This document shows, one piece after another, positions 1-64,000 of a stretch of DNA of 64,000 bases (its first letter is position 1; every line of letters starts with the position of its first letter). The DNA lies in contig CAVTWJ010000018.1 of assembly GCA_963738405.1 (NCBI GenBank), positions 1 to 64,000 on the forward strand, read 5' to 3'. The notes under the pieces were generated by a model that worked only from the letters and a program-made list of their open reading frames with translations, was not told where the DNA came from and did no database searches. A program made the position numbers and the translations under genes. This stretch comes from a candidate division FCPU426 bacterium. Lineage in GTDB: Bacteria; Oederibacteriota; Muellerivitia; Muellerivitales; Muellerivitaceae.

Positions 1-602
1 GACCAAGCCGCTCCGTCGCCTGGGCGCGGCGCAGATTGCAATGCCCTCGATGGACCTTCGCGCCAATATAGTCGCTGCGATTGCGCCGCGCTTAGATCCT
101 GATTGTCTTGCATCCTGGCAGGAATATTGGGTGTTCCATGATCCGGTTCTAGTGCGAACCACCCTTCGCTCGACAAGCGGGCGAAATCTACACACTTGAT
201 AGCTTCATGCTGCGAGAAGAGTTTGCCGCCACACCGGTTTTTAATGAGTTTTGGCGTCCGGCCAAGCTTAGTCTTGCGACGGCCGGCGCCAATTTGCTCG
301 TCGAAGGTCAGTTTTCAGCCCTGATTTTCTTTTCCAACGCGCCCGACAAGGATACCGTGACCGGCGGGAGTTCGAATCTGCGCCGCCGCTTCGGCCTGAC
401 CATCGCGGAATGGCAAAGATGGCCGCCGACATTTTTCGAAAGGGGACGGCCGCGCGGCAGCTGCGCGGCGGCGCGGCATCTCCACGCGACGGCCAAAACC
501 CACCTCTCGAGCATTTTCGAGAAGACCGGAACCCACCGGCAGGCTGAACTCATCCGTCTCCTGCTCGACGCCGGCCGCACCTCACCCGGGCCTTACGCAT
601 AA
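1..602 (+). pseudogene. LuxR-type HTH transcriptional regulator remnant
   Basis: C-terminus TAKTHLSSIFEKTGTHRQAELIRLLL is a typical LuxR HTH end; RRRFGLT.AE precedes it; upstream parts lie in other frames. Confidence 0.6.
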
Positions 603-1018
603 ATCGACGGCTCTGGGAACTGGAGCTCACGCATGTGGCGGCGTCGGCAAGCCTTAACAGAACGCCAGAGATCATTGTCGAGCGCCGCCTCGTAGATCAA
701 ATCGATTAGGGCAATGAGCTCTCTGTCTCGGCTCATGGTACGACCCTATCAGCTCGAAGCGGTCCGCAATGCTCCAGCTCGCAGATCGCGACCCATGGCG
801 GCTTCCTCGATTTTTGAGTAAAAACGAGTTGGTATCGAGCCGAGGCCAGAACGCAACAAAGGTACATAGCCCTTCGTGGCCCGCAAGGCCGCTCAAATCT
901 GATCGTTCTCCGCTCCCCTACCCGGCCCTCCGTACGAACTGGCGTCCGCTCTTTCAATTGTTGAACCAGGATTTCTTGGCCAATATGTTCGTTGCATCAA
1001 GGGCTATTTTTACTTCTT

Positions 1019-1075
1019 AAAGTCTTTTCAGCGCAACTAACAGCCGCTTTGGTCCGGGGAAAATCCGGGAAAAGC
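1019..1075 (+). repeat. Imperfect 57-bp direct repeat, copy 1 (core GGGGAAAATCCGGG)
   Basis: 46/57 identical to 2881-2937 by manual alignment. Confidence 0.75.
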
Positions 1076-1764
1076 ATCAAGAACACCGCGCCAACCGCCT
1101 TAATGTTTTGGGGCGGCGCCGGGCCGGGGTTGACGTTTAGACCTGTAGGGCGGTGTTCGCGCGCTGTCTTTTTGGCGCTTAAGCGGGAGGAAGCACTCGG
1201 CCAGAGGAATAAACTTCGCGCTCTAAAAAGGTGATGGCCGTCGCGATCTTGCGGCAAGGAACCAATCACATTAAAAAAATCAGTTAACGGCGTAGCGACT
1301 GAGACAGACTTAAATGAACTCGCGCGTCGTCCCTAGTCTTGGGACCAGGGAATAGAATTGGCTCAAAATTCTATCGACCGCTTCGAGCGGCGGCCATTCG
1401 GGAGCCAGAAAAGACTATCGCTTCAGGCGGAATTTCTCATGGGCAGATCATTGCCAGACGCTAGGTCGGGGCATATTTGGGTCCGAAACATAGGCGATCC
1501 AGACGAATGTTGGCGGCGTGGGACTTGAAATCTTGCCGCTTTAGACGCCGCCGACCGCGCTGAAATTCAATGACTTGAGCCGCCTTTGAGAACATTTACG
1601 GCACGATTTTACGTAAAAAGGCCGTTTATTTTTCCTATTCGCACCGTCACGGAAGCAGGGGCATGGCACGACCCTTCTTATGGAGGGTCCGGCGACTTCC
1701 TGCGGTGCAGGGGGGGGCGCGGCGCTACCGTCACAATTGGAAGGTCGGCGTTGGGGAGGTCGGG

Positions 1765-2803
1765 ATGGGCGCAGTGATCGCGTATGTGGTATCCGGCTCA
1801 GTTGCTGCCAGCGCAGTGACACCGGTGGATACGGTCATCCATACCGCCGGCTCACCCATCGTGATCGGGGGAGGAGCGCAGTCGATCGCGGTGACGCCCA
1901 ATGGGAAGACCGTCTATGTCCCCAACGGCGTGCTCAACACTGTGACTCCGATCCACACGGCCACCAACACGGCCCGCCCGCCGATACCGGTGGGCGGCGA
2001 ACCGTTCGCCCTCGTCGTGACACCCAACGGCAGAACCGTCTACGTCGGCAACACCAACTCGGACTCGGTGACGCCGATTCGCCTCTCCACCAACAGCCCA
2101 CTGGCTGACATCCCGGTTGGCAACGCGCCGAACCGCGTCGTGATCACACCCGATGGCAGAACCGTCTACACCGTCAATGACACCGACAACACGGTCACGC
2201 CGATCCGGGTGTCGACCAACACCGCCGGGCCGGCGATCCCGGTCGGGGGGTTCCCCAACTCCGCCGCCATCACCCCCGACGGAAAGACGCTCTACGTCGG
2301 CAACCTGAGCGATGCCACCGTGACGCCGATCCACGTGCCGACCAACACGCCAGGGCCGCCGATTCCGGTCGGCAATGGGCCCTGCCGCCATCGTCGTCAC
2401 CCCGAATGGGAAGATGGCCTATGTCTCCAACGCAGACGATGACACCGTGACGCCCATCCGCACCGCCACCAACACGGCCCTGCCCGCAATCCCGGTGGGC
2501 CACCAACCCTTCGACATGGCCCTCACGCCCGACGGTCGGACGCTCTACGTCCTCAATTCTGGTGGCGACAGCGCGACGCCGATCCGGGTGGCCACCAACA
2601 GGGCGGGTGCCTCCATTCCGGTCCCGCCTCAGGCGTTCACCCTCGCCGTCACTCCAAACGGCAAGACGCTCTACGTGACCGCAGGCCCCAATCTGCTCAT
2701 CCCGATCCGCACCTCGACCAACCATCCCGGAACGCCCATCGTCGTCGGGATATCGCCCAGCGCCATCGCCTTCGCCGTTGTGGGATGGCAGCTCCCTTGG
2801 TAA
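1765..2803 (+). CDS. YVTN/YncE-type beta-propeller repeat protein with one frameshift near 2380
   Basis: About eight ~42-aa repeats (TPDGRTVYV.N...TVTPI...TNT...PIPVG..P) split over ORFs 1663..2442 and 2375..2803; GGGGAGG RBS before ATG 1765. Confidence 0.8.
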
Positions 2804-2841
2804 GGGAGAGGCCTAGAGTTCAATCCTCTCTCGCAGCACCA
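2792..2841 (+). mobile_element. 3' fragment of tRNA-Thr(GGT), att-site scar
   Basis: CTCCC-TTGGTAA-GGGAG anticodon arm, GTTCAATCC T-loop, ends GCAGCACCA; 5' half absent. Confidence 0.8.
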
Positions 2842-2880
2842 CTCAAACCCTCTGAAAATGTTGGTCTTTTCGACGTCACA

Positions 2881-2937
2881 AAAGACATTTAGGCGCAGGT
2901 AACAGCCGTTTTAGTCTGGGGAAAATCCGGGGACAGC
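2881..2937 (+). repeat. Imperfect 57-bp direct repeat, copy 2
   Basis: Matches 1019-1075; lies 40 bp after the tRNA-Thr fragment. Confidence 0.75.
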
Positions 2938-3042
2938 TTTTCAAAGTATGATTTTGGTGCCTGTAGAGGGAGCCGACGATCCTGTGCTCTCAAAAGCGGC
3001 CAATTGGCCGCTTTTGCCAACGTCTCTCCGGACGCTGGACAG

Positions 3043-3085
3043 GCGGTTTTAAGACCGCTGCCTTAAACCACTCGGCCACCCTTCC
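3043..3085 (-). mobile_element. 5' fragment of a tRNA-Ser(TGA)-like gene, att-site scar
   Basis: Minus strand GGAAGGGTGGCCGAGTGGTTTAAGGCAGCGGTCTTAAAACCGC: acceptor 5' strand, D-arm and anticodon arm with a 6-nt loop (one base short); 3' half absent; just downstream of the integrase. Confidence 0.7.
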
Positions 3086-3166
3086 AAGTATTTGTAAACA
3101 AAAGCGTTTCTAAAAAACTACAACCGACCGATAACCGCCTTTGCTACCGGATTGCTACCGAACGGT

Positions 3167-4319
3167 TCAATTTCTGTCTATTGCGGCGCGTATGGTGGCG
3201 TCAACCTTAGCTGCCGCATCTTCCTGCATCCCGGGCAGGACGTGGGCTATAGAGATCGAGTGTTACGCCACGGTCGAATGCCCGAGGCGTTCTTGCGCGA
3301 CCTTCGGGTGTATACCGTTTGAGAGAAGATGGGTGGCGTGAGTGTGTCTGAGGTCATGAAATCGGATGCGGGGCACATCGGTCGCCTTTGCAAGGATACG
3401 GACGAACTCATGAGTTAAGGCTATTCGGCTGCAAAGGGCACCCGTCCTCTCGAGCGACAATATAGGATTGATCGGTCATCCCGACGCCTACCCTCAAAAG
3501 CTCTTCTGCTTGACAGACGCAGTGTCGCCGCAGCTCCTCGACGACCAGGGACGGGAGAGCAACCGTTCGAGCCCGACCGTTCTTCGTCTCCTTCAATCGA
3601 GTGCCCTTTGTTGTCTGTTCCGTGCTTTCTGCCACCGAAAGCTGCCCGCGAGAAAGATCGACGGAACGCCATCGCAAGGCGGTGATTTCTCCACGCCGGA
3701 GACCACACAGAACAGCCAATAGAACCGGCACGAATATTCGTGTGCTACGAAAATGGGAGAGCAAGCGGGCTGTTTCATGGGGGTCGAGCGCCTTCATCTT
3801 TGTACGCTCGACCTTCGGAGGATCGACGCTATCGACAGGACTGTGCAACAGCGTCCTCCAGCGCACGGCGGTTGCCAGGGCCTGCTTCAAAACGCGATGC
3901 ATGTGATGCACAGTCCGTGACGAGAGGCCTCCCGACCCGTCGCGGCGCCCTGATTTGAGCGCCTTGGCGTAGGCGGTTGCTATCTGGTCCGGGCGCAACT
4001 TCGTCAGAATTGTTTGGCCAAGTAGTGGAACAATGTTTTTACGGGCGATTTCTTGATAGCGTTCGAGGGTGCGCGGTGCGACGCGGGGCTCGATCTGGCC
4101 AAGCCACTTTTCGAGGAATTCTGCGACGGTCACCTTGGAGGGTTCCAGGTAGGCGCCTTGCATAAACTCTGTGATGAGGCGAGAGCATTGGTTTTGCGCC
4201 TCTCGCTTGGTCCCGCGAAATGAATGCCATTTCCGCTTCCGTTTCCCTGTGGCCGGATCGCGCACATCAAGAACGATGGCCCAATGGCCCGGCGAGCGCT
4301 CGCGAATATGGCCCTTCAT
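3167..4319 (-). pseudogene. Tyrosine recombinase (phage integrase), frameshifted near 3420, 3268 and 3245
   Basis: GLRRGEI in ORF 3408..4319; RFHDLRHTHAT...RLGHST in ORF 3263..3460; TLDLYS / HVLPGMQEDAA in further frames to TGA at 3167. Confidence 0.9.
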
Positions 4320-4957
4320 TGTTTTCCTCTACGGCTGCGGTGAGCGAAATCATATCGGCACTTGTCCGAGCAAAACGTCTTATGAGATCGAGTGCCGCTG
4401 GTTCCGCCAGCTTCGAAGAGCGAACCACAAGACTTACACATGCGAATCTGTGCGCCGCTGGCGCTATGAGTGACACATTGCAGCTCGAGAGCGACATAAA
4501 GATCCTTCGGCACAACATTGAAGGTCATTTCGCCCGTCTCGCCGTCCGGCACAGACCGAAAGGTGAAGCTGCCCGGATTATCATAGGGGACGTATCGCCC
4601 GTCCCGGATCTTCCAATGTGCTTTATCCTCGACCATCGCAACCAGCCTGCGCATGCCATTCACTTTATCCCGCCAGATGGAAATTGGGCTCCGATTTTTG
4701 ATTGGTGAGGAGGCCGTATTTCAGCGCAAACGCTTATGGCCTTCGATGGTCGGCTCTGCCTCGGCGAGCCGTTGAAAAACCCAGGAAAGGGCCTCGTCGT
4801 TAACGGTTCGCCGGGCAACCGGCCGAGGCCCTCTGGCGCGCCTCTTCAACCGATTCAGTCGAGCTTCACTGGAGGCCCGCGAACAGCTCTCTCGCAACTC
4901 CTTCAACTTCGTTAGGCGGCGACAAAGTCCATTGAAATGGATCCCAGATCCCTTCAT
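4316..4957 (-). pseudogene. CGNR-like zinc-finger protein of an integrative element, probably one frameshifted gene (intact ORF 4316..4663)
   Basis: CKSC...FCSDKC motif; ATGA overlap with the integrase start; ORF 4721..4957 appears to be its N-terminus. Confidence 0.5.
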
Positions 4958-5065
4958 TCGCCGCCCCTAGCCCGATTTGGTACGTTTTCTCGTTTTATAC
5001 CGTGACTTCGTGGACAAGGCTAGGAAAATATGCAAATTCTCGTCAACAAAGGAACGAGCGGGCAA

Positions 5066-5277
5066 ATGGTGAAAACACGAAAGAAATTCTCAACCAGCCA
5101 ACATGCTCCGTTGAGGAACTTGGAAGGGTTTTTAAGCTTTCGAAGAATCCAGCCTACGAGGCCGTGAAGCGCGGTGATTTCCCATCGATCCGCGTTGGGG
5201 GTCGCATTCGCATCCCAACTGCCCCGCTTCGCCAGATGCTTGGTCTCGCATCATCTGACAACGCCTCTTCGTCTTAA
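5066..5277 (+). CDS. Excisionase-like HTH DNA-binding protein (start uncertain, frameshifted)
   Basis: SVEELGRVFKLSKNPAYEAVKRGDFPSIRVGGRIRIP fits the HTH_17/Xis pattern; divergent from the integrase. Confidence 0.75.
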
Positions 5278-5715
5278 TTTTTTCAAAGGAACGATAAATG
5301 GAAAAGGAAAAGCGTTTTCTAGAGATTTATAATTCAACCATTAGAATTGGACATCTGTTTGAAAAAACGCTCCGACGAATAGCACATTGTAAATGAAAGT
5401 TGTATTATTACACATAATATTAACAAATATTTACACTTTCATACAATACACTTCGTCTTTATACTTTTCATTCACCATCGGCCGCGGTAAAACATATATA
5501 TAGCTGAAGAATCTGATAGGTGTTTTCCCTCAACAATATACATTGTCTGAAATATTAGTTCTACTTTCGCTAAATACCAGAATGAACGTTCAGATTGGTT
5601 GGTTTTCTCATGTATAAATACTTTTATTATATTCCATATTTTGCCGTTTTTATTTACCCTCTACCTTCACCGAAAGCGCTTGGCACGCTCGCCCTCCACA
5701 TTGAAGGGGGCGCTG

Positions 5716-5985
5716 ATGACCACCGACAATCTGGTCGAAACGACAACCGTATCGACGCCACCATCGATGCGGCCGAGGAGATATGCGATCCGCTGGACGG
5801 GCTGGTCGAGAAGACCGCCACTGATCCCGGCGCGCCCTTCGCACCCGATGCATTGGGAAAGTCACTAGCCGCGCTGAAGAAGAGGGACCGCTCCGCGTTC
5901 GAGGCTCTTCGCGCACGTCTCAAGAAAGCTGGCTGCCGGGTAACGGTGCTCGACGATGCAATCTCAGAGGAGAATGGTGACAGTC
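5716..5985 (+). pseudogene. N-terminal fragment of a mobile-element protein (possibly replication-related)
   Basis: IDAAEEICDPLDGLVEKTATDPGAPFAP...AFEALRARLKKAGCRVTVLDDAI resembles, from recall, the N-terminus of alphaproteobacterial element proteins; ends abruptly. Confidence 0.35.
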
Positions 5986-5989
5986 CAGA

Positions 5990-6930
5990 TCGGTGGTGCT
6001 GCAAGCGTGCTGAGCGGCACGGACTCGGTTCAGGCAACGATCTATCGCGAATACACCGATCCGACGGCCGGCCTAACGACAGCGCAACTATGGACCGCGA
6101 CCGTTTCTCCGGTGCCTGGTGTGGTCCCGCGCCTTCGTCATCCTGTGGTGGGTCCGGAGCGTGCTGCGGCAATTCAATCACTCAAGATGTTGCGGCGGGT
6201 GATCACATCGATTCCCTCGTCGCCGGCGCCGGGTCAGAGCAGGGATCGCCGACAAACTGGGACCCGCAGATCGCATACATCGCGGGAACCCCGTGCCAAC
6301 CGAGTGGGAACCAGACGTGCGCTCCCGGCGGAACCTCGACGACGTTCCAGCGTTCGACCAACTTTCGGGCCGCCGACACCAACACGGTCGGTTGGCTCGC
6401 GCCGTGGGCTGGTTCCGTAAACATCACCGGGTCGATCCACCGAGACGCACCGACCGCCGCCACCGTGCAGGTGTTCTTGCGTCACACTTCCTATGCCACC
6501 GATTCTTCGACGTTCGCTGGTACGCCGATCTCGTCGACAATCCTAAGCGATATTGCCAGCACCACCGACACGGCGATTGCATCGTTTGGTAGCCCAGGCG
6601 TACCTAGTAGCGCAACCGTCCTCTTGCTCTCAGCGAGCGATTCCACACTCGACTTTTCCACGGACGGGAGCACCACCGTTCAGGCAGGTGACGAACTGAT
6701 TTCAGCGTCCTGACCGACGCTGCGGTCGACCCAGCGACGTTCCATTGGAGTCCGCAAGTAACCTTCGACCACATGTGCGCAGGCTCTGATTGCCACGCGA
6801 TCAGCGGCTGCCCGACACCATTTTCGGGCTGCGCCGTCGATGCCTCCGGTCTTCCATCTGGACCGCCTGCTCTCTGCAACGTGGACTCGGCCGCAGGAAA
6901 ACGACATTGCCCGCAACCGTTCCGCTCTCG
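5990..6930 (+). pseudogene. Internal fragment of a large Thr/Ser/Cys-rich, probably extracellular, protein
   Basis: Protein-like reading hops among ORFs 5956..6420, 5595..6713 and 6773..; no start or end visible. Confidence 0.35.
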
Positions 6931-6934
6931 CAGG

Positions 6935-7411
6935 TCACGGATTCTTACCGGCATCATCATGATCGCCATGGGGCTTTGGTATTTTTACAAGAAGAAGAAA
7001 GAGGTAAAGAACCGCATATTGAATTGGTTTCTGACGAAACTAAAAACCATGAACGCCTGGTTTGCCTTCGCGATTGGCTTCGTCTTTTCCGTCTTATGCT
7101 TCCCCATGTCCATTCCCTACTTGTTGGCCTTGGGCAAGTTTTCCACCATGAACCTGGGGCTTGTGGGTGTGACCGGATGGATTCTGTTCTACAACGTCGT
7201 CTATGCCCTGCCCATGATTCTGGTATTGGGGATTTACCTGATGGCCCGGCGGAACATTGATTTTGACCATGATTCCCTGCATGAGCACGCCAAAAAGCTA
7301 AATCTCCACCTTACGACCTGGACCATGGTGGGCTTCGGGGTGTTCTTCTTGATTGATGCGGGGTGCTTCTTCGCCTTTGGGCAGGCGCTGATTAAGGGAA
7401 GATATTTTTAG
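6935..7411 (+). CDS. Membrane protein, GAP/CcdA-like, 5'-truncated
   Basis: Four hydrophobic helices, FPMSIPYLLAL and ILFYNVVYALP motifs; joined in frame to an unrelated Cys-rich segment. Confidence 0.55.
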   Translation, partial: SRILTGIIMIAMGLWYFYKKKKEVKNRILNWFLTKLKTMNAWFAFAIGFVFSVLCFPMSIPYLLALGKFSTMNLGLVGVTGWILFYNVVYALPMILVLGIYLMARRNIDFDHDSLHEHAKKLNLHLTTWTMVGFGVFFLIDAGCFFAFGQALIKGRYF

Positions 7412-7537
7412 GTGGTTTGTTACCCCCTTCTCCGCAGGGTAGCACCCCCACCCTTCCCTTTTCCTCATGGGGAGAGGGTCTACCTGCCAATTTAGTTACC
7501 CGGCTTCGGGGCCAAATGGTCTTTCCTGCTCAAATTC

Positions 7538-7788
7538 CCTTGTTTCAACGGAAATTTCTTAACCGCTCAACTCAAAAACTCTTATTTCAATGGAAAATTC
7601 GACTTGTTTAGCAGTAATACCGACCCTGTTCAGCGTAAAAAGCCTTATTTCAACGGAAATTTCTCAACCCTTCATCTCAAAACCCTTATTTCAACGGAAA
7701 TTCTGTTCCTGTTGCATGGTAAAAATCTATTTTTTCAACGGGAATTTTCCACTCTTCCAACGGAAAAGGAATTTTTTCAACGGAAATA
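7538..7788. repeat. Array of 7 direct copies of consensus ATTTCAACGGAAAT
   Basis: TT(T/C)CAA cores at 7543, 7585, 7648, 7689, 7733, 7755, 7775. Confidence 0.85.
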
Positions 7789-7798
7789 GGATTCGGGC

Positions 7799-8869
7799 TT
7801 AATGAATCTTCGGGGTAAAGCCGGCGGGGTTTTCGCTGACCTGGCTTTTCAGGAACTGGCGCATGGTATCCAGGTAAAGGGCAGTGGAAACCCCCATGGG
7901 CAAAACAAAGAACACGAACCTAAACAGCAGGGCCGCCACCATGGTTTGTTCAAACCCGACCCCCAAGAGGCTGAACACAAAGGCCAGGGCCGATTCGCTG
8001 ACCCCCAACCCGGCGGGGATAGGGTTGATGGTGGAGGTTAAAAAGAAAACCGTAAAGCCCACCATCAAAAGCCCCAAAGGCAGTTCCACCCCCACGGCAT
8101 TGAAGCAAAAATAAAGCGTCAGGGCCGTGAAGCACCAATCCATGCAGACCCAAAAGAGCACCACCAACAGCTGGATCCAGCCCTTGTGAAAGAACCGGAT
8201 GGTGGCATCCAGGTTTTCCCTTATTTCCGCTAGTCTTTTGTTGGTCGTCTTGCGGCGAAAGATGACATGGCCGATCCAGTTCGCGGTTTTGACGGCCAGC
8301 TTGAAGAACCACCGCCGGAACCCGCCGTGGAAAAAAACCATAAGCATCAAAGCCACCAAGGCCCCCAACCCCACCATGAATCCCAGGACCACCCCTTCGT
8401 TAGCGCCGCCCAAGAATTCTGGATGCTGCCTCAAATAGATCAGCCCCCCGAAGCTGACCCCCGCCAAAACCAGGTTAAAGATCATGTTCTGCGCGAAGGA
8501 CAGGGGAATGGTGGTGGAATAGGGAACCTTGTGCTGTTTTAAAAGGAAAGACCGGATGGCCACGCCCGCCCAACCGCCGGAGGAAAGGATGAAATTGATG
8601 GTGGCCGAAATGAACATGATGGGAAAAAACTGGGTGAAGGGGATTTTATAGGGCGTCAGCTCGAACAAGCCGTTGAAGGAAAGCGTGAAGGCCAGGTAGG
8701 CGATGGCGGTGCAAAGAAGCGCGAAGAGCATGAACTGGATATGGAGATGATGAAAGGTCTCGGCCAATTTAGGCAGGTCGCTCTTGAGGGCGGTGAAAAC
8801 CCCCAAAATCATGATGCCCACCACGAAAAGGGAAACCACGACCAAGGCTTTCTTGTTGGTTTGGCCCAT
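7799..8869 (-). CDS. Lysylphosphatidylglycerol synthase TM-domain (UPF0104 flippase-like) protein
   Basis: Polytopic membrane protein, PIPAGLGVSE and AALLFRFVFF motifs; ATG 8869 preferred. Confidence 0.85.
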   Translation of the reverse strand: MGQTNKKALVVVSLFVVGIMILGVFTALKSDLPKLAETFHHLHIQFMLFALLCTAIAYLAFTLSFNGLFELTPYKIPFTQFFPIMFISATINFILSSGGWAGVAIRSFLLKQHKVPYSTTIPLSFAQNMIFNLVLAGVSFGGLIYLRQHPEFLGGANEGVVLGFMVGLGALVALMLMVFFHGGFRRWFFKLAVKTANWIGHVIFRRKTTNKRLAEIRENLDATIRFFHKGWIQLLVVLFWVCMDWCFTALTLYFCFNAVGVELPLGLLMVGFTVFFLTSTINPIPAGLGVSESALAFVFSLLGVGFEQTMVAALLFRFVFFVLPMGVSTALYLDTMRQFLKSQVSENPAGFTPKIH

Positions 8870-8905
8870 CCCGCGCTCCCGGAAATAGAAATTCGTAATC
8901 AAAAT

Positions 8906-8933
8906 AAAAAAGCCCTGAGGCGGCCAGGGCTTT
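8906..8933 (-). terminator. Intrinsic terminator after the gyrA-kinase operon
   Basis: AGCCCTG/CAGGGCT stem followed by a T-run on the minus strand. Confidence 0.65.
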
Positions 8934-8959
8934 AAGGTTCAGGTCTCTTCCTTCGAAAC

Positions 8960-11900
8960 CTATTCGATCAGTTCCCCGTCGCTTTCCTTGCTCAGGTCGG
9001 TGGCCATGGGCTTGTTCGCATCCAAGCCTCCGGGGGGAACGCCGGGAGGGGGACCCGCGGGCTTGGGAGCTGGTTTAGGTTCATCACCGGTCTTGACGGA
9101 ATCCACATTATCCAAATCAAACACCCCGCTGGGGGGTGCGGTGGGTTTCAAGGAAGTGGGAACGACCTTGGGCGGAATGGGCGCCCCGGGAGGAGGCATC
9201 GGCAATCCTGGAGGCCTGGGGGCTCCCATAGAGGGCGGAGTCATAGGCGTCCCAGGAGGTGGCATGGGGGTACCAGGCGGTTTCGGAGCTCCTAAGGAGG
9301 GCGGAGCGATAGGAGCGACCGGCGGTTTTGGGGCCGCGGAGGGCATCGCCCCTAAAGATGGAGCGGCAGGGGGACGAACGGGAGCGCCTGCTGTTGGCGC
9401 ACCAGGAACTGGAGGCGTCGCGGGTTTGGTTCCGAGTAGGGCATCCAAAGCGCCGGGTGCCCCGAGGGAAATCGGCGGCTTGGGCGCGGCGGGAGGAACG
9501 GCGCCCGCAACAGGCCCCGCGGGAGAAGCAGGCGCTTTTTTATCCAAGAGCGCGTCCAAAAGGCCGGGCGCGGCGGCGGGCGGCTTTACACCGGGAACGC
9601 CAGGGGCGGGAGAAGGCGGAATCCTAATGCCCAAAGCGGGCCCGCCTAGCGGGGGAGCCCCTGGCTTGGGGGGTAGGCCCGGGGCCCCAGGAGCGGAAGC
9701 CGCCCCGGGAATTCCCGGCGCGGCGGGCCTTAAGGAAGCGGCTGGTGCGACAGGGGGAACCCTGCCGGCGAGAAGAGAATCAAGTACACCCGAACCCGCG
9801 GCGGCGGGTTTGGCCCCGGCGGGCGTTAAGCCGGGAGCCGCCGGCCTTGGGGCGCCTGTGGGCATGGGGCCCGGAGCGGGCGAGGGAGGAACGGGTTTCA
9901 CCGCGACGGGCGAGGGAGTTTTAACGGCTTGGGCCGAGGCGGCGGCAGCGGCGGCGGTCGCGGCGGCGGCGACCTCGCTGGGCTTTTTGTATTTCGTCGG
10001 GAAGGTCAGGATGAGCCGGGTTCCAGGATCGCTCTTTTCAGCCACCGCTCCCCCGCCATGGCCCGCCAGGATGGTTTTAACCAGCGCGAACTTAAGGCCC
10101 GTGCCCGCCAGCTGGGTCGAGGCGGTGTGTTTGGGATCGTAAAACTCGTCGTAGAGGTGGGGCAGGCTTTCGGTTTTGACGTTCAGGCCCGGGTCTTCCA
10201 CCGTGACCTTCACGTTCTCGCCTACCGCTTCCACCTTAATGGGAATGATGGAACTCCGAGGCGCGTCCTTGATAATTTGAAGGTACAAAATATTCCAAAG
10301 CTGGTTGAAGCGGCGGCGCACAATGGGAACCTTGGGAAGGTTGGGCTGGGGCTCAATCCTTAACTTGATGGCTTTCACGTCCGCCTGGGCTTGGAAGTTG
10401 AAGGCCAACCCTTCGATTTCAGAACCCAGATTGACGTCTTCCCTCTTGGCGTCTTCCGCCTCGATTTCCACCTGGTAGATATCCAAAAGATCATTGATGA
10501 ATTTTTCCAGGCGCGCGGAACGGTTGATGACCATGCCCAAAAATTCCTGCTGTTTCTCGCTGATGCCGCCCTGGACCGTTCCGAGGGCCGAGGAGACATA
10601 GCCCTTGATGATGCCCAGTGTAGTCTTGAGCTCGTCGGCCATGGTGCGGATGGCCGCGGCGCGGACCGAGGAAACCTGGATGGCGGAAGCGGCGGAAACG
10701 GCGTTGAGGAGCTTGGCGTCCATTTCTTTGAGCTTGGCTTCCGTCTGCTGGAGCTTGGTCGCGACGTCGGACTGCGCCCTTTCGGCGGTGGCCAGCTGGC
10801 CCTTGAGGAGGGCGGTGTCGTTTTTGGACTGCTCGGTTTGGTTTCTTAAGCCTTCCGACATGGCTTTCAAGGCGTCCAGTTCTTTGAGCTTATCGTTTAA
10901 GACCTGGCTTTTTTCGGCCAATTCGCTCTTGGCGCCCTGGGCGGTCTGTTGGGCGGAAGATACCATCGCCGTGCTTTCGCGCGCCTTTTCATCCATTTGG
11001 GAGCGCATCTGCCTTACGGAGTCATTTTTTTCCTGCTCAATCTTTTGTTTTTCCTGTTCCAAATTTTGAATCAGCATGGCGGCGGCCTGCACCATCTGGC
11101 CCACTTCGTCCTTGCCGAAAGCCTTGAGCGTTTCAGGTGTGATGGAGCCTTCGCCCTGCGCCGCCTTCAAAACTACCGCGCTGGCCCTGCGCACCGGCGC
11201 CAAAATGCCGCTCAAGAAGAGGGAGCCCATGAGCCAAACCCAGGCCCAGAGGATCACGATGGCCAAGCCAAAGGGCGTGTAAAACCACTTGAGGATCAAC
11301 TGGGGAAGATCGGCCAAGGTGGGCTTGGGTTCGGGCTTAGCCGCCGGGGAGGGAGGAATGACAGTGCTATAGGGAACCTGGGTCACCACGCCGAATTTCC
11401 CGAAGCCTAAGGGCGCGTAAACCACCGCCCCGACACCGGGTTCTAAGGAGGAGCCGGCCTGTTGGTTGTTAAGGTCGGTGGAAACCTTCGACAGCCAAGG
11501 CGCGTTGCCGGGGTTGAAAGTTTCGGAAAGCTTGGAGGGATCGGAATGAAAAAAGTAACGGCCCGAAGAAGCGTCGAGGATGAAATAAACCCCGCTCTTG
11601 GTGTCTTTGGGGTCGAGAGGCGGAAAAAAATGGCCCAGATTGAAAACCGCCACAGCCACCGATTTGTCGGTCAAGGGCTGAGCGAAGAGGAAGGCGGGGT
11701 AGTTTAGGCGCTGGGTGTAAAACTGATAGGTCTGTCCAGGCTTAGCCTGCAATCTTTCTTGGATGGTCTTGAATTCGTCAGAAGAAGCGTATTGGCCGTC
11801 CGCCAAGGGAGGGGTGGCCGGAAGGTTTTTTAAAATCTTGCCGGTAGGGGAGACCACGAAAAGTCCCTGGACCCCGGGATGGGACTCCACGAAATTGGAA

Positions 11901-12154
11901 AGATCCGCGTCCCCATGGACGGACGTCAGGGTGGGGATATCCCCCACCGTTTTCTTGATGCTGCTGAAAAGGGACGAGGCGATCGACCCCACTTGTCCCT
12001 CTAATAAACTAACGGGGGCGTAATTGACTTCCTGGACGGCCGGGGCGGAGACCGGCGGCGCCTCGGTGAATTTCATCCAACCATAAACACCGGCCAGTAT
12101 CAGGACGGGCAGGAAGCCGACGAAAAAAATCGCCCCAAAATATTTACCCTTCAC
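8960..12154 (-). CDS. Membrane sensor histidine-kinase-like protein (Cache-like, HAMP, coiled coil, degenerate DHp/CA, Pro-rich tail)
   Basis: Two TM helices, HAMP (KDEVGQM), DHp-like MADELKTTLGIIKGY...FINDLLD, CA-like boxes; overlaps the gyrA end. Confidence 0.85.
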   Translation of the reverse strand: MKGKYFGAIFFVGFLPVLILAGVYGWMKFTEAPPVSAPAVQEVNYAPVSLLEGQVGSIASSLFSSIKKTVGDIPTLTSVHGDADLSNFVESHPGVQGLFVVSPTGKILKNLPATPPLADGQYASSDEFKTIQERLQAKPGQTYQFYTQRLNYPAFLFAQPLTDKSVAVAVFNLGHFFPPLDPKDTKSGVYFILDASSGRYFFHSDPSKLSETFNPGNAPWLSKVSTDLNNQQAGSSLEPGVGAVVYAPLGFGKFGVVTQVPYSTVIPPSPAAKPEPKPTLADLPQLILKWFYTPFGLAIVILWAWVWLMGSLFLSGILAPVRRASAVVLKAAQGEGSITPETLKAFGKDEVGQMVQAAAMLIQNLEQEKQKIEQEKNDSVRQMRSQMDEKARESTAMVSSAQQTAQGAKSELAEKSQVLNDKLKELDALKAMSEGLRNQTEQSKNDTALLKGQLATAERAQSDVATKLQQTEAKLKEMDAKLLNAVSAASAIQVSSVRAAAIRTMADELKTTLGIIKGYVSSALGTVQGGISEKQQEFLGMVINRSARLEKFINDLLDIYQVEIEAEDAKREDVNLGSEIEGLAFNFQAQADVKAIKLRIEPQPNLPKVPIVRRRFNQLWNILYLQIIKDAPRSSIIPIKVEAVGENVKVTVEDPGLNVKTESLPHLYDEFYDPKHTASTQLAGTGLKFALVKTILAGHGGGAVAEKSDPGTRLILTFPTKYKKPSEVAAAATAAAAAASAQAVKTPSPVAVKPVPPSPAPGPMPTGAPRPAAPGLTPAGAKPAAAGSGVLDSLLAGRVPPVAPAASLRPAAPGIPGAASAPGAPGLPPKPGAPPLGGPALGIRIPPSPAPGVPGVKPPAAAPGLLDALLDKKAPASPAGPVAGAVPPAAPKPPISLGAPGALDALLGTKPATPPVPGAPTAGAPVRPPAAPSLGAMPSAAPKPPVAPIAPPSLGAPKPPGTPMPPPGTPMTPPSMGAPRPPGLPMPPPGAPIPPKVVPTSLKPTAPPSGVFDLDNVDSVKTGDEPKPAPKPAGPPPGVPPGGLDANKPMATDLSKESDGELIE

Positions 12155-14711
12155 TGGCTTCCCCTCCGTCCACTTCTTTCGGCACGTTCACTACCGCCAC
12201 AAGCCGATCATCGTCGGCCATTTTAATCAAACGAACCCCCTGGGCCAACCTTCCCGTGGATTTGATTTCCTTCACCCGCTGGCGGATGACCTTGCCCGAG
12301 GCCGTCATGACGATGATCTCATCTTGATCGCCCACGGAGGCGATAGAGACCGCCAAACCGTTCTTCGAGGTTGTCTTGATGTTGAGGATACCCTTGCCGC
12401 CTCTCCCCTGCCGGCGGTAGGCGGAGTAATTGGTGCGTTTGCCAAAGCCTTTTTCGGTGGCGGTGAGGAGCGACATGCCCTCTTGGACCACTTCCATGCC
12501 AATCACCCTGTCCTTATTGCCCAAGCGCATCCCGCGGACACCCTTGCCGGCCCGGCCCACTTCCCGGACCATTTTCTCGGCGAAGCGGATCGACAGGCCC
12601 GAACGGGTGGCTAAAAAGATATCCCTCTTGCCGTCGGTGATTTCGGCGGAAACAAGCACGTCGCCCTTGTCCAAAGTGATGGCGATGATGCCGCCGGCCC
12701 TGGGCTTATCGAAGGCCGAGAGGCTGGTGTTTTTGATCAGACCGTTGGCCGTGGCCATGAGGATGCTGAACTTTTCGTTGAATTCCTTGACGGGTTTGAC
12801 CGCCGAGATTTTTTCTTCCTCGCCGAGTTTTAGGACGTTGGCCAGGGCCGTGCCTCGGGCATAGCGGGAGGCTTCGGGAATCTCATAGACCTTGAGCCAA
12901 TGGGCCTTACCGAAATTAGTGAAAATGAGAAGGTAGTCGTGCGACGAGGCGGTGTACATGCGCTCGACGAAATCTTCTTCCTTGATGCCCGAGCCGGTGA
13001 CGCCCTTCCCTCCCCTGCGCTGCTTCTGGTAGGTATCAATCGGCAGGCGCTTGATGTAACCCCCGTGGGAGAGGGTGATGACGCATTGCTCATCCTCGAT
13101 CAGGTCCTCAATTTTCAAATCCTCGGCCTTGCCGATAATTTCGGAGCGGCGGGGATCGGCATACTTGGTTTTGATCTCGGTCAATTCGTCCTTGATGACC
13201 TGCCAGAGTTTCTTTTCGGAGGAAAGAATCCCCTTCAGGATTTCGATGGTCTTTAACAGTTCCCGGTATTCATCTTCGATCTTCTTGATTTCTAGGTTCG
13301 TCAGCTGACGCAGCTGCATTTCCAAAATGGCCTGGGCCTGAATGGGAGAGAGGCTGAAATTAGCGATGAGGGCGGTTTTGGCGTCTTCGGTGCTTTTGGA
13401 AGCCCGGATGGTCTTGATGACCTTATCCAAATTGTCGAGAGCGATGCGAAGACCCTCGAGGATATGGGCCCGCTTCTCGGCCTTGTCCAAATCGAATTTG
13501 GTTCGGCGGATGACCACATCTTTGCGGTGCTCCAGGAAATGGTGGAGCATGCCCTTGAGGTTCAAAACCCTCGGCTGGCCGTTAACAAGCGCCAACATGA
13601 TGATGCCGAAAGAAGTGCGAAGAGACGTTTGTTGGAAGAGGTTGTTGAGAACAACCTGCGCGTTCATGTTTTTAGAAACTTCAATCACAACCCGCATACC
13701 GTCGCGGTCGGACTCGTCCCGAAGGTCGGTGATACCTTCCATCTTCTTGTCGCGCACCAGTTCGGCGATCTTTTCGATCAGTTGAGCTTTGTTCACCTGG
13801 AAAGGGATCTCGGTGATGATGATGCGCTCGCGGTCTTTTTTGTCGGTCTCAATGCCGGCCTTGGCTTGCATGCGCACACTGCCGCGCCCCGTGTTGTAGG
13901 CTTCGACGATGCCTTCCCGGCCGAGGATGAAACCCCCGGTTGGGAAATCAGGTCCCTTGATGAAATGAACCAGTTCCTTGACGGTGGCCTGGGGGTTGTC
14001 GATCAAGTGCATCAACCCTTCGATGACTTCTCCCAAATTATGCGGGGGAACATTGGTGGCCATGCCGACCGCGATACCTTGGGCGCCGTTGACGAGGAAG
14101 TTGGGGAAGGCGCAGGGCAGGACGAGAGGTTCTTCCCGGGTGCCGTCGTAGTTAGGAACGAAATCGACCGTGTTTTTGTCGATGTCTTTTAAAAGTTCCT
14201 CAGCCAAGGGGGACATGCGAACTTCGGTGTAACGTTCGGCGGCCGGAGGGTCGCCGTCGACAGAGCCAAAGTTTCCCTGTCCGTCGATGAGGGGATAGCG
14301 CATGGAAAAATCCTGCGCCAAGCGGACCATGGTGTCGTAAACCGAGGCAGTGCCGTGGGGATGGTAATTGCCCGTGACATCGCCCGTGACCTTGGCCGAT
14401 TTGCGGTAGGGCTTGCGGGAAGTCAGGGAAAGATCGTGCATGCCCATGAAAATGCGGCGGTGGACAGGTTTCAAGCCGTCGCGCACATCCGGCAGGGCTC
14501 TTCCTACGATCACGCTCATGGCGTAATCGAGATAGGAATCCTTCATCTCGTCTTCGATATCGGTCGAAACGATGTTGCCGCGGTTCTCATCGCCTCCGTC
14601 ACCGCCTAGGGCCGCCGTTTCACCCTTGGGGGGCGGAGGAGCGCCTTCCCCGTTTTCTGCTGGGTTCTCGGGGGATTCGGGTGTTAATTTTTTCTTTTTC
14701 AACCGGGCCAT
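12144..14711 (-). CDS. gyrA: DNA gyrase subunit A
   Basis: RALPDVRDGLKPVHRR, YHPHG, AAERYTE, GyrA-box QRRGGKG. Confidence 0.99.
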   Translation of the reverse strand: MARLKKKKLTPESPENPAENGEGAPPPPKGETAALGGDGGDENRGNIVSTDIEDEMKDSYLDYAMSVIVGRALPDVRDGLKPVHRRIFMGMHDLSLTSRKPYRKSAKVTGDVTGNYHPHGTASVYDTMVRLAQDFSMRYPLIDGQGNFGSVDGDPPAAERYTEVRMSPLAEELLKDIDKNTVDFVPNYDGTREEPLVLPCAFPNFLVNGAQGIAVGMATNVPPHNLGEVIEGLMHLIDNPQATVKELVHFIKGPDFPTGGFILGREGIVEAYNTGRGSVRMQAKAGIETDKKDRERIIITEIPFQVNKAQLIEKIAELVRDKKMEGITDLRDESDRDGMRVVIEVSKNMNAQVVLNNLFQQTSLRTSFGIIMLALVNGQPRVLNLKGMLHHFLEHRKDVVIRRTKFDLDKAEKRAHILEGLRIALDNLDKVIKTIRASKSTEDAKTALIANFSLSPIQAQAILEMQLRQLTNLEIKKIEDEYRELLKTIEILKGILSSEKKLWQVIKDELTEIKTKYADPRRSEIIGKAEDLKIEDLIEDEQCVITLSHGGYIKRLPIDTYQKQRRGGKGVTGSGIKEEDFVERMYTASSHDYLLIFTNFGKAHWLKVYEIPEASRYARGTALANVLKLGEEEKISAVKPVKEFNEKFSILMATANGLIKNTSLSAFDKPRAGGIIAITLDKGDVLVSAEITDGKRDIFLATRSGLSIRFAEKMVREVGRAGKGVRGMRLGNKDRVIGMEVVQEGMSLLTATEKGFGKRTNYSAYRRQGRGGKGILNIKTTSKNGLAVSIASVGDQDEIIVMTASGKVIRQRVKEIKSTGRLAQGVRLIKMADDDRLVAVVNVPKEVDGGEASEG

Positions 14712-14740
14712 GTCGTTCCTTTTAAAAAGTTAAGCATCTG

Positions 14741-17713
<2,973 letters not shown>

Positions 17714-17717
<4 letters not shown>

Positions 17718-18817
17718 GAAACGGACTCTACCCTTCCCTCTTCCACGCGAAAAACCCGGGCGTGGGACCCGGCGTTTAAAAAATCATTTCGGGAGGTTCC
17801 CGTGAGGAAAGCCTGCCCGCCCTGCTGAAGCCGGTTCAAGAAAAAGGCCCTTCGCTTTTCATCCAGCTCGGCCATCACATCGTCGAAAAGGATCAAGGGC
17901 TCCTTTCGGCAACCCTCGGCCAGAATCGATAATTGCGCCAACTTGAGCGCCAAGGCGCCGGTGCGCTGCTGGCCCTGACTTCCATATTTTCGCAACGGCT
18001 TGCCGTTGACCCACAGCCCCAGATCATCCCGGTGGGGTCCGGTGATGGTTGCCGAGCGGGCCATTTCCTCCCGCCGGGATTTTTTCAGCGCGTCTAAAAT
18101 TTGCGCGGGCAGGTCTCCCGCTTTTTCATCAGAAATAATCTGGGGCTCATAACGCACCTCAAATTGTTCTGCCCCCCCCGTTAGATCCCTTAGAGCGGCC
18201 CGGGCAAAATCGCCGAGCCTCTGTGTGACTTCCCGGCGCCGGATCATCAAGGAGGCTCCATGTTGGGCCAGGGGCAAATCCCAAACTAAAAGTTGGCTTT
18301 CCAGGCCCGGCCCTTTTTGCTTTAAAAGACTATTGCGCTGCTTCAAAGCCCTTTCATAGGCTTGAAGATGCGTTAAGTACCCCAAGTCCATCTGCAAAAT
18401 CGTGACATCCAAATATTTCCGCCTGAGCAAGGGACTTCCCTTAATCAGGAACAAATCGTCGGGTGAAAAAACCACCGCCGGAAGCCTGCCGAGAAGGGAA
18501 GAGAGCTTTTTTTCTTTTTTCCCGTTCACAAAAAGGGCCTTGGGCTTTCGTCGGCGAAACTCAAGCCTCAGAGTTTCCGGCCCATCTTCCCGTCTTATTT
18601 TTCCCTCCACCGCCCCTTCTTCTTGATCGAAGCGGATCATTTCTTCATCGGTCGCTGAGCGCAGGGAGCGAGAAGTGGAAAGACAATAAAGGGCTTCTAA
18701 AATATTTGTTTTTCCCTGGGCGTTGGATCCGATTAAGAGATTGAGTTGAGGGTCGAAATCCACCTCCAAGGCTTGATAGGACCGAAATTGCGAAAGCCGC
18801 AAAGACTCAACATGCAC
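17714..18817 (-). CDS. recF: DNA replication/repair protein RecF
   Basis: GSNAQGKTNILEA, GPHRDDL, GSQGQQR, LFDDVMAELD. Confidence 0.98.
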
Positions 18818-19077
18818 CCAGCGACCCCTCTCTTTTCATAACTCAACATTCCTTTTGAACTAGGGAAAAGGGCTCCCGGCCTCTATCAATGCAAAACCCT
18901 GCCCATTTGGGGACATTTCTTAGACTAAGTCCCCGAAAAGGTCTTAAATGAATTCGTTTTACGAAGAAATCCTGAACAAATCATTGGAAGAAGGCTCTAA
19001 AACTAGCTCCATTATAAGCTTCTCTTGCTGGAAATTCATTTTAAAATTCAAGTCTTTCCAATGGGTTTTGAATGGAG

Positions 19078-19117
19078 TTTTAATTATTTGCACAATAATA
19101 TGTGCAAATAATTAAAA
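19078..19117. repeat. Perfect 17-bp inverted repeat with 6-bp spacer
   Basis: TTTTAATTATTTGCACA-ATAATA-TGTGCAAATAATTAAAA. Confidence 0.85.
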
Positions 19118-19139
19118 GGTTTTTTTCCTCCAAATCATT

Positions 19140-19155
19140 TGTTCCACGTGGAACA
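19140..19155. promoter_or_regulatory. parS: parS centromere site
   Basis: TGTTCCACGTGGAACA, exact match to the canonical parS palindrome. Confidence 0.95.
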
Positions 19156-19164
19156 AATCAACCC

Positions 19165-19908
19165 CTAAATTAAAGGCTGCTTTAACGCACGGCCAATGGG
19201 CCTTGGATATTTCTCAGGAGTTGTCCCCATTTTTTCCACAAAAATGATCCATCGGGGATTTTGAGTATTCGGTAGTTCATATCTAATCTTTTCAACCACT
19301 TGTGCCTTTAACTCTGTTAGGGCTTTTTTCGAGTTGTCCACAATAGAAAGCTGGTCCTGGGTTGACCAATTCACGAGATATCCACCTGTTGTTAACAGCG
19401 GCATGGCGTATTCCAGAACAACTCGAAAGTCCGCAACGGCCCGGACAGTTACTCCATTCCAGCTTTCCCTTGTAAGGGTATCTCTTCCCAATGCTTCGGC
19501 TCGAGAAGCCAATAGTGACGAGTTCCAACCTGCGGCTTTCACGCATTCTTCCAAAGCTTTGATTTTTTTAGCCACTGAATCTAAAAAGGTGATTTCCCCT
19601 TGGGGAAAAGCCGCAGCCAATACCGCTCCTGGGAACCCGCATCCGGAACCCAAATCAAGCCACCGAGGTTGAGTTAATTTCATTTTCTCATGAAATTTCT
19701 TTAGTTCGGGAAGGCAATAGGCTGAGTCTAAAAGATGATAGGTTAAGACATCCTCATCTTCGGTCCATCGGGTTAAATTGCAGGTTTGATTTATCTCGAG
19801 CATCTTTTGGGTGAAATTAACTAAAGAAGTTATGGAATCGGTAGGGAACTGATCGTAAAGCTTTGCTTCTTGCAGCACCTCCCGAAACCGTTCGGGGGTG
19901 AGACTCAA
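19165..19908 (-). CDS. rsmG: 16S rRNA m7G527 methyltransferase
   Basis: HLLDS, LDLGSGCGFPG, VTVRAVA, TPEKYPR; follows mnmG. Confidence 0.97.
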   Translation of the reverse strand: MSLTPERFREVLQEAKLYDQFPTDSITSLVNFTQKMLEINQTCNLTRWTEDEDVLTYHLLDSAYCLPELKKFHEKMKLTQPRWLDLGSGCGFPGAVLAAAFPQGEITFLDSVAKKIKALEECVKAAGWNSSLLASRAEALGRDTLTRESWNGVTVRAVADFRVVLEYAMPLLTTGGYLVNWSTQDQLSIVDNSKKALTELKAQVVEKIRYELPNTQNPRWIIFVEKMGTTPEKYPRPIGRALKQPLI

Positions 19909-21818
19909 AGGGGTTCCTCGGTAGCGATATGGGCAGCTGAAACAGCTTGATTCTTGGAATAACGGCTTAAAGCCAATAACAAGACGGCCAGATCTGCTTG
20001 ACTAACGCCTTGAATGCGGGAAGCTTGCCCAAAGGTACTTGGCTTTATTTTGTTGAGCTTTTCCTTGGCCTCTCGTGAAAAACCAATCACCTCCAAATAG
20101 GAAAAATCTCTGGGAATTGGCTGATTTTCATTTCTATTTTGACGTTGAATTTCCAAACGTTGTTTGCGCAGATAGCCTTCGTATTTGACTTCTACCTCGA
20201 TTTGGAATGCCACTTCCTGCTCCCAATGAAGATCTTTGGGCAAAAGAGGTTTCAACCCTTCATAGGTTACCCAGGGCCGTCTGAGAATCTCTTCCAAGTT
20301 AAAACATCTGTCTTGGTTTGTAAGATTAAGAGGTTCATAGGGAAGCGATTCCAAAGGAAGGGATAAATTCTTAAGAGCTTTGAGGCCTTTTTCGATCTTA
20401 TATCTCTTCTCGATTAAAGCTTCTCGCGCCCAAGCTGGAATTAAACCTAATTCGAACCCCTTTTCCATCAAGCGTAAGTCGGCATTGTCGGGACGCAATA
20501 AAAGACGATATTCAGCTTTAGAGGTAAACAACCGATAGGGTTCTTCGGTCCCCTTTGTAACCAAATCATCCACCATGACCCCCATGTAAGCTTCATTTCG
20601 GGTTAACAAAAAAGGTGGTAGGCCTTTAACCGCCATTGCGGCGTTGATACCCGCCCAAAGACCCTGAGCTGCGGCTTCCTCATACCCTGAGGTTCCGTTG
20701 ATTTGGCCGGCTAAAAATAGGTTTTTAATCTTATATGTTTCCAAGGCGGGGGAAACTTGAGTCGGGGGAACAAAATCATACTCAACCGCATAGCCTGGAC
20801 GAGCAATTTCAGCCTTTTCCAAGCCTGGAATAGTGTGGAGAAAGGCATATTGAGCATCCAGAGGCAGGGATGTCGATAGACCGTTCAAGTAAAACTCGCT
20901 GGTTGAAAGCCCCTCAGGTTCAAGAAAAATCTGGTGTCGGGCTTTATCAGGGAATTTAACGACCTTGTCTTCAATCGACGGGCAATAACGGGGACCAATC
21001 CCTTTAATAACTCCCGAATAAAGGGGTGAGCGGGACATATTATCTCTTATGGCTTGGTGAGTATGGTCATTGGTGTAAGTGACATAACAGGCAACTTGGG
21101 GTTGAAGAGGGAATTGGGTCGTGAAATGAGAAAAAGGTTTGGGGTCAACATCACCCATTTGCGCTTCTGTCACAGAAAAATCGATAGAATCCTTGTAAAC
21201 CCTGGGATTCGTTCCAGTTTTTAAACGGCCCACCTCAAATCCCAATTCCCTTAAATGGGCAGAAAGACCTTTAGAGGCTTGTTCCCCTGTTCGTCCGCCC
21301 TCTATTTTTGTTTCACCCACATGCATGAGGCCATTCAAGAAGGTTCCGGTCGTAATCACAACGGCCTTGGCCCGAATTTCTTCACCAAATTGGGTTAAAA
21401 CACCTTGAACAATGCTATTTGTTATTAATAGGCGTTCTACCATCGCCTGTCGGAGTGTTAACCCTTTCTGGTGAAGCACAATTTGACGCATTCTTTGGTT
21501 ATAGAGTTCCTTATCGCACTGGGCTCTCAAGCCCCAAACCGCAGGACCTTGAGTTCGATTTAAAACCCGGGATTGGATAGAAGTTTCGTCTGTAGCCTTT
21601 GCCATTTCTCCGCCAAGGGCATCTATTTCGCGTACCAAATGACCCTTGGCAAGCCCTCCAATGGCTGGATTACAACTCATCTTGGCAATGGTGTCCAAAT
21701 TCATTGTAATAAAGGCGGTATTTAGCCCCATACGCGCACAAGCTAAAGCCGCTTCACAACCCGCATGACCCGCTCCAACTACAACCACATCATAAGTTGA
21801 AGAAGATTGGACGGACAA
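19905..21818 (-). CDS. mnmG: tRNA modification enzyme MnmG (GidA)
   Basis: GAGHAGCEAA, MSCNPAIGG, GPRYCPSIEDK, GQINGTSGYEEAAAQG. Confidence 0.99.
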   Translation of the reverse strand: MSVQSSSTYDVVVVGAGHAGCEAALACARMGLNTAFITMNLDTIAKMSCNPAIGGLAKGHLVREIDALGGEMAKATDETSIQSRVLNRTQGPAVWGLRAQCDKELYNQRMRQIVLHQKGLTLRQAMVERLLITNSIVQGVLTQFGEEIRAKAVVITTGTFLNGLMHVGETKIEGGRTGEQASKGLSAHLRELGFEVGRLKTGTNPRVYKDSIDFSVTEAQMGDVDPKPFSHFTTQFPLQPQVACYVTYTNDHTHQAIRDNMSRSPLYSGVIKGIGPRYCPSIEDKVVKFPDKARHQIFLEPEGLSTSEFYLNGLSTSLPLDAQYAFLHTIPGLEKAEIARPGYAVEYDFVPPTQVSPALETYKIKNLFLAGQINGTSGYEEAAAQGLWAGINAAMAVKGLPPFLLTRNEAYMGVMVDDLVTKGTEEPYRLFTSKAEYRLLLRPDNADLRLMEKGFELGLIPAWAREALIEKRYKIEKGLKALKNLSLPLESLPYEPLNLTNQDRCFNLEEILRRPWVTYEGLKPLLPKDLHWEQEVAFQIEVEVKYEGYLRKQRLEIQRQNRNENQPIPRDFSYLEVIGFSREAKEKLNKIKPSTFGQASRIQGVSQADLAVLLLALSRYSKNQAVSAAHIATEEPL

Positions 21819-21905
21819 AGGAGTTCCTCGTTAAGAATTGGTGCGAATTTATAACACAATCGGCGAATGGGAACAATGAAGGGTGATTTCAGATAAAGGT
21901 GTAAA

Positions 21906-21921
21906 TGTTCCACGTGGAACA
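21906..21921. promoter_or_regulatory. parS: parS centromere site
   Basis: TGTTCCACGTGGAACA exact. Confidence 0.95.
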
Positions 21922-22025
21922 TGGAATTTCAGGACAAAGAAAAGACCTAAAAAATGAAAATGTTGAAAAAAATTTAACAACCCTTTTTACATCCCAGAAA
22001 CCCAGGAAGCTGAGAACTTTCTACG

Positions 22026-23054
22026 ATGAATGAGATTCTTCTATGTGAAAGCAAAAAGATGACCTATCAACCCCTTTCTGCCACCTTCTCAGCAACACAG
22101 GACAATATGCCAGAGGTAGAGAATTTTATTCATCGGCTTCTTGTTCCTGTGGATCCAGTAACCCCCTCAACCCTTTGCGAGGACGTCTATCATCTTTTTG
22201 CAAAGGACAAGTCGCTTCAATCGGTGGCTGTGGTTCAAAATAAAGAACCAGTTGGTCTGGTAAACCGGTTTTATTTAATTGACCGATTCTCTCGAAGATT
22301 TTTTAGGGAACTTTATGAGCGCAAACCCATCTCCAAAATCATGGAATCCTCTCCACTTCTTGTTGAAGCTTCGGTCAGCCTTGATGACCTCAGTTCCATT
22401 ATTGCGGATGAGGAAGAAAAATATCTTTATGAGGGTTTCATTATCACTTTAGGAGGGAAATACCTTGGCATTGGAACGGGCCATCGATTGATGAAGGAAA
22501 TTACGGCTCGAAAACAAGCGCAACTTTACCATTTGGCCCATCACGATACTTTAACCGGACTTCCAAACCGTCTTCTTTTTTATGATCGGCTTCGCCAAGC
22601 CATTCATAACGCTCAGCGCAGTAATTTACATTTGGCGGTTCTATTCATCGACTTGGATTACTTCAAACATGTGAATGATACGCTTGGGCATCCAACCGGC
22701 GACACCTTGCTTCAACTCATCGCTCAAAGATTAGAAAACAGTTTACGGGAAGGAGATACCGTAGCCCGCCAAGGAGGGGATGAATTCACCATTATCTTGA
22801 CCCACGTGGCAAAGCAAACAGACGTTGAAATAGTTTCTCAAAAAATTCTTGAATCCATTTCAATGCCTCTAACCCTTGCAGGTCAGGAACTAAAAATTAC
22901 CTGTAGTATTGGATCAAGCTTTTTTCCAACCGACGGGGCCCTTATGAATATCCTGATTCAAAAAGCCGATACAGCGGTGTATCACGCAAAACAGCTAAGA
23001 AATACTTTTAGGGCTTACCATTCGACCATGAAAGCTCATCACCTAGGCGATTAG
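22026..23054 (+). CDS. CBS-domain diguanylate cyclase
   Basis: N-terminal CBS-like pair; HDTLTGLPNR, RxxD I-site (REGD), intact GGDEF. Confidence 0.92.
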   Translation: MNEILLCESKKMTYQPLSATFSATQDNMPEVENFIHRLLVPVDPVTPSTLCEDVYHLFAKDKSLQSVAVVQNKEPVGLVNRFYLIDRFSRRFFRELYERKPISKIMESSPLLVEASVSLDDLSSIIADEEEKYLYEGFIITLGGKYLGIGTGHRLMKEITARKQAQLYHLAHHDTLTGLPNRLLFYDRLRQAIHNAQRSNLHLAVLFIDLDYFKHVNDTLGHPTGDTLLQLIAQRLENSLREGDTVARQGGDEFTIILTHVAKQTDVEIVSQKILESISMPLTLAGQELKITCSIGSSFFPTDGALMNILIQKADTAVYHAKQLRNTFRAYHSTMKAHHLGD

Positions 23055-23070
23055 TATACGCTTGTATTCT

Positions 23071-24435
23071 TTATTTTCCGATACAAAATTTATTAAAAAT
23101 TTCCTCAAAAGCTGAAGCCGATAGATTCCGGCCACGAATCCGTCCCAATGATAAAAGGGCTTCCCGGAGTTCTTCCGCCCAAAGCTCGGATGAGGTTTTA
23201 GATTGAATCAATTGTTGAAGACGTTCAAGACAATCGTTGGCCTTTTCTAATTCTAAAAAATGTCGCTGTTGAGTTACAAGAATGTTTTCTCCTATAAGAG
23301 GTTTTTCGAGAATGGATTCTAAAGACAGCATTAACAAATCTAAACCTTCTTTTGTTAAACAAGAAATTCCAATCTGCTTAAACTGATCCAATGATTTATT
23401 TTTAGAAATGATCCCCTGAATAAGATCAATTTTGTTGAAAAGTACCCAGGTTCGATCTTTGGGAAGTTTTGATTGTTGCAAGGCTTGTAAAGATTCATGT
23501 GGCGCAGTTGCATCAACTAACCAAAACAATAGATCCGCTTCATCTAACAAAACTCGGCTTCTGCGGATTCCTTCAACTTCTATTGGCTGGACCGTTTCTC
23601 GCAAACCAGCTGTATCAAATAAGCGTACTTTAATCCCCTTTATCCACAACTCACCTTCTATGACATCCCTGGTCGTTCCAGGTTCAGAAGTTACAATGGC
23701 CCTTTGGCTTCCCAACAAAACATTTAATAGACTCGATTTGCCAGTGTTTGGAGGCCCCACGAGAGCCACGACCAAACCATCCCTCAATACCTTTCCTTGT
23801 TCATAACTTTGAATCAACTTTATTAACATTTCAGAAGCTTCATGAACGTTAATCAAAAATTTGTCCACATTTAATGGCTCTATTCCATCTTCGGAAAATT
23901 CTAGTCTTGCCTCTATTTTGAGATAAAGAGATTTAAGAATCTCCTCCGCCGGTTCCAAATGAACCGCTAATCCGCCCGTTAGTTGACGGATAGCCTGCCT
24001 TCGGGAAGATTCTCCTTGAGAAGATACAAGGGCTTCCACGGCTTCCGCTTGGGTTAAATCCAGCCGTCCATTCACAAAAGCCCGATAGGTGAATTCACCT
24101 GGAAAAGCGGTCCTTATTCCAAGTTTGATCAATAAGTTCAAAAGTGTTTGTAGAAGAGAAGGGCTCCCATGGACATGAAACTCCACAACGTCCTCAGCGG
24201 TATAACTTTGGGGCCTGGGCATAACTAACAGAAGTCCCTCATCAATCATTTCGTTTGAATCAGGATCATGAAACCGCCCCAACAAAACTTGACGCTTCGA
24301 TTCGATTTTTCCTTTTGCTTTGAAAAGACTGTTGGCCACGGATAGGGCTTTGGGACCGGATACGCGTATAATACCGATTCCGCCTATGCCAGGAGGCGTA
24401 GCAACTGCGGCAATGGTATCTTCAAGTTCATACAT
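23071..24435 (-). CDS. mnmE: tRNA modification GTPase MnmE (TrmE)
   Basis: DTIAAVATPPG, GPPNTGKSS, GTTRD, DTAG, FCIGK C-terminus. Confidence 0.99.
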   Translation of the reverse strand: MYELEDTIAAVATPPGIGGIGIIRVSGPKALSVANSLFKAKGKIESKRQVLLGRFHDPDSNEMIDEGLLLVMPRPQSYTAEDVVEFHVHGSPSLLQTLLNLLIKLGIRTAFPGEFTYRAFVNGRLDLTQAEAVEALVSSQGESSRRQAIRQLTGGLAVHLEPAEEILKSLYLKIEARLEFSEDGIEPLNVDKFLINVHEASEMLIKLIQSYEQGKVLRDGLVVALVGPPNTGKSSLLNVLLGSQRAIVTSEPGTTRDVIEGELWIKGIKVRLFDTAGLRETVQPIEVEGIRRSRVLLDEADLLFWLVDATAPHESLQALQQSKLPKDRTWVLFNKIDLIQGIISKNKSLDQFKQIGISCLTKEGLDLLMLSLESILEKPLIGENILVTQQRHFLELEKANDCLERLQQLIQSKTSSELWAEELREALLSLGRIRGRNLSASAFEEIFNKFCIGK

Positions 24436-24479
24436 ATAATTTCACTTTCACATCCATCTTTCCACCAACTCCAAAATGC

Positions 24480-24515
24480 AAAAAAAAAGCCCTTCCCCGG
24501 CCAGGGGAAGGGCTT
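24480..24515 (-). terminator. Intrinsic terminator after jag
   Basis: GCCCTTCCCC/GGGGAAGGGC stem plus T9 on the minus strand. Confidence 0.8.
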
Positions 24516-24529
24516 CCAGGGTATTCCGA

Positions 24530-25588
24530 CTAAGCCTTATTTCCAATATTATCGTCCAATTCCAGTTCTGGAATAACCGTATTACCCGGCTCAGGTTGGC
24601 TGGAAATAAAAGGTTGTTTTTCTTCCTCCTCATGCGTCAAAGGAGTTTCAGTCAATGCCGGATCCGAAGTCGGTTCGTGAACCGTTTCCTTTACTTCTGG
24701 ATTTGGTTGGGCTTTAACCTTCGGCACAATCACAACTTTCCGCCGAAGACCCTCCCCGCGGCTCTCGGTTGTTACGTGTTCATGATCTTTCAAGGCTAAA
24801 TGCACTACCCGGCGGTCCTTGGAGCTCATGGGCCTCAAAGGAACCTCAACCCCTGTTTCTTTAGCTTTTTGGGCAAGATTCAACGCCATCTCTCGCAATT
24901 TTTCTTTTTGCCGCTCCAGATAACTTTCCACGTCCACGATGACCAAAGTCCTTTCATCTCCTGTCAACCTCTGAACCATTTTATTGACCAGATATTGCAA
25001 AGCCTCAAGGGTATGTCCATGGCGGCCAATGAGAGTTCCGCCTGATGGTCCGATGATATTCAGCACCGTGTTTCCATCGGAATCTTTCAAAACCTTGACC
25101 GTATCAGGCAGGTCCATGCCTTTAAGCAAATGGGTCAATGACGCATCCGCATAAGAGGGTATGGCGGAAGCTTTTAAAGCTATCTTGATTTTGGCGGGTT
25201 TAGAACCAATCCCTAAGAACCCTTTTGCACCTTCATCCACGGTTTCCGATTTGAAATCAGAAATATTCACACCAAAACGCTTGGAAGCCTCTTGAAGAGC
25301 CACTTCCGTTGATTTTCCCTCCACCTCAAGCCAAGCCCCATAGGGTCTATGAGAAGCACTACGATCACCTTGAAAAGCGGGCCTTTCAACGCGGTTGGGC
25401 CGAGAGGAGCCATAGGGCGGACGGGGGCCTTGATGACGGGGAGGACCGCCTTGAGGCCTTCGATCGGGCCGATTGGGGTTCCGGTCCGACCGAGGATAGG
25501 GTTTGCGATTATCTCGAGGAGGAGCACCGCTGGGGCTGGGGCGAGAATTTCCCGGTTTTCCAGATTGTTGGTTTGAATAATTTCTCAT
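24530..25588 (-). CDS. jag: Jag/EloR/KhpB RNA-binding protein (Jag_N, KH, R3H)
   Basis: KGFLGIGSKPAKI, LIGRHGHTLEALQYL, RRVVH; follows yidC. Confidence 0.95.
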   Translation of the reverse strand: MRNYSNQQSGKPGNSRPSPSGAPPRDNRKPYPRSDRNPNRPDRRPQGGPPRHQGPRPPYGSSRPNRVERPAFQGDRSASHRPYGAWLEVEGKSTEVALQEASKRFGVNISDFKSETVDEGAKGFLGIGSKPAKIKIALKASAIPSYADASLTHLLKGMDLPDTVKVLKDSDGNTVLNIIGPSGGTLIGRHGHTLEALQYLVNKMVQRLTGDERTLVIVDVESYLERQKEKLREMALNLAQKAKETGVEVPLRPMSSKDRRVVHLALKDHEHVTTESRGEGLRRKVVIVPKVKAQPNPEVKETVHEPTSDPALTETPLTHEEEEKQPFISSQPEPGNTVIPELELDDNIGNKA

Positions 25589-25592
25589 TGTC

Positions 25593-27317
25593 TCAAGCCT
25601 CTACTTTCTTCCTGGCATTTTTAATTTCCCGGTTCACAATCTTTTGTTGGACGATTGAAAGCACATTAGTAATCATCCAATACAACAAGAGTCCCGAGGG
25701 CCATTGCAAGGAAATGATGGTCAGGAACACCGGAAAAAACCACATCATAAATTTTTGTTGGCCAGTCGCCATGTTGGAGGCCTGGCCAGAAACCTTCTGC
25801 TGAACAATCATGGACACGCCCATCAGAAGGGGAAACACGTGCGACTTATCCATAAGCGTCAAATCGGAAAGCCAAAGAAAGTTGGCTCCCCGGAGCTCAA
25901 TGCAATGGCCCAAAGTTGCGTAGAGAGCAAAGAAAACGGGCATTTGGAAGAAAAGGGGCAGGCATCCCCCTAATGGGTTGATGCCCGCCTGCTGATAAAG
26001 CTTCATCGTTTCTTCCTGTTGTTTCTGTTTATCATCCGGGTATTTGCGTTTTAAAGCTTCCAGTTTGGGCTGGATTTCCTTCATTTTTTGTTGGGTGAGA
26101 TACATATTTTTGTAACTTGAATGGGTCGGAAACCAAAGCAATAACTTGATGGAAACTGATAGCAATAAAATAGCCAGACCCCAATTGTGGGAAAAGGCGA
26201 AAAACCATTTCAAGAGTGAAAGCATGTAGACGCTGATAAATCCGAACATACCAAAATCCACCACATTCTCTAATTGCAAATGCAAGTTCTTAAGAAGGGA
26301 GTAATCCTGAGGCCCGATAAAAACCTCCCCTTTACGTGTAAAGGCTTGACCCCTTTGAAGTGCTTGACCCGGGAATAAGAGCACTGGCCTGGGATTAAAA
26401 GAATTAAGGTCGAGGCCTGGATTAGGGTTTTCTTCCGTCGGCGTCTTTAAAGGATGTGTATCACGAACCACTCTGACCGAAGCACCTCCAGTAGTTGGGT
26501 CAGGAATCAAGGCAGCCACAAAAAATTGATTGGCCAATGCGGTCCAAGATATAGGAGAAGGAATTTCAGTACTTTCTTGGCTTTTTTTGAGGGTTTCAGA
26601 ACTAACATGATCGCCAGCCAAAGTCGCCACCCGATAGCCTCGAACCCTTGATTGGGTGCCTGTGATTTCTTCAAGCCCTAAAGTATCGGCCCATTGAACA
26701 GCCAAGGGGGAAGCGGCCAAGGAAGACCGGCCCAGTTGAGAAACTGAAACCTCAAAATCAATCAAATAACTTCCGTTTTTGAAATGAAAGGTTTTAGTAA
26801 GTTGGGTGCCGCCTTCATTGACTGTCGTGAAAGAAAGGCTTGTGATATCTCCCGGTTTAAGAAGCTTTGAAGAGGATAATCCATCCACCTTATAAATTCT
26901 TTGGTCAGCATCCGGAACAGCGGCATAGTCAATTTGAAAAGGCTTGGTTCTTCCTGTTTCTGCATCCACCAACTGAATGGGTTTTTGGGTCTGACGATTA
27001 GGGTATTTTTTTAGGGCAAAACCCGTTAATAAAGCACCCTGGTTGGAAAAAGTGGCTATGTATTCATCAGTTTCCACGGTGAAGGTCGCAACTGCAACCG
27101 GCAGCATTTTCGTTGGGGCTGATAGCTTGACTGATTCGGTTGTGGAATTCAAAGAGGCTGTTGGTAGGGATTGTCCGCCAGGAGTTGAGAATATCCCTGG
27201 GGTTGCGGAGGCTTGTGGAACCTGCGGGGGTAGAGGAGCGGGCATAAAATAGGTCGATGCGAATAAAATGAGCATCGACAGAATTAAGAACAAAACTAAA
27301 CGGCCTTGATTTTCCAA
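25593..27317 (-). CDS. yidC: Membrane protein insertase YidC
   Basis: Large periplasmic domain, NWGLAI, NPLGGCLP, FLWLSDL. Confidence 0.98.
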   Translation of the reverse strand: MENQGRLVLFLILSMLILFASTYFMPAPLPPQVPQASATPGIFSTPGGQSLPTASLNSTTESVKLSAPTKMLPVAVATFTVETDEYIATFSNQGALLTGFALKKYPNRQTQKPIQLVDAETGRTKPFQIDYAAVPDADQRIYKVDGLSSSKLLKPGDITSLSFTTVNEGGTQLTKTFHFKNGSYLIDFEVSVSQLGRSSLAASPLAVQWADTLGLEEITGTQSRVRGYRVATLAGDHVSSETLKKSQESTEIPSPISWTALANQFFVAALIPDPTTGGASVRVVRDTHPLKTPTEENPNPGLDLNSFNPRPVLLFPGQALQRGQAFTRKGEVFIGPQDYSLLKNLHLQLENVVDFGMFGFISVYMLSLLKWFFAFSHNWGLAILLLSVSIKLLLWFPTHSSYKNMYLTQQKMKEIQPKLEALKRKYPDDKQKQQEETMKLYQQAGINPLGGCLPLFFQMPVFFALYATLGHCIELRGANFLWLSDLTLMDKSHVFPLLMGVSMIVQQKVSGQASNMATGQQKFMMWFFPVFLTIISLQWPSGLLLYWMITNVLSIVQQKIVNREIKNARKKVEA

Positions 27318-27336
27318 AGATTACCCCCGGTTTTTA

Positions 27337-27564
27337 TTAAGCTACCGGGTGGAATCCTCCGGACGAGGCGGGATGGCAACGGCTCAAACGCTTAAGACCC
27401 ATTCCTAAGCCCTTTAGAACACCAAAACGTTCGATGGCTTGACGGGTATATTCGGAGCAAGTGGGCGTAAAACGACATGAAGGGGGAAGATAAGGCGATA
27501 GGATCATCTGATACCCCTTGATGGAAAGTAAAAGCCCTTGCTTCAAAAGTTTGTCCATTTTCAA
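27337..27564 (-). CDS. yidD: Membrane protein insertion efficiency factor
   Basis: CRFTPTCSEY...RCHP...GG. Confidence 0.96.
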   Translation of the reverse strand: MKMDKLLKQGLLLSIKGYQMILSPYLPPSCRFTPTCSEYTRQAIERFGVLKGLGMGLKRLSRCHPASSGGFHPVA

Positions 27565-27574
27565 TGTCCCTGAT

Positions 27575-27931
27575 TCATCTCATCCGGGGGAGTAATCCGG
27601 CTCTTAACGAGAGTTCGAGAAAGGAATGCTTTAACTCTTCGTAGGCCCGATCCGCGCTTCCCCGCCGGGGTATCAGAATGACCTGGTAACCCCCGCGAAA
27701 ACGCTCTTTTTCCACCCTATAAATTTCGCGAAGACGCCGCTTGAGAAGATTGCGCTGGTGGGCCTTACCGATGGCCCTGCCCAACGAAACACCAAATTTC
27801 CGTAGTTTGGGGTCTTCGCTGAATTGCACATAAAACATAAAATTCCGGTCTTCCAATTTTCGGCATTGCTGGAAAACCGCTTTGAACTCTCTAGAGCTTT
27901 TCAGCCGCTCTGATTTTTCAAACCGCGGCAT
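27575..27931 (-). CDS. rnpA: Ribonuclease P protein component
   Basis: ERLKSSREF, GKAHQRNLLKRRLRE. Confidence 0.96.
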   Translation of the reverse strand: MPRFEKSERLKSSREFKAVFQQCRKLEDRNFMFYVQFSEDPKLRKFGVSLGRAIGKAHQRNLLKRRLREIYRVEKERFRGGYQVILIPRRGSADRAYEELKHSFLELSLRAGLLPRMR

Positions 27932-27952
27932 GAAGAACCTTCAACAGGCGGC

Positions 27953-28090
27953 TTATTGAACGCTAACCCGAAGCCGACCCTTTTTACGACGTGAACTTAA
28001 AACCCTGCGACCTCCCACCGTTTTCATTCGGCTTCGAAAACCGTGGACCTTCTGTCTTTTTCGTTTGTTTGGTTGAAAAGTTCTCTTCAT
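27953..28090 (-). CDS. rpmH: 50S ribosomal protein L34 (45 aa; below the ORF-track cutoff)
   Basis: Translated by hand: [45 protein letters not shown]. Confidence 0.98.
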
Positions 28091-28312
28091 TTAGTATTTC
28101 TTTCCTTTTTTAAATAATCGTAAAGGTTTAGACCTACCCAAGACACGCACAAAGATAAAGATGGAGGTCTACCTGTAGCTTTAAATCAAAGCCGGGAAAA
28201 GTGAGATATATTATCTTAGGCTCCTCAAACCCGTCAATGGAACGCTTGTTTTGTACCTTTCTCTATCTTGTGTTCCTAATAGATGAATCTACTGCCGGTG
28301 GTAAATGAAATC

Positions 28313-28852
28313 ATGACATCTAAAATTCAACTCATTCTTGGCGGAATGCGCTCGGGTAAATCACGATATGCTCTGACTCAGGGGGACGAACATTTTTACG
28401 CGTCCAAAACATTCCTGGCGACCGCGACGCCGTTGGACTTGGAGATGAAAACCCGCATAGCCCGCCACCAAATGGAAAGGGGCTCCGAATGGACCACCCT
28501 CGAGGAACCCTATTACCTTCTAAAAACTCTAAAAGAACAAATGACTCAATCTCAAAGATTGGTGGTATTGGATTGTTCAACCTTGTGGATTTCAAATCTT
28601 CTTTGTGGAATCGGGGGGCCGACGCTTTCATACTCCAAGACCCAAACGGAGATTGAAAATCTGATGGATACAGTACCGAGTCTTCAAGGGGCTTTGAGAA
28701 TAGTTTCCAATGAGGTGGGGCTTGGAATTATTTCCGATAACGAATTAAGCCGCCAATTTTGCGATTTACAAGGACGGTTCAATCAAGCGGCCGCAAAAAT
28801 AGCTCAACAAGTTATCTTCATGACCGCAGGAATTCCTCTAAAAATTAAATAG
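28313..28852 (+). CDS. cobU: Adenosylcobinamide kinase/guanylyltransferase
   Basis: GGMRSGKS, EMKTRIARHQ..R, VSNEVGLG; alternative start 28283. Confidence 0.95.
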   Translation: MTSKIQLILGGMRSGKSRYALTQGDEHFYASKTFLATATPLDLEMKTRIARHQMERGSEWTTLEEPYYLLKTLKEQMTQSQRLVVLDCSTLWISNLLCGIGGPTLSYSKTQTEIENLMDTVPSLQGALRIVSNEVGLGIISDNELSRQFCDLQGRFNQAAAKIAQQVIFMTAGIPLKIK

Positions 28853-28935
28853 ACCCATTTTGTTCTTTTGTCCTTCATTCTCTTTTCATGCCTGTGGTAA
28901 AACGGAACGGTAGATTCACTTCAAAAGGGGAAATC

Positions 28936-30042
28936 ATGAACTTGCCCAAGAACCTTCTTTCCATCGCGCCTCTAAATCAAAAGGCGATCCGATTGGCTGA
29001 AAAGAGACAGTCACAATTGACGAAACCCGCCGGAAGCCTGGGCCGGCTGGAAGAAATCGCCATAAAAGTTGCTGGTATTCAAGGACTTGAAATTCCACGG
29101 CTTGGCAAAAAAAGAATCATACTTTGCGCCGCAGACCATGGGGTCGCTTCAGAAGGCGTTTCTGCTTTTCCCTCCGCAGTCACCCCCATGATGGTATTGA
29201 ACTTCCTGAAAGGTGGGGCTGCCATCAACGCCCTGGCGAAGCAAGCCGGCGCGGAGGTCCAAGTGGTGGATGCGGGGGTCGCAAGTGAACTTCCAAAATC
29301 TAAGGGGCTCCTTTCCCACAAGATCGCCCTGGGAACTAAAAATTTTAAAGTCGAACCTGCGATGACCGAAAGCCAATGCACACAGGCCATTCAGCTCGGC
29401 TTAAAGCTTTCGCAACAGGCGAAGAAAGACAAGATTCATTGGGTCGTTTTGGGCGAGATGGGCATTGGCAACACCACTTCCGCTGCGGCCCTCATGGCGG
29501 CATTGCTTCCTTGCGCCGTAGAAGATGTCACTGGATTTGGCACCGGCATCGACCGTACTCAGTGGCTGATAAAATGCCGTGTCATTCAAGAAGGTTTACA
29601 ACGGCATCAAGCGGAAGCTTCTAAACCCTTGGAAGCCTTGCGTTGCTTAGGCGGGCTTGAAATCGCGGCCCTCACCGGCGTCGTTCTTGGGTGTGCCAAA
29701 AATCGGATTCCGGTGGTGGTAGATGGATTTATTACCTCCGCCGCTTTTTTGGTAGCCTACCGGTTGAATCCAAGGGTTTTGGATTTCGCTTTTTTCTCTC
29801 ACCGATCTGAAGAACCAGGCCATTCAAAATTTTTGGACATGCTGGGAGAAAAACCTCTTTTAAATTTGAAGATGCGTCTGGGTGAGGGAACAGGTGGGGC
29901 TTTAGCCTTGAATATTCTCGAATCAGCCTTAAGAACCCATGCCGAAATGGCCACTTTTGAAGCCGCCAAGGTGCCAACCAAAATCAAAAAGAGAAAAGAT
30001 CCTCTTTCCCAAACCGCCCGAAGGAAAAAATCAAAGGATTAA
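28936..30042 (+). CDS. cobT: Nicotinate-nucleotide-DMB phosphoribosyltransferase
   Basis: LTKPAGSLGRLE, GEMGIGNTT, MRLGEGTG. Confidence 0.98.
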   Translation: MNLPKNLLSIAPLNQKAIRLAEKRQSQLTKPAGSLGRLEEIAIKVAGIQGLEIPRLGKKRIILCAADHGVASEGVSAFPSAVTPMMVLNFLKGGAAINALAKQAGAEVQVVDAGVASELPKSKGLLSHKIALGTKNFKVEPAMTESQCTQAIQLGLKLSQQAKKDKIHWVVLGEMGIGNTTSAAALMAALLPCAVEDVTGFGTGIDRTQWLIKCRVIQEGLQRHQAEASKPLEALRCLGGLEIAALTGVVLGCAKNRIPVVVDGFITSAAFLVAYRLNPRVLDFAFFSHRSEEPGHSKFLDMLGEKPLLNLKMRLGEGTGGALALNILESALRTHAEMATFEAAKVPTKIKKRKDPLSQTARRKKSKD

Positions 30043-30085
30043 CCCATTTCTTGACGTTTAGGGTTTGAAAGCAGGCAACAGAATA

Positions 30086-30811
30086 ATGAAAGCCTTTTGG
30101 ATCGCCCTCACCACCCTTTCCTGCTTTCCCTCCCCCCTCCTAAAATTACAGAAATCCGATTTTAAAAACTCACCCGCTTATTACCCCTTGATTGGCGGAA
30201 TTCTGGGGTCCCTTCTTGGTTTGGTTATATTGCTCCCATTATCGCAATCGCTTCAAACTCTCCTGATTTTGCTGCTTTGGGTGGTAATAACTCTTGGTTT
30301 CCATTTGGACGGCTTGGCCGATTGCCTAGACGGCTGGCTTGGCGGTAAAAACCCTTCCGACCGACGACGGATCATGAAAGGTTCCACTCTCGGGTCTTAT
30401 GGTGTCACCGGCATCACTTTAGCTCTGCTATCCAAATTCGTTTTGGTAAATCACCTTCTACTTCAACCCGATTCCTGGAAGTGGCTTGTTTCCATTCCCA
30501 CAGCCGCACGTTTCGGGGCGGCCTTTTCTTGCCGATTTGCTTCCTCGCCCAAAGGGGTTAATGGTATAGGAAAAAAGGTGTTGGGAACTTCCAATACCGC
30601 ATTGTTTGTATCGCTGGTTATCTCTCTTATGATTCTTGTTTCTTATCTTCAGTGGAATGCTTTTTTGCTTTTGGGAGTAAGTCTTTTAACCTCAATCCTA
30701 ATCCAAGCCATTTCCAAAAATAAAATCGGAGGACTTACGGGGGATGGATTGGGAGCTACTATCGAGGTAGCAGAAATTCTTGGGCTATGGGTTTCCAACC
30801 TTCATTTTTAA
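30086..30811 (+). CDS. cobS: Cobalamin synthase
   Basis: FHLDGLADCLDG, GGLTGDGLGA. Confidence 0.95.
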   Translation: MKAFWIALTTLSCFPSPLLKLQKSDFKNSPAYYPLIGGILGSLLGLVILLPLSQSLQTLLILLLWVVITLGFHLDGLADCLDGWLGGKNPSDRRRIMKGSTLGSYGVTGITLALLSKFVLVNHLLLQPDSWKWLVSIPTAARFGAAFSCRFASSPKGVNGIGKKVLGTSNTALFVSLVISLMILVSYLQWNAFLLLGVSLLTSILIQAISKNKIGGLTGDGLGATIEVAEILGLWVSNLHF

Positions 30812-30827
30812 ATACAGGTGCTGAATT

Positions 30828-31568
30828 TTGAAAACTCCCGCTATCCTCCTTATCACTCATGGAAGCCGGGAATCCTCTGCCAATCGTCGATTTCATTACT
30901 TGGCGCGCCGATACGCCCAATACCACCCAACCTGGATCATCCGGTCAGCCTTCTTAGAAAATGGAAAACCTTCCATCTTTGAGGGGTTGGAAAATCTTTC
31001 CTTTCGAGCCAATGAAATCGACATTCTTCCACTTTTTCTTTTTTCGGCAAACCACTTGAAGAGGGATATCCCTGAAATTCTGGATCAGTTCCGATCTCGT
31101 CATCCCAAAGTCATTTTATGTCTCGCCAAAGAGCTTGGGCCAGATCCGGTGCTGACTCAAATCGCACTTCAAAGAATAAAGCCGCAATTAAAACATCCTG
31201 GTTCAAGCCTTGTTTTGATATTAGGACGCGGCACTAGGGATCCGGAAGCCTTGGAGGATTTCCAAAAACAAATAGAAAATTTTTCAAAGCTTCGACGCTT
31301 CAAAAAGGTATTGCCTTGTTTCTTCGAAGCCGCTCAACCGTCGTTGAAAAAAAGTCTCGAAGAAGCCTGCCGTTACGACCCTAAAAGGATCGTGGTGCTT
31401 CCTTATCTTTTGTTCAATGGTTCGTGGAGAGGTGAAGTGAAAAGAAAATTAGACAATTTTCGTTATCAACATCCCGCCGTTGATATATGGCTGGCCCCTC
31501 CTTTGGGGTTTCATCCAAGTCTTATGAAACTTTTAGATGAAAGATGGCAGGCCATTCCCCGAAGATAG
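30828..31568 (+). CDS. cbiX: Sirohydrochlorin chelatase, CbiX/SirB family
   Basis: HGSR, AFLE..PS, PLFLFSANHLKRDIP, duplicated domain. Confidence 0.85.
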   Translation: MKTPAILLITHGSRESSANRRFHYLARRYAQYHPTWIIRSAFLENGKPSIFEGLENLSFRANEIDILPLFLFSANHLKRDIPEILDQFRSRHPKVILCLAKELGPDPVLTQIALQRIKPQLKHPGSSLVLILGRGTRDPEALEDFQKQIENFSKLRRFKKVLPCFFEAAQPSLKKSLEEACRYDPKRIVVLPYLLFNGSWRGEVKRKLDNFRYQHPAVDIWLAPPLGFHPSLMKLLDERWQAIPRR

Positions 31569-31605
31569 GCGGTACCCCATCGAGCCGCCTATCCTGGTCT
31601 TGTTT

Positions 31606-33630
31606 CTAAAATGAAATTTTTGTTCCTAAGTAAGCTGAAAGTCCGGGGGTTCCATAACCATACACTTCCTCATAGAACTGGTTGAAAAGGTTGTCCACCC
31701 TAGCGAACAGCTTCAGGGCAGGATTGATCTGGTAGGACGCGCGAAGATTGACCAAAAAATAATCGCTTAAAGTGACCGGTATAGGAGTGTAAGGAGAGTT
31801 GTAATATCCATAAAAATCCACGTCGGACCTTTGCCCCACATAAGTCCCGGACACCCCGGCCTCCATGGAATCCGATTGATAATCCATATCGAATCCCGCC
31901 TGGTTGGCGGGTTTATGAAGAAGTGGGGAATAATCCAGTGTAACGGGAATAGACGTTTCAACATCGGTATAGGTGTAGGAACCTTTTAAGATCAAAACCT
32001 TCGCCACCTTGACCTCGACGAAGGTTTCCACCCCCTCGGTTTGGAAAGATCCAGAGTTTCCATATACCCCATTGGCACTGGGGCCATAATAGGTGATCAA
32101 GTTTTCAAAATCGTTGTGGAAGTAAGTGGCTCCGATCCTGACCTGGCCCGCCCAAAAGGGTTGTTCCAAGCCGAGATCGTAACTGGTATTGGATTCTGGC
32201 TGGAGAGATGGATTGCCGTGGGTGGGATCATATAACTGGTACAGGGTCGGTGCCAAGAATCCGGTTCCGTAAGTGGCCTTCAGCTTTGTTTCCAAATCTG
32301 GGATGAAATAGGCCGCCCCAGCTTGGTAGGTCCCATGGGTCCCATAAACGTTGTAATTATCCAACCTTCCCCCCACGTTCAAAAAAAATCCTTCATCCAG
32401 CTTCGCCAGGGATTCTAGAAACCCACTATCCTCCCACTGGCTACCTTGGATAGTAGTGCCCGAGCTCGATGGGCTATTACCCCACTCCTGATATCCTTCA
32501 AGCCCCAAAACCAAGGTTTCCTCCGGCAAAAGTTTTAGGTTGTTCTGCCAGGTTAACTTCCCGCTTTGACCGTCATATGAGTCGGTATAGTTGTAAGAAT
32601 TAGGAGAGTCTGCGGATTGGATATCGTTGTTATCGTAATAATTGTCCATGAAGGATAAGGTTAAAGATTGTTCCCAGTTACCCAAGGTCCAGCTGGTTTT
32701 ACTACCCATTAAGACCTGTTTCTGATCAATCCAATCATTAGGGTCATCCATAACGGGATCACCCAACGCCGAACCTGCCCCGTCATCAATATTGATACGG
32801 GATTGGTTGTAATTCACCAATACTTCCTCACGAATATTGGAAGTCAGGGGAGCCCCTAAATGAAAAAGACTCGAGAAATCGTCATAAGGGTTATTAAGGC
32901 TATTCCCAAACGCCTTGTCCGCAGTCGGAAAACCTGCCGTGCTGAAATAGGATGTATTCAAGGCGTAATCGCACTTGGAATCCCCTCCTTGGACCAAGGC
33001 CGTTTCCCGGACCGTACCATAGGACCCGCCCTCTACCAAAACTGAACCGCTGGCAGGACCTGATCCTTTCTGGGTGATAATATTAATCACTCCCGCCATG
33101 GCATTTGACCCGTAAAGTACGCTTTGGGTGCCCCTGACGACTTCTATCTGCTGCACCCCTCCCAGTGCCAACTGATCCAAATAGTCATAGGACCTGCCCG
33201 TTCCCACGGGATTGTTCATGGGAATGCCGTCCAACAACACCAAAGTGTCCCCATCATCGGATCCACGCGTGTAGATAGATGCTATCTCGCCAGGTCCGCC
33301 CGATTGTTCCAGGGTTAACCCCGGAACATCTTGCAGGGCTTCCATGGCCGTACTCGATAGCTTCTTTTCAATATCCTGCGCGGTGATGACAGTTATGGAA
33401 TTAGGCACCTGGCTGACTGGTGTGTCCAAACGGTTGGTTGTCACCACAACTTCAGGCAATGCCAATAGGACCTGAGCCGAAAAAGTATTGGTGTTGGATT
33501 CGACCGTTAGGGTATTACCAAAAGGCTCCGGAACGGGTTGGTCCGCCAAAAGGAATGAAGGAGAACCGACAGAAATAAAAAAGGCTGAAACCAAAAGAAA
33601 AATCCGGAAATAACACGAAAACTTTGACAT
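31606..33630 (-). CDS. btuB: TonB-dependent cobalamin receptor
   Basis: Plug motifs (VVVTTNR, IEVVRG.QS.LYG..AMAGVINIIT), C-terminal F, B12 riboswitch upstream. Confidence 0.9.
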   Translation of the reverse strand: MSKFSCYFRIFLLVSAFFISVGSPSFLLADQPVPEPFGNTLTVESNTNTFSAQVLLALPEVVVTTNRLDTPVSQVPNSITVITAQDIEKKLSSTAMEALQDVPGLTLEQSGGPGEIASIYTRGSDDGDTLVLLDGIPMNNPVGTGRSYDYLDQLALGGVQQIEVVRGTQSVLYGSNAMAGVINIITQKGSGPASGSVLVEGGSYGTVRETALVQGGDSKCDYALNTSYFSTAGFPTADKAFGNSLNNPYDDFSSLFHLGAPLTSNIREEVLVNYNQSRINIDDGAGSALGDPVMDDPNDWIDQKQVLMGSKTSWTLGNWEQSLTLSFMDNYYDNNDIQSADSPNSYNYTDSYDGQSGKLTWQNNLKLLPEETLVLGLEGYQEWGNSPSSSGTTIQGSQWEDSGFLESLAKLDEGFFLNVGGRLDNYNVYGTHGTYQAGAAYFIPDLETKLKATYGTGFLAPTLYQLYDPTHGNPSLQPESNTSYDLGLEQPFWAGQVRIGATYFHNDFENLITYYGPSANGVYGNSGSFQTEGVETFVEVKVAKVLILKGSYTYTDVETSIPVTLDYSPLLHKPANQAGFDMDYQSDSMEAGVSGTYVGQRSDVDFYGYYNSPYTPIPVTLSDYFLVNLRASYQINPALKLFARVDNLFNQFYEEVYGYGTPGLSAYLGTKISF

Positions 33631-33740
33631 GAGCCCTACCCCCGAGGCCGAAGGCTTTAGGGGAAGGAGCAGGGAGAAAAACCTGAAAAAAGGGCTTAAC
33701 TCGCCGCTTCTTATTCCCGAAGAAGCATCCGAAAATTTCT

Positions 33741-33880
33741 CAAGGCCGGTCTCCTGACTTGGGGCAATTCACTCCTTGAACCTTCCCATCCCGTCTAAGG
33801 ACAGTGACTCAAAGAAAAACTTCGCCCCTCACAGTGGCGGGTCCGCGCCGGATTCGCACCGGCTTCCCGAGCACCTTAAG
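33741..33880 (-). promoter_or_regulatory. Cobalamin riboswitch 1 (btuB)
   Basis: GGGAAGCCGGTGCGAATCCGGCGCGGACCCGCCACTGT...CACTG...GGGAAGG...AAGTCAGGAGACCGGCC. Confidence 0.95.
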
Positions 33881-33889
33881 TTAAATGAT

Positions 33890-33918
33890 TTAATACGCTC
33901 CTTTATTTACACTGTCAA
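33890..33918 (-). promoter_or_regulatory. Sigma70-type promoter for riboswitch 1/btuB
   Basis: TTGACA-17 bp-TATTAA. Confidence 0.65.
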
Positions 33919-33952
33919 TGGATAAAACCACGAGACCTAAGACATCTTTTTC

Positions 33953-34813
33953 TTATTTTGAATTACCAGAAACCCCATCAAAAATCTGATCCAGTGACTG
34001 CGCCAAACTCAAAAGTGTAGGACCTGGAATTAAATTTTCATCTTTCGTCAAATAAAAAATATGGTTTTTTCTGACCGCCTTTAGGGATGTAAATTTATCC
34101 CATTCTCTCCGGGCGCTTTCCACCATGCCTTTGGTCGACTGATCGGAGGGCATGGAATCAACGATCACATCCGGATCCTGGGCGATCAATTGCTCTTTTG
34201 ATACAAGGGGATAAGGCATGGATGCGCCAGCCATGATGTTTCTTCCACCACACAAAGTAATAATTTCATCAACAAAAGATTTCGGCCCGGCCGCGTAAAT
34301 CTGTCGCAAAGTACCGGCGTCATGCCCTACCACGAAAAGAATTGATACCGTCTTTCGCTTTCTGGCTTTCTCTCGAACCTTCTCGATTCCATTCTGTAGT
34401 CTCTCTTTCGCTTTCACCGCTTTCTTTTCCCGCCCCAGCAATTGACCCAATCGATCGTAACTTTCAAACACGTCACTTAATGTGGAATCGTCCTGAACAA
34501 AAGTTGGAATTTTCAATTTCTGAAGAGTTGTAATGGTATCCCCATGAAAGGGAAGCAATAGAACCATGTCAGGCTTGAGAGAAACGATCTTTTCAATATT
34601 CGGGTTGTAAAACCCGCCCACTTTTTCCTTGGTCTTTGCTTGGGGAGGGAATCGACAATAATCAGTAACGCCGATCAACTGATCTTGAGCGCCGATGTCA
34701 TAGAGAATCTCGGTAAAATTAGGGGACATCGAAATTAATCGATGCGGGACCTCGGCGGCCCAGGTGGCATTTCCAAACCCGAGAAAAGCCACAAAGAGAA
34801 AGGTGAATTTCAC
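33953..34813 (-). CDS. btuF: Cobalamin ABC transporter substrate-binding protein
   Basis: RLISMSPNFTEILY, GVTDYC, NIEKIVSLKPD; GTG start overlapping the bluB stop. Confidence 0.9.
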   Translation of the reverse strand: MKFTFLFVAFLGFGNATWAAEVPHRLISMSPNFTEILYDIGAQDQLIGVTDYCRFPPQAKTKEKVGGFYNPNIEKIVSLKPDMVLLLPFHGDTITTLQKLKIPTFVQDDSTLSDVFESYDRLGQLLGREKKAVKAKERLQNGIEKVREKARKRKTVSILFVVGHDAGTLRQIYAAGPKSFVDEIITLCGGRNIMAGASMPYPLVSKEQLIAQDPDVIVDSMPSDQSTKGMVESARREWDKFTSLKAVRKNHIFYLTKDENLIPGPTLLSLAQSLDQIFDGVSGNSK

Positions 34814-35472
34814 AGGGTCCCTTTCCGTCCCCATTGGTCGTAATAAATAAGCTCCGACCGAGGTATCTCGGGAAGCCATCCTTTAGTTTTTAGTTCCGGT
34901 TCGAAAGAGAACTTATCGGTTTGTCCCAAGCACAAATAAGCGACAGGCACTACGCCATCTGGGAGGTTTAACAAGCCCGCGAGTTCCTCGGGTTTGATGA
35001 TACTCACCCACCCCACTCCTATTCCTTCGCAACGGGCTGCCAACCATAAATTTTGTACCGCACAAACCGCGCTATAAAGATCCATATCGGGTTGGGCCGT
35101 ACGGCCTAAGACAATGGGGCCAAACCGATTTCGGTCGCAGGTGATGCAAAGATTCAAGGCCGAATCAAGAATGCCTTCCAGTTTTAAGGCACCGTATTGT
35201 TCGGCCTTGTCCCCCTCAAACATGCTTTTTTCTTTTTCGTGGGCCCTCAAAAAAGCCTCATAGACCTTTTGCCTTAAATTCTGATCGCGAACAACTATGA
35301 AATTCCAAGGCTGGCTATAACCCACCGAGGGGGCGCACATGGCCGCTCCGAGAATCCGTTCAAGCGTTTGCGGTTCAATCGGATCTGGTTTAAAACGTCT
35401 AATATCCCGTCTTTCACGAATAACCCGGTAAATCGCGTTTCGTTCATTTTCTTCAAAGGCATGTTTGTTCAT
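34810..35472 (-). CDS. bluB: 5,6-dimethylbenzimidazole synthase
   Basis: RRDIR, APSVGYSQPW, LKLEGI, YSAVCAVQNLWLAAR.EG.GVGWVS. Confidence 0.93.
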   Translation of the reverse strand: MNKHAFEENERNAIYRVIRERRDIRRFKPDPIEPQTLERILGAAMCAPSVGYSQPWNFIVVRDQNLRQKVYEAFLRAHEKEKSMFEGDKAEQYGALKLEGILDSALNLCITCDRNRFGPIVLGRTAQPDMDLYSAVCAVQNLWLAARCEGIGVGWVSIIKPEELAGLLNLPDGVVPVAYLCLGQTDKFSFEPELKTKGWLPEIPRSELIYYDQWGRKGTL

Positions 35473-35519
35473 GGTGTCCGGGAGGGACTTAAATGCTCCT
35501 CCCTTTGCCCTCCTTGCTA

Positions 35520-36533
35520 TCAACTTTGGACGTAGGTTCTTCTTTTAAAAAGAAGAATTAACAACACCGGCACCCCTACCAAAGCGGTCAATACGCCCAC
35601 AGGTAACTCAGTCGCTCCGAATAGGGATCGGCAAAGGGTATCGCAGAGCATTAAAAAGGTCGCCCCTCCCAGGGCGCTTGCCACTAGCAATCCCCGGTGA
35701 TCATTTCCCAAAAGTAACCGGCAAACGTGGGGAACAATCAAGCCCACAAAGGCAATGGGCCCGGTCTGGGCCACCACCGCGCTGGTTAAAAAGGACGCGG
35801 AAAAAACGGACAGCAATATGACTTGGACTGTTGGCACACCCTTAACCCGGGCTAATTCTTCTCCCGCTGAAAGAAGGTTTAATTCTCGGGAAAAGGAAAA
35901 AAGAATTAAAAAAACCACAATGAAAACTATGCCGATACCCATCACCGATGCAAAATCCACCACATCCAAGCTTCCCATCAACCAATGCATCATTGCGAAA
36001 CTTTGGGAAAAATCCGCCGTGAAGTAGAAAAGAAGAACAAGGGCATTAAAAAAATAATTGATTCCAACCCCCGCCAAAAGAAGAGTCGTAGCAGAAAAAG
36101 AACGGATTAAGGAAGCAAGGGAATAAACCATTCCAATGGAAAGAAGAGCGCCCGCAAACGCAAATAAAGTAACTAGGGAAATTCCACAAAAACCCTCCGT
36201 CAACCCCAGCCCAATCGCCGCCACCGCCCCAAATGAGCTTCCGCCCGCAATTCCCAAGGTAAAGGGACAAGCCAGGGGATTTCGTAAAACTGCCTGAAAG
36301 ACCACCCCCGCCACGGCCATGGCGGCCCCCGTCAAAGCCGCCAAAAGATTCCTGGCTAATCGAACTTGAAAAAATATCTGGGCATCTTGGTTTCCGAAAT
36401 CTGGGGGCCAATCACGAAACACCTTGGAGAACGAAATGGAAGTCGAACCCAACAAAGGGCAACCAATTAAAACTATAAGAAATCCGGCGAAGATTAAAAA
36501 AAGAACCAGTTTTCTTTGATCGGAAGAAATCAT
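35520..36533 (-). CDS. btuC: Cobalamin ABC transporter permease (FecCD family)
   Basis: FQAVLRNPLA, GPIAFVGLIVPH, ELPVGV. Confidence 0.9.
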   Translation of the reverse strand: MISSDQRKLVLFLIFAGFLIVLIGCPLLGSTSISFSKVFRDWPPDFGNQDAQIFFQVRLARNLLAALTGAAMAVAGVVFQAVLRNPLACPFTLGIAGGSSFGAVAAIGLGLTEGFCGISLVTLFAFAGALLSIGMVYSLASLIRSFSATTLLLAGVGINYFFNALVLLFYFTADFSQSFAMMHWLMGSLDVVDFASVMGIGIVFIVVFLILFSFSRELNLLSAGEELARVKGVPTVQVILLSVFSASFLTSAVVAQTGPIAFVGLIVPHVCRLLLGNDHRGLLVASALGGATFLMLCDTLCRSLFGATELPVGVLTALVGVPVLLILLFKRRTYVQS

Positions 36534-37339
36534 TTGGTTTTAACCTTTTTTTTTCTTTCCTGAGCGCGGGGAATGAAAAAAGGCATTTCCCCCCGTAAAC
36601 GAATCGGCACGACCTTTACCCCATGAAGGGATTGAATGGCGTCAGGGGTTAAAACTTTAGCCGCTCGGCCATCGGCCAAAACTTTTCCTTCTTTCATTAA
36701 AACGAGCCGATTCAAGTAGCGGCCAGCTAGGTTCAGTTCATGGGTGGCGACGATGACGGTTAAATCTTCTTCTCGATGAAGTTTCTGGATAATTTCGAAA
36801 AGGAGAATTTGATGAGAAAGGTCCAGGGATAAGGTCGGCTCATCTAAGAGAAGTAGCTGCGGCTTCTGGGCCAGGGCCGAGGCCAGAAGAACCCTTTGCT
36901 TTTCTCCTCCCGAAAGCTCTTCATAAAACCTATTTTTAAAACCAAGCGCATCGCAAAGGTCCAAAGCTCTTTCGCATACGAACTGGTCATTTTTCCCTAG
37001 CGGCTCAAACCGCCCAAGATGGGGGTGGCGACCCATCTCCACAATTTCCAGGACACTTAGGGGAAAAGTGAAGTGAAGCGATTGGGGAACATAAGCTATT
37101 TTCTTTGCCCTTTCACGCACCGGAATGCTTTTAAGCATTTGGTTCTCATAATAAATTTTCCCTGTCCGGGGGGATAGGAGACCCGACACTATTTTCAGAA
37201 GTGTGGACTTTCCAGCGCCATTAGGGCCCAACAGCCCAACAAGCTCACCTTTGCGGATGGAAAGATTCGTGGAATGAAGTTCAAATTGGGAATGGGCCGG
37301 ATAGCGGAAGGATAGGCTTTGAATTTCAAGGAGTGACAT
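36530..37339 (-). CDS. btuD: Cobalamin ABC transporter ATPase
   Basis: GPNGAGKST, LSGGEKQR, LLLDEPT; first gene after the riboswitch. Confidence 0.9.
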   Translation of the reverse strand: MSLLEIQSLSFRYPAHSQFELHSTNLSIRKGELVGLLGPNGAGKSTLLKIVSGLLSPRTGKIYYENQMLKSIPVRERAKKIAYVPQSLHFTFPLSVLEIVEMGRHPHLGRFEPLGKNDQFVCERALDLCDALGFKNRFYEELSGGEKQRVLLASALAQKPQLLLLDEPTLSLDLSHQILLFEIIQKLHREEDLTVIVATHELNLAGRYLNRLVLMKEGKVLADGRAAKVLTPDAIQSLHGVKVVPIRLRGEMPFFIPRAQERKKKVKTK

Positions 37340-37479
37340 GCTTTCCCCAAGCTTCATCTTTCATTTGCAAAGCTGAGGGAGGGAAGACTTCTTTGGATGG
37401 ATTAGGTCGAAAAGAAGCACAAAGCCCATTCCTCGAGGCTTGCTTTCCATGCCGAACCACAAAAATTCGGCGTTTCATC

Positions 37480-37613
37480 CAAGGCCGGTATCCTGACTCG
37501 GGATTTGCTTTTCGGGTCTTCCCGTCTTATCGACAGTGACCTTCGAAAAAAATCGTGCATCCCTTACAGTGGCGGGTCCGCACCGGATTTGCACCGGTTT
37601 CCCGAACACCTTG
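37480..37613 (-). promoter_or_regulatory. Cobalamin riboswitch 2 (btuD-btuC-bluB-btuF)
   Basis: GGGAAACCGGTGCAAATCCGGTGCGGACCCGCCACTGT...CACTG...GGGAAG...GAGTCAGGATACCGGCC. Confidence 0.95.
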
Positions 37614-37622
37614 AACGGGGCT

Positions 37623-37651
37623 ATTAAAGAGGGAGCCTAGAAGGCTGTCAA
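37623..37651 (-). promoter_or_regulatory. Sigma70-type promoter for riboswitch 2
   Basis: TTGACA-17 bp-TTTAAT. Confidence 0.65.
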
Positions 37652-37792
37652 GGATGCCTTTTTTGATGCTCCGGGGGATAATGAAACATAGGCAAAATGA
37701 AGATGACTCTCCTCATAAAATATTTTTTGATTGGTATTTATAAGATTCTTTTCAGGTTTAGATGAAGTTTTCAAGAATCAAAAGGAGAGGCT

Positions 37793-39133
37793 ATGGACGC
37801 CTTGATGTTGGCCCGGGCGCAGTTTGGCTTCACCATCGCATTCCATTACATTTTTCCCCCTTTTAGCATTGGACTGGGTCTGATCCTAGTAATTATGGAA
37901 GGGCTTTACTATTTCACCAAAAAAACACTTTACCTTGAGATGGCCAAGTTTTGGACTCGCATCTTCGGCTTGGTTTTTGCCATTGGCGTGGCTACTGGCA
38001 TAGTCATGGAATTTCAATTCGGTACCAACTGGTCCAATTATTCCCGGTTCGTGGGGGATGTTTTCGGCAGCGCATTGGCGGCAGAGGGTGTTTTCGCTTT
38101 TTTTCTTGAATCGGGATTTCTCGCCCTTCTTCTCTTCGGGTGGGACCGCTTGGGTCGTGGAACCCATCTCTTTTCAACCATTATGGTTTGTTTTGGCGCA
38201 CACTTCAGCGCCGTTTGGATTGTGATTGCCAATTCCTGGCAGCAAACACCTGCGGGATATCATTTGGTGGGGGAAGGTTCCTCTTTACGCGCTCAAATAA
38301 CTGACTTCTGGCAGTTGGTCTTCAATCCTTCTTCGATGGATCGTATCTTTCACGTCTATATGGGAGCTTGGCAGGCTGGAGCCTTCGCGGTTTTAAGCGT
38401 CAGCGCTTATTACCTTCTTCGTAATAAAAATCAGGAATTCGCAAAGGCATCCTTAAAAATTGCTTTGGGAGTCGCTTGCATCGCTTCTCTTTTGCAGCTG
38501 GTATCGGGTCATCACAGCGGTCAGGTGGTGGCACAAACCCAGCCGGCCAAATTAGCCGCTTATGAAGGGCATTTCCCGGCCTTGGCTCCAGCGGATGGAT
38601 ATGTGGTGGGGTGGGTGGATGAAAAGGGTGAAAAAACACACGGTTTGGCCATATCAGGCCTTTTAAGTTACTTGGTGTCTGGAAATTTCAATGCTCCCGT
38701 CACGGGTTTATCCGCTTTCGCGCCTAATAAAAGACCGCCTGTCAATTTTGTTTTTCAAACCTTCCACGCCATGATCAGCATCGGCATTTTGTTGATTCTT
38801 ATCGCATGGACGGCGGCGTTTTTATTATGGCAAAAAAAACTTTATCAAACCCGATGGTTTCTTTGGGTATTGGTCTTTTCGGTCCTCCTACCCCAAGCGG
38901 CGAATCAGTTAGGCTGGTTTTCCGCAGAAGTGGGCCGCCAGCCCTACATCGTTTACAACCTCATGACGACGGCGGAAGGCCTTTCCAAAACTGTGACCGC
39001 CAATGAAATTTTAGCCTCATTGATTCTCTTTACTTTGATATATCTGCTCTTGTTCGTTCTTTTTATCTATCTCTTAAATGACAAGATCCAACATGGTCTT
39101 CACATGAAAGTGGAGGAAGGGCACCGCGCATGA
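37793..39133 (+). CDS. cydA: Cytochrome bd ubiquinol oxidase subunit I
   Basis: [30 protein letters not shown]. Confidence 0.98.
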
Positions 39134-40152
39134 ATTTCGATTATCAAACCCTGTGGTACATTCTGGTGGGAGTTCTTTTCATGGGATATGCCATCCTAGA
39201 CGGTTTTGATTTGGGTATTGGGGCATTACACCTATTCGTGAAAGAAGACAGAGACCGTCGGATTTTTTTGAACGCCATTGGACCTATTTGGGATGGTAAT
39301 GAAGTTTGGTTGGTGACAGGCGGCGGAGCGCTCTTTGCGGCTTTTCCGGAAGTCTACGCGACCGTCTTTTCCGGGTTTTATCTGGCCTTCATGTTATTAC
39401 TGGTGGCTCTCATCTTCCGGGCAGTGGCGATCGAATTTCGCAGTAAACAATCTATGTCTTGGTGGCGGCAGCTCTGGGATGTGAGTTTTTCTGTTTCCAG
39501 CATTGTTTCCAGTCTCCTCGTGGGCGTGGCTATGGGTAATATCGCCTGGGGAATTCCTTTAGGGACCGACCATGAGTATGCGGGAACTTTCTTAGGGTTA
39601 TTAAATCCTTACTCCCTTTTGCTGGGTGTGACCACCCTAGCCCTCTTCATGATGCATGGTTCCATTTATATTGTCTTGAAGACCGAGGGCCCCCTGCAAG
39701 AAAGATTGAAGGGCTGGGTCAAGAACACCATGATTTTTTTCATTCTTCTCTATGCGGTTATCACAATCGCCACACTTCTCTACGCGCCACACATGCTCAC
39801 GACACTTCAAACCCATCCGGTTCTTTTTATCGTTCCCGTTTTAAGCATTTTAGCCATCGCCAATATTCCCCGGAACGTTAGCCGGGGACAAGGCTTTGGA
39901 GCGTTTCTTTCATCTTGCGCGGCTTGCGCAAGTCTGATGGCGCTTTTTGGAATTGGAATGTATCCAAACATGGTTTTCTCAAATCCTTCACCAGAAAACA
40001 GCCTTACCATTTATAACGCCTGCTCCTCCCTCAAGACGCTTCAAATCATGACGGTCATCGCGGCAATAGGAATGCCATTGGTTCTTTCCTACACAGCCAG
40101 CATCTATTGGGTGTTCAGGGGAAAAGTAAAGTTGGACGCAAACAGTTATTAA
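39130..40152 (+). CDS. cydB: Cytochrome bd ubiquinol oxidase subunit II
   Basis: LDGFDLG, GPIWDGNEVWL, YWVFRGKV. Confidence 0.98.
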   Translation: MNFDYQTLWYILVGVLFMGYAILDGFDLGIGALHLFVKEDRDRRIFLNAIGPIWDGNEVWLVTGGGALFAAFPEVYATVFSGFYLAFMLLLVALIFRAVAIEFRSKQSMSWWRQLWDVSFSVSSIVSSLLVGVAMGNIAWGIPLGTDHEYAGTFLGLLNPYSLLLGVTTLALFMMHGSIYIVLKTEGPLQERLKGWVKNTMIFFILLYAVITIATLLYAPHMLTTLQTHPVLFIVPVLSILAIANIPRNVSRGQGFGAFLSSCAACASLMALFGIGMYPNMVFSNPSPENSLTIYNACSSLKTLQIMTVIAAIGMPLVLSYTASIYWVFRGKVKLDANSY

Positions 40153-40409
40153 AAGTTTTCCATACCTCCCTAGCATTTCTATTTTCATTTATTCCTGTTC
40201 GTGTCAAGAACGCGCTCTCTTTAAATGAAAAATATTTTTTGTTCTACTTCTTAAAATTTTCTTGACTTGGGCGTTAAAAGGTTTAAAAGAGGGGAGCTAG
40301 TTAACTTTTTGAAAACTTAACGGACACCCAATAAAATTTTTTCGTTCTCGCTTAGTTCTTTCCGCGAATCACGAAAAAATTTTTTCGTCTCGGATGGTTT
40401 AAAAAAGTG

Positions 40410-40640
40410 AATTTGTGAATTGATGTGAATAAGCGGTGAATAAGATTTAAGCCACACGGGGTTAAGTTCAAACACGGATCAACAGTTTGAGTCTTAATTT
40501 CGTAATGAAAAATACTTTTGAATTGCAAAAGTTGTCCACAGCTCTATTCACAATTGTGAATAACTGAAAAACCAACAAAATGGCCTAAATTAGCCATTAA
40601 TTTCGTGTAAAGTACGGTTGGGGATAGTACGGGGATAACC
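40410..40640. promoter_or_regulatory. DnaA-box cluster upstream of dnaA
   Basis: TGTGAATAA 40424 and 40555, GGTGAATAA 40435, TTGTCCACA 40532, CTATTCACA 40544. Confidence 0.85.
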
Positions 40641-40711
40641 CAATTTCCGAAAGACAAAACGGGGCTTTTTAAAGGGATATCTGAGTTTTTTAGCGTTTGG
40701 GAGGCTTGTGG

Positions 40712-42097
40712 ATGAGTGTTACTGCAGATCTTTGGGATCGTTGCCTCGAAAACCTAAAAAAAGACTTAAATCAACAGAGTTTTGAAACCTGGTTTAAGGT
40801 CACTAAAGCTTCGGTTCGCGAAAAAACACTTCATGTTCAGGTTCCCAATGAATTTTTCAGGGACTGGATACGCGATCATTATCAGCCTCAGATTCAAAAG
40901 GCACTTAACCTCGTTCATCCAGAGCAATTGGAAATTCAATTTGAGATTGAAAACTCTGGTTTCTCTACCAATACAAATTCAACCCAAATCACACCAACAT
41001 TAAACATGGAAGTCGCTGAAAAGCCCCGAAACAACCCCTTAAATCCGAAAATTTCTAATGATTCTGAATTTACGCTGAATTCAAAGTTTAACTTTGAAAG
41101 CTTCGTCGTAGGTAATAGCAATCGATTCTCACACGCCGCCTGCCTAGCAGTTGCGGAATCACCCGCGAGATCCTATAACCCCTTGTTTATCTATGGCGGG
41201 GTCGGTCTTGGAAAAACTCACCTTCTTCAAGCTATTGGAAACTTTGTAATGACTCAAAACCCCCTCTCCCGAGTTCTTTACTTATCAAGCGAAAAGTTCA
41301 TGAACGACTTTATTCAAGCGATTCAATCGGGCAGACAACAGGATTTTCGTAATAAATACCGCACCGTTGACGTGCTTTTAATTGACGATATTCAGTTCTG
41401 GGAAGGAAAAGAAGCCACTCAAGAAGAGTTTTTTCATACTTTCAACGTCTTGTACGAGGCCCAAAAACAAATAGTCGCCACCTCCGATAGCCATCCGAAA
41501 GAAATTAAACTGGAAGAAAGGCTTAAGAACCGTTTTGAAATGGGACTCATAACGGATATTCAAGAACCGGATCTAGAAACGCGGATTGCCATCCTCAGAA
41601 AAAAAGCTGAAAACGAAGGAATTCTTGTTCCTAACGAGGTTACAACCTTCATTGCCAATCACGCTAAGGCGAATATCCGTGAACTTGAGGGCGCTATGCT
41701 ACGTGTCATCGCTTTCGCGTCTCTTACACGGCAAGAAGTGTCACTCAACCTGGCGAAGGAAATCCTAAAGGATACGTTCCCCAACGAGGATAAAAGGGTT
41801 TCCGTGGAAGATATTCAAAGAATTGTTGCGGATCGATATCACTGCCGATTTTCGGACATGAAATCTCGAAAGAGAACCAAGCAGATTGCTTTTCCAAGAC
41901 AAATCGCCATGTATCTCTCCCGAGAATTAACTCCCCATTCCCTCAGTGAAATTGGTGCAGCTTTCGGCGGTAAAGACCACACCACAATCATTCACGCCTA
42001 TGAAAAAATTGAAGATCTTCTTGTTTCGGATATCGCGCTCTTAGCAGAAGTAAATAGCCTTAAAAAACAACTTACCGACGGAAACTTCTCTTCCTAA
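40712..42097 (+). CDS. dnaA: Chromosomal replication initiator
   Basis: YNPLFIYGGVGLGKTHL, LLIDDIQ, NIRELEGA, GGKDHTT; GGAGG RBS. Confidence 0.99.
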   Translation: MSVTADLWDRCLENLKKDLNQQSFETWFKVTKASVREKTLHVQVPNEFFRDWIRDHYQPQIQKALNLVHPEQLEIQFEIENSGFSTNTNSTQITPTLNMEVAEKPRNNPLNPKISNDSEFTLNSKFNFESFVVGNSNRFSHAACLAVAESPARSYNPLFIYGGVGLGKTHLLQAIGNFVMTQNPLSRVLYLSSEKFMNDFIQAIQSGRQQDFRNKYRTVDVLLIDDIQFWEGKEATQEEFFHTFNVLYEAQKQIVATSDSHPKEIKLEERLKNRFEMGLITDIQEPDLETRIAILRKKAENEGILVPNEVTTFIANHAKANIRELEGAMLRVIAFASLTRQEVSLNLAKEILKDTFPNEDKRVSVEDIQRIVADRYHCRFSDMKSRKRTKQIAFPRQIAMYLSRELTPHSLSEIGAAFGGKDHTTIIHAYEKIEDLLVSDIALLAEVNSLKKQLTDGNFSS

Positions 42098-42463
42098 ACT
42101 TCTTTAACTAAATCCTTTCTAACTAGAACCTTTTACCCACAATGGATTCAGAATAGATTCACAAAGGTATTAGTTTCCGTTATTAAAATAATTTTTACTA
42201 TTTAATACACAGCCAAAAGTTAAGAAGCTGGGGAAGAAATGAGGATCATTGGGGATAAAGACCAAACTCATTGCGGGGTTGTTAATTTCCTTTATAATAC
42301 CCCCAATTTACACACAGGCTAAAAGACTGATTTTTCCATATCTTTATGCTTGATTCGGCTTTTCTACACAAACCCACAAAGCCTACTACTACTTCTAATT
42401 CCTTTTAAATTTAAAAGTCTTTCAGTTAAAGTCTCTTTAATCGATGACTACAGGAGTTACTTT
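42098..42463. other. oriC: oriC unwinding region (DnaA boxes, DnaA-trios, AT-rich tract)
   Basis: TTACCCACA 42133, TGGGGATAA 42250, tandem TTCTACACA-AACCCACA 42362-42378, then CTACTACTACTTCTA from 42383 and an AT tract. Confidence 0.9.
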
Positions 42464-43585
42464 ATGAAAGTTGTTTTAACCCGAAGTGATTTCCAAAAGG
42501 GAATTTCAACAGTTCAGAGCGCAGTAGCTGCGAAAAATACCATGCCGATATTGGCTAATGTTCTCTTGGAAGCTAGGGATAAAAAACTTGAGTTTGTGGC
42601 TACTGATTTGGATATGGGTATTCGTTGTAGTGTTCCAGCGGAGGTAGTTGAAAAGGGAAGTATTACATTAAATGCGAAAAAATTGGCGGATATAGTTCGG
42701 GAACTTCCTGACGCCTCTGTTGACATTGAAATTGACGATAATCATAAAGTGATTCTTGTTTGTAAAAAATCAAACTTTAAAATTCATGGGTTACCAAAAG
42801 ATGATTTTCCAATTCTTCCAGAAGTTAAAAAAGATAAGGCTTTTAAAGTTAATGGGGTTCTTTTACAAGAAATGATTAGGAAAACAATTTTCGCGGTATC
42901 CAGCGATGAAACCAGATATGTCCTAAATGGTGTTTTTTTTCAGGCCGAAAATGGAAAACTTCGAATGGTCGCGACTGATGGCCATCGACTAGCTTTTATT
43001 CAGAAAAAAATGGAAGCAAAAAATGACGATAAATGCAGCGTCATTATTCCAACAAAAACTTTGAACGAGCTTTCCAAGGTTATTTCAGAAGTTGGAAAAG
43101 GTGAGGAAGAAAAGGAAACAACAGTCGAGATTATGGCCACCGATAATCAAATTAAATTTATGGTAGAAGGCGTTGAAATTGTTTCAAGACTCATCGAGGG
43201 ACAATTTCCCAACTATGAACAGGTGATTCCAAAGGAATCTGATAAAAAAATTGAGGCTTCCACGGAGGAATTGGCCGCAGCCACCCGCCGTGTCGCTATT
43301 TTAACGACTGAAAAATCCAATTCCATTCGATACCAAGCAAAAGGAAATAAACTTTCCGTTTCTTCAAAAACGCCCGATATGGGGGAAGCGAAAGAAGAAA
43401 TCGACGTAGTTTATAAAGGTGAAGAAATCAGTATTGCCTACAATTCAAAGTATGTTTTGGATGTTCTCAAAAACGTGGATACTAAGGAAATAAGCTTGGA
43501 ATTAACCCAGCCTTTGAGCCCTGGCATTATCCGGCCCAAGGGTGATCCTGATTACCTGTGCGTCATTATGCCAATGAGGGTTTAA
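42464..43585 (+). CDS. dnaN: DNA polymerase III beta clamp
   Basis: ATDLD, ETRYVLNG, VATDGHRL, SRLIEGQFPNY, VIMPMRV; AGGAG RBS before ATG 42464. Confidence 0.99.
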   Translation: MKVVLTRSDFQKGISTVQSAVAAKNTMPILANVLLEARDKKLEFVATDLDMGIRCSVPAEVVEKGSITLNAKKLADIVRELPDASVDIEIDDNHKVILVCKKSNFKIHGLPKDDFPILPEVKKDKAFKVNGVLLQEMIRKTIFAVSSDETRYVLNGVFFQAENGKLRMVATDGHRLAFIQKKMEAKNDDKCSVIIPTKTLNELSKVISEVGKGEEEKETTVEIMATDNQIKFMVEGVEIVSRLIEGQFPNYEQVIPKESDKKIEASTEELAAATRRVAILTTEKSNSIRYQAKGNKLSVSSKTPDMGEAKEEIDVVYKGEEISIAYNSKYVLDVLKNVDTKEISLELTQPLSPGIIRPKGDPDYLCVIMPMRV

Positions 43586-43644
43586 AGACATAGATTTAGA
43601 AGGCCAGTTTTGGTTTGGGGGAAGAATCGTACTTTAGTTTTTAC

Positions 43645-43824
43645 TTAAGAATATAAAAACGCCGTAGGTTTCTTTTCATTCGCTTTCTGCAATACCATTT
43701 GATCAAAACAATCTGAGCAATAAAATAAATGTCTTTCCACCCGTCCCTTTTCAGGAGAATTCAATCGGGATTGACTGTAATCCATTAATAATTTTCGAAC
43801 ATCTTCGCAGCGAATTTCTTCCAT
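43645..43824 (-). CDS. Small zf-HC2 (ZAS anti-sigma-type zinc finger) protein
   Basis: CEDVRKLLMDY...VERHLFYCSDC (HxxxCxxC). Confidence 0.7.
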   Translation of the reverse strand: MEEIRCEDVRKLLMDYSQSRLNSPEKGRVERHLFYCSDCFDQMVLQKANEKKPTAFLYS

Positions 43825-44046
43825 GGGGTTAGCCTCTATCGTCAGTTGTTGCAGGCCCAATGCCATCTTCAAAACTGTTATTTTGATTCAATATGTAGCA
43901 TTTTTAGTCTTAGAAGGTGTCATATATGAGCCAAAGAAGGATCGACAAGACAAACTTTAGACATGTGTTATTTTATCCCCGACACGTCCAAGTAAAATGT
44001 TTGAAAACGCCATGAACCTGCCAGTAGTTTTTAAGGATTTTCACCA

Positions 44047-47028
44047 TTGGTAAAAACTTTATCCACCCATGTCATATCCCTTCTGGAATCACGGGAGGAT
44101 TTAAGAGACCGTATAAAGCATGTGGAGTTAATTCCGGCGGCAGACGCACGATTTAGTACCTGGCCGAAAAACCTTTCGCCTGAATTGCTAAAGATATTAA
44201 AAAGCTCCGGATTTGAGTCGGCCTGGATTCACCAGTCGCGTGTCATAGACGCCCTTTTTGAGGGAAAACATGCCGCAGTCACGACCCCAACCGCCTCGGG
44301 TAAAACGCTCTGCTTTAACCTTCCCGTCTTTCATTCGGTCTTGGAAAATCCGCAAAACAGGGCCCTTTATCTTTATCCCATGAAAGCCTTAGCGCAGGAT
44401 CAATTAAAAAACCTTATGGAATGGAAAGGACGCTTCAAAACCAACCGTCTTCCGGTTTTTACCGCTGAGATTTACGATGGGGACACCCCAACGGGGATAC
44501 GGACGAAAATTCGAAAAAACCCGCCTAATATTCTTCTCTCCAATCCTGACATGCTGCATCTTGGAATTTTGGCTTATCACGACGCTTGGGCTGAGTTTCT
44601 TAAAAATCTAAAGTTTGTGATCATTGATGAAGCCCACAGTTACCGGGGCATTTTCGGCTCCCATGTAGCGCATGTGATCCGGCGCCTTCGCAGGGTTTGC
44701 CGCTATTACGGCTCGGATCCCAGGTTTGTGACTTGCTCAGCCACCCTGGGAAATCCGGATGAATTTTTGAAAGGTCTTACGGGCCTCGATTTTGAAATCA
44801 TTTTCGAATCCGGGGCGCCCCAGAACCAAAAGACATTTGTTTTATGGAATCCGGATGGGGGTTCGCCTTACACCGAGACGGTCACACTTATAATTGAATG
44901 TCTGAAAGCCGGTATGAAAACCATTGTTTTTACCAAGGCCAGAAAGATTACCGAACTGATTAGCATGTGGATCAATCAAGCCAGACCCGAGTGGAGCTCA
45001 AAAATACGCAGTTACCGCGCAGGCTACCTGCCGGAAGAAAGGCGGGAAATTGAGGCGTTACTTTTTAAGGATGAGTTGAACGCGGTTATCTCTACCTCGG
45101 CCCTTGAAGTGGGTATCGATGTGGGGGGGCTTGATGCCTGCATATTGGTGGGTTACCCCGGAACCATGATCTCCACCTGGCAGCGTTCCGGCCGGGTAGG
45201 CCGGGGAGCATCCCCTTCGGTGGTGTTTCTTGTGGGTATGGCCGACGCCATGGATCAGTACTGGATGAAGCACCCGGCTAAGTTTTTCAGCATGAAACCC
45301 GAGTCCCTTATGGTGGGGTTTGAGAACGAAATCATCGCCAAGAATCATCTTCGTTGTGCGGCTTCTGAAATACCCCTGACCCTTGAAGGGGATGAGCCCT
45401 ATTACGGGCCCATTTTAGGCCAGTGGTTAAAACCCATGGCCCAGGAGGGTTTAATTTTGGAAACGGTCGCCGGAGGAAAATACCTGGTGACAGATAAGAA
45501 CCCGCAAAGAGGAGTCAGCATCCGTGAAATGGGAGAAGGCTATTCCATTATCCGCCAAGATACGGGCGAAATGATCGGTACCATCGACGGGGCAAGGGCC
45601 TTCCGGGATTGTCACCCGGGGGCGGTGTATCTGCACCAGGGAATCCAATATGTGGTGAAGGATCTCCAGTGGGAGCAACACAAGATAATGGTTCTGGACG
45701 AGCCGGTAGACTATTACACTCAGGTCAATTACGAGGAAGAAACTGAAATTTTGGAAGAAGAAAATCGAAGGCCCCTGGGGTCGGTCAAAAGCCGATGCGC
45801 GATCCATTTTGGCAGGGTCAAGATTACCCAACGGTTTATTAATTTCGAGGTCCACAGACTTTTAGATCAGGGGTTGGTTTCAACCTACCCGCTGACTCTT
45901 CCGCCACAGACATTTGAAACCAAAGCCCTTTGGATGATCCTGCCGGATACCCTTCAAAGCGAATTGACAGATCGAAAACTTCATTTCATGGGAGGGCTTC
46001 ACGCTACGGAACATGGAACCATCGCCATGATGCCACTACATGTCGTGTGTGACCGTTGGGATTTGGGGGGAATTTCTACCCCCGCCCATCCCCAGGTACC
46101 CCAGCCCGTCATCTTTATTTACGATGGATACCCGGGAGGAGTCGGCTTAACCCAAAGAGCCTACGAAACCATGGAAGAATTGCTCACGACTACTTTCGAG
46201 ATGATAAGGGACTGTGGGTGCGAGGAAGGCTGTCCCTCCTGTATTCAATCCCCTAAATGTGGAAGCGGGAACCATCCTTTGGACAAGGAGGGATCCTTAA
46301 GAATCTTAGGGCACATTCTCGGCCGGGAAGATTTAAAAACCGAATCCAGTTCTTCAAAAAGGGAGACGAATTCTTACAGAAACATGACTACCGACTCCTT
46401 ATTTCCAGAAAAGACGCACGCTCCATTGCCCCCTCAAACGACGCCGGGACCCAAGTTGGCGATGACCCGGGAAACGCCCCCTGCGAAGACCGAAACGGTC
46501 GTGTTTGATATCGAAACCCAATACTTGGCAGCTGAAATCAAGGGAGGCTGGGGGAACTTGCCGGGCATGAAGCTCTCGTGCGCGGTGGTTTATGACGTTA
46601 AATTGGAAGAGTATTTCACCTATGTGGAGGAAACGGTCCAGGACTTATTGAAGCATCTTCAAGGCGCCAGCCTCGTGATTGGTTTTAATACCCTTCGATT
46701 TGATTATGGGGTTTTGCAAGGCTACGCTTCCTACAATCTTCAAAATCTGACTTCACTTGATTTGATGGCGGATCTTCAAAGCAAGTTAAAGCACCGCCTT
46801 TCCCTGGCCCATCTTGCGGAACACACCCTGGGAGGCGCGGAAAAAAGTGCGGATGGTTTACTGGCCGTGAAATGGTGGCGCGAGGGAAAGTTTGAGCAGG
46901 TGATTGATTATTGCCGCCAAGATGTAAAGCTAACGCATGATTTGTGGATGTTTGGAAAAGAGAAGGGGTATGTTCTTTTTAAGCATAAACAAACGAATGA
47001 AATCGTGAAATGTCCGGTTAAATGGTGA
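44047..47028 (+). CDS. YprA/MrfA/Hrq1-family DEAH helicase (DUF1998) fused to a DEDD 3'-5' exonuclease
   Basis: PTASGKT, DEAH, SAT, QRSGRVGR, CGCEEGCPSC; C-terminal FDIET / GFN...FD / YCRQD. Confidence 0.93.
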   Translation: MVKTLSTHVISLLESREDLRDRIKHVELIPAADARFSTWPKNLSPELLKILKSSGFESAWIHQSRVIDALFEGKHAAVTTPTASGKTLCFNLPVFHSVLENPQNRALYLYPMKALAQDQLKNLMEWKGRFKTNRLPVFTAEIYDGDTPTGIRTKIRKNPPNILLSNPDMLHLGILAYHDAWAEFLKNLKFVIIDEAHSYRGIFGSHVAHVIRRLRRVCRYYGSDPRFVTCSATLGNPDEFLKGLTGLDFEIIFESGAPQNQKTFVLWNPDGGSPYTETVTLIIECLKAGMKTIVFTKARKITELISMWINQARPEWSSKIRSYRAGYLPEERREIEALLFKDELNAVISTSALEVGIDVGGLDACILVGYPGTMISTWQRSGRVGRGASPSVVFLVGMADAMDQYWMKHPAKFFSMKPESLMVGFENEIIAKNHLRCAASEIPLTLEGDEPYYGPILGQWLKPMAQEGLILETVAGGKYLVTDKNPQRGVSIREMGEGYSIIRQDTGEMIGTIDGARAFRDCHPGAVYLHQGIQYVVKDLQWEQHKIMVLDEPVDYYTQVNYEEETEILEEENRRPLGSVKSRCAIHFGRVKITQRFINFEVHRLLDQGLVSTYPLTLPPQTFETKALWMILPDTLQSELTDRKLHFMGGLHATEHGTIAMMPLHVVCDRWDLGGISTPAHPQVPQPVIFIYDGYPGGVGLTQRAYETMEELLTTTFEMIRDCGCEEGCPSCIQSPKCGSGNHPLDKEGSLRILGHILGREDLKTESSSSKRETNSYRNMTTDSLFPEKTHAPLPPQTTPGPKLAMTRETPPAKTETVVFDIETQYLAAEIKGGWGNLPGMKLSCAVVYDVKLEEYFTYVEETVQDLLKHLQGASLVIGFNTLRFDYGVLQGYASYNLQNLTSLDLMADLQSKLKHRLSLAHLAEHTLGGAEKSADGLLAVKWWREGKFEQVIDYCRQDVKLTHDLWMFGKEKGYVLFKHKQTNEIVKCPVKW

Positions 47029-47184
47029 GGGCCGACAAATGGCTTTTTATTGTGCATATTCCTCCAAAAATTGACGGGAATCCTAAAGTCCCTCCGATGA
47101 GAGGTGAAACGCCCCTCCTTGTAAATTAGTTCAAGGATGGTTATTTTATCGTTCACAACCGGTTACAACCTGGGAAAGGTTTTT

Positions 47185-48396
47185 ATGCCTAAGAAATCGA
47201 AAGTCAATGTCCACGGTCTCCATGAGCAATTAATGTCGCTCAACCGCATCGGCATCGCTCTTTCCAGGGAACAGGATCTCAATCAGCTTCTAACCCTGAT
47301 CCTCACCGAAAGTCGGCAATTCACCAGCGCCGAAGCCGGAAGTTTGTATGTCCGCGAGGGAAATCAACTTAGGTTTTCCGTAAGCCAAAACGATGTTTTG
47401 GAGGCCCGGAAAAAGGCCGAAGCCAAGGCTCAAAAAAAGCCTCTGGAGGTTGTACCCTCCACCTTCACCGGTTTTTATGTATCGCTGGATAAAAGCTCGC
47501 TCGCGGGTTATGTCGGAGTCACCGCTAAGGTATTGAACCTGCCGGACGCTTACAAAATCCCAGCCTCCAAGGAATACCGTTTTAACCGCTCGTTTGACGA
47601 AAAGAACAATTACCGTACGAAAAGCATGCTGATCGTCCCAATGAAAGACGCCTCCAGCAACGTGGTGGGGGTCTTGCAGCTGATCAATGCCCGCAATGGC
47701 AAACAGATCGTTGCCTTTGACAAGCATTTCGAGAATATGGTGCTCTCCCTCGCAAGCCAAGCGGCCATCGCCATCAAAAACGCTCTCTTGACCCAGGAAT
47801 TGAAGGAAGCTTATTTGGACACGATATTCCGTCTGTCTGTCGCGGCGGAATACAAGGATGACGATACAGCGGTGCATATTCACCGCATGAGCCGTTATTC
47901 GGCCATATTGGCGGAAGGACTTGGGCTATCCGCACATGAAGTGGAAAGTATCCGGTATGCTTCGCCCATGCATGATATTGGGAAACTAGGAGTACCCGAT
48001 TCTATCCTTATGAAACCGGGAAAATTAACTCCTGCGGAATTTAAAGAGATGCAGAACCATACCGTTTTCGGCGGAAAGATATTGGAAAACGCGAAGGCCG
48101 AGTTGTTAAAAGTATCGGAAGAGATCGCTATGACCCATCATGAAAAATGGGATGGCTCGGGTTACCCGAGAGGGCTCAAAGGCGACAACATTCCCCTGAC
48201 CGGACGGATTGTCGCTCTTGCGGATGTGTTTGATGCGCTCACCACCAAACGCTGCTATAAGCCGGCCTTTTCGCTTGAGGAATCTCTCCGCATCATTCGG
48301 GAAGGGACCGGGCGTCATTTTGACCCGAACGTCATTCAAGCTTTTAACAACAATTTAGAAAGAATTCTCGCGGTCAAGGCGCAATTCAGCAGTTAA
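47185..48396 (+). CDS. GAF + HD-GYP c-di-GMP phosphodiesterase
   Basis: GAF (GVLQLIN), MHDIGK, HHEKWDGSGYP. Confidence 0.95.
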   Translation: MPKKSKVNVHGLHEQLMSLNRIGIALSREQDLNQLLTLILTESRQFTSAEAGSLYVREGNQLRFSVSQNDVLEARKKAEAKAQKKPLEVVPSTFTGFYVSLDKSSLAGYVGVTAKVLNLPDAYKIPASKEYRFNRSFDEKNNYRTKSMLIVPMKDASSNVVGVLQLINARNGKQIVAFDKHFENMVLSLASQAAIAIKNALLTQELKEAYLDTIFRLSVAAEYKDDDTAVHIHRMSRYSAILAEGLGLSAHEVESIRYASPMHDIGKLGVPDSILMKPGKLTPAEFKEMQNHTVFGGKILENAKAELLKVSEEIAMTHHEKWDGSGYPRGLKGDNIPLTGRIVALADVFDALTTKRCYKPAFSLEESLRIIREGTGRHFDPNVIQAFNNNLERILAVKAQFSS

Positions 48397-48409
48397 CGTT
48401 GGATTCATT

Positions 48410-48445
48410 AAAAAGGCGGATCGGCTTCCCGATCCGCCTTTTTTT
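48410..48445. terminator. Bidirectional intrinsic terminator
   Basis: A5-GGCGGATCGG/CCGATCCGCC-T7 between convergent ORFs. Confidence 0.85.
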
Positions 48446-48471
48446 GTTGGATCGTTGAAAGTAAAAGACGA

Positions 48472-48756
48472 TCACAAGAAAGATTTAATTTCGTACCCTC
48501 TCTCGATTAAAAAATCATCCACACGCCGGCCCACCAAAATCAGCTCCTCGCCCTTTAATGTTTCGCCAAAGTGTTTCTCAAGAATCTTTCCAACCCTTTC
48601 CAGCAGTGCGATTTGGACCCTTCTGTGGCGCAAAATTTTACTCTGATGGGTTCGAACCATATCGAACCAACGCTGGTGGGGAAAATCGATCGATGTAAGG
48701 ATTTCTGTGGTCAGACAGGAATCAAGTAATCCATGGATTTGCCGAAGCCGGTCCAT
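48472..48756 (-). CDS. Hypothetical protein (94 aa)
   Basis: ATG ORF ending at the bidirectional terminator; no motif recognised. Confidence 0.5.
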   Translation of the reverse strand: MDRLRQIHGLLDSCLTTEILTSIDFPHQRWFDMVRTHQSKILRHRRVQIALLERVGKILEKHFGETLKGEELILVGRRVDDFLIERGYEIKSFL

Positions 48757-49000
48757 AAAGCGCCTGATCTATGAAAATGGAATTAATAACCCTTATGGGT
48801 TTAATGTTAAACTGTTTTATAGAAATATCCAAGGAAAACCGTTTAACCTAGAACCTTCTTTTTAAGCTAAAAGGGTAGGTTTATTTAGTTTTTTGGGCTT
48901 AGGTTGACCCTTTTAAAAGGTACTGGGCATAATGTCGCCTTCTTTGGGCCTTACATCTTTCCTCGCCCGCCCTTAGCCAAAATTTATCAAGGAGTTTTCA

Positions 49001-49624
49001 ATGACTAAACAACTGATCGCAGGAGTTTGTTTGGCCCTACTGTCATTCGTACCAGCCATCGCTCAACAGGGGGCGCCAGCCCCAGCACCCGCGGCCGCGC
49101 CGGCCGTTAAGGCAAAGACCAAACCCGTAAACGACGAAGCAGGAATCAAAAAGATGTTCGATGAGTTTTCCCAAGCTTGGGCCGCAGGTGATGCCAAGGC
49201 CATGGCCTCCCATTGGGTGAAGGATGGTTCACTGATTAACCCCTTTGGTCAAGATGCTTGGACCCGCGAGGATGTTGAAAAAATTGTCGCTGCCGATACC
49301 CAAATGATGAAGGGTTCAACACAAACCTTTGACGACTACAAGTTTCGCTTCGTTTTGCCGGGATTCGCTCTGGTGGATTGCACCGCAACGGTGGGGGGTA
49401 TGAAAAATGCCGATGGAACGGACGCCCCGGTTCAAAAGTTTCATCTCTACTCGGCTGTAGCCTTGAGGGATAAAACCTGGTATGCCCTATCGATTCGTCC
49501 CTATGCTTTTGTGCCGATGCCCGGCGCGGCGGCAGCGGCACCTGCGGCGGATACAACTCTTCCTCCTGCCGTTTCCACACCCAGCGCCACGCCTTCCCTA
49601 CCATTACCTGCGGATAATAAGTAG
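49001..49624 (+). CDS. Secreted NTF2/SnoaL-like (DUF4440, SgcJ/EcaC-like) protein
   Basis: Signal peptide, AWAAGDAKAMASHW..D...INPFG; AAGGAG RBS. Confidence 0.8.
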   Translation: MTKQLIAGVCLALLSFVPAIAQQGAPAPAPAAAPAVKAKTKPVNDEAGIKKMFDEFSQAWAAGDAKAMASHWVKDGSLINPFGQDAWTREDVEKIVAADTQMMKGSTQTFDDYKFRFVLPGFALVDCTATVGGMKNADGTDAPVQKFHLYSAVALRDKTWYALSIRPYAFVPMPGAAAAAPAADTTLPPAVSTPSATPSLPLPADNK

Positions 49625-49643
49625 TTTTTTAATAGCAGAAGCT

Positions 49644-49679
49644 AAAAGCCTTCCCCATTTAGGGGAAGGCTTTTTTTTT
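49644..49679 (+). terminator. Intrinsic terminator
   Basis: GCCTTCCCC/GGGGAAGGC plus T9. Confidence 0.85.
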
Positions 49680-49748
49680 CAGATTTTTTTAGTTATTCGT
49701 GGAATGATAGAAAAATAAATTTAACTGATTTTAAAGAAGGCCGAAGGC

Positions 49749-50888
49749 ATGGGTTCAAACCAAGTCGTCATCGTGGGGGGGGGCGTCATTGGGCTTTCCA
49801 TCGCCTATCACCTAAATGAAAAGGGTATCCAGCCGATCTTGTTGGAAAAGTCAGCCTTTGCTCGGGAAGCTTCATGGGCCGGCGGTGGTTTTCTAGATCT
49901 TCGCAGCGCTTCCCGGGTCGATCCCGAATTCTTTTATTTTTGCAGCAAGTCCTTTCATCTTTTTCCGGACTGGTGTGAAAAGTTAAAAAAAGAAAGCGGG
50001 GTCGATCCTGAGTTTGTACGATCGGGAAGCTTGGACTTGGCCTTTAATGAAGAGGAGGAATCGTCCATCCGCTTGATGGAAAAATCCATGGGAACTTATG
50101 AAGAAAAGGGAAGCTGGCTAACTCCGAAAGAAGTTCTAAAAATTCAACCGAACCTTTCTCCCCACTTGAAATCGGCTTTTTTCGTGGAGGGGACAAGCCA
50201 AATCCGACCGCCCCGATTGGGAAGGGCGCTATTGGAGTTCCTTCAAAGCAAAGGGACACAATTAAGAGACCGGGAACCGGCAGAGGATTTTATTTTGCAA
50301 GGAAGTAGGGTCACGGCCGTAAAAACTTCCAAGGGAACCCTTGAGGCGGATCAAGTGGTTTTAACGGCGGGTCCCTGGACGGGGGCCTTGTGTGAAAAAC
50401 TTCAATTTTCAATCCCCACCCAGCCCATCCGGGGGCAGGCCATCCTGTTTAAAGATGATCCCGGCCTGGTGAAACATATCCTTTTTACGGGCTTGGGAAA
50501 GAATTTTGTTTATATGGTACCCCGCTTGGACGGCCGTCTTTTTGTCGGGAGTACCTTGGAAAACGCCGGGTTTGAAAAAGCGGTCACGCCCGAGGGAGAA
50601 GAAAAACTGCAAAGGGGCGCCCGGTTTCTTTGCCCCCACCTGACCCCCGACCGGGTGGAATACCGTTGGTCGGGTTTACGGACCGGTTCGGTGGACGGCT
50701 GGCCCTATCTGGGAAGGCTTCCCGGCTTGGAAAATGTTTGGCTGGCCACGGGCCATTACACCCATGGTCTTTTACAATCGGCGATCACGGGCCGTTTGAT
50801 GGCCCAGGCCCTCACCGGCGAAAAAACCGATTTATCCTTGGAACCCTTCGCGCCTTCCCGTCAGGCCCATTCCAAGGCAGGGTTGTAA
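49749..50888 (+). CDS. thiO: Glycine oxidase ThiO-like FAD oxidoreductase
   Basis: GGGVIG, ASWAGGG, PIRGQ, WSGLR, ATGHY..G.L. Confidence 0.8.
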   Translation: MGSNQVVIVGGGVIGLSIAYHLNEKGIQPILLEKSAFAREASWAGGGFLDLRSASRVDPEFFYFCSKSFHLFPDWCEKLKKESGVDPEFVRSGSLDLAFNEEEESSIRLMEKSMGTYEEKGSWLTPKEVLKIQPNLSPHLKSAFFVEGTSQIRPPRLGRALLEFLQSKGTQLRDREPAEDFILQGSRVTAVKTSKGTLEADQVVLTAGPWTGALCEKLQFSIPTQPIRGQAILFKDDPGLVKHILFTGLGKNFVYMVPRLDGRLFVGSTLENAGFEKAVTPEGEEKLQRGARFLCPHLTPDRVEYRWSGLRTGSVDGWPYLGRLPGLENVWLATGHYTHGLLQSAITGRLMAQALTGEKTDLSLEPFAPSRQAHSKAGL

Positions 50889-50962
50889 TAAAAGACGGTG
50901 TTTTTGGCGTTTTTTAAATTAAAATAATGTCCCTTTAAACCTTCTCATTTAAGGAATTTCGC

Positions 50963-51916
50963 ATGAGCCTTCTGATTACCGGGGCCTATGGTTTTATCGC
51001 CTCGCGCCTGACACACTTCTTGATTCAATCGGGTCAAAATAATTTACTGCTTTGCGATAAGGCGGACTACCTTTCCACCCGGTCCTGCGCTAAGGGCCTC
51101 GAAACTTCTCCTTTTATTGACCGCGACCAGCTGTTGAACCGTCTATCTGATTTAAACGATGTCACCGCCGTTCTCCACCTGGGAGCATGTACCGATACGG
51201 GCAACCACGATGAGGTGTACATGGCGAAGATGAACACCCAATACACCCAGGCCCTTTGGAAATGGTGCTCCGAAAAGCGGCTACCTCTGGTTTACGCCTC
51301 CTCGGGCGCCACCTACGGCCGGGGTGAGGAAGGCTATTCGGACGCCCATTCCGAAACCTCCCGCTACAAACCCCTCAATGTCTATGGAAAGAGCAAACAC
51401 CTCTTCGACCTTTGGGCGCTCGAGCAAAAAACCGCCCCGCCTCGCTGGTACGGCCTGAAGTTTTTTAACGTTTACGGAATGGATGAGAATCATAAGGGCC
51501 GAATGGCCTCGCCCATCTTTCACGGGTTTCATGAAATCGAAAAAACCGGAAAGATGACTCTGTTTCGATCCCACAAGGAAGGCATCGGCGATGGGGAACA
51601 AAAGCGAGACTTCATTTTCGTGGATGACATCGTGAAGCTGTGTCTTTTTTGCCTGAATCAAAACCCGCCGTCGGGCATTTACAATTGCGGTACCGGAACG
51701 GCCCGCACCTTTTTTGACCTGTCCAAGGCGCTTTTCAAGGCCGTGGGAAAAGAGCCAAGAATCGAGTGGGTGGACACCCCGGAAAAATTCCGGTCTGGCT
51801 ACCAATATTTCACCCAGGCCGAAATGGGAAAGATCCGCCAGGCGGGTTATTCCAGGCCCTTTCTTCCAATCGAGGATGGGATTCAAAAATACGTGGAGTG
51901 GTTAAAAAACCAATAG
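50963..51916 (+). CDS. hldD: ADP-L-glycero-D-manno-heptose 6-epimerase
   Basis: [40 protein letters not shown]. Confidence 0.95.
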
Positions 51917-51927
51917 GAGAAATTCGA

Positions 51928-52845
51928 ATGAGTCAAACACCGGTTGTTCTTCAAACCCATATCCCGGGTGCGCCCGAACCCAAGCGGGGCAAGGTGAGGG
52001 ATATCTATGATTTGGGAGACAAACTGCTAATCGTGGTCACCGACCGCATTTCGGCTTTCGATGTTATCATGCCCAACGGCATCCCGGACAAGGGCGTGGT
52101 TTTAAACCAGATTTCACTTTACTGGTTCAAGCAGGTCGAGGGGATTATCCCTAACCACGTGATCTCCACGGATATCTCCACGCTTCCCGAACCCTTTCGG
52201 AAGGCGGAGAGTCAGCTTCTTCACCGCTCCATGATCGTCAAAAAGGCCCAGCCTCTGCCCGCCGAATGCATCGTGCGAGGCTATTTAACCGGGTCGGGGT
52301 TGAAGGAATATCAAAAGACTGGCAAGGTCTGCGGAATCGAACTCCCCAAGGGCTTGGTCGAATCGTCCCGCATTCAGGAACCTATCTTCACCCCCTCTAC
52401 CAAGGCTGAACAGGGCCATGACCTCAATATTTCTTTCGAAGAAATGAAAAAAATATTGAATAACGATTCCGTGGCGGAAAAGGTGAAGGGTACAAGCCTG
52501 ACCATTTATAAAAAGGGCCGGGATGTGGCGGACGCAAAGGGAATCATCATCGCCGATACCAAATTTGAGTTTGGCTTATTGGATGGAAAGTTGATCCTCA
52601 TTGACGAGGTCATGACTCCCGATTCTTCCCGGTTCTGGCCCAAGGTGGATTATCAAGAAGGGGTTTCCCAGAAGAGTTACGACAAGCAATTCGTCCGGGA
52701 TTACCTGGAAACCCTGAAAGATTGGAATAAAACGCCCCCGGGTCCAGTTTTGCCCGGGAATATCGTGGAAAAAACCAGGGAGAAATATGTGGAAGCCTTT
52801 GAGCGTCTCACGGGCCGAAAGTTCGGCGATTTTTCAGCTTATTAA
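51928..52845 (+). CDS. purC: SAICAR synthase
   Basis: [39 protein letters not shown] before ATG 51928. Confidence 0.98.
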
Positions 52846-52931
52846 AGACTTCATGCCTTATTGGGTTGTTTTTTGAAGTTCCAAATGGGCTCAGTTACAA
52901 TAGCCCGCGTTGAATCAAGAGGGAGGACGGA

Positions 52932-53408
52932 ATGATCAAGACGCTTTTCATCCAGACTTGGCCCTGGTGGGCCGGGGGTTTGGGAATCGGTTTGACCGCC
53001 TTAGGGTTGGCCTGGTTTACGGGAAAAAGGCTGGGGGTCACCGGCGGTTTTGAGGATGCCTGCGTCCTGATCGCCAAAGATAAAACCAAAGACGGTTGGA
53101 AATTCTTTTTCATTTTAGGTCTTCCCTTGGGCGGGGCCTTAGCCACCATCGGTCACTGGTCCTGGACCTTCCTTTTCGGACAGCTGGATGCCCTGACCAT
53201 GGGAAGCTTTTTCATCAAATTCATTTGGCTCTTTCTCGCCGGTATCATAGTAGGGTACGGGGCCCGCTGGGCGGGGGGATGTGTCAGCGGCAACAGCATC
53301 ATGGGTATTCCCCTGGGCAGCAAAATGTCCATTATCGCCACCGTGGGGTTTCTAACCGCGGGCATCCTGATGGCCCACATGATCTTCAAATTCTTTGGGG
53401 TGAACTGA
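52932..53408 (+). CDS. YeeE/YedE family sulfur-compound transporter, half 1
   Basis: GYGARWAGGCVSG. Confidence 0.85.
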   Translation: MIKTLFIQTWPWWAGGLGIGLTALGLAWFTGKRLGVTGGFEDACVLIAKDKTKDGWKFFFILGLPLGGALATIGHWSWTFLFGQLDALTMGSFFIKFIWLFLAGIIVGYGARWAGGCVSGNSIMGIPLGSKMSIIATVGFLTAGILMAHMIFKFFGVN

Positions 53409-53409
53409 T

Positions 53410-53925
53410 ATGGCCATTAAAAAACCCATTTCTAAACTCAAATTGAAAAAATCGGTTCGTAAAGCTCCGTCTGTTTCAAGCGCCTCATTTGAAACCTCCG
53501 TCAATCCATGGTTCCTGGGCGGTTTCGGCCTGCTCTTTGGCTACTTTCTTTCTAAATCCCAGGCCACCGATTATGACGCCATGATGGACATGTTCCGTTT
53601 TAAGAGCGTCCAATTGTGGGGCGTCATCGGGATGGCCATTTTCATTGTGTCCTTGGGGTTATTGATCCTTCCCTTGATCCATAAGCCGACCCTCTCCGGC
53701 AAGCCTTTAGATTGGAAGCCTTTAAAATTTCATCCCAATCGTATCTTTGGGGCGCTGGTTTTTGGCACGGGCTGGGCCCTCTCGGGAGCCTGTCCCGGTA
53801 CGGCCTTGACCCAAATCGGCGAAGGCAAGCTCATGGCCATCGCCACGGTGGGCGGCATCCTGGCCGGGGTCTGGCTTTACCGCAAATACCCAAGGGTGAG
53901 CGAAAAAGACGAAGAAGTGTGTTAA
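53410..53925 (+). CDS. YeeE/YedE family sulfur-compound transporter, half 2
   Basis: FGTGWALSGACPG. Confidence 0.85.
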   Translation: MAIKKPISKLKLKKSVRKAPSVSSASFETSVNPWFLGGFGLLFGYFLSKSQATDYDAMMDMFRFKSVQLWGVIGMAIFIVSLGLLILPLIHKPTLSGKPLDWKPLKFHPNRIFGALVFGTGWALSGACPGTALTQIGEGKLMAIATVGGILAGVWLYRKYPRVSEKDEEVC

Positions 53926-54668
53926 AAGGCCTCCATCCTTTTTTTTGCTGTCTGGTTCTTCTTTTTCCTTCCTGGGGCCTGTCGGCGGCACAGGGGATTG
54001 AAAACAACCTTTCTTACGACCCGGATGTCAGTCTCTCTCATTTTCCCTCCAAAATAGTTAACGACCTCCCGCATTTTTTCATCGATGAAAATATCGCTCC
54101 CCTCGCCGTGGGTACCGCGGCCACAGCATTGGATTGGAGCCTCCTGGACGGTCAAAATAGCCTGGCCGCGGATCTCCAAAACTGGAATACCCAGCCTCTT
54201 TTTGATTTCGGGGATTTCTACGGCGAAGGATGGGTGGAAGGCGGCTTAGGCCTAAGCGGGTGGGGCTTGGGAGCGCTCACGAACGACCTTAGGCTTCAAG
54301 AATTCGGACGGGACACCCTAGAGGCCCTGGCCTATGACGGGGTGGTGGCTGCGGGGTTCAAGTTCACGGTGCAAAGGCAGCGGCCCAGCGGGGGCAACAC
54401 CTATTCCTTCCCCTCGGGCCATTCCATCACGGCCTTTTGTTTCGCGCCCGTGGTCACAAAATACTGGGGCTGGGAAGCGGGCGCCGCCACTTATCTCTTG
54501 GGAACCATCGACGGGTTGGCCCGGGTGGAAGGCCATTACCATTACCTGTCGGATGTCTTTGCGGGGGCGACCTTCGGCATCCTTATCGGCAACGCGGTGG
54601 TCTACACCCCCAAAGACATGATTGTCTCCATCGGGCTGGGCAGTTTGGAAGTGGGAATGAAATTCTAA
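53919..54668 (+). CDS. PAP2 family phosphatase
   Basis: K.TVQRQRP, SFPSGH, ARVEGHYHYLSDV; GTG start inferred. Confidence 0.9.
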   Translation: MLKGLHPFFCCLVLLFPSWGLSAAQGIENNLSYDPDVSLSHFPSKIVNDLPHFFIDENIAPLAVGTAATALDWSLLDGQNSLAADLQNWNTQPLFDFGDFYGEGWVEGGLGLSGWGLGALTNDLRLQEFGRDTLEALAYDGVVAAGFKFTVQRQRPSGGNTYSFPSGHSITAFCFAPVVTKYWGWEAGAATYLLGTIDGLARVEGHYHYLSDVFAGATFGILIGNAVVYTPKDMIVSIGLGSLEVGMKF

Positions 54669-54688
54669 ACAGGGCCGCCCCGGTGGTT

Positions 54689-55603
54689 TTAAGGTTTTTT
54701 CGCTCCATATTTCGAAAAAATATCCGTAATCGGCGGCAATCCCACGGCGTGGCCGAAGGGGGAAATGCCGTACATGTCCAGGATCGTGCTTAAGATACGG
54801 TAGTGGTTGATGGTTTCGGGGTATTTTCCGGGGCGGACCATCGCCCCATAGATGATGGTGGGTATCTGGTTGGCCTTGGTGCGCTTGTCGTCCTCATCCC
54901 ATGAAATGATCAAAAGGCTCTTGTTCGAGGGGTCTTGGCACCAATCGGCGTAGTCCGCGAGGCTCTTTTTAAGCCAGGTGTCGGCTTCTTTTGGGGACCC
55001 GTCGTGCATGTCGTGGTCCAGGTCGGGGATCACCCAGGAAACCGCCGGCAGGTCGTTGAAATTTTTCGGGAAAGCGCTAAAGGGCAGGTTGCAGGTCACA
55101 GGAACGTTGCCGCCCACCTGGAAATCGACCCAGGGGCAGTGCTTGCGGGCGTACCGGCCCGAAAAACAAACGGTGGAACCCATCGAGGGGAGGCCCTCCG
55201 AATAGCCCGCGAAGCCGTCACCCGCCGCCAAGAGGGAAGCCGCCATGTTGGGCGTGTTTCCCGCGTCCACCGGGCATTGGTCGTGCCCCGTCCCGTTTTG
55301 GGTGTAGGGATCGCCCGCGAAAAGGACCATGTAGTTCAGCTCGCTGTTGTGGCCCTCCGCGAAGGATTGGGTCATGTTGGCCCCGCCATCCGCCAAGGTG
55401 TTGAGGTAAGGCAGGGAAGAGCGCTTGCCCGGCCCCAAGATATTGTCGAAACTGCGGTTTTCCTCCATGACGATGACGATATGGGCCGGTTGGGGCGGTC
55501 TGGCGGGGGTAGAGTCCGGGGTTTGAAAGGCCGCTTGGGTTTGGGCCGCGCATAAACCCGCCGCCCCAAATAGGATGAAGAGCCATCGATAACTGTTTTT
55601 CAT
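54689..55603 (-). CDS. Secreted acid phosphatase (phosphoesterase family)
   Basis: Signal peptide, HIVIVMEENRS, YARKHCPW, DMHDG, WDED. Confidence 0.9.
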   Translation of the reverse strand: MKNSYRWLFILFGAAGLCAAQTQAAFQTPDSTPARPPQPAHIVIVMEENRSFDNILGPGKRSSLPYLNTLADGGANMTQSFAEGHNSELNYMVLFAGDPYTQNGTGHDQCPVDAGNTPNMAASLLAAGDGFAGYSEGLPSMGSTVCFSGRYARKHCPWVDFQVGGNVPVTCNLPFSAFPKNFNDLPAVSWVIPDLDHDMHDGSPKEADTWLKKSLADYADWCQDPSNKSLLIISWDEDDKRTKANQIPTIIYGAMVRPGKYPETINHYRILSTILDMYGISPFGHAVGLPPITDIFSKYGAKKP

Positions 55604-55669
55604 AAAGTCCCTCCGCGTTATTTAGGCAAACTCAAATTGAAAGAATATTATAAATCACCCCTGGCTGGG

Positions 55670-57397
55670 TTAACCCAGCCGGTCTAGTTCCTTACCCACC
55701 TCTTCCATCAAGGGCTCAATCATCTTTAGGCTGAAATCGAACTTGATCCCCGCCGATTTAAAAATCTCAGGCAGGGTTTGGGTCCCGCCGACCGCAAGGC
55801 CCTGCTTGTAGAGGCGCACCCCCTCTTTTTTGTCCCGCCGGAAGTTCTTCCAAACCTGAAGCGCGCCCAGCTGCGCAATGCCGTATTCGATGTAGTAAAA
55901 GGGCAGTTCGAAAATATGAAGCTGCCGGTGCCAAAGGGAGGCCTGTATTTCTTCCAGCCCCGTCCAATCCTCCGTCCCCCCAAATCGCTTCCGCAGGGAA
56001 ACCCAGTAAGCGGACCTTTCTTCCCGTTTGTGGTTCGGATGGGTGTAGATCCAGTGCTGAAAGGCGTCAATGGTGGCGATCCAGGGTAAGAGCAGGATCA
56101 CATCCTCCAAATGGCGCCGGATGGACCGGGTGGCGTCCTGGGGGTTGGGGTAAAACTCACCTAGATAAGGATCCCCCATCAATTCCATGCTCATGGAAGC
56201 CACCTCGCAAAATTCCATAGGCGCGTGGCGGTAAGGCGAAAAGGGAATCAACCGGGAAGCGAACCCATGCATGGCGTGCCCGCCTTCGTGAAGCAGGGTG
56301 CGCACGTCATTGTCCAAACCCACGGCGTTCATGAAAATAAAGGGCAGGCGGGTTTCCGATAATGTCGTGTTATAGCCTCCGGGGGCCTTGCCCTTGCGGG
56401 ATTCCAAATCCAAAAGGCCCAAGGTCCTCATGGTATTAAACTGGTCCCCAAATTGGGAGTCCACTTGTCTCAAGATTTTCTCGCAGGCCTCGACCAATGT
56501 TTCCATCTTCTCGAAAGGTTTCAGCGGCGGCTTTCCCTCCGGATCAACCGACAGGTCCCAAGGCCTTAAGGTCTCTAGGCCCATTTTTTCTGCGCGCTTT
56601 TTTTGTATCTTCAGAACTAAAGGACGGATAGCTTTTTCGGCGCTTTCGTGAAAGGCCTCGCAATCCGCCGGGGAATAATCAAATCGTTCCTTTCGACGGA
56701 AGACGTAATCGCGGTAATTGCCGAACCCGGCATTCGCCGAAATTTTGATTCTCAATTGAAGCATCTGATCGAAAAGCTCCTCAAATCTGGTCTTTTCTTT
56801 CAACCGCCGTTCGGCAGTCAAGCGCCAGGCTTCCTCCCGTGTTTTCCTGTCCGGCGATTCCAGGTAGCGCCCCATTTGCTGAAGGGTCTGCTCCTTGCCC
56901 TCGTATTGCACGGTCAGGGTGCCGCTGAGCTTTTGGTATTGCTGGGAAAGCTTTTCCACCTCTGTTTCCAATGGCACGTTTTCTTCCCGGTAGAGGGCCA
57001 GCTGGTTTTCCACCGACCTGTTGAAGAGGGAGAAACTCTGAGCAGGCAGTTGGGAACGATGTGGGCAATTCCAATACTTTTTAAGCAAGGCGAAAAAGCG
57101 GGGTTTGCTGGGTTCAGAAATGTTTTGAAGAAACTCCAGGTAAGCCTGCTCAGTTTGGGGGTCGTCGGTGGCGCAGGTCATGCGGACATAGCGAAGGGAC
57201 CCCTCTTCGTCCAGGGCATCCTCAAATTCCCCCAGATTCTTCAGCCAAAGTTCCAATTCCTTTGGGGTGGAAAGGGGCCGTTGTTCCAACTCCGTGAATA
57301 TTTTTTCCACCGTGGGCCAATCTCCCAGGTCAGCCTTCGAGGGAACAAATAAGCGGGGAAATTCGTGGGGCAGGGTTGCCGGGTCCAGCAAAGCCAT
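55670..57397 (-). CDS. M3 family oligoendopeptidase
   Basis: GKAPGGY, HEGGH, EVASMSME, PFYYIEY. Confidence 0.95.
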   Translation of the reverse strand: MALLDPATLPHEFPRLFVPSKADLGDWPTVEKIFTELEQRPLSTPKELELWLKNLGEFEDALDEEGSLRYVRMTCATDDPQTEQAYLEFLQNISEPSKPRFFALLKKYWNCPHRSQLPAQSFSLFNRSVENQLALYREENVPLETEVEKLSQQYQKLSGTLTVQYEGKEQTLQQMGRYLESPDRKTREEAWRLTAERRLKEKTRFEELFDQMLQLRIKISANAGFGNYRDYVFRRKERFDYSPADCEAFHESAEKAIRPLVLKIQKKRAEKMGLETLRPWDLSVDPEGKPPLKPFEKMETLVEACEKILRQVDSQFGDQFNTMRTLGLLDLESRKGKAPGGYNTTLSETRLPFIFMNAVGLDNDVRTLLHEGGHAMHGFASRLIPFSPYRHAPMEFCEVASMSMELMGDPYLGEFYPNPQDATRSIRRHLEDVILLLPWIATIDAFQHWIYTHPNHKREERSAYWVSLRKRFGGTEDWTGLEEIQASLWHRQLHIFELPFYYIEYGIAQLGALQVWKNFRRDKKEGVRLYKQGLAVGGTQTLPEIFKSAGIKFDFSLKMIEPLMEEVGKELDRLG

Positions 57398-57500
57398 GGA
57401 AGCCTCCAGACGAGGGATTAAGTGAAAGGCCGACTTTAACAAAGACGTAATGGGAATAAAAGGTTGAGAAAATAGGTAAGTTTACGCGCTATGGTTTTGT

Positions 57501-57552
57501 TGTCATTGCGAGGAGCAGCCCCAATCGGGGCGGTTTGCGACGTGGCAATCTC
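57501..57552. repeat. REP/RPE-like palindromic element
   Basis: GTCATTGCGAGGAGC...GCGACGTGGCAATCTC; ATTGC/GCAAT arms with an inner GCCCC/GGGGC hairpin. Confidence 0.65.
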
Positions 57553-57614
57553 GGTTCGTTGGTTGCGTTGGTACATGGTTCGACTTTTAATGGGCGCCCC
57601 GTTATAATCCGGCC

Positions 57615-58628
57615 ATGACGGTTTATTCCTATTCCCGAATCAATACCTACTTCACCTGTCCCGCTCAATTCCAATACCGATACATCCTCAAGCTCCCTTC
57701 CCCCGTGGCCGAAGGGGTCGAGCTGTTTCTTGGCTCCCGTTTTCACGAGACCATGGAATATCTTTACCATCAGGTTCCCCAAAAGGTCCCCACGGTCAAC
57801 GAACTGATGGATTTTTTCAAGAAACACTGGGCCAACCACTATCAAGAGGCCATGGAAAAGCAAAAGCAGAAGCAGTTTTCAGACCCCTTAAGAATCACCC
57901 ACGAGGGCCAAACCGTGGAAGATTACTTCCAAAAGGGCCAGCTCTACCTGGAAAACTATTACCACCAGTACCATCCCTTCGACCAGGACAAGACCGAAGC
58001 CATTGAAATGAGGGTGGCTTTCGATTTGGATCCCCAAAAGCAGTACCGCATGCAGGGCTACATCGACCGCCTGGGCCGGGACGATGAGGGAGTGCTTTGG
58101 ATCCACGACTACAAGACCAGCTCCCGCAAAATAAGCGAGGAAGACGTAAAGAACGAGGACCAATTGGCCCTTTACCAGATCGGCCTGTCCCAGCATCCCC
58201 GCTTTGGGGCCAAGGAAAAGATCAAGCACATCTGGCATTTCGTGGCTTTTGAGAAGGACCAGGTGGTGGGGGAGCGCAACGCCAAGGAAATCGAATGGCT
58301 TAAAACGAAATACATCAGCAAGATCAAGACCATCGAAAAGGCCCAGGACTTTCCCACCAAAACCAGCCCCCTTTGCGGCTGGTGTGAATACCTAAGCCTT
58401 TGCGCCGATGGGCAAGCCTCCGTGCAAAACAAGAAACGCATCAAGGAAGAAAAGGCCGCCGCCCAAAACCCTGAAAAATCAAAAACCGAAAAGGCGCCGG
58501 TCATCGTTTCGGAAATTTCCAAGCCTATCCCTGAGCCGGTCCCCGCCTCAGTTTCTCCAGAAACAGCCCTTAAATCAAAGCGCCGAAAAGGCGCTTATGT
58601 CTCCCAGGATCAACTCACACTCTTCTAA
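57615..58628 (+). CDS. PD-(D/E)XK nuclease, RecB/Cas4-like with Fe-S cysteines
   Basis: SYSRINTYFTCP, GSRFHE, GYIDR, DYKT, QLALY, CGWCEYLSLC. Confidence 0.9.
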   Translation: MTVYSYSRINTYFTCPAQFQYRYILKLPSPVAEGVELFLGSRFHETMEYLYHQVPQKVPTVNELMDFFKKHWANHYQEAMEKQKQKQFSDPLRITHEGQTVEDYFQKGQLYLENYYHQYHPFDQDKTEAIEMRVAFDLDPQKQYRMQGYIDRLGRDDEGVLWIHDYKTSSRKISEEDVKNEDQLALYQIGLSQHPRFGAKEKIKHIWHFVAFEKDQVVGERNAKEIEWLKTKYISKIKTIEKAQDFPTKTSPLCGWCEYLSLCADGQASVQNKKRIKEEKAAAQNPEKSKTEKAPVIVSEISKPIPEPVPASVSPETALKSKRRKGAYVSQDQLTLF

Positions 58629-58665
58629 TTGTTAGAGCGTTCAATCCAAGGCAAAAAATCGATTC

Positions 58666-60798
58666 TTACTTTTCCACCGATTGGGTCTGGGCGTGGATCA
58701 GCTTTTCCAGGGCCTCCTGGAGCGCCGGGTTTTTCTCTTCCATGATCTTTTCCACGAAATGCCAAGCCTCAGGTTTTTGAAGCTGGATCAAGGCCTCAAT
58801 CGCCGCCAGCCTAATATCCAACGAGTAGGTCTTTCCCCTTAAAAGGGGTTTCTTCCGGGCGAAATCCTCCAGCGTTTCCATAGCCGAGGGGTCCTTCATA
58901 TCCCCCAGGGCCTGGCAGACCGCCATAAGGTATTTCTCATTATCAGGAAACCGCCCCTCCCGCACCTTGGCCGCCTTGATCAAAACGGGGATCACGGCCT
59001 TAAAACCGATCTTTCCCGCGACCTTAGCCGCCATGGCGGCGATTTCCTCCGAATCATCAAAGAGCGCGCAGCGCAGGGCCAGCCCCGCTGCTGGGTCCTT
59101 GAGCTGTTCGATCAAGCCTAGAAGATTCAATTTGAGCTCCCGGCTTCCACGGGCCAGCCACCCGGCCAGCAATAGCCCCAGCGATGGATCAAACCCCGAT
59201 ATGCGCAACAGAGGAAGAAGTGACTTCACCTGTTCTTCGGTATTCATATCCGCCAACTGTTCCCCTAGCGAAGACTGGAGGGGCTCTCGCAATTCGGAAA
59301 GTATGGGAAGGAGATTGGCTTTCTCGAAAGCGGGGGCCTTGGCGAAATCCTGAAGCAGAAGGGGCGCCGCCATTTCCCCCAGCAGGGGAAAGTGCCTAAG
59401 TTGGCCGGCTCGGAATGCGCAAGCCGCGAGTTTTCTCACCATCGCGGGGTTGGAACGCTCAAAGAGCCAGTGCCTCGCGATATGGGTTCGATCGGGAAAG
59501 GCGGTGCTGTCCTCATCGGCGTGAAAGTGCAGGGTCGCCAATAGCGTTAGCACATGCGACTCGTTCTTGGTCTGCAGGGCCGGATCCACCAGGTCCCAGG
59601 CCAACAAAAGGCCGCTTTGATAGAGGGAAGGGGAATTCTCATTTCCCAAAAGCGAATTTAGTTTCTCCAAAACCTGATCCACCAATTCCTGGCGGTGAAC
59701 CCAGGGCCGGGCGTCCATCAAATGGGTCAAGGAAAGTTCCCGTTCGTAGCGGTCTCCCGTCAGCCCCTCCGCCAAGCGACCCACGGTTTTTTCCACCAGT
59801 TCCGATTTTCCCTGGGCGCCCCAACGGGCCAGGCAGTCGTTCACCAACCCCGCGGTGGCGGGGTCAAATAAAACTTGGGTCCAGCCGTTTTCCACGGCCG
59901 TTTCCATCAAGGGCACCATGGCTTCCACCGTGTCCTTTTCCAACAGTTCGCCGTCAGAAGCCTTGAACCATTTGGCGATATGCTCAAACTCCGGGCCGTT
60001 CTGTTCGACCCGGCTTAGAAGGCGGTCAAAAAGTTTCTCAAAGGAAAGAGCCAAGGCCGCAGATTCGGAACTGGCGCCCACCATGCTTCGCTGAAGCTGG
60101 GCGTGTTGCCAGGCCTCCGCCACGAAAGAAAGAAGCGTGACCCTCGCGGAAATGTCTTTGGTATCCATGGCTGCGGGAGAAGGGATGGGAGGCAGGAGGG
60201 AGGATTCAATATTAAAGGAAGGCGAAGGGGCCGCGAAAACCGGCATGGGTTCGACCGGAGCCGATTTCACCGCCGGTGTTGGCTCTGCAATAGGCAATGA
60301 GGCGGCGGAAATTTCCGTGAGGGGTGGAACCGTGGCGGCTACTTCCTTCACGGGTGAGGCCACAATTTCAAAATCCCGCGTCTCATTTTCCTCCAGCATG
60401 CGCAAATGGGGGGTATGGTCGATTAAATCTTTGTTGGGTTTCGCTACCGGAAGGGTTGCCCATTTCAGCCAGAGCACCAATTCACCCACGGTGCAATGGG
60501 GCTTCACCTCTAAGCCGCCGATGCCTTTGTTTTCCAGCATCTCGGTGAAGTCGAACATCTCGGCCCATTCGGATCCGTTTAAAAATAATTTCGAATCCCG
60601 CCTCCAAATAATCAAAAGGCTGACCTTTTCCGCCATGCGGACCAAGGCCTTGTGGAGTTTTTGGATGGATTGAGCCACGAAGGGGCTTTCGACGGAATAA
60701 AAAGAAACGTAACTCAGAGCCGTTTTCAAATCGTGGCCCAGTAAAGGAAGCTGGGACAGGTCATTTTCGGGAACGGCAACCGCTTGAACTTTAGGCAT
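58666..60798 (-). CDS. HEAT-repeat domain protein
   Basis: All-helical C-terminus (ALFDDSEEIAAMAAKVAGKIG; IRLAAIEAL); Pro-rich linker. Confidence 0.75.
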   Translation of the reverse strand: MPKVQAVAVPENDLSQLPLLGHDLKTALSYVSFYSVESPFVAQSIQKLHKALVRMAEKVSLLIIWRRDSKLFLNGSEWAEMFDFTEMLENKGIGGLEVKPHCTVGELVLWLKWATLPVAKPNKDLIDHTPHLRMLEENETRDFEIVASPVKEVAATVPPLTEISAASLPIAEPTPAVKSAPVEPMPVFAAPSPSFNIESSLLPPIPSPAAMDTKDISARVTLLSFVAEAWQHAQLQRSMVGASSESAALALSFEKLFDRLLSRVEQNGPEFEHIAKWFKASDGELLEKDTVEAMVPLMETAVENGWTQVLFDPATAGLVNDCLARWGAQGKSELVEKTVGRLAEGLTGDRYERELSLTHLMDARPWVHRQELVDQVLEKLNSLLGNENSPSLYQSGLLLAWDLVDPALQTKNESHVLTLLATLHFHADEDSTAFPDRTHIARHWLFERSNPAMVRKLAACAFRAGQLRHFPLLGEMAAPLLLQDFAKAPAFEKANLLPILSELREPLQSSLGEQLADMNTEEQVKSLLPLLRISGFDPSLGLLLAGWLARGSRELKLNLLGLIEQLKDPAAGLALRCALFDDSEEIAAMAAKVAGKIGFKAVIPVLIKAAKVREGRFPDNEKYLMAVCQALGDMKDPSAMETLEDFARKKPLLRGKTYSLDIRLAAIEALIQLQKPEAWHFVEKIMEEKNPALQEALEKLIHAQTQSVEK

Positions 60799-61128
60799 AG
60801 AAACCTCCAGGAAGGTAAAAGATGCCGTATTTCATGCGGTAGTTGAGATGTTTGGGAAAGGAGGGAAGGGAACCCTCAAGCTCAAATTAGCACTCGGGGT
60901 GGAGGCCCAACAGCGAAAAAGGGCTTTTTTAGGGCCTTTCGTTTTCCCGGCGGGATGTTGTTGAACGTTTTCTGAAAACGTTCAGACATGAAGAGAGGAT
61001 GAATTTTAGAGTTATTGTTCCTGTTCGGGACTGTGGTGGCGAAACCTTAGGTGATAAAAATGAGCAATTTTTAAATCGGAACTATATTTTGACTTTCTAA
61101 AACACCCAAACATACCCCAATTCTTTTT

Positions 61129-61198
61129 GCCACAGATTCATGGGATAAATGGGATTAGTTTTTAAGATTTCATCCAATTCATCTCATGCATCTGTGGC
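61129..61198. repeat. Long imperfect hairpin GCCACAGAT...ATCTGTGGC
   Basis: 27-nt arms, 23/27 complementary. Confidence 0.7.
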
Positions 61199-61395
61199 TA
61201 AATAGTTTTGCTGTTTTTGTTTAGTCCTTTGTCGCAAATAGCGTAAGCCCGTTATGAATTTCCGATTCCGCCCATTTTCAAGAAAAAGAACCCTTGTCCT
61301 ATTTTTTTTATGAGTAGTGTCATAAAAATTTTCACCGAATGCCTGTAGCTTGCCCCAGTCGAAGCTATTAACCTCTATGGATTTGGAGGGAAACC

Positions 61396-61911
61396 ATGGT
61401 TTCCTTATCTCCCGCCCCCGCCGCCCCCGCTATCCCGAAAAATGACCCGAGAATCCGGCGGATCATGACCCTCATGAACGCCTCCGGCAAAAAGCGCGAT
61501 GCCCTGATCCAGGTGCTTCACGCGGTTCAGGAACTATTCGGCTATCTGCCCCGGCAGGTCATTGAGATGATCGCCAAGGAGCTTCGCCTCCCCGCCTCCC
61601 AGGTCTATGGGGTCGTCACCTTTTACCATTTCTTTACCCTCAAGCCCCACGGCGAGCACACCTGCGTGGTTTGCACGGGAACGGCCTGCTACGTGAAGGG
61701 TGCCCACGCCTTGCTGGATGAGATGAACAAGGGCTTCCAAATCAAGCCGGGGGATGTCACCAAGGACAACAAGCTGGGCCTTCAAACCGCCCGCTGCATC
61801 GGCTCCTGCGGGCTGGCCCCCGCGGTGGTTTATGACGGCGAGGTTATGCCCCGCATGAAACCGGAAGATATCGTCGCGAAAATGCGGGAGAAGCTGGGGG
61901 TGACAGCATGA
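61396..61911 (+). CDS. hoxE: Bidirectional hydrogenase diaphorase subunit HoxE (NuoE-like)
   Basis: YGVVTFYHFF.LKP.GEHTCVVCTGTACYVKG, RCIGSCG. Confidence 0.85.
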   Translation: MVSLSPAPAAPAIPKNDPRIRRIMTLMNASGKKRDALIQVLHAVQELFGYLPRQVIEMIAKELRLPASQVYGVVTFYHFFTLKPHGEHTCVVCTGTACYVKGAHALLDEMNKGFQIKPGDVTKDNKLGLQTARCIGSCGLAPAVVYDGEVMPRMKPEDIVAKMREKLGVTA

Positions 61912-63596
61912 AAAATCACGCCCTCTACAACTTACGGGAAAAATTAGCCGCCGATAGGGCGCAGAACACAAAAAAAGTCTGCGTCTGCATGGGCGGAAGC
62001 TGCGTCTCCTCCGGCGCCCAAAAAATTCTCGACCGCATGAAGGAAGAAGCGGGACAGATGCAGGGTTCGGGCATTGAGGTGAAGCCGGTGGGTTGCATGG
62101 GGGCCTGCGCCAAGGGGCCGCTGGTGCGCATCGAAGCCGACGACGTGATCTATCAAAAAATCACGCCGGAAAATTACAAGCCAATCCTCCACGACCATTT
62201 CAAGAACCGTAAAGCCATTCCCCACATGGTGATCTTTTCCGACACCGATGCCCAGCCCACCCTCAAATCCAGCGAGCATGCCTTCTATAAAAACCAACGC
62301 ATGATCGTTTTGGAAAACTGCGCCCGCATCGATCCGGACAGCATTGACGATTACATCGCCATCGGGGGCTACAAGGCCCTTCAAAAAGCCCTGACCCAAA
62401 TGTCGCCGGAGGAAGTGATCGCCGAGGTCAAGCACAGCGGCATCCGCGGCCGTGGCGGCGCTGGGTTCCCCACCGGCAACAAGTGGGAGATGTCCTATAA
62501 GTATGTGGGCGAGCACAAGTACCTGGTCTGCAACGGCGACGAGGGCGACCCGGGCGCCTTTATGGACCGGTCCGTACTCGAAAGCGATCCCCATCGGGTC
62601 TTGGAAGGAATGATCCTCGGCGGCTACGCCATCGGCGCAAGCCGAGGCTTTGCCTATATCCGTGGGGAATACCCCCTGGCCATCCAACGCTTCGGAACCG
62701 CCATCCAGAAGGCTAAAAAACTGGGCCTGTTGGGCAAGAATGTTTTGGAAACCGAATTTTCATTTGATGTTGAAATCCGCATCGGCGCGGGCGCCTTTGT
62801 TTGCGGGGAAGAAACCGCGCTGTTAGGTTCCATCGAAGGTAAAAGAGGAACCCCCCATCCCCGTCCGCCCTACCCGGCGGAAAAGGGCCTCTGGGGCATG
62901 CCCACCATCATCAATAACGTCGAAACCTTCGCCAATATCGCCCCCATCGTGGAACGGGGCGGGGAATGGTACGCCGGCATCGGCACTCCCAAAAGCACGG
63001 GTACCAAGGTGTTCGCGCTCTCGGGCTGTATCCAAAACACCGGCCTGGTGGAAGTGCCGGTCGGCACCACCCTGCGTCAGGTGATCTTCGATATCGGAGG
63101 GGGCATCCCCAACGGTAAAAAATTCAAGGCCGCCCAAACCGGCGGTCCCTCGGGGGGCTGTATCCCCGAACAGCATCTGGATACCCCGCTGGATTACGAC
63201 GCCCTGACCAAACTGGGTTCCATCATGGGTTCGGGGGGCTTGATCGTCATGGACGAGGGTTCCTGCATGCCGGACGTGGCGCGGTTTTTCATGGAATTCT
63301 GCATGGACGAATCCTGCGGCAAATGCGTGCCCTGCCGGGTCGGTACCAAGCAGATGTACGACCTGCTCACCAAAATCTGCAAGGGAACGGCCACCGAATA
63401 CGATTTGGAACTTTTGGAATCCCTGGCGCCGATGGTGAAAGAAACCAGCCTCTGCGGCTTGGGCCAAAGCGCCCCCAACCCGCTGCTTTCAACCCTTCGC
63501 TATTTCCGGGACGAGTATTTGGCCCACGTGAAAGAAAAACGCTGTCCCGCGGGAGTCTGTAAATTTACCCCTGAACTCGCGGAGGTGCGGTCATGA
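61908..63596 (+). CDS. hoxF: Diaphorase subunit HoxF (NuoF-like)
   Basis: N-terminal 2Fe-2S, GRGGAGFPTG, DEGDPG, CGEET, CGKCVPCR. Confidence 0.88.
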   Translation: MKNHALYNLREKLAADRAQNTKKVCVCMGGSCVSSGAQKILDRMKEEAGQMQGSGIEVKPVGCMGACAKGPLVRIEADDVIYQKITPENYKPILHDHFKNRKAIPHMVIFSDTDAQPTLKSSEHAFYKNQRMIVLENCARIDPDSIDDYIAIGGYKALQKALTQMSPEEVIAEVKHSGIRGRGGAGFPTGNKWEMSYKYVGEHKYLVCNGDEGDPGAFMDRSVLESDPHRVLEGMILGGYAIGASRGFAYIRGEYPLAIQRFGTAIQKAKKLGLLGKNVLETEFSFDVEIRIGAGAFVCGEETALLGSIEGKRGTPHPRPPYPAEKGLWGMPTIINNVETFANIAPIVERGGEWYAGIGTPKSTGTKVFALSGCIQNTGLVEVPVGTTLRQVIFDIGGGIPNGKKFKAAQTGGPSGGCIPEQHLDTPLDYDALTKLGSIMGSGGLIVMDEGSCMPDVARFFMEFCMDESCGKCVPCRVGTKQMYDLLTKICKGTATEYDLELLESLAPMVKETSLCGLGQSAPNPLLSTLRYFRDEYLAHVKEKRCPAGVCKFTPELAEVRS

Positions 63597-64000
63597 GCGA
63601 ACCTATCACCCTGACTATCGACGGCAAGGAAGTCCAGGCCCAGCCTGGGGAGATGCTCCTTTCGGTTTGCCGCAAGAACGGCATCTATATTCCCACGCTC
63701 TGCCATTTCGACGGGCTGTCGGAAATGGGCGCCTGCAGGCTTTGCCTGGTGGAAATGGAGGGAACCCCCCGCCTTTTCGCCACCTGCGTGACCCAGGTGA
63801 ACGCCAACCAGAAGATCCATACCAACAGCGAGAAACTGCAAAAGTACCGCCGGATGATCGTGGAACTGCTTTTTTCGGAACGCAACCACATCTGTTCCAT
63901 CTGCGTGGCCAACAACCATTGCGAACTGCAGGATTTGGCCAAGTCCGTCGGCATGGAACATGTGCGGTTTCCCTACCTGCAGCCCCAGGCGGAAATGGAC
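63593..64000 (+). CDS. hoxU: Diaphorase subunit HoxU (partial, runs off the window)
   Basis: Translated by hand: [11 protein letters not shown]...IPTLCH...GACRLCLVE...[26 protein letters not shown] overlap with hoxF. Confidence 0.85.

Follow-up and report, generated by a model that had tools for sequence, protein, structure and literature searches.

The 64,000-nucleotide stretch of DNA analyzed here (the window) raises the question of how a membrane receptor built like a histidine kinase signals when the phospho-acceptor histidine is gone, and whether its position directly behind gyrA has any bearing on its function. To our knowledge, few His-less kinase domains have been studied, mainly those of DivL, RocA, and PsmA. 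Such domains are rare among HisKA domains, accounting for 722 of 76,471 (0.9%) in one survey (10.1101/2025.06.23.661182).

Gene model and domain architecture

The receptor gene was recovered as an intact open reading frame of the length that the sequence-only reading had given. Its product runs from a transmembrane (TM) segment through a divergent dCache domain, a second TM segment, HAMP, a coiled coil, DHp, and CA to a Pro/Ala-rich tail of ~340 aa, and the following features were assigned.

8960..12154, minus strand: receptor gene, His-less histidine-kinase-like membrane protein, 1064 aa, GTG start (ORF list and translation)
12161..12167, minus strand: Shine-Dalgarno-like GGAGGGG within the gyrA 3' end (read off the sequence)
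12086..12142, minus strand: predicted TM segment 1, residues ~5-23 (Kyte-Doolittle, 19-residue window, peak 2.3)
11489..11914, minus strand: divergent extracytoplasmic dCache_1-like sensor core, residues 81-222 (Pfam dCache_1, below cutoff)
11213..11269, minus strand: predicted TM segment 2, residues ~296-314 (hydropathy peak 2.13)
11084..11206, minus strand: weak HAMP-like linker, residues 317-357 (Pfam HAMP, E=0.088, 13.6 bits, below cutoff; a lead only)
10670..11083, minus strand: long helical/coiled-coil stalk, residues ~358-495 (by composition: 0 Pro, 3 Gly, rich in E/K/Q/A)
10460..10669, minus strand: DHp (Pfam HisKA), residues 496-565, near-invariant family-wide
10634..10636, minus strand: Asp507 codon GAC at the phospho-acceptor His position (alignment to solved kinases)
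9995..10312, minus strand: CA (Pfam HATPase_c, 43.7 bits), residues 615-720
8963..9979, minus strand: Pro/Ala/Gly-rich cytoplasmic tail, presumably disordered, residues 726-1064 (by composition)
8909..8933, minus strand: terminator-like hairpin with a 10-bp stem and T-rich tail, 27 nt past the receptor stop codon (a consensus-scan match, not proof of termination)

The GTG start was supported by homologs, which share the N-terminus MK[GS]KY, and the last base of the GGAGG core of the Shine-Dalgarno-like site lies 8 nt ahead of it. The extracytoplasmic loop as a whole spans residues ~30-290. Pfam dCache_1 scored 28.6-32.3 bits on the receptor, under its cutoff of 45; all 11 family members compared matched it at E<=0.1, the lowest value being 3.7e-9. 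The stalk gave only weak matches of the coiled-coil type and carries a conserved motif, DKLKELDALKGMSEGLRNQ. The DHp dimerisation domain was detected above threshold, with HisKA matching residues 501-561 at 28.6 bits (cutoff 26.9).

The tail consists of 28% P, 20% A, and 11% G, bears G-x-L-D-[SA]-L-L motifs, and has ...DGELIE as its C-terminus; DNA tandem repeats were not found to be its building blocks. Among the 81 family members with tails of >=150 aa, 72 end in [DE][LI][LI][EDQ] and 68 contain at least one motif of the LDxLL type.

Loss of the phospho-acceptor histidine

The H-box MADELKTTL, which starts at residue 505, aligned with SHELRTPL of HK853 (2c2a, 3dge, and 4jas) when the receptor was compared to PDB chains by phmmer, which places Asp507 at the phospho-acceptor His position, as proposed from the sequence alone. 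Across 87 family members this column was Glu in 77, Asp in 10, and His in none, so that what is conserved is an acidic residue (87/87) rather than Asp itself. A tree of 84 rows required at least seven switches between Glu and Asp, none of which left the acidic class. A conserved replacement His was sought in DHp columns 490-570 and not found; any His there occurred in 4/87 members, at non-conserved positions. Because an acidic residue replaces the phospho-His, conventional autophosphorylation on His is impossible for this protein, and its signaling must take a route different from the customary phosphate relay.

The surrounding domain is strongly constrained. The phosphatase motif E-x-x-T/N is kept, with E508 (H+1) present in 87/87 members and position 511 (H+4) occupied by Thr in 67/87 and Asn in 20/87, and the DHp run K534-D555 was invariant in a 78-sequence alignment with a mean column identity of 34%. 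Comparison of the receptor with the related locus L001 gave an overall dN/dS of 0.11, indicating purifying selection. By part, DHp had a value of 0 (no nonsynonymous changes over 70 codons), CA 0.055, the sensor 0.063, and the tail 0.18. Judged from these alignments, the acidic substitution at the His site is old and kept by selection, and is no lesion.

Nucleotide pocket of the CA domain

The N-box LYLQIIK, which starts at residue 623, has no Asn at the Mg-binding position, in agreement with the sequence-only reading. Gln626 took this position in two of three alignments (to 7zp0 and to canonical kinases), and Leu625 did so in the third, to HK853; the Q626 column was Gln in all 86 family rows with a residue there. 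The G1 and G2 boxes were likewise located where they had been read, as DPGLN at residue 654 and GTGLKF at residue 684. Family-wide, G1 takes the form D-P-G-L-x, with an invariant Asp and first Gly and a variable position in place of the lost second Gly, and G2 the form G-T-G-L-K-[FLM], whose first three residues do not vary. The adenine-binding Asp D654, together with G656, K629, and G684-T685-G686, was invariant where present, as was the lid K675-H676 across the family. The stretch from the F-box FY to the G2 GTG equals that of HK853 in length (phmmer alignment).

Since the nucleotide pocket is largely preserved, there is room for a catalytic or nucleotide-sensing role. The description of the protein as catalytically dead held for conventional His autophosphorylation, but it was too strong for a protein in which the phosphatase motif, the adenine-binding Asp, and G2 are near-invariant; to judge from these residues, phosphatase activity or nucleotide binding may survive in the receptor.

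A wider group of His-less receptors

The family is part of a wider group in which His was found at the site in 0 of 103 further proteins. By hhalign (probability 100, E 4.5e-63), the two are homologous over ~600 columns, the sensor among them, and they have a DHp helix-2 signature in common, QQEFLG.VIN.SARLE..INDL. Several proteins of the wider group come from candidate phyla; among the source names are candidate division FCPU426, Candidatus Goldiibacteriota, and one Spirochaetia MAG. The organisms that carry the receptor family itself are uncultured. In a phylogenetic tree, a branch with SH-aLRT 99 separated 51 His-less rows from 24 canonical kinases. Defined in this way from the present analysis, a His-less Cache-HAMP-DHp-CA-tail group is what the receptor belongs to.

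The wider group differed from the window family at the site itself, which was T in 38, S in 30, E in 12, D in 8, G in 6, A in 5, and other residues in 4 of the 103 proteins, and one clade (9 sampled rows) was all Thr. As this position is not always acidic, a negative charge is not needed for whatever role the whole group shares. At H+4, the sister clades have Ala (58/103) or Gly (39/103) and not T/N, which indicates that the window family kept its T/N under selection. The Mg-binding Asn position was Q or H in 97/103 proteins, and the G1 Asp was kept in 101/103. Tails in the wider group carry acidic-hydrophobic C-terminal motifs and are often shorter than those of the window family.

Linkage to the gyrase genes

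The gene order recF-dciA-gyrB-gyrA-receptor, noted beforehand, was confirmed by Pfam, and the gyrA stop overlaps the receptor start by a computed 11 bp, as had been read.

12144..14711, minus strand: gyrA (Pfam DNA_topoisoIV and 6 DNA_gyraseA_C repeats)
14741..17356, minus strand: gyrB (Pfam DNA_gyraseB, Toprim, HATPase_c, and DNA_gyraseB_C)
17385..17717, minus strand: dciA (Pfam DciA, 35.7 bits)
17714..18817, minus strand: recF (Pfam SMC_N and AAA)
40697..42097, plus strand: dnaA
40424..42258: cluster of DnaA-box-like sites

The receptor had been placed with gyrase at the origin. The gyrase operon stands, but the origin wording is loose, as dnaA lies ~28 kb from the receptor ORF and ~22-31 kb from the recF-to-receptor operon. 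From spacing and pattern scans, we infer that the receptor is co-transcribed with gyrBA.

The linkage is not unique to this genome: among related loci whose upstream DNA is present, 13 of 13 have gyrA immediately before the receptor gene and in the same orientation, and recF also lies upstream in L001, L006, L008, L012, and L014. Probably, this neighborhood is inherited gene order without functional meaning, in which case the receptor would serve an unrelated envelope-sensing pathway that shares the transcript. All loci belong to one lineage with GyrA 76-92% identical, so the 13/13 adjacency may reflect shared ancestry instead of independent retention, and the whole block mnmG-rsmG-recF-dciA-gyrB-gyrA is conserved as well. 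Five junctions have gaps of 91-181 bp between gyrA and the receptor, with room for promoters, and the two gaps scanned contained no terminator-like sites. The downstream gene is often membrane flippase-like (5 of 10 loci, counting those with an LPG_synthase_TM match or ~7-10 kb of downstream DNA). Against mere inheritance, the adjacency persists although the receptor has diverged to 44-58% identity, and a stop/start overlap of 4 or 11 bp was kept in 7 of 12 readable junctions over that same range. A functional tie of the receptor to gyrase or DNA topology is possible, but we regard it as rather unlikely.

A response regulator had been reported as lacking nearby, and no Response_reg domain was detected in the scanned window ORFs, which comprised all but the four small ones at 769-1020, 997-1269, 2375-2803, and 5002-5277. 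The 62 flanking ORFs scanned at 8 related loci likewise gave no receiver domain. A distant orphan response regulator may nevertheless serve as partner.

Proposed mechanism and alternatives

The best reading, to which we give about an even chance, is that of a pseudokinase receptor whose signal is conveyed by contacts with other proteins. It is a two-pass membrane receptor on a histidine-kinase chassis from which His phosphotransfer has been permanently lost. The analysis shows the domain layout, the missing His and Asn, the restriction of the site to acidic residues, the purifying selection, and the conserved gene order, whereas signaling by binding and the parts played by the DHp face and the tail motifs are inferred. 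A ligand bound outside the cell would send a signal down the stalk to the DHp-CA core, and the output would be altered protein-protein contacts instead of a phosphoryl relay. Two candidate contact surfaces can be proposed: the near-invariant DHp face, which in kinases is the normal docking site for receiver domains, and the G-x-L-D-x-L-L motifs of the tail with its C-terminal D/E-L-I/L-E, which may tether partners. The receptor would be produced along with gyrase, as part of one transcription unit with recF-dciA-gyrB-gyrA. The intact E-x-x-T/N motif counts against this pseudokinase-by-binding reading.

That motif is central to the main rival, a phosphatase-only enzyme, which we consider somewhat unlikely. 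Such an enzyme would dock a phosphorylated response regulator encoded elsewhere and hydrolyze its acyl-phosphate, with T/N511 positioning the water and carboxylate 507 acting as general base in place of His. Without the His, the enzyme could neither act as a kinase nor transfer phosphate back, and would remain as a phosphate sink gated by the signal. In the H-E/D-x-x-T/N motif of kinases, the T/N is needed solely for phosphatase activity (PMC3510030), and the family has an invariant E508 and nothing but Thr or Asn at 511, as well as near-invariant receiver-docking DHp helices and a retained adenine-binding Asp and G2 loop. The His is the general base of the phosphatase reaction, which ADP stimulates (PMC7005713), and according to a preprint it contributes to HisKA phosphatase activity but is not essential for it (10.1101/2025.06.23.661182). 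Conversely, the same preprint considers it unlikely that His-less HisKA domains, taken generally, serve mainly as phosphatases (10.1101/2025.06.23.661182). The ORFs scanned in and around these loci encode no receiver domain, the Mg-binding Asn is gone, and a carboxylate beside the phospho-Asp may repel it.

A kinase with another acceptor, for which GHKL Ser kinases would be the model, appears very improbable. It would hold ATP via Gln626, D654, and G2 and phosphorylate carboxylate 507 or a Ser/Thr of itself or of a partner, and the E/D of the family would be a built-in phospho-mimic. The invariant pocket and lid residues are consistent with this, and the predominance of T, S, E, and D at the His site of the 103 relatives, including the all-Thr clade, resembles the exchange of a phosphosite with its phospho-mimic. 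However, G, A, M, V, N, or I occupies the site in 15/103 relatives, no family member has the Mg-binding Asn, and the second G1 Gly is lost. The free exchange of Glu and Asp, whose side chains differ in length, also disfavors a precise acyl-phosphate chemistry. Finally, a decaying relic of a former kinase gene, drifting after loss of the His and the N-box Asn, is already contradicted and deserves next to no credence, given the intact 1064-aa frame, 87 homologs with the same substitutions, the dN/dS of 0.11 with no nonsynonymous DHp changes, and the invariant K534-D555.

A more speculative joint reading, which we hold to be improbable, would combine site and neighborhood: the His site would have been rewired across an undescribed receptor group, and the gyrase-linked family would couple an extracytoplasmic cue to gyrase or replication-proximal machinery. 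Under this proposal, Ser/Thr would possibly be phosphorylated in some clades, while a fixed carboxylate in the gyrase-linked family would either mimic the phosphorylated state or act as catalytic base in a signal-gated phosphatase devoid of kinase activity. Coupling would proceed via the invariant DHp face and the tethering tail motifs, with gyrase co-translated with the receptor. If true, DNA supercoiling would receive a signal from the membrane without a transcription factor as intermediary.

Apart from these readings, the family provides a clean natural experiment: it is large, its site has stayed strictly acidic through repeated Glu/Asp switches, and it kept a phosphatase motif that its sister clades lost. 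It thereby allows one to ask if a carboxylate is able to stand in for His during phosphatase catalysis or to mimic phospho-His. The receptor gene still lies beside gyrA at ~44% identity of its own, and it is conceivable that an envelope signal feeds into DNA topology.

Comparison with known systems

Pseudokinase signaling by binding has precedents. DivL of Caulobacter crescentus (PDB 4q20) resembles the receptor in its HisKA-type DHp-CA core with the phospho-His replaced. DivL has neither kinase nor phosphatase activity, keeps dimerisation and receiver docking, and signals by binding DivK~P on the receiver-docking face without phosphotransfer (PMC4211667). It differs in having Tyr at the His site in place of Glu/Asp and cytoplasmic PAS domains in place of the periplasmic Cache and HAMP, and it lacks a Pro-rich tail; it comes from an alphaproteobacterium, and its partners are DivK~P/CckA. 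A relationship to DivL beyond the shared kinase fold was rejected: the receptor gave no Pfam match to a PAS domain, the site residue is E/D versus Tyr, and 4q20 matched at E=1.4e-9 versus 7.4e-15 for HK853. The cell-cycle or polarity scaffold suggested earlier came only from the analogy to DivL, and nothing in the data points to such a role.

PsmA of the Streptomyces polarisome is also acidic at the site, with Glu in S. venezuelae and Asp in S. coelicolor, and it has a long disordered or low-complexity region, a linker of 696 aa, as well as degenerate ATP motifs; it acts by binding DivIVA (PMC12963549). PsmA lies in the cytoplasm and combines tandem PAS domains with a receiver at its C-terminus, its His site varies (E, D, Q, V, or Y), and it has no D/E-x-x-T/N motif, whereas the receptor family is acidic in 87/87 and keeps E-x-x-T/N (PMC12963549). 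As the receptor has neither PAS nor receiver domains by Pfam, classification as a PsmA-type hybrid pseudokinase was rejected. RocA of group A Streptococcus is likewise a membrane kinase-like protein without kinase function, and acts by binding a genuine kinase, CovS (PMC7028121). Unlike the receptor, it retains a dispensable His (H246) and has six TM segments, a degenerate CA, and neither a Cache domain nor a tail (PMC7028121).

Canonical HisKA kinases such as HK853, EnvZ, WalK, and PhoR share the TM-sensor-TM-HAMP-DHp-CA layout, the E at H+1, and the T/N at H+4. The top PDB matches of the receptor were 7zp0 (3e-17) and HK853 (at the E-value above), and the NCBIfam models for PnpS, WalK, and PhoR matched far under their cutoffs. 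The receptor departs from these kinases in lacking the His, the Mg-binding Asn, the second G1 Gly, and a nearby cognate regulator, and in adding the ~340-aa tail.

Plant subfamily-2 ethylene receptors are eukaryotic, have another sensor domain, and are related to the receptor by fold only. They are membrane receptors with a histidine-kinase domain that lacks the catalytic residues, they signal via bound partners, and Ser kinase activity has been reported for them.

Reading frame and domain architecture of the receptor

The receptor, a His-less histidine-kinase-like membrane protein, is encoded by the gene next to gyrA in an intact ORF of 1,064 residues at 8960-12154 on the reverse strand, and this account from the sequence-only reading was borne out by the ORF list and the translation. 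The motifs quoted there were found in place (MADELKTTL from residue 505, LYLQIIK from 623, DPGLN from 654, and GTGLKF from 684), as were the GAC codon of Asp507 at 10634-10636 and the 11-bp overlap with gyrA (12144-14711, reverse strand). A Shine-Dalgarno-like GGAGGGG lies inside the gyrA end, and its GGAGG core ends 8 nt ahead of the GTG start of the receptor. This start is supported by the N-terminus MK[GS]KY, which is kept in relatives. An antisense ORF of 384 aa (8988-10142, forward strand) lies opposite the Pro/Ala-rich tail, and in all likelihood reflects a shadow frame of GC-rich codons rather than a gene.

The Pfam search identified a HisKA domain (28.6 bits, cutoff 26.9), a HATPase_c domain (43.7 bits), and a very weak HAMP domain. 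Two hydrophobic segments, at residues ~5-23 and ~296-314, flank a loop of ~270 residues. This loop matched dCache_1 in all 11 tested members of the receptor family, which comprises 87 proteins including the window copy, at E<=0.1 with a best value of 3.7e-9. The window copy, the sole member for which bit scores were seen, had sub-threshold scores of 28.6 and 32.3 bits (curated cutoff 45). Judged from these profile matches, the loop is a predicted divergent Cache domain; a profile of the sensor domain had no match under E=0.35 in the PDB. The second membrane segment is followed by the weak HAMP, a Pro-free stalk of ~140 residues rich in E/K/Q/A, the dimerisation domain (DHp, HisKA), the CA domain (HATPase_c), and a tail of 340 residues composed of 28% Pro, 20% Ala, and 11% Gly. 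DNA tandem repeats were not the source of the tail. A search of the ESM Atlas returned generic kinases only, and a role as a defence system was rejected, as PADLOC gave only weak coiled-coil-type matches (JetC and LmuB; E about 1e-4).

Among the 81 receptor-family members with tails of >=150 residues, 72 end in [DE][LI][LI][EDQ] and 68 contain at least one motif of the G-x-L-D-[SA]-L-[LI] type. In six-frame translations of the window, the strict motif had one match elsewhere, at 37638-37658 on the reverse strand and outside the called ORFs. These elements may serve for docking, with the tail as a flexible tether. A role in beta-clamp binding was rejected by eye, since the motifs fit poorly to the beta-clamp-binding pattern QL[SD]LF and the C-terminus ends in Glu.

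Substitution of the phospho-acceptor His and selection

A phmmer comparison with PDB chains aligned the H-box of the receptor with SHELRTPL of HK853, and Asp507 therefore occupies the phospho-acceptor position. A word-indexed search recovered 86 relatives together with the window's own entry at 440 to 1620 bits, after which scores fell to 76 bits. As to whether homologs retain the His, which had been proposed as a check, none did: the His column of the 87-row alignment contained 77 Glu, 10 Asp, and no His. At least seven Glu/Asp exchanges were observed on an 84-row FastTree phylogeny built with the His column left out, and thus the site evolves yet stays acidic. Any His within the DHp was found in only four of the 87 members, at non-conserved positions. 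The column of the Mg-binding Asn was Gln626 in all 86 rows with a residue there, with one of three alignments placing Leu625 at this position instead. Residues invariant where present included the adenine-binding Asp654, Gly656, Lys629, and G684-T685-G686 of the G2 box, as well as the family-specific Lys675-His676 in the lid. The receptor is hence unable to take a phosphate on a DHp His, and is without the canonical Mg-binding Asn.

Purifying selection, the second part of the proposed check, was evident in comparison with the closest locus (L001), where the overall dN/dS was 0.11. No nonsynonymous change occurred in the 70 codons of the DHp, and the ratio was 0.055 for the CA domain, 0.063 for the sensor, and 0.18 for the tail. 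All of these ratios, the overall one included, are rough because dS is near saturation. The DHp run K534-D555 was invariant in a 78-sequence alignment with a mean column identity of 34%. Every domain of the receptor is under strong constraint. Constraint at the nucleotide level in the DHp was considered and rejected: pS was lower in the comparison with L001, but the dip was inconsistent across eight pairs.

A wider group of His-less relatives

When 1.84 billion cluster representatives were searched exhaustively with a profile, 58 matches fell below 1e-30. Beneath the receptor family proper, a second tier at 120-180 bits was likewise without His at the H-box, as column extraction revealed, whereas canonical kinases at similar or lower scores carry SHELRTPL, NAxKF, DTGxGI, and GTGLGL. 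After two more searches, 103 additional relatives were tabulated. Their His site included no His (38 Thr, 30 Ser, 12 Glu, 8 Asp, 6 Gly, 5 Ala, and 4 other residues), and their Asn column was mostly Gln (82), with 15 His and 3 Asn. The G1 Asp was retained in 101 of the 103.

These relatives, such as P0138-P0168 and P0266-P0344, are membrane proteins of 750-1400 aa with the chassis of the receptor, and a profile-profile comparison aligned them with the receptor family over 600 columns including the sensor (probability 100, E 4.5e-63). Their tails are of low complexity and end in acidic-hydrophobic peptides, for example LDDLNxMLG or EDLDKLLxDIE. The few source names included candidate division FCPU426, Candidatus Goldiibacteriota, and a Spirochaetia MAG. 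A description of this wider group was not found in the literature searched.

In a quick IQ-TREE phylogeny of 75 core domains, a branch with an SH-aLRT of 99 separated the 51 His-less rows from the 24 canonical kinases. The receptor family formed a single clade (support 100) with a long stem. One sampled clade of the wider group had Thr at the His site in all nine rows, and another had Ser, Ala, or Gly. With the root and outgroup being our own choice, the tree fits a single old loss of the His.

Linkage to gyrA

On the receptor strand, recF, dciA, gyrB, and gyrA lie upstream of the receptor gene, and a terminator-like hairpin (8909-8933) follows its stop codon. One scan of species-representative genomes retrieved 15 loci. 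Among these, L015, which was retrieved through a shared peptide pattern only, was rejected as an ordinary kinase (THELKSPL, NAIKY, GTGLGL) with a 242-aa ORF after it in the same orientation, and was left out of all counts. L011 begins inside the receptor gene, and is thus not among the loci scored for adjacency. In all 13 remaining loci gyrA was directly upstream on the same strand, so that the linkage noted from the window is not peculiar to its genome. The whole recF-dciA-gyrB-gyrA-receptor block was visible in five of the 13, and mnmG-rsmG lay farther upstream in all four loci examined.

The identity of the receptor was 44-58% in most of the 13 loci and 78% in L001, with a fragmented copy in L014, and that of GyrA was 76-92% across the same loci. 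Twelve gyrA/receptor junctions were readable, including that of the window: six had the 11-bp overlap, one a 4-bp overlap, and five had gaps of 91-181 bp. No terminator-like site was found in the two gaps scanned. An apparent GyrA-receptor fusion in L002 (one open frame of 1.9 kaa) was rejected, as its junction at 5767-5868 is a masked run of N. In L014 (3245-12198), several frames make up each of recF, gyrB, gyrA, and the receptor gene; that all genes of the block carry frameshifts suggests assembly quality (long-read errors), not decay or pseudogenes. A functional link to gyrA was considered doubtful, because all 13 loci belong to a single lineage and synteny extends over the whole block.

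Both gyrase subunits of the window, GyrA at 14566-14711 and GyrB at 17212-17356 (reverse strand), open with a Lys/Pro/Ala-rich extension of ~45-50 residues, which precedes the first Pfam domain and is similar in composition to the receptor tail.

Origin region and gene neighborhood

The replication genes of the window include:

40697-42097, strand opposite to the receptor operon, dnaA
42350-43585, strand opposite to the receptor operon, dnaN

Six DnaA-box-like sites at 40424-42258 flank dnaA/dnaN, with 23 such sites in the whole window (10.05 expected), and the lowest G+C of the window (0.37-0.41) occurs at 40152-42350, which is likely the origin region. The operon had been placed at the origin; it is near it, at a distance of 22-31 kb, but not at it.

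Directly after dnaN, a 993-aa MrfA-like DEAD-box helicase (44047-47028, forward strand) carries a Zn-binding MZB domain and a C-terminal fusion to a 3'-5' exonuclease/RNase H-like domain. It is followed, still close to the origin, by a GAF-HD_5 (HD-GYP-like) protein at 47137-48396 (forward strand); in L010, the receptor gene is followed at a distance of about 0.8 kb by a GAF-HD_5 gene (8967-10178). A CBS-GGDEF cyclase (22026-23054, forward strand) is located between mnmE and mnmG on the strand opposite to the receptor. Two cobalamin riboswitches (33727-33893 and 37466-37628, both reverse strand) were also found, one ahead of a TonB-dependent receptor gene and the other ahead of an ABC-ATPase/FecCD permease/nitroreductase/periplasmic-binding-protein operon, and cobalamin salvage genes (CobU, CobT-like, CobS, and CbiX) occupy 28283-31568 (forward strand).

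No receiver domain was found in the window ORFs scanned or in 62 flanking ORFs from eight loci. The product of the next gene downstream of the receptor (7799-8902, reverse strand) is a membrane protein of the flippase-like LPG_synthase_TM type. Homologs come after the receptor gene in L001, L004, L008, L011, and L012, whereas L005, L006, L009, L010, and L014 lack one at this position. A phage-integrase-like ORF (3408-4319, reverse strand), with a SAM-like N-terminal and a partial catalytic domain, is located some 4.6 kb beyond the receptor gene on its downstream side, and the stretch around it (1-7.5 kb) includes several ORFs that lack family matches.

Possible modes of action

The favored reading, held at about an even chance, is a pseudokinase in which ligand binding outside the cell would change the protein-protein contacts of the receptor. 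DivL is described as converting a signal to contacts on its receiver-docking face (PMC4211667), and PsmA, a pseudokinase with Glu or Asp at the His site and a disordered linker of 696 residues, as acting through DivIVA binding (PMC12963549).

The main rival, a phosphatase-only enzyme, appears rather unlikely but draws on several features of the family. The residues of the H-E/D-x-x-T/N motif next to the His site are kept, with Glu one position after it (H+1) in all 87 members and no residue other than Thr or Asn at H+4, and the T/N is reported as required only for phosphatase activity (PMC3510030). The motif was lost in the sister clades of the wider group, where H+4 was Ala in 58 and Gly in 39 of 103, but retained in the receptor family. 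The His has been assigned a general-base role in the phosphatase reaction (PMC7005713), which the carboxylate at this site could in principle assume. The same source describes the reaction as stimulated by ADP (PMC7005713), and the nucleotide pocket of the receptor is largely retained. A kinase that uses an acceptor other than His is very unlikely. Decay of a former kinase gene is ruled out by the substitution shared among 87 homologs, the invariant DHp run, and the low dN/dS.

Comparison with known systems

When membership of the canonical kinase class was tested on the His and the Asn, the receptor was found to lack both. His-less HisKA domains made up 0.9% in one survey (10.1101/2025.06.23.661182). 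By analogy, the working mode proposed for the pseudokinase may be most like those of the DivL and PsmA families. However, the receptor belongs to neither: unlike DivL, it has no PAS domain and no Tyr at the His site, and unlike PsmA, it has no PAS domain and no receiver. The receptor family was undescribed in the titles and abstract openings of open-access papers and preprints on pseudo-histidine kinases, gyrA-linked kinases, and Firestonebacteria.
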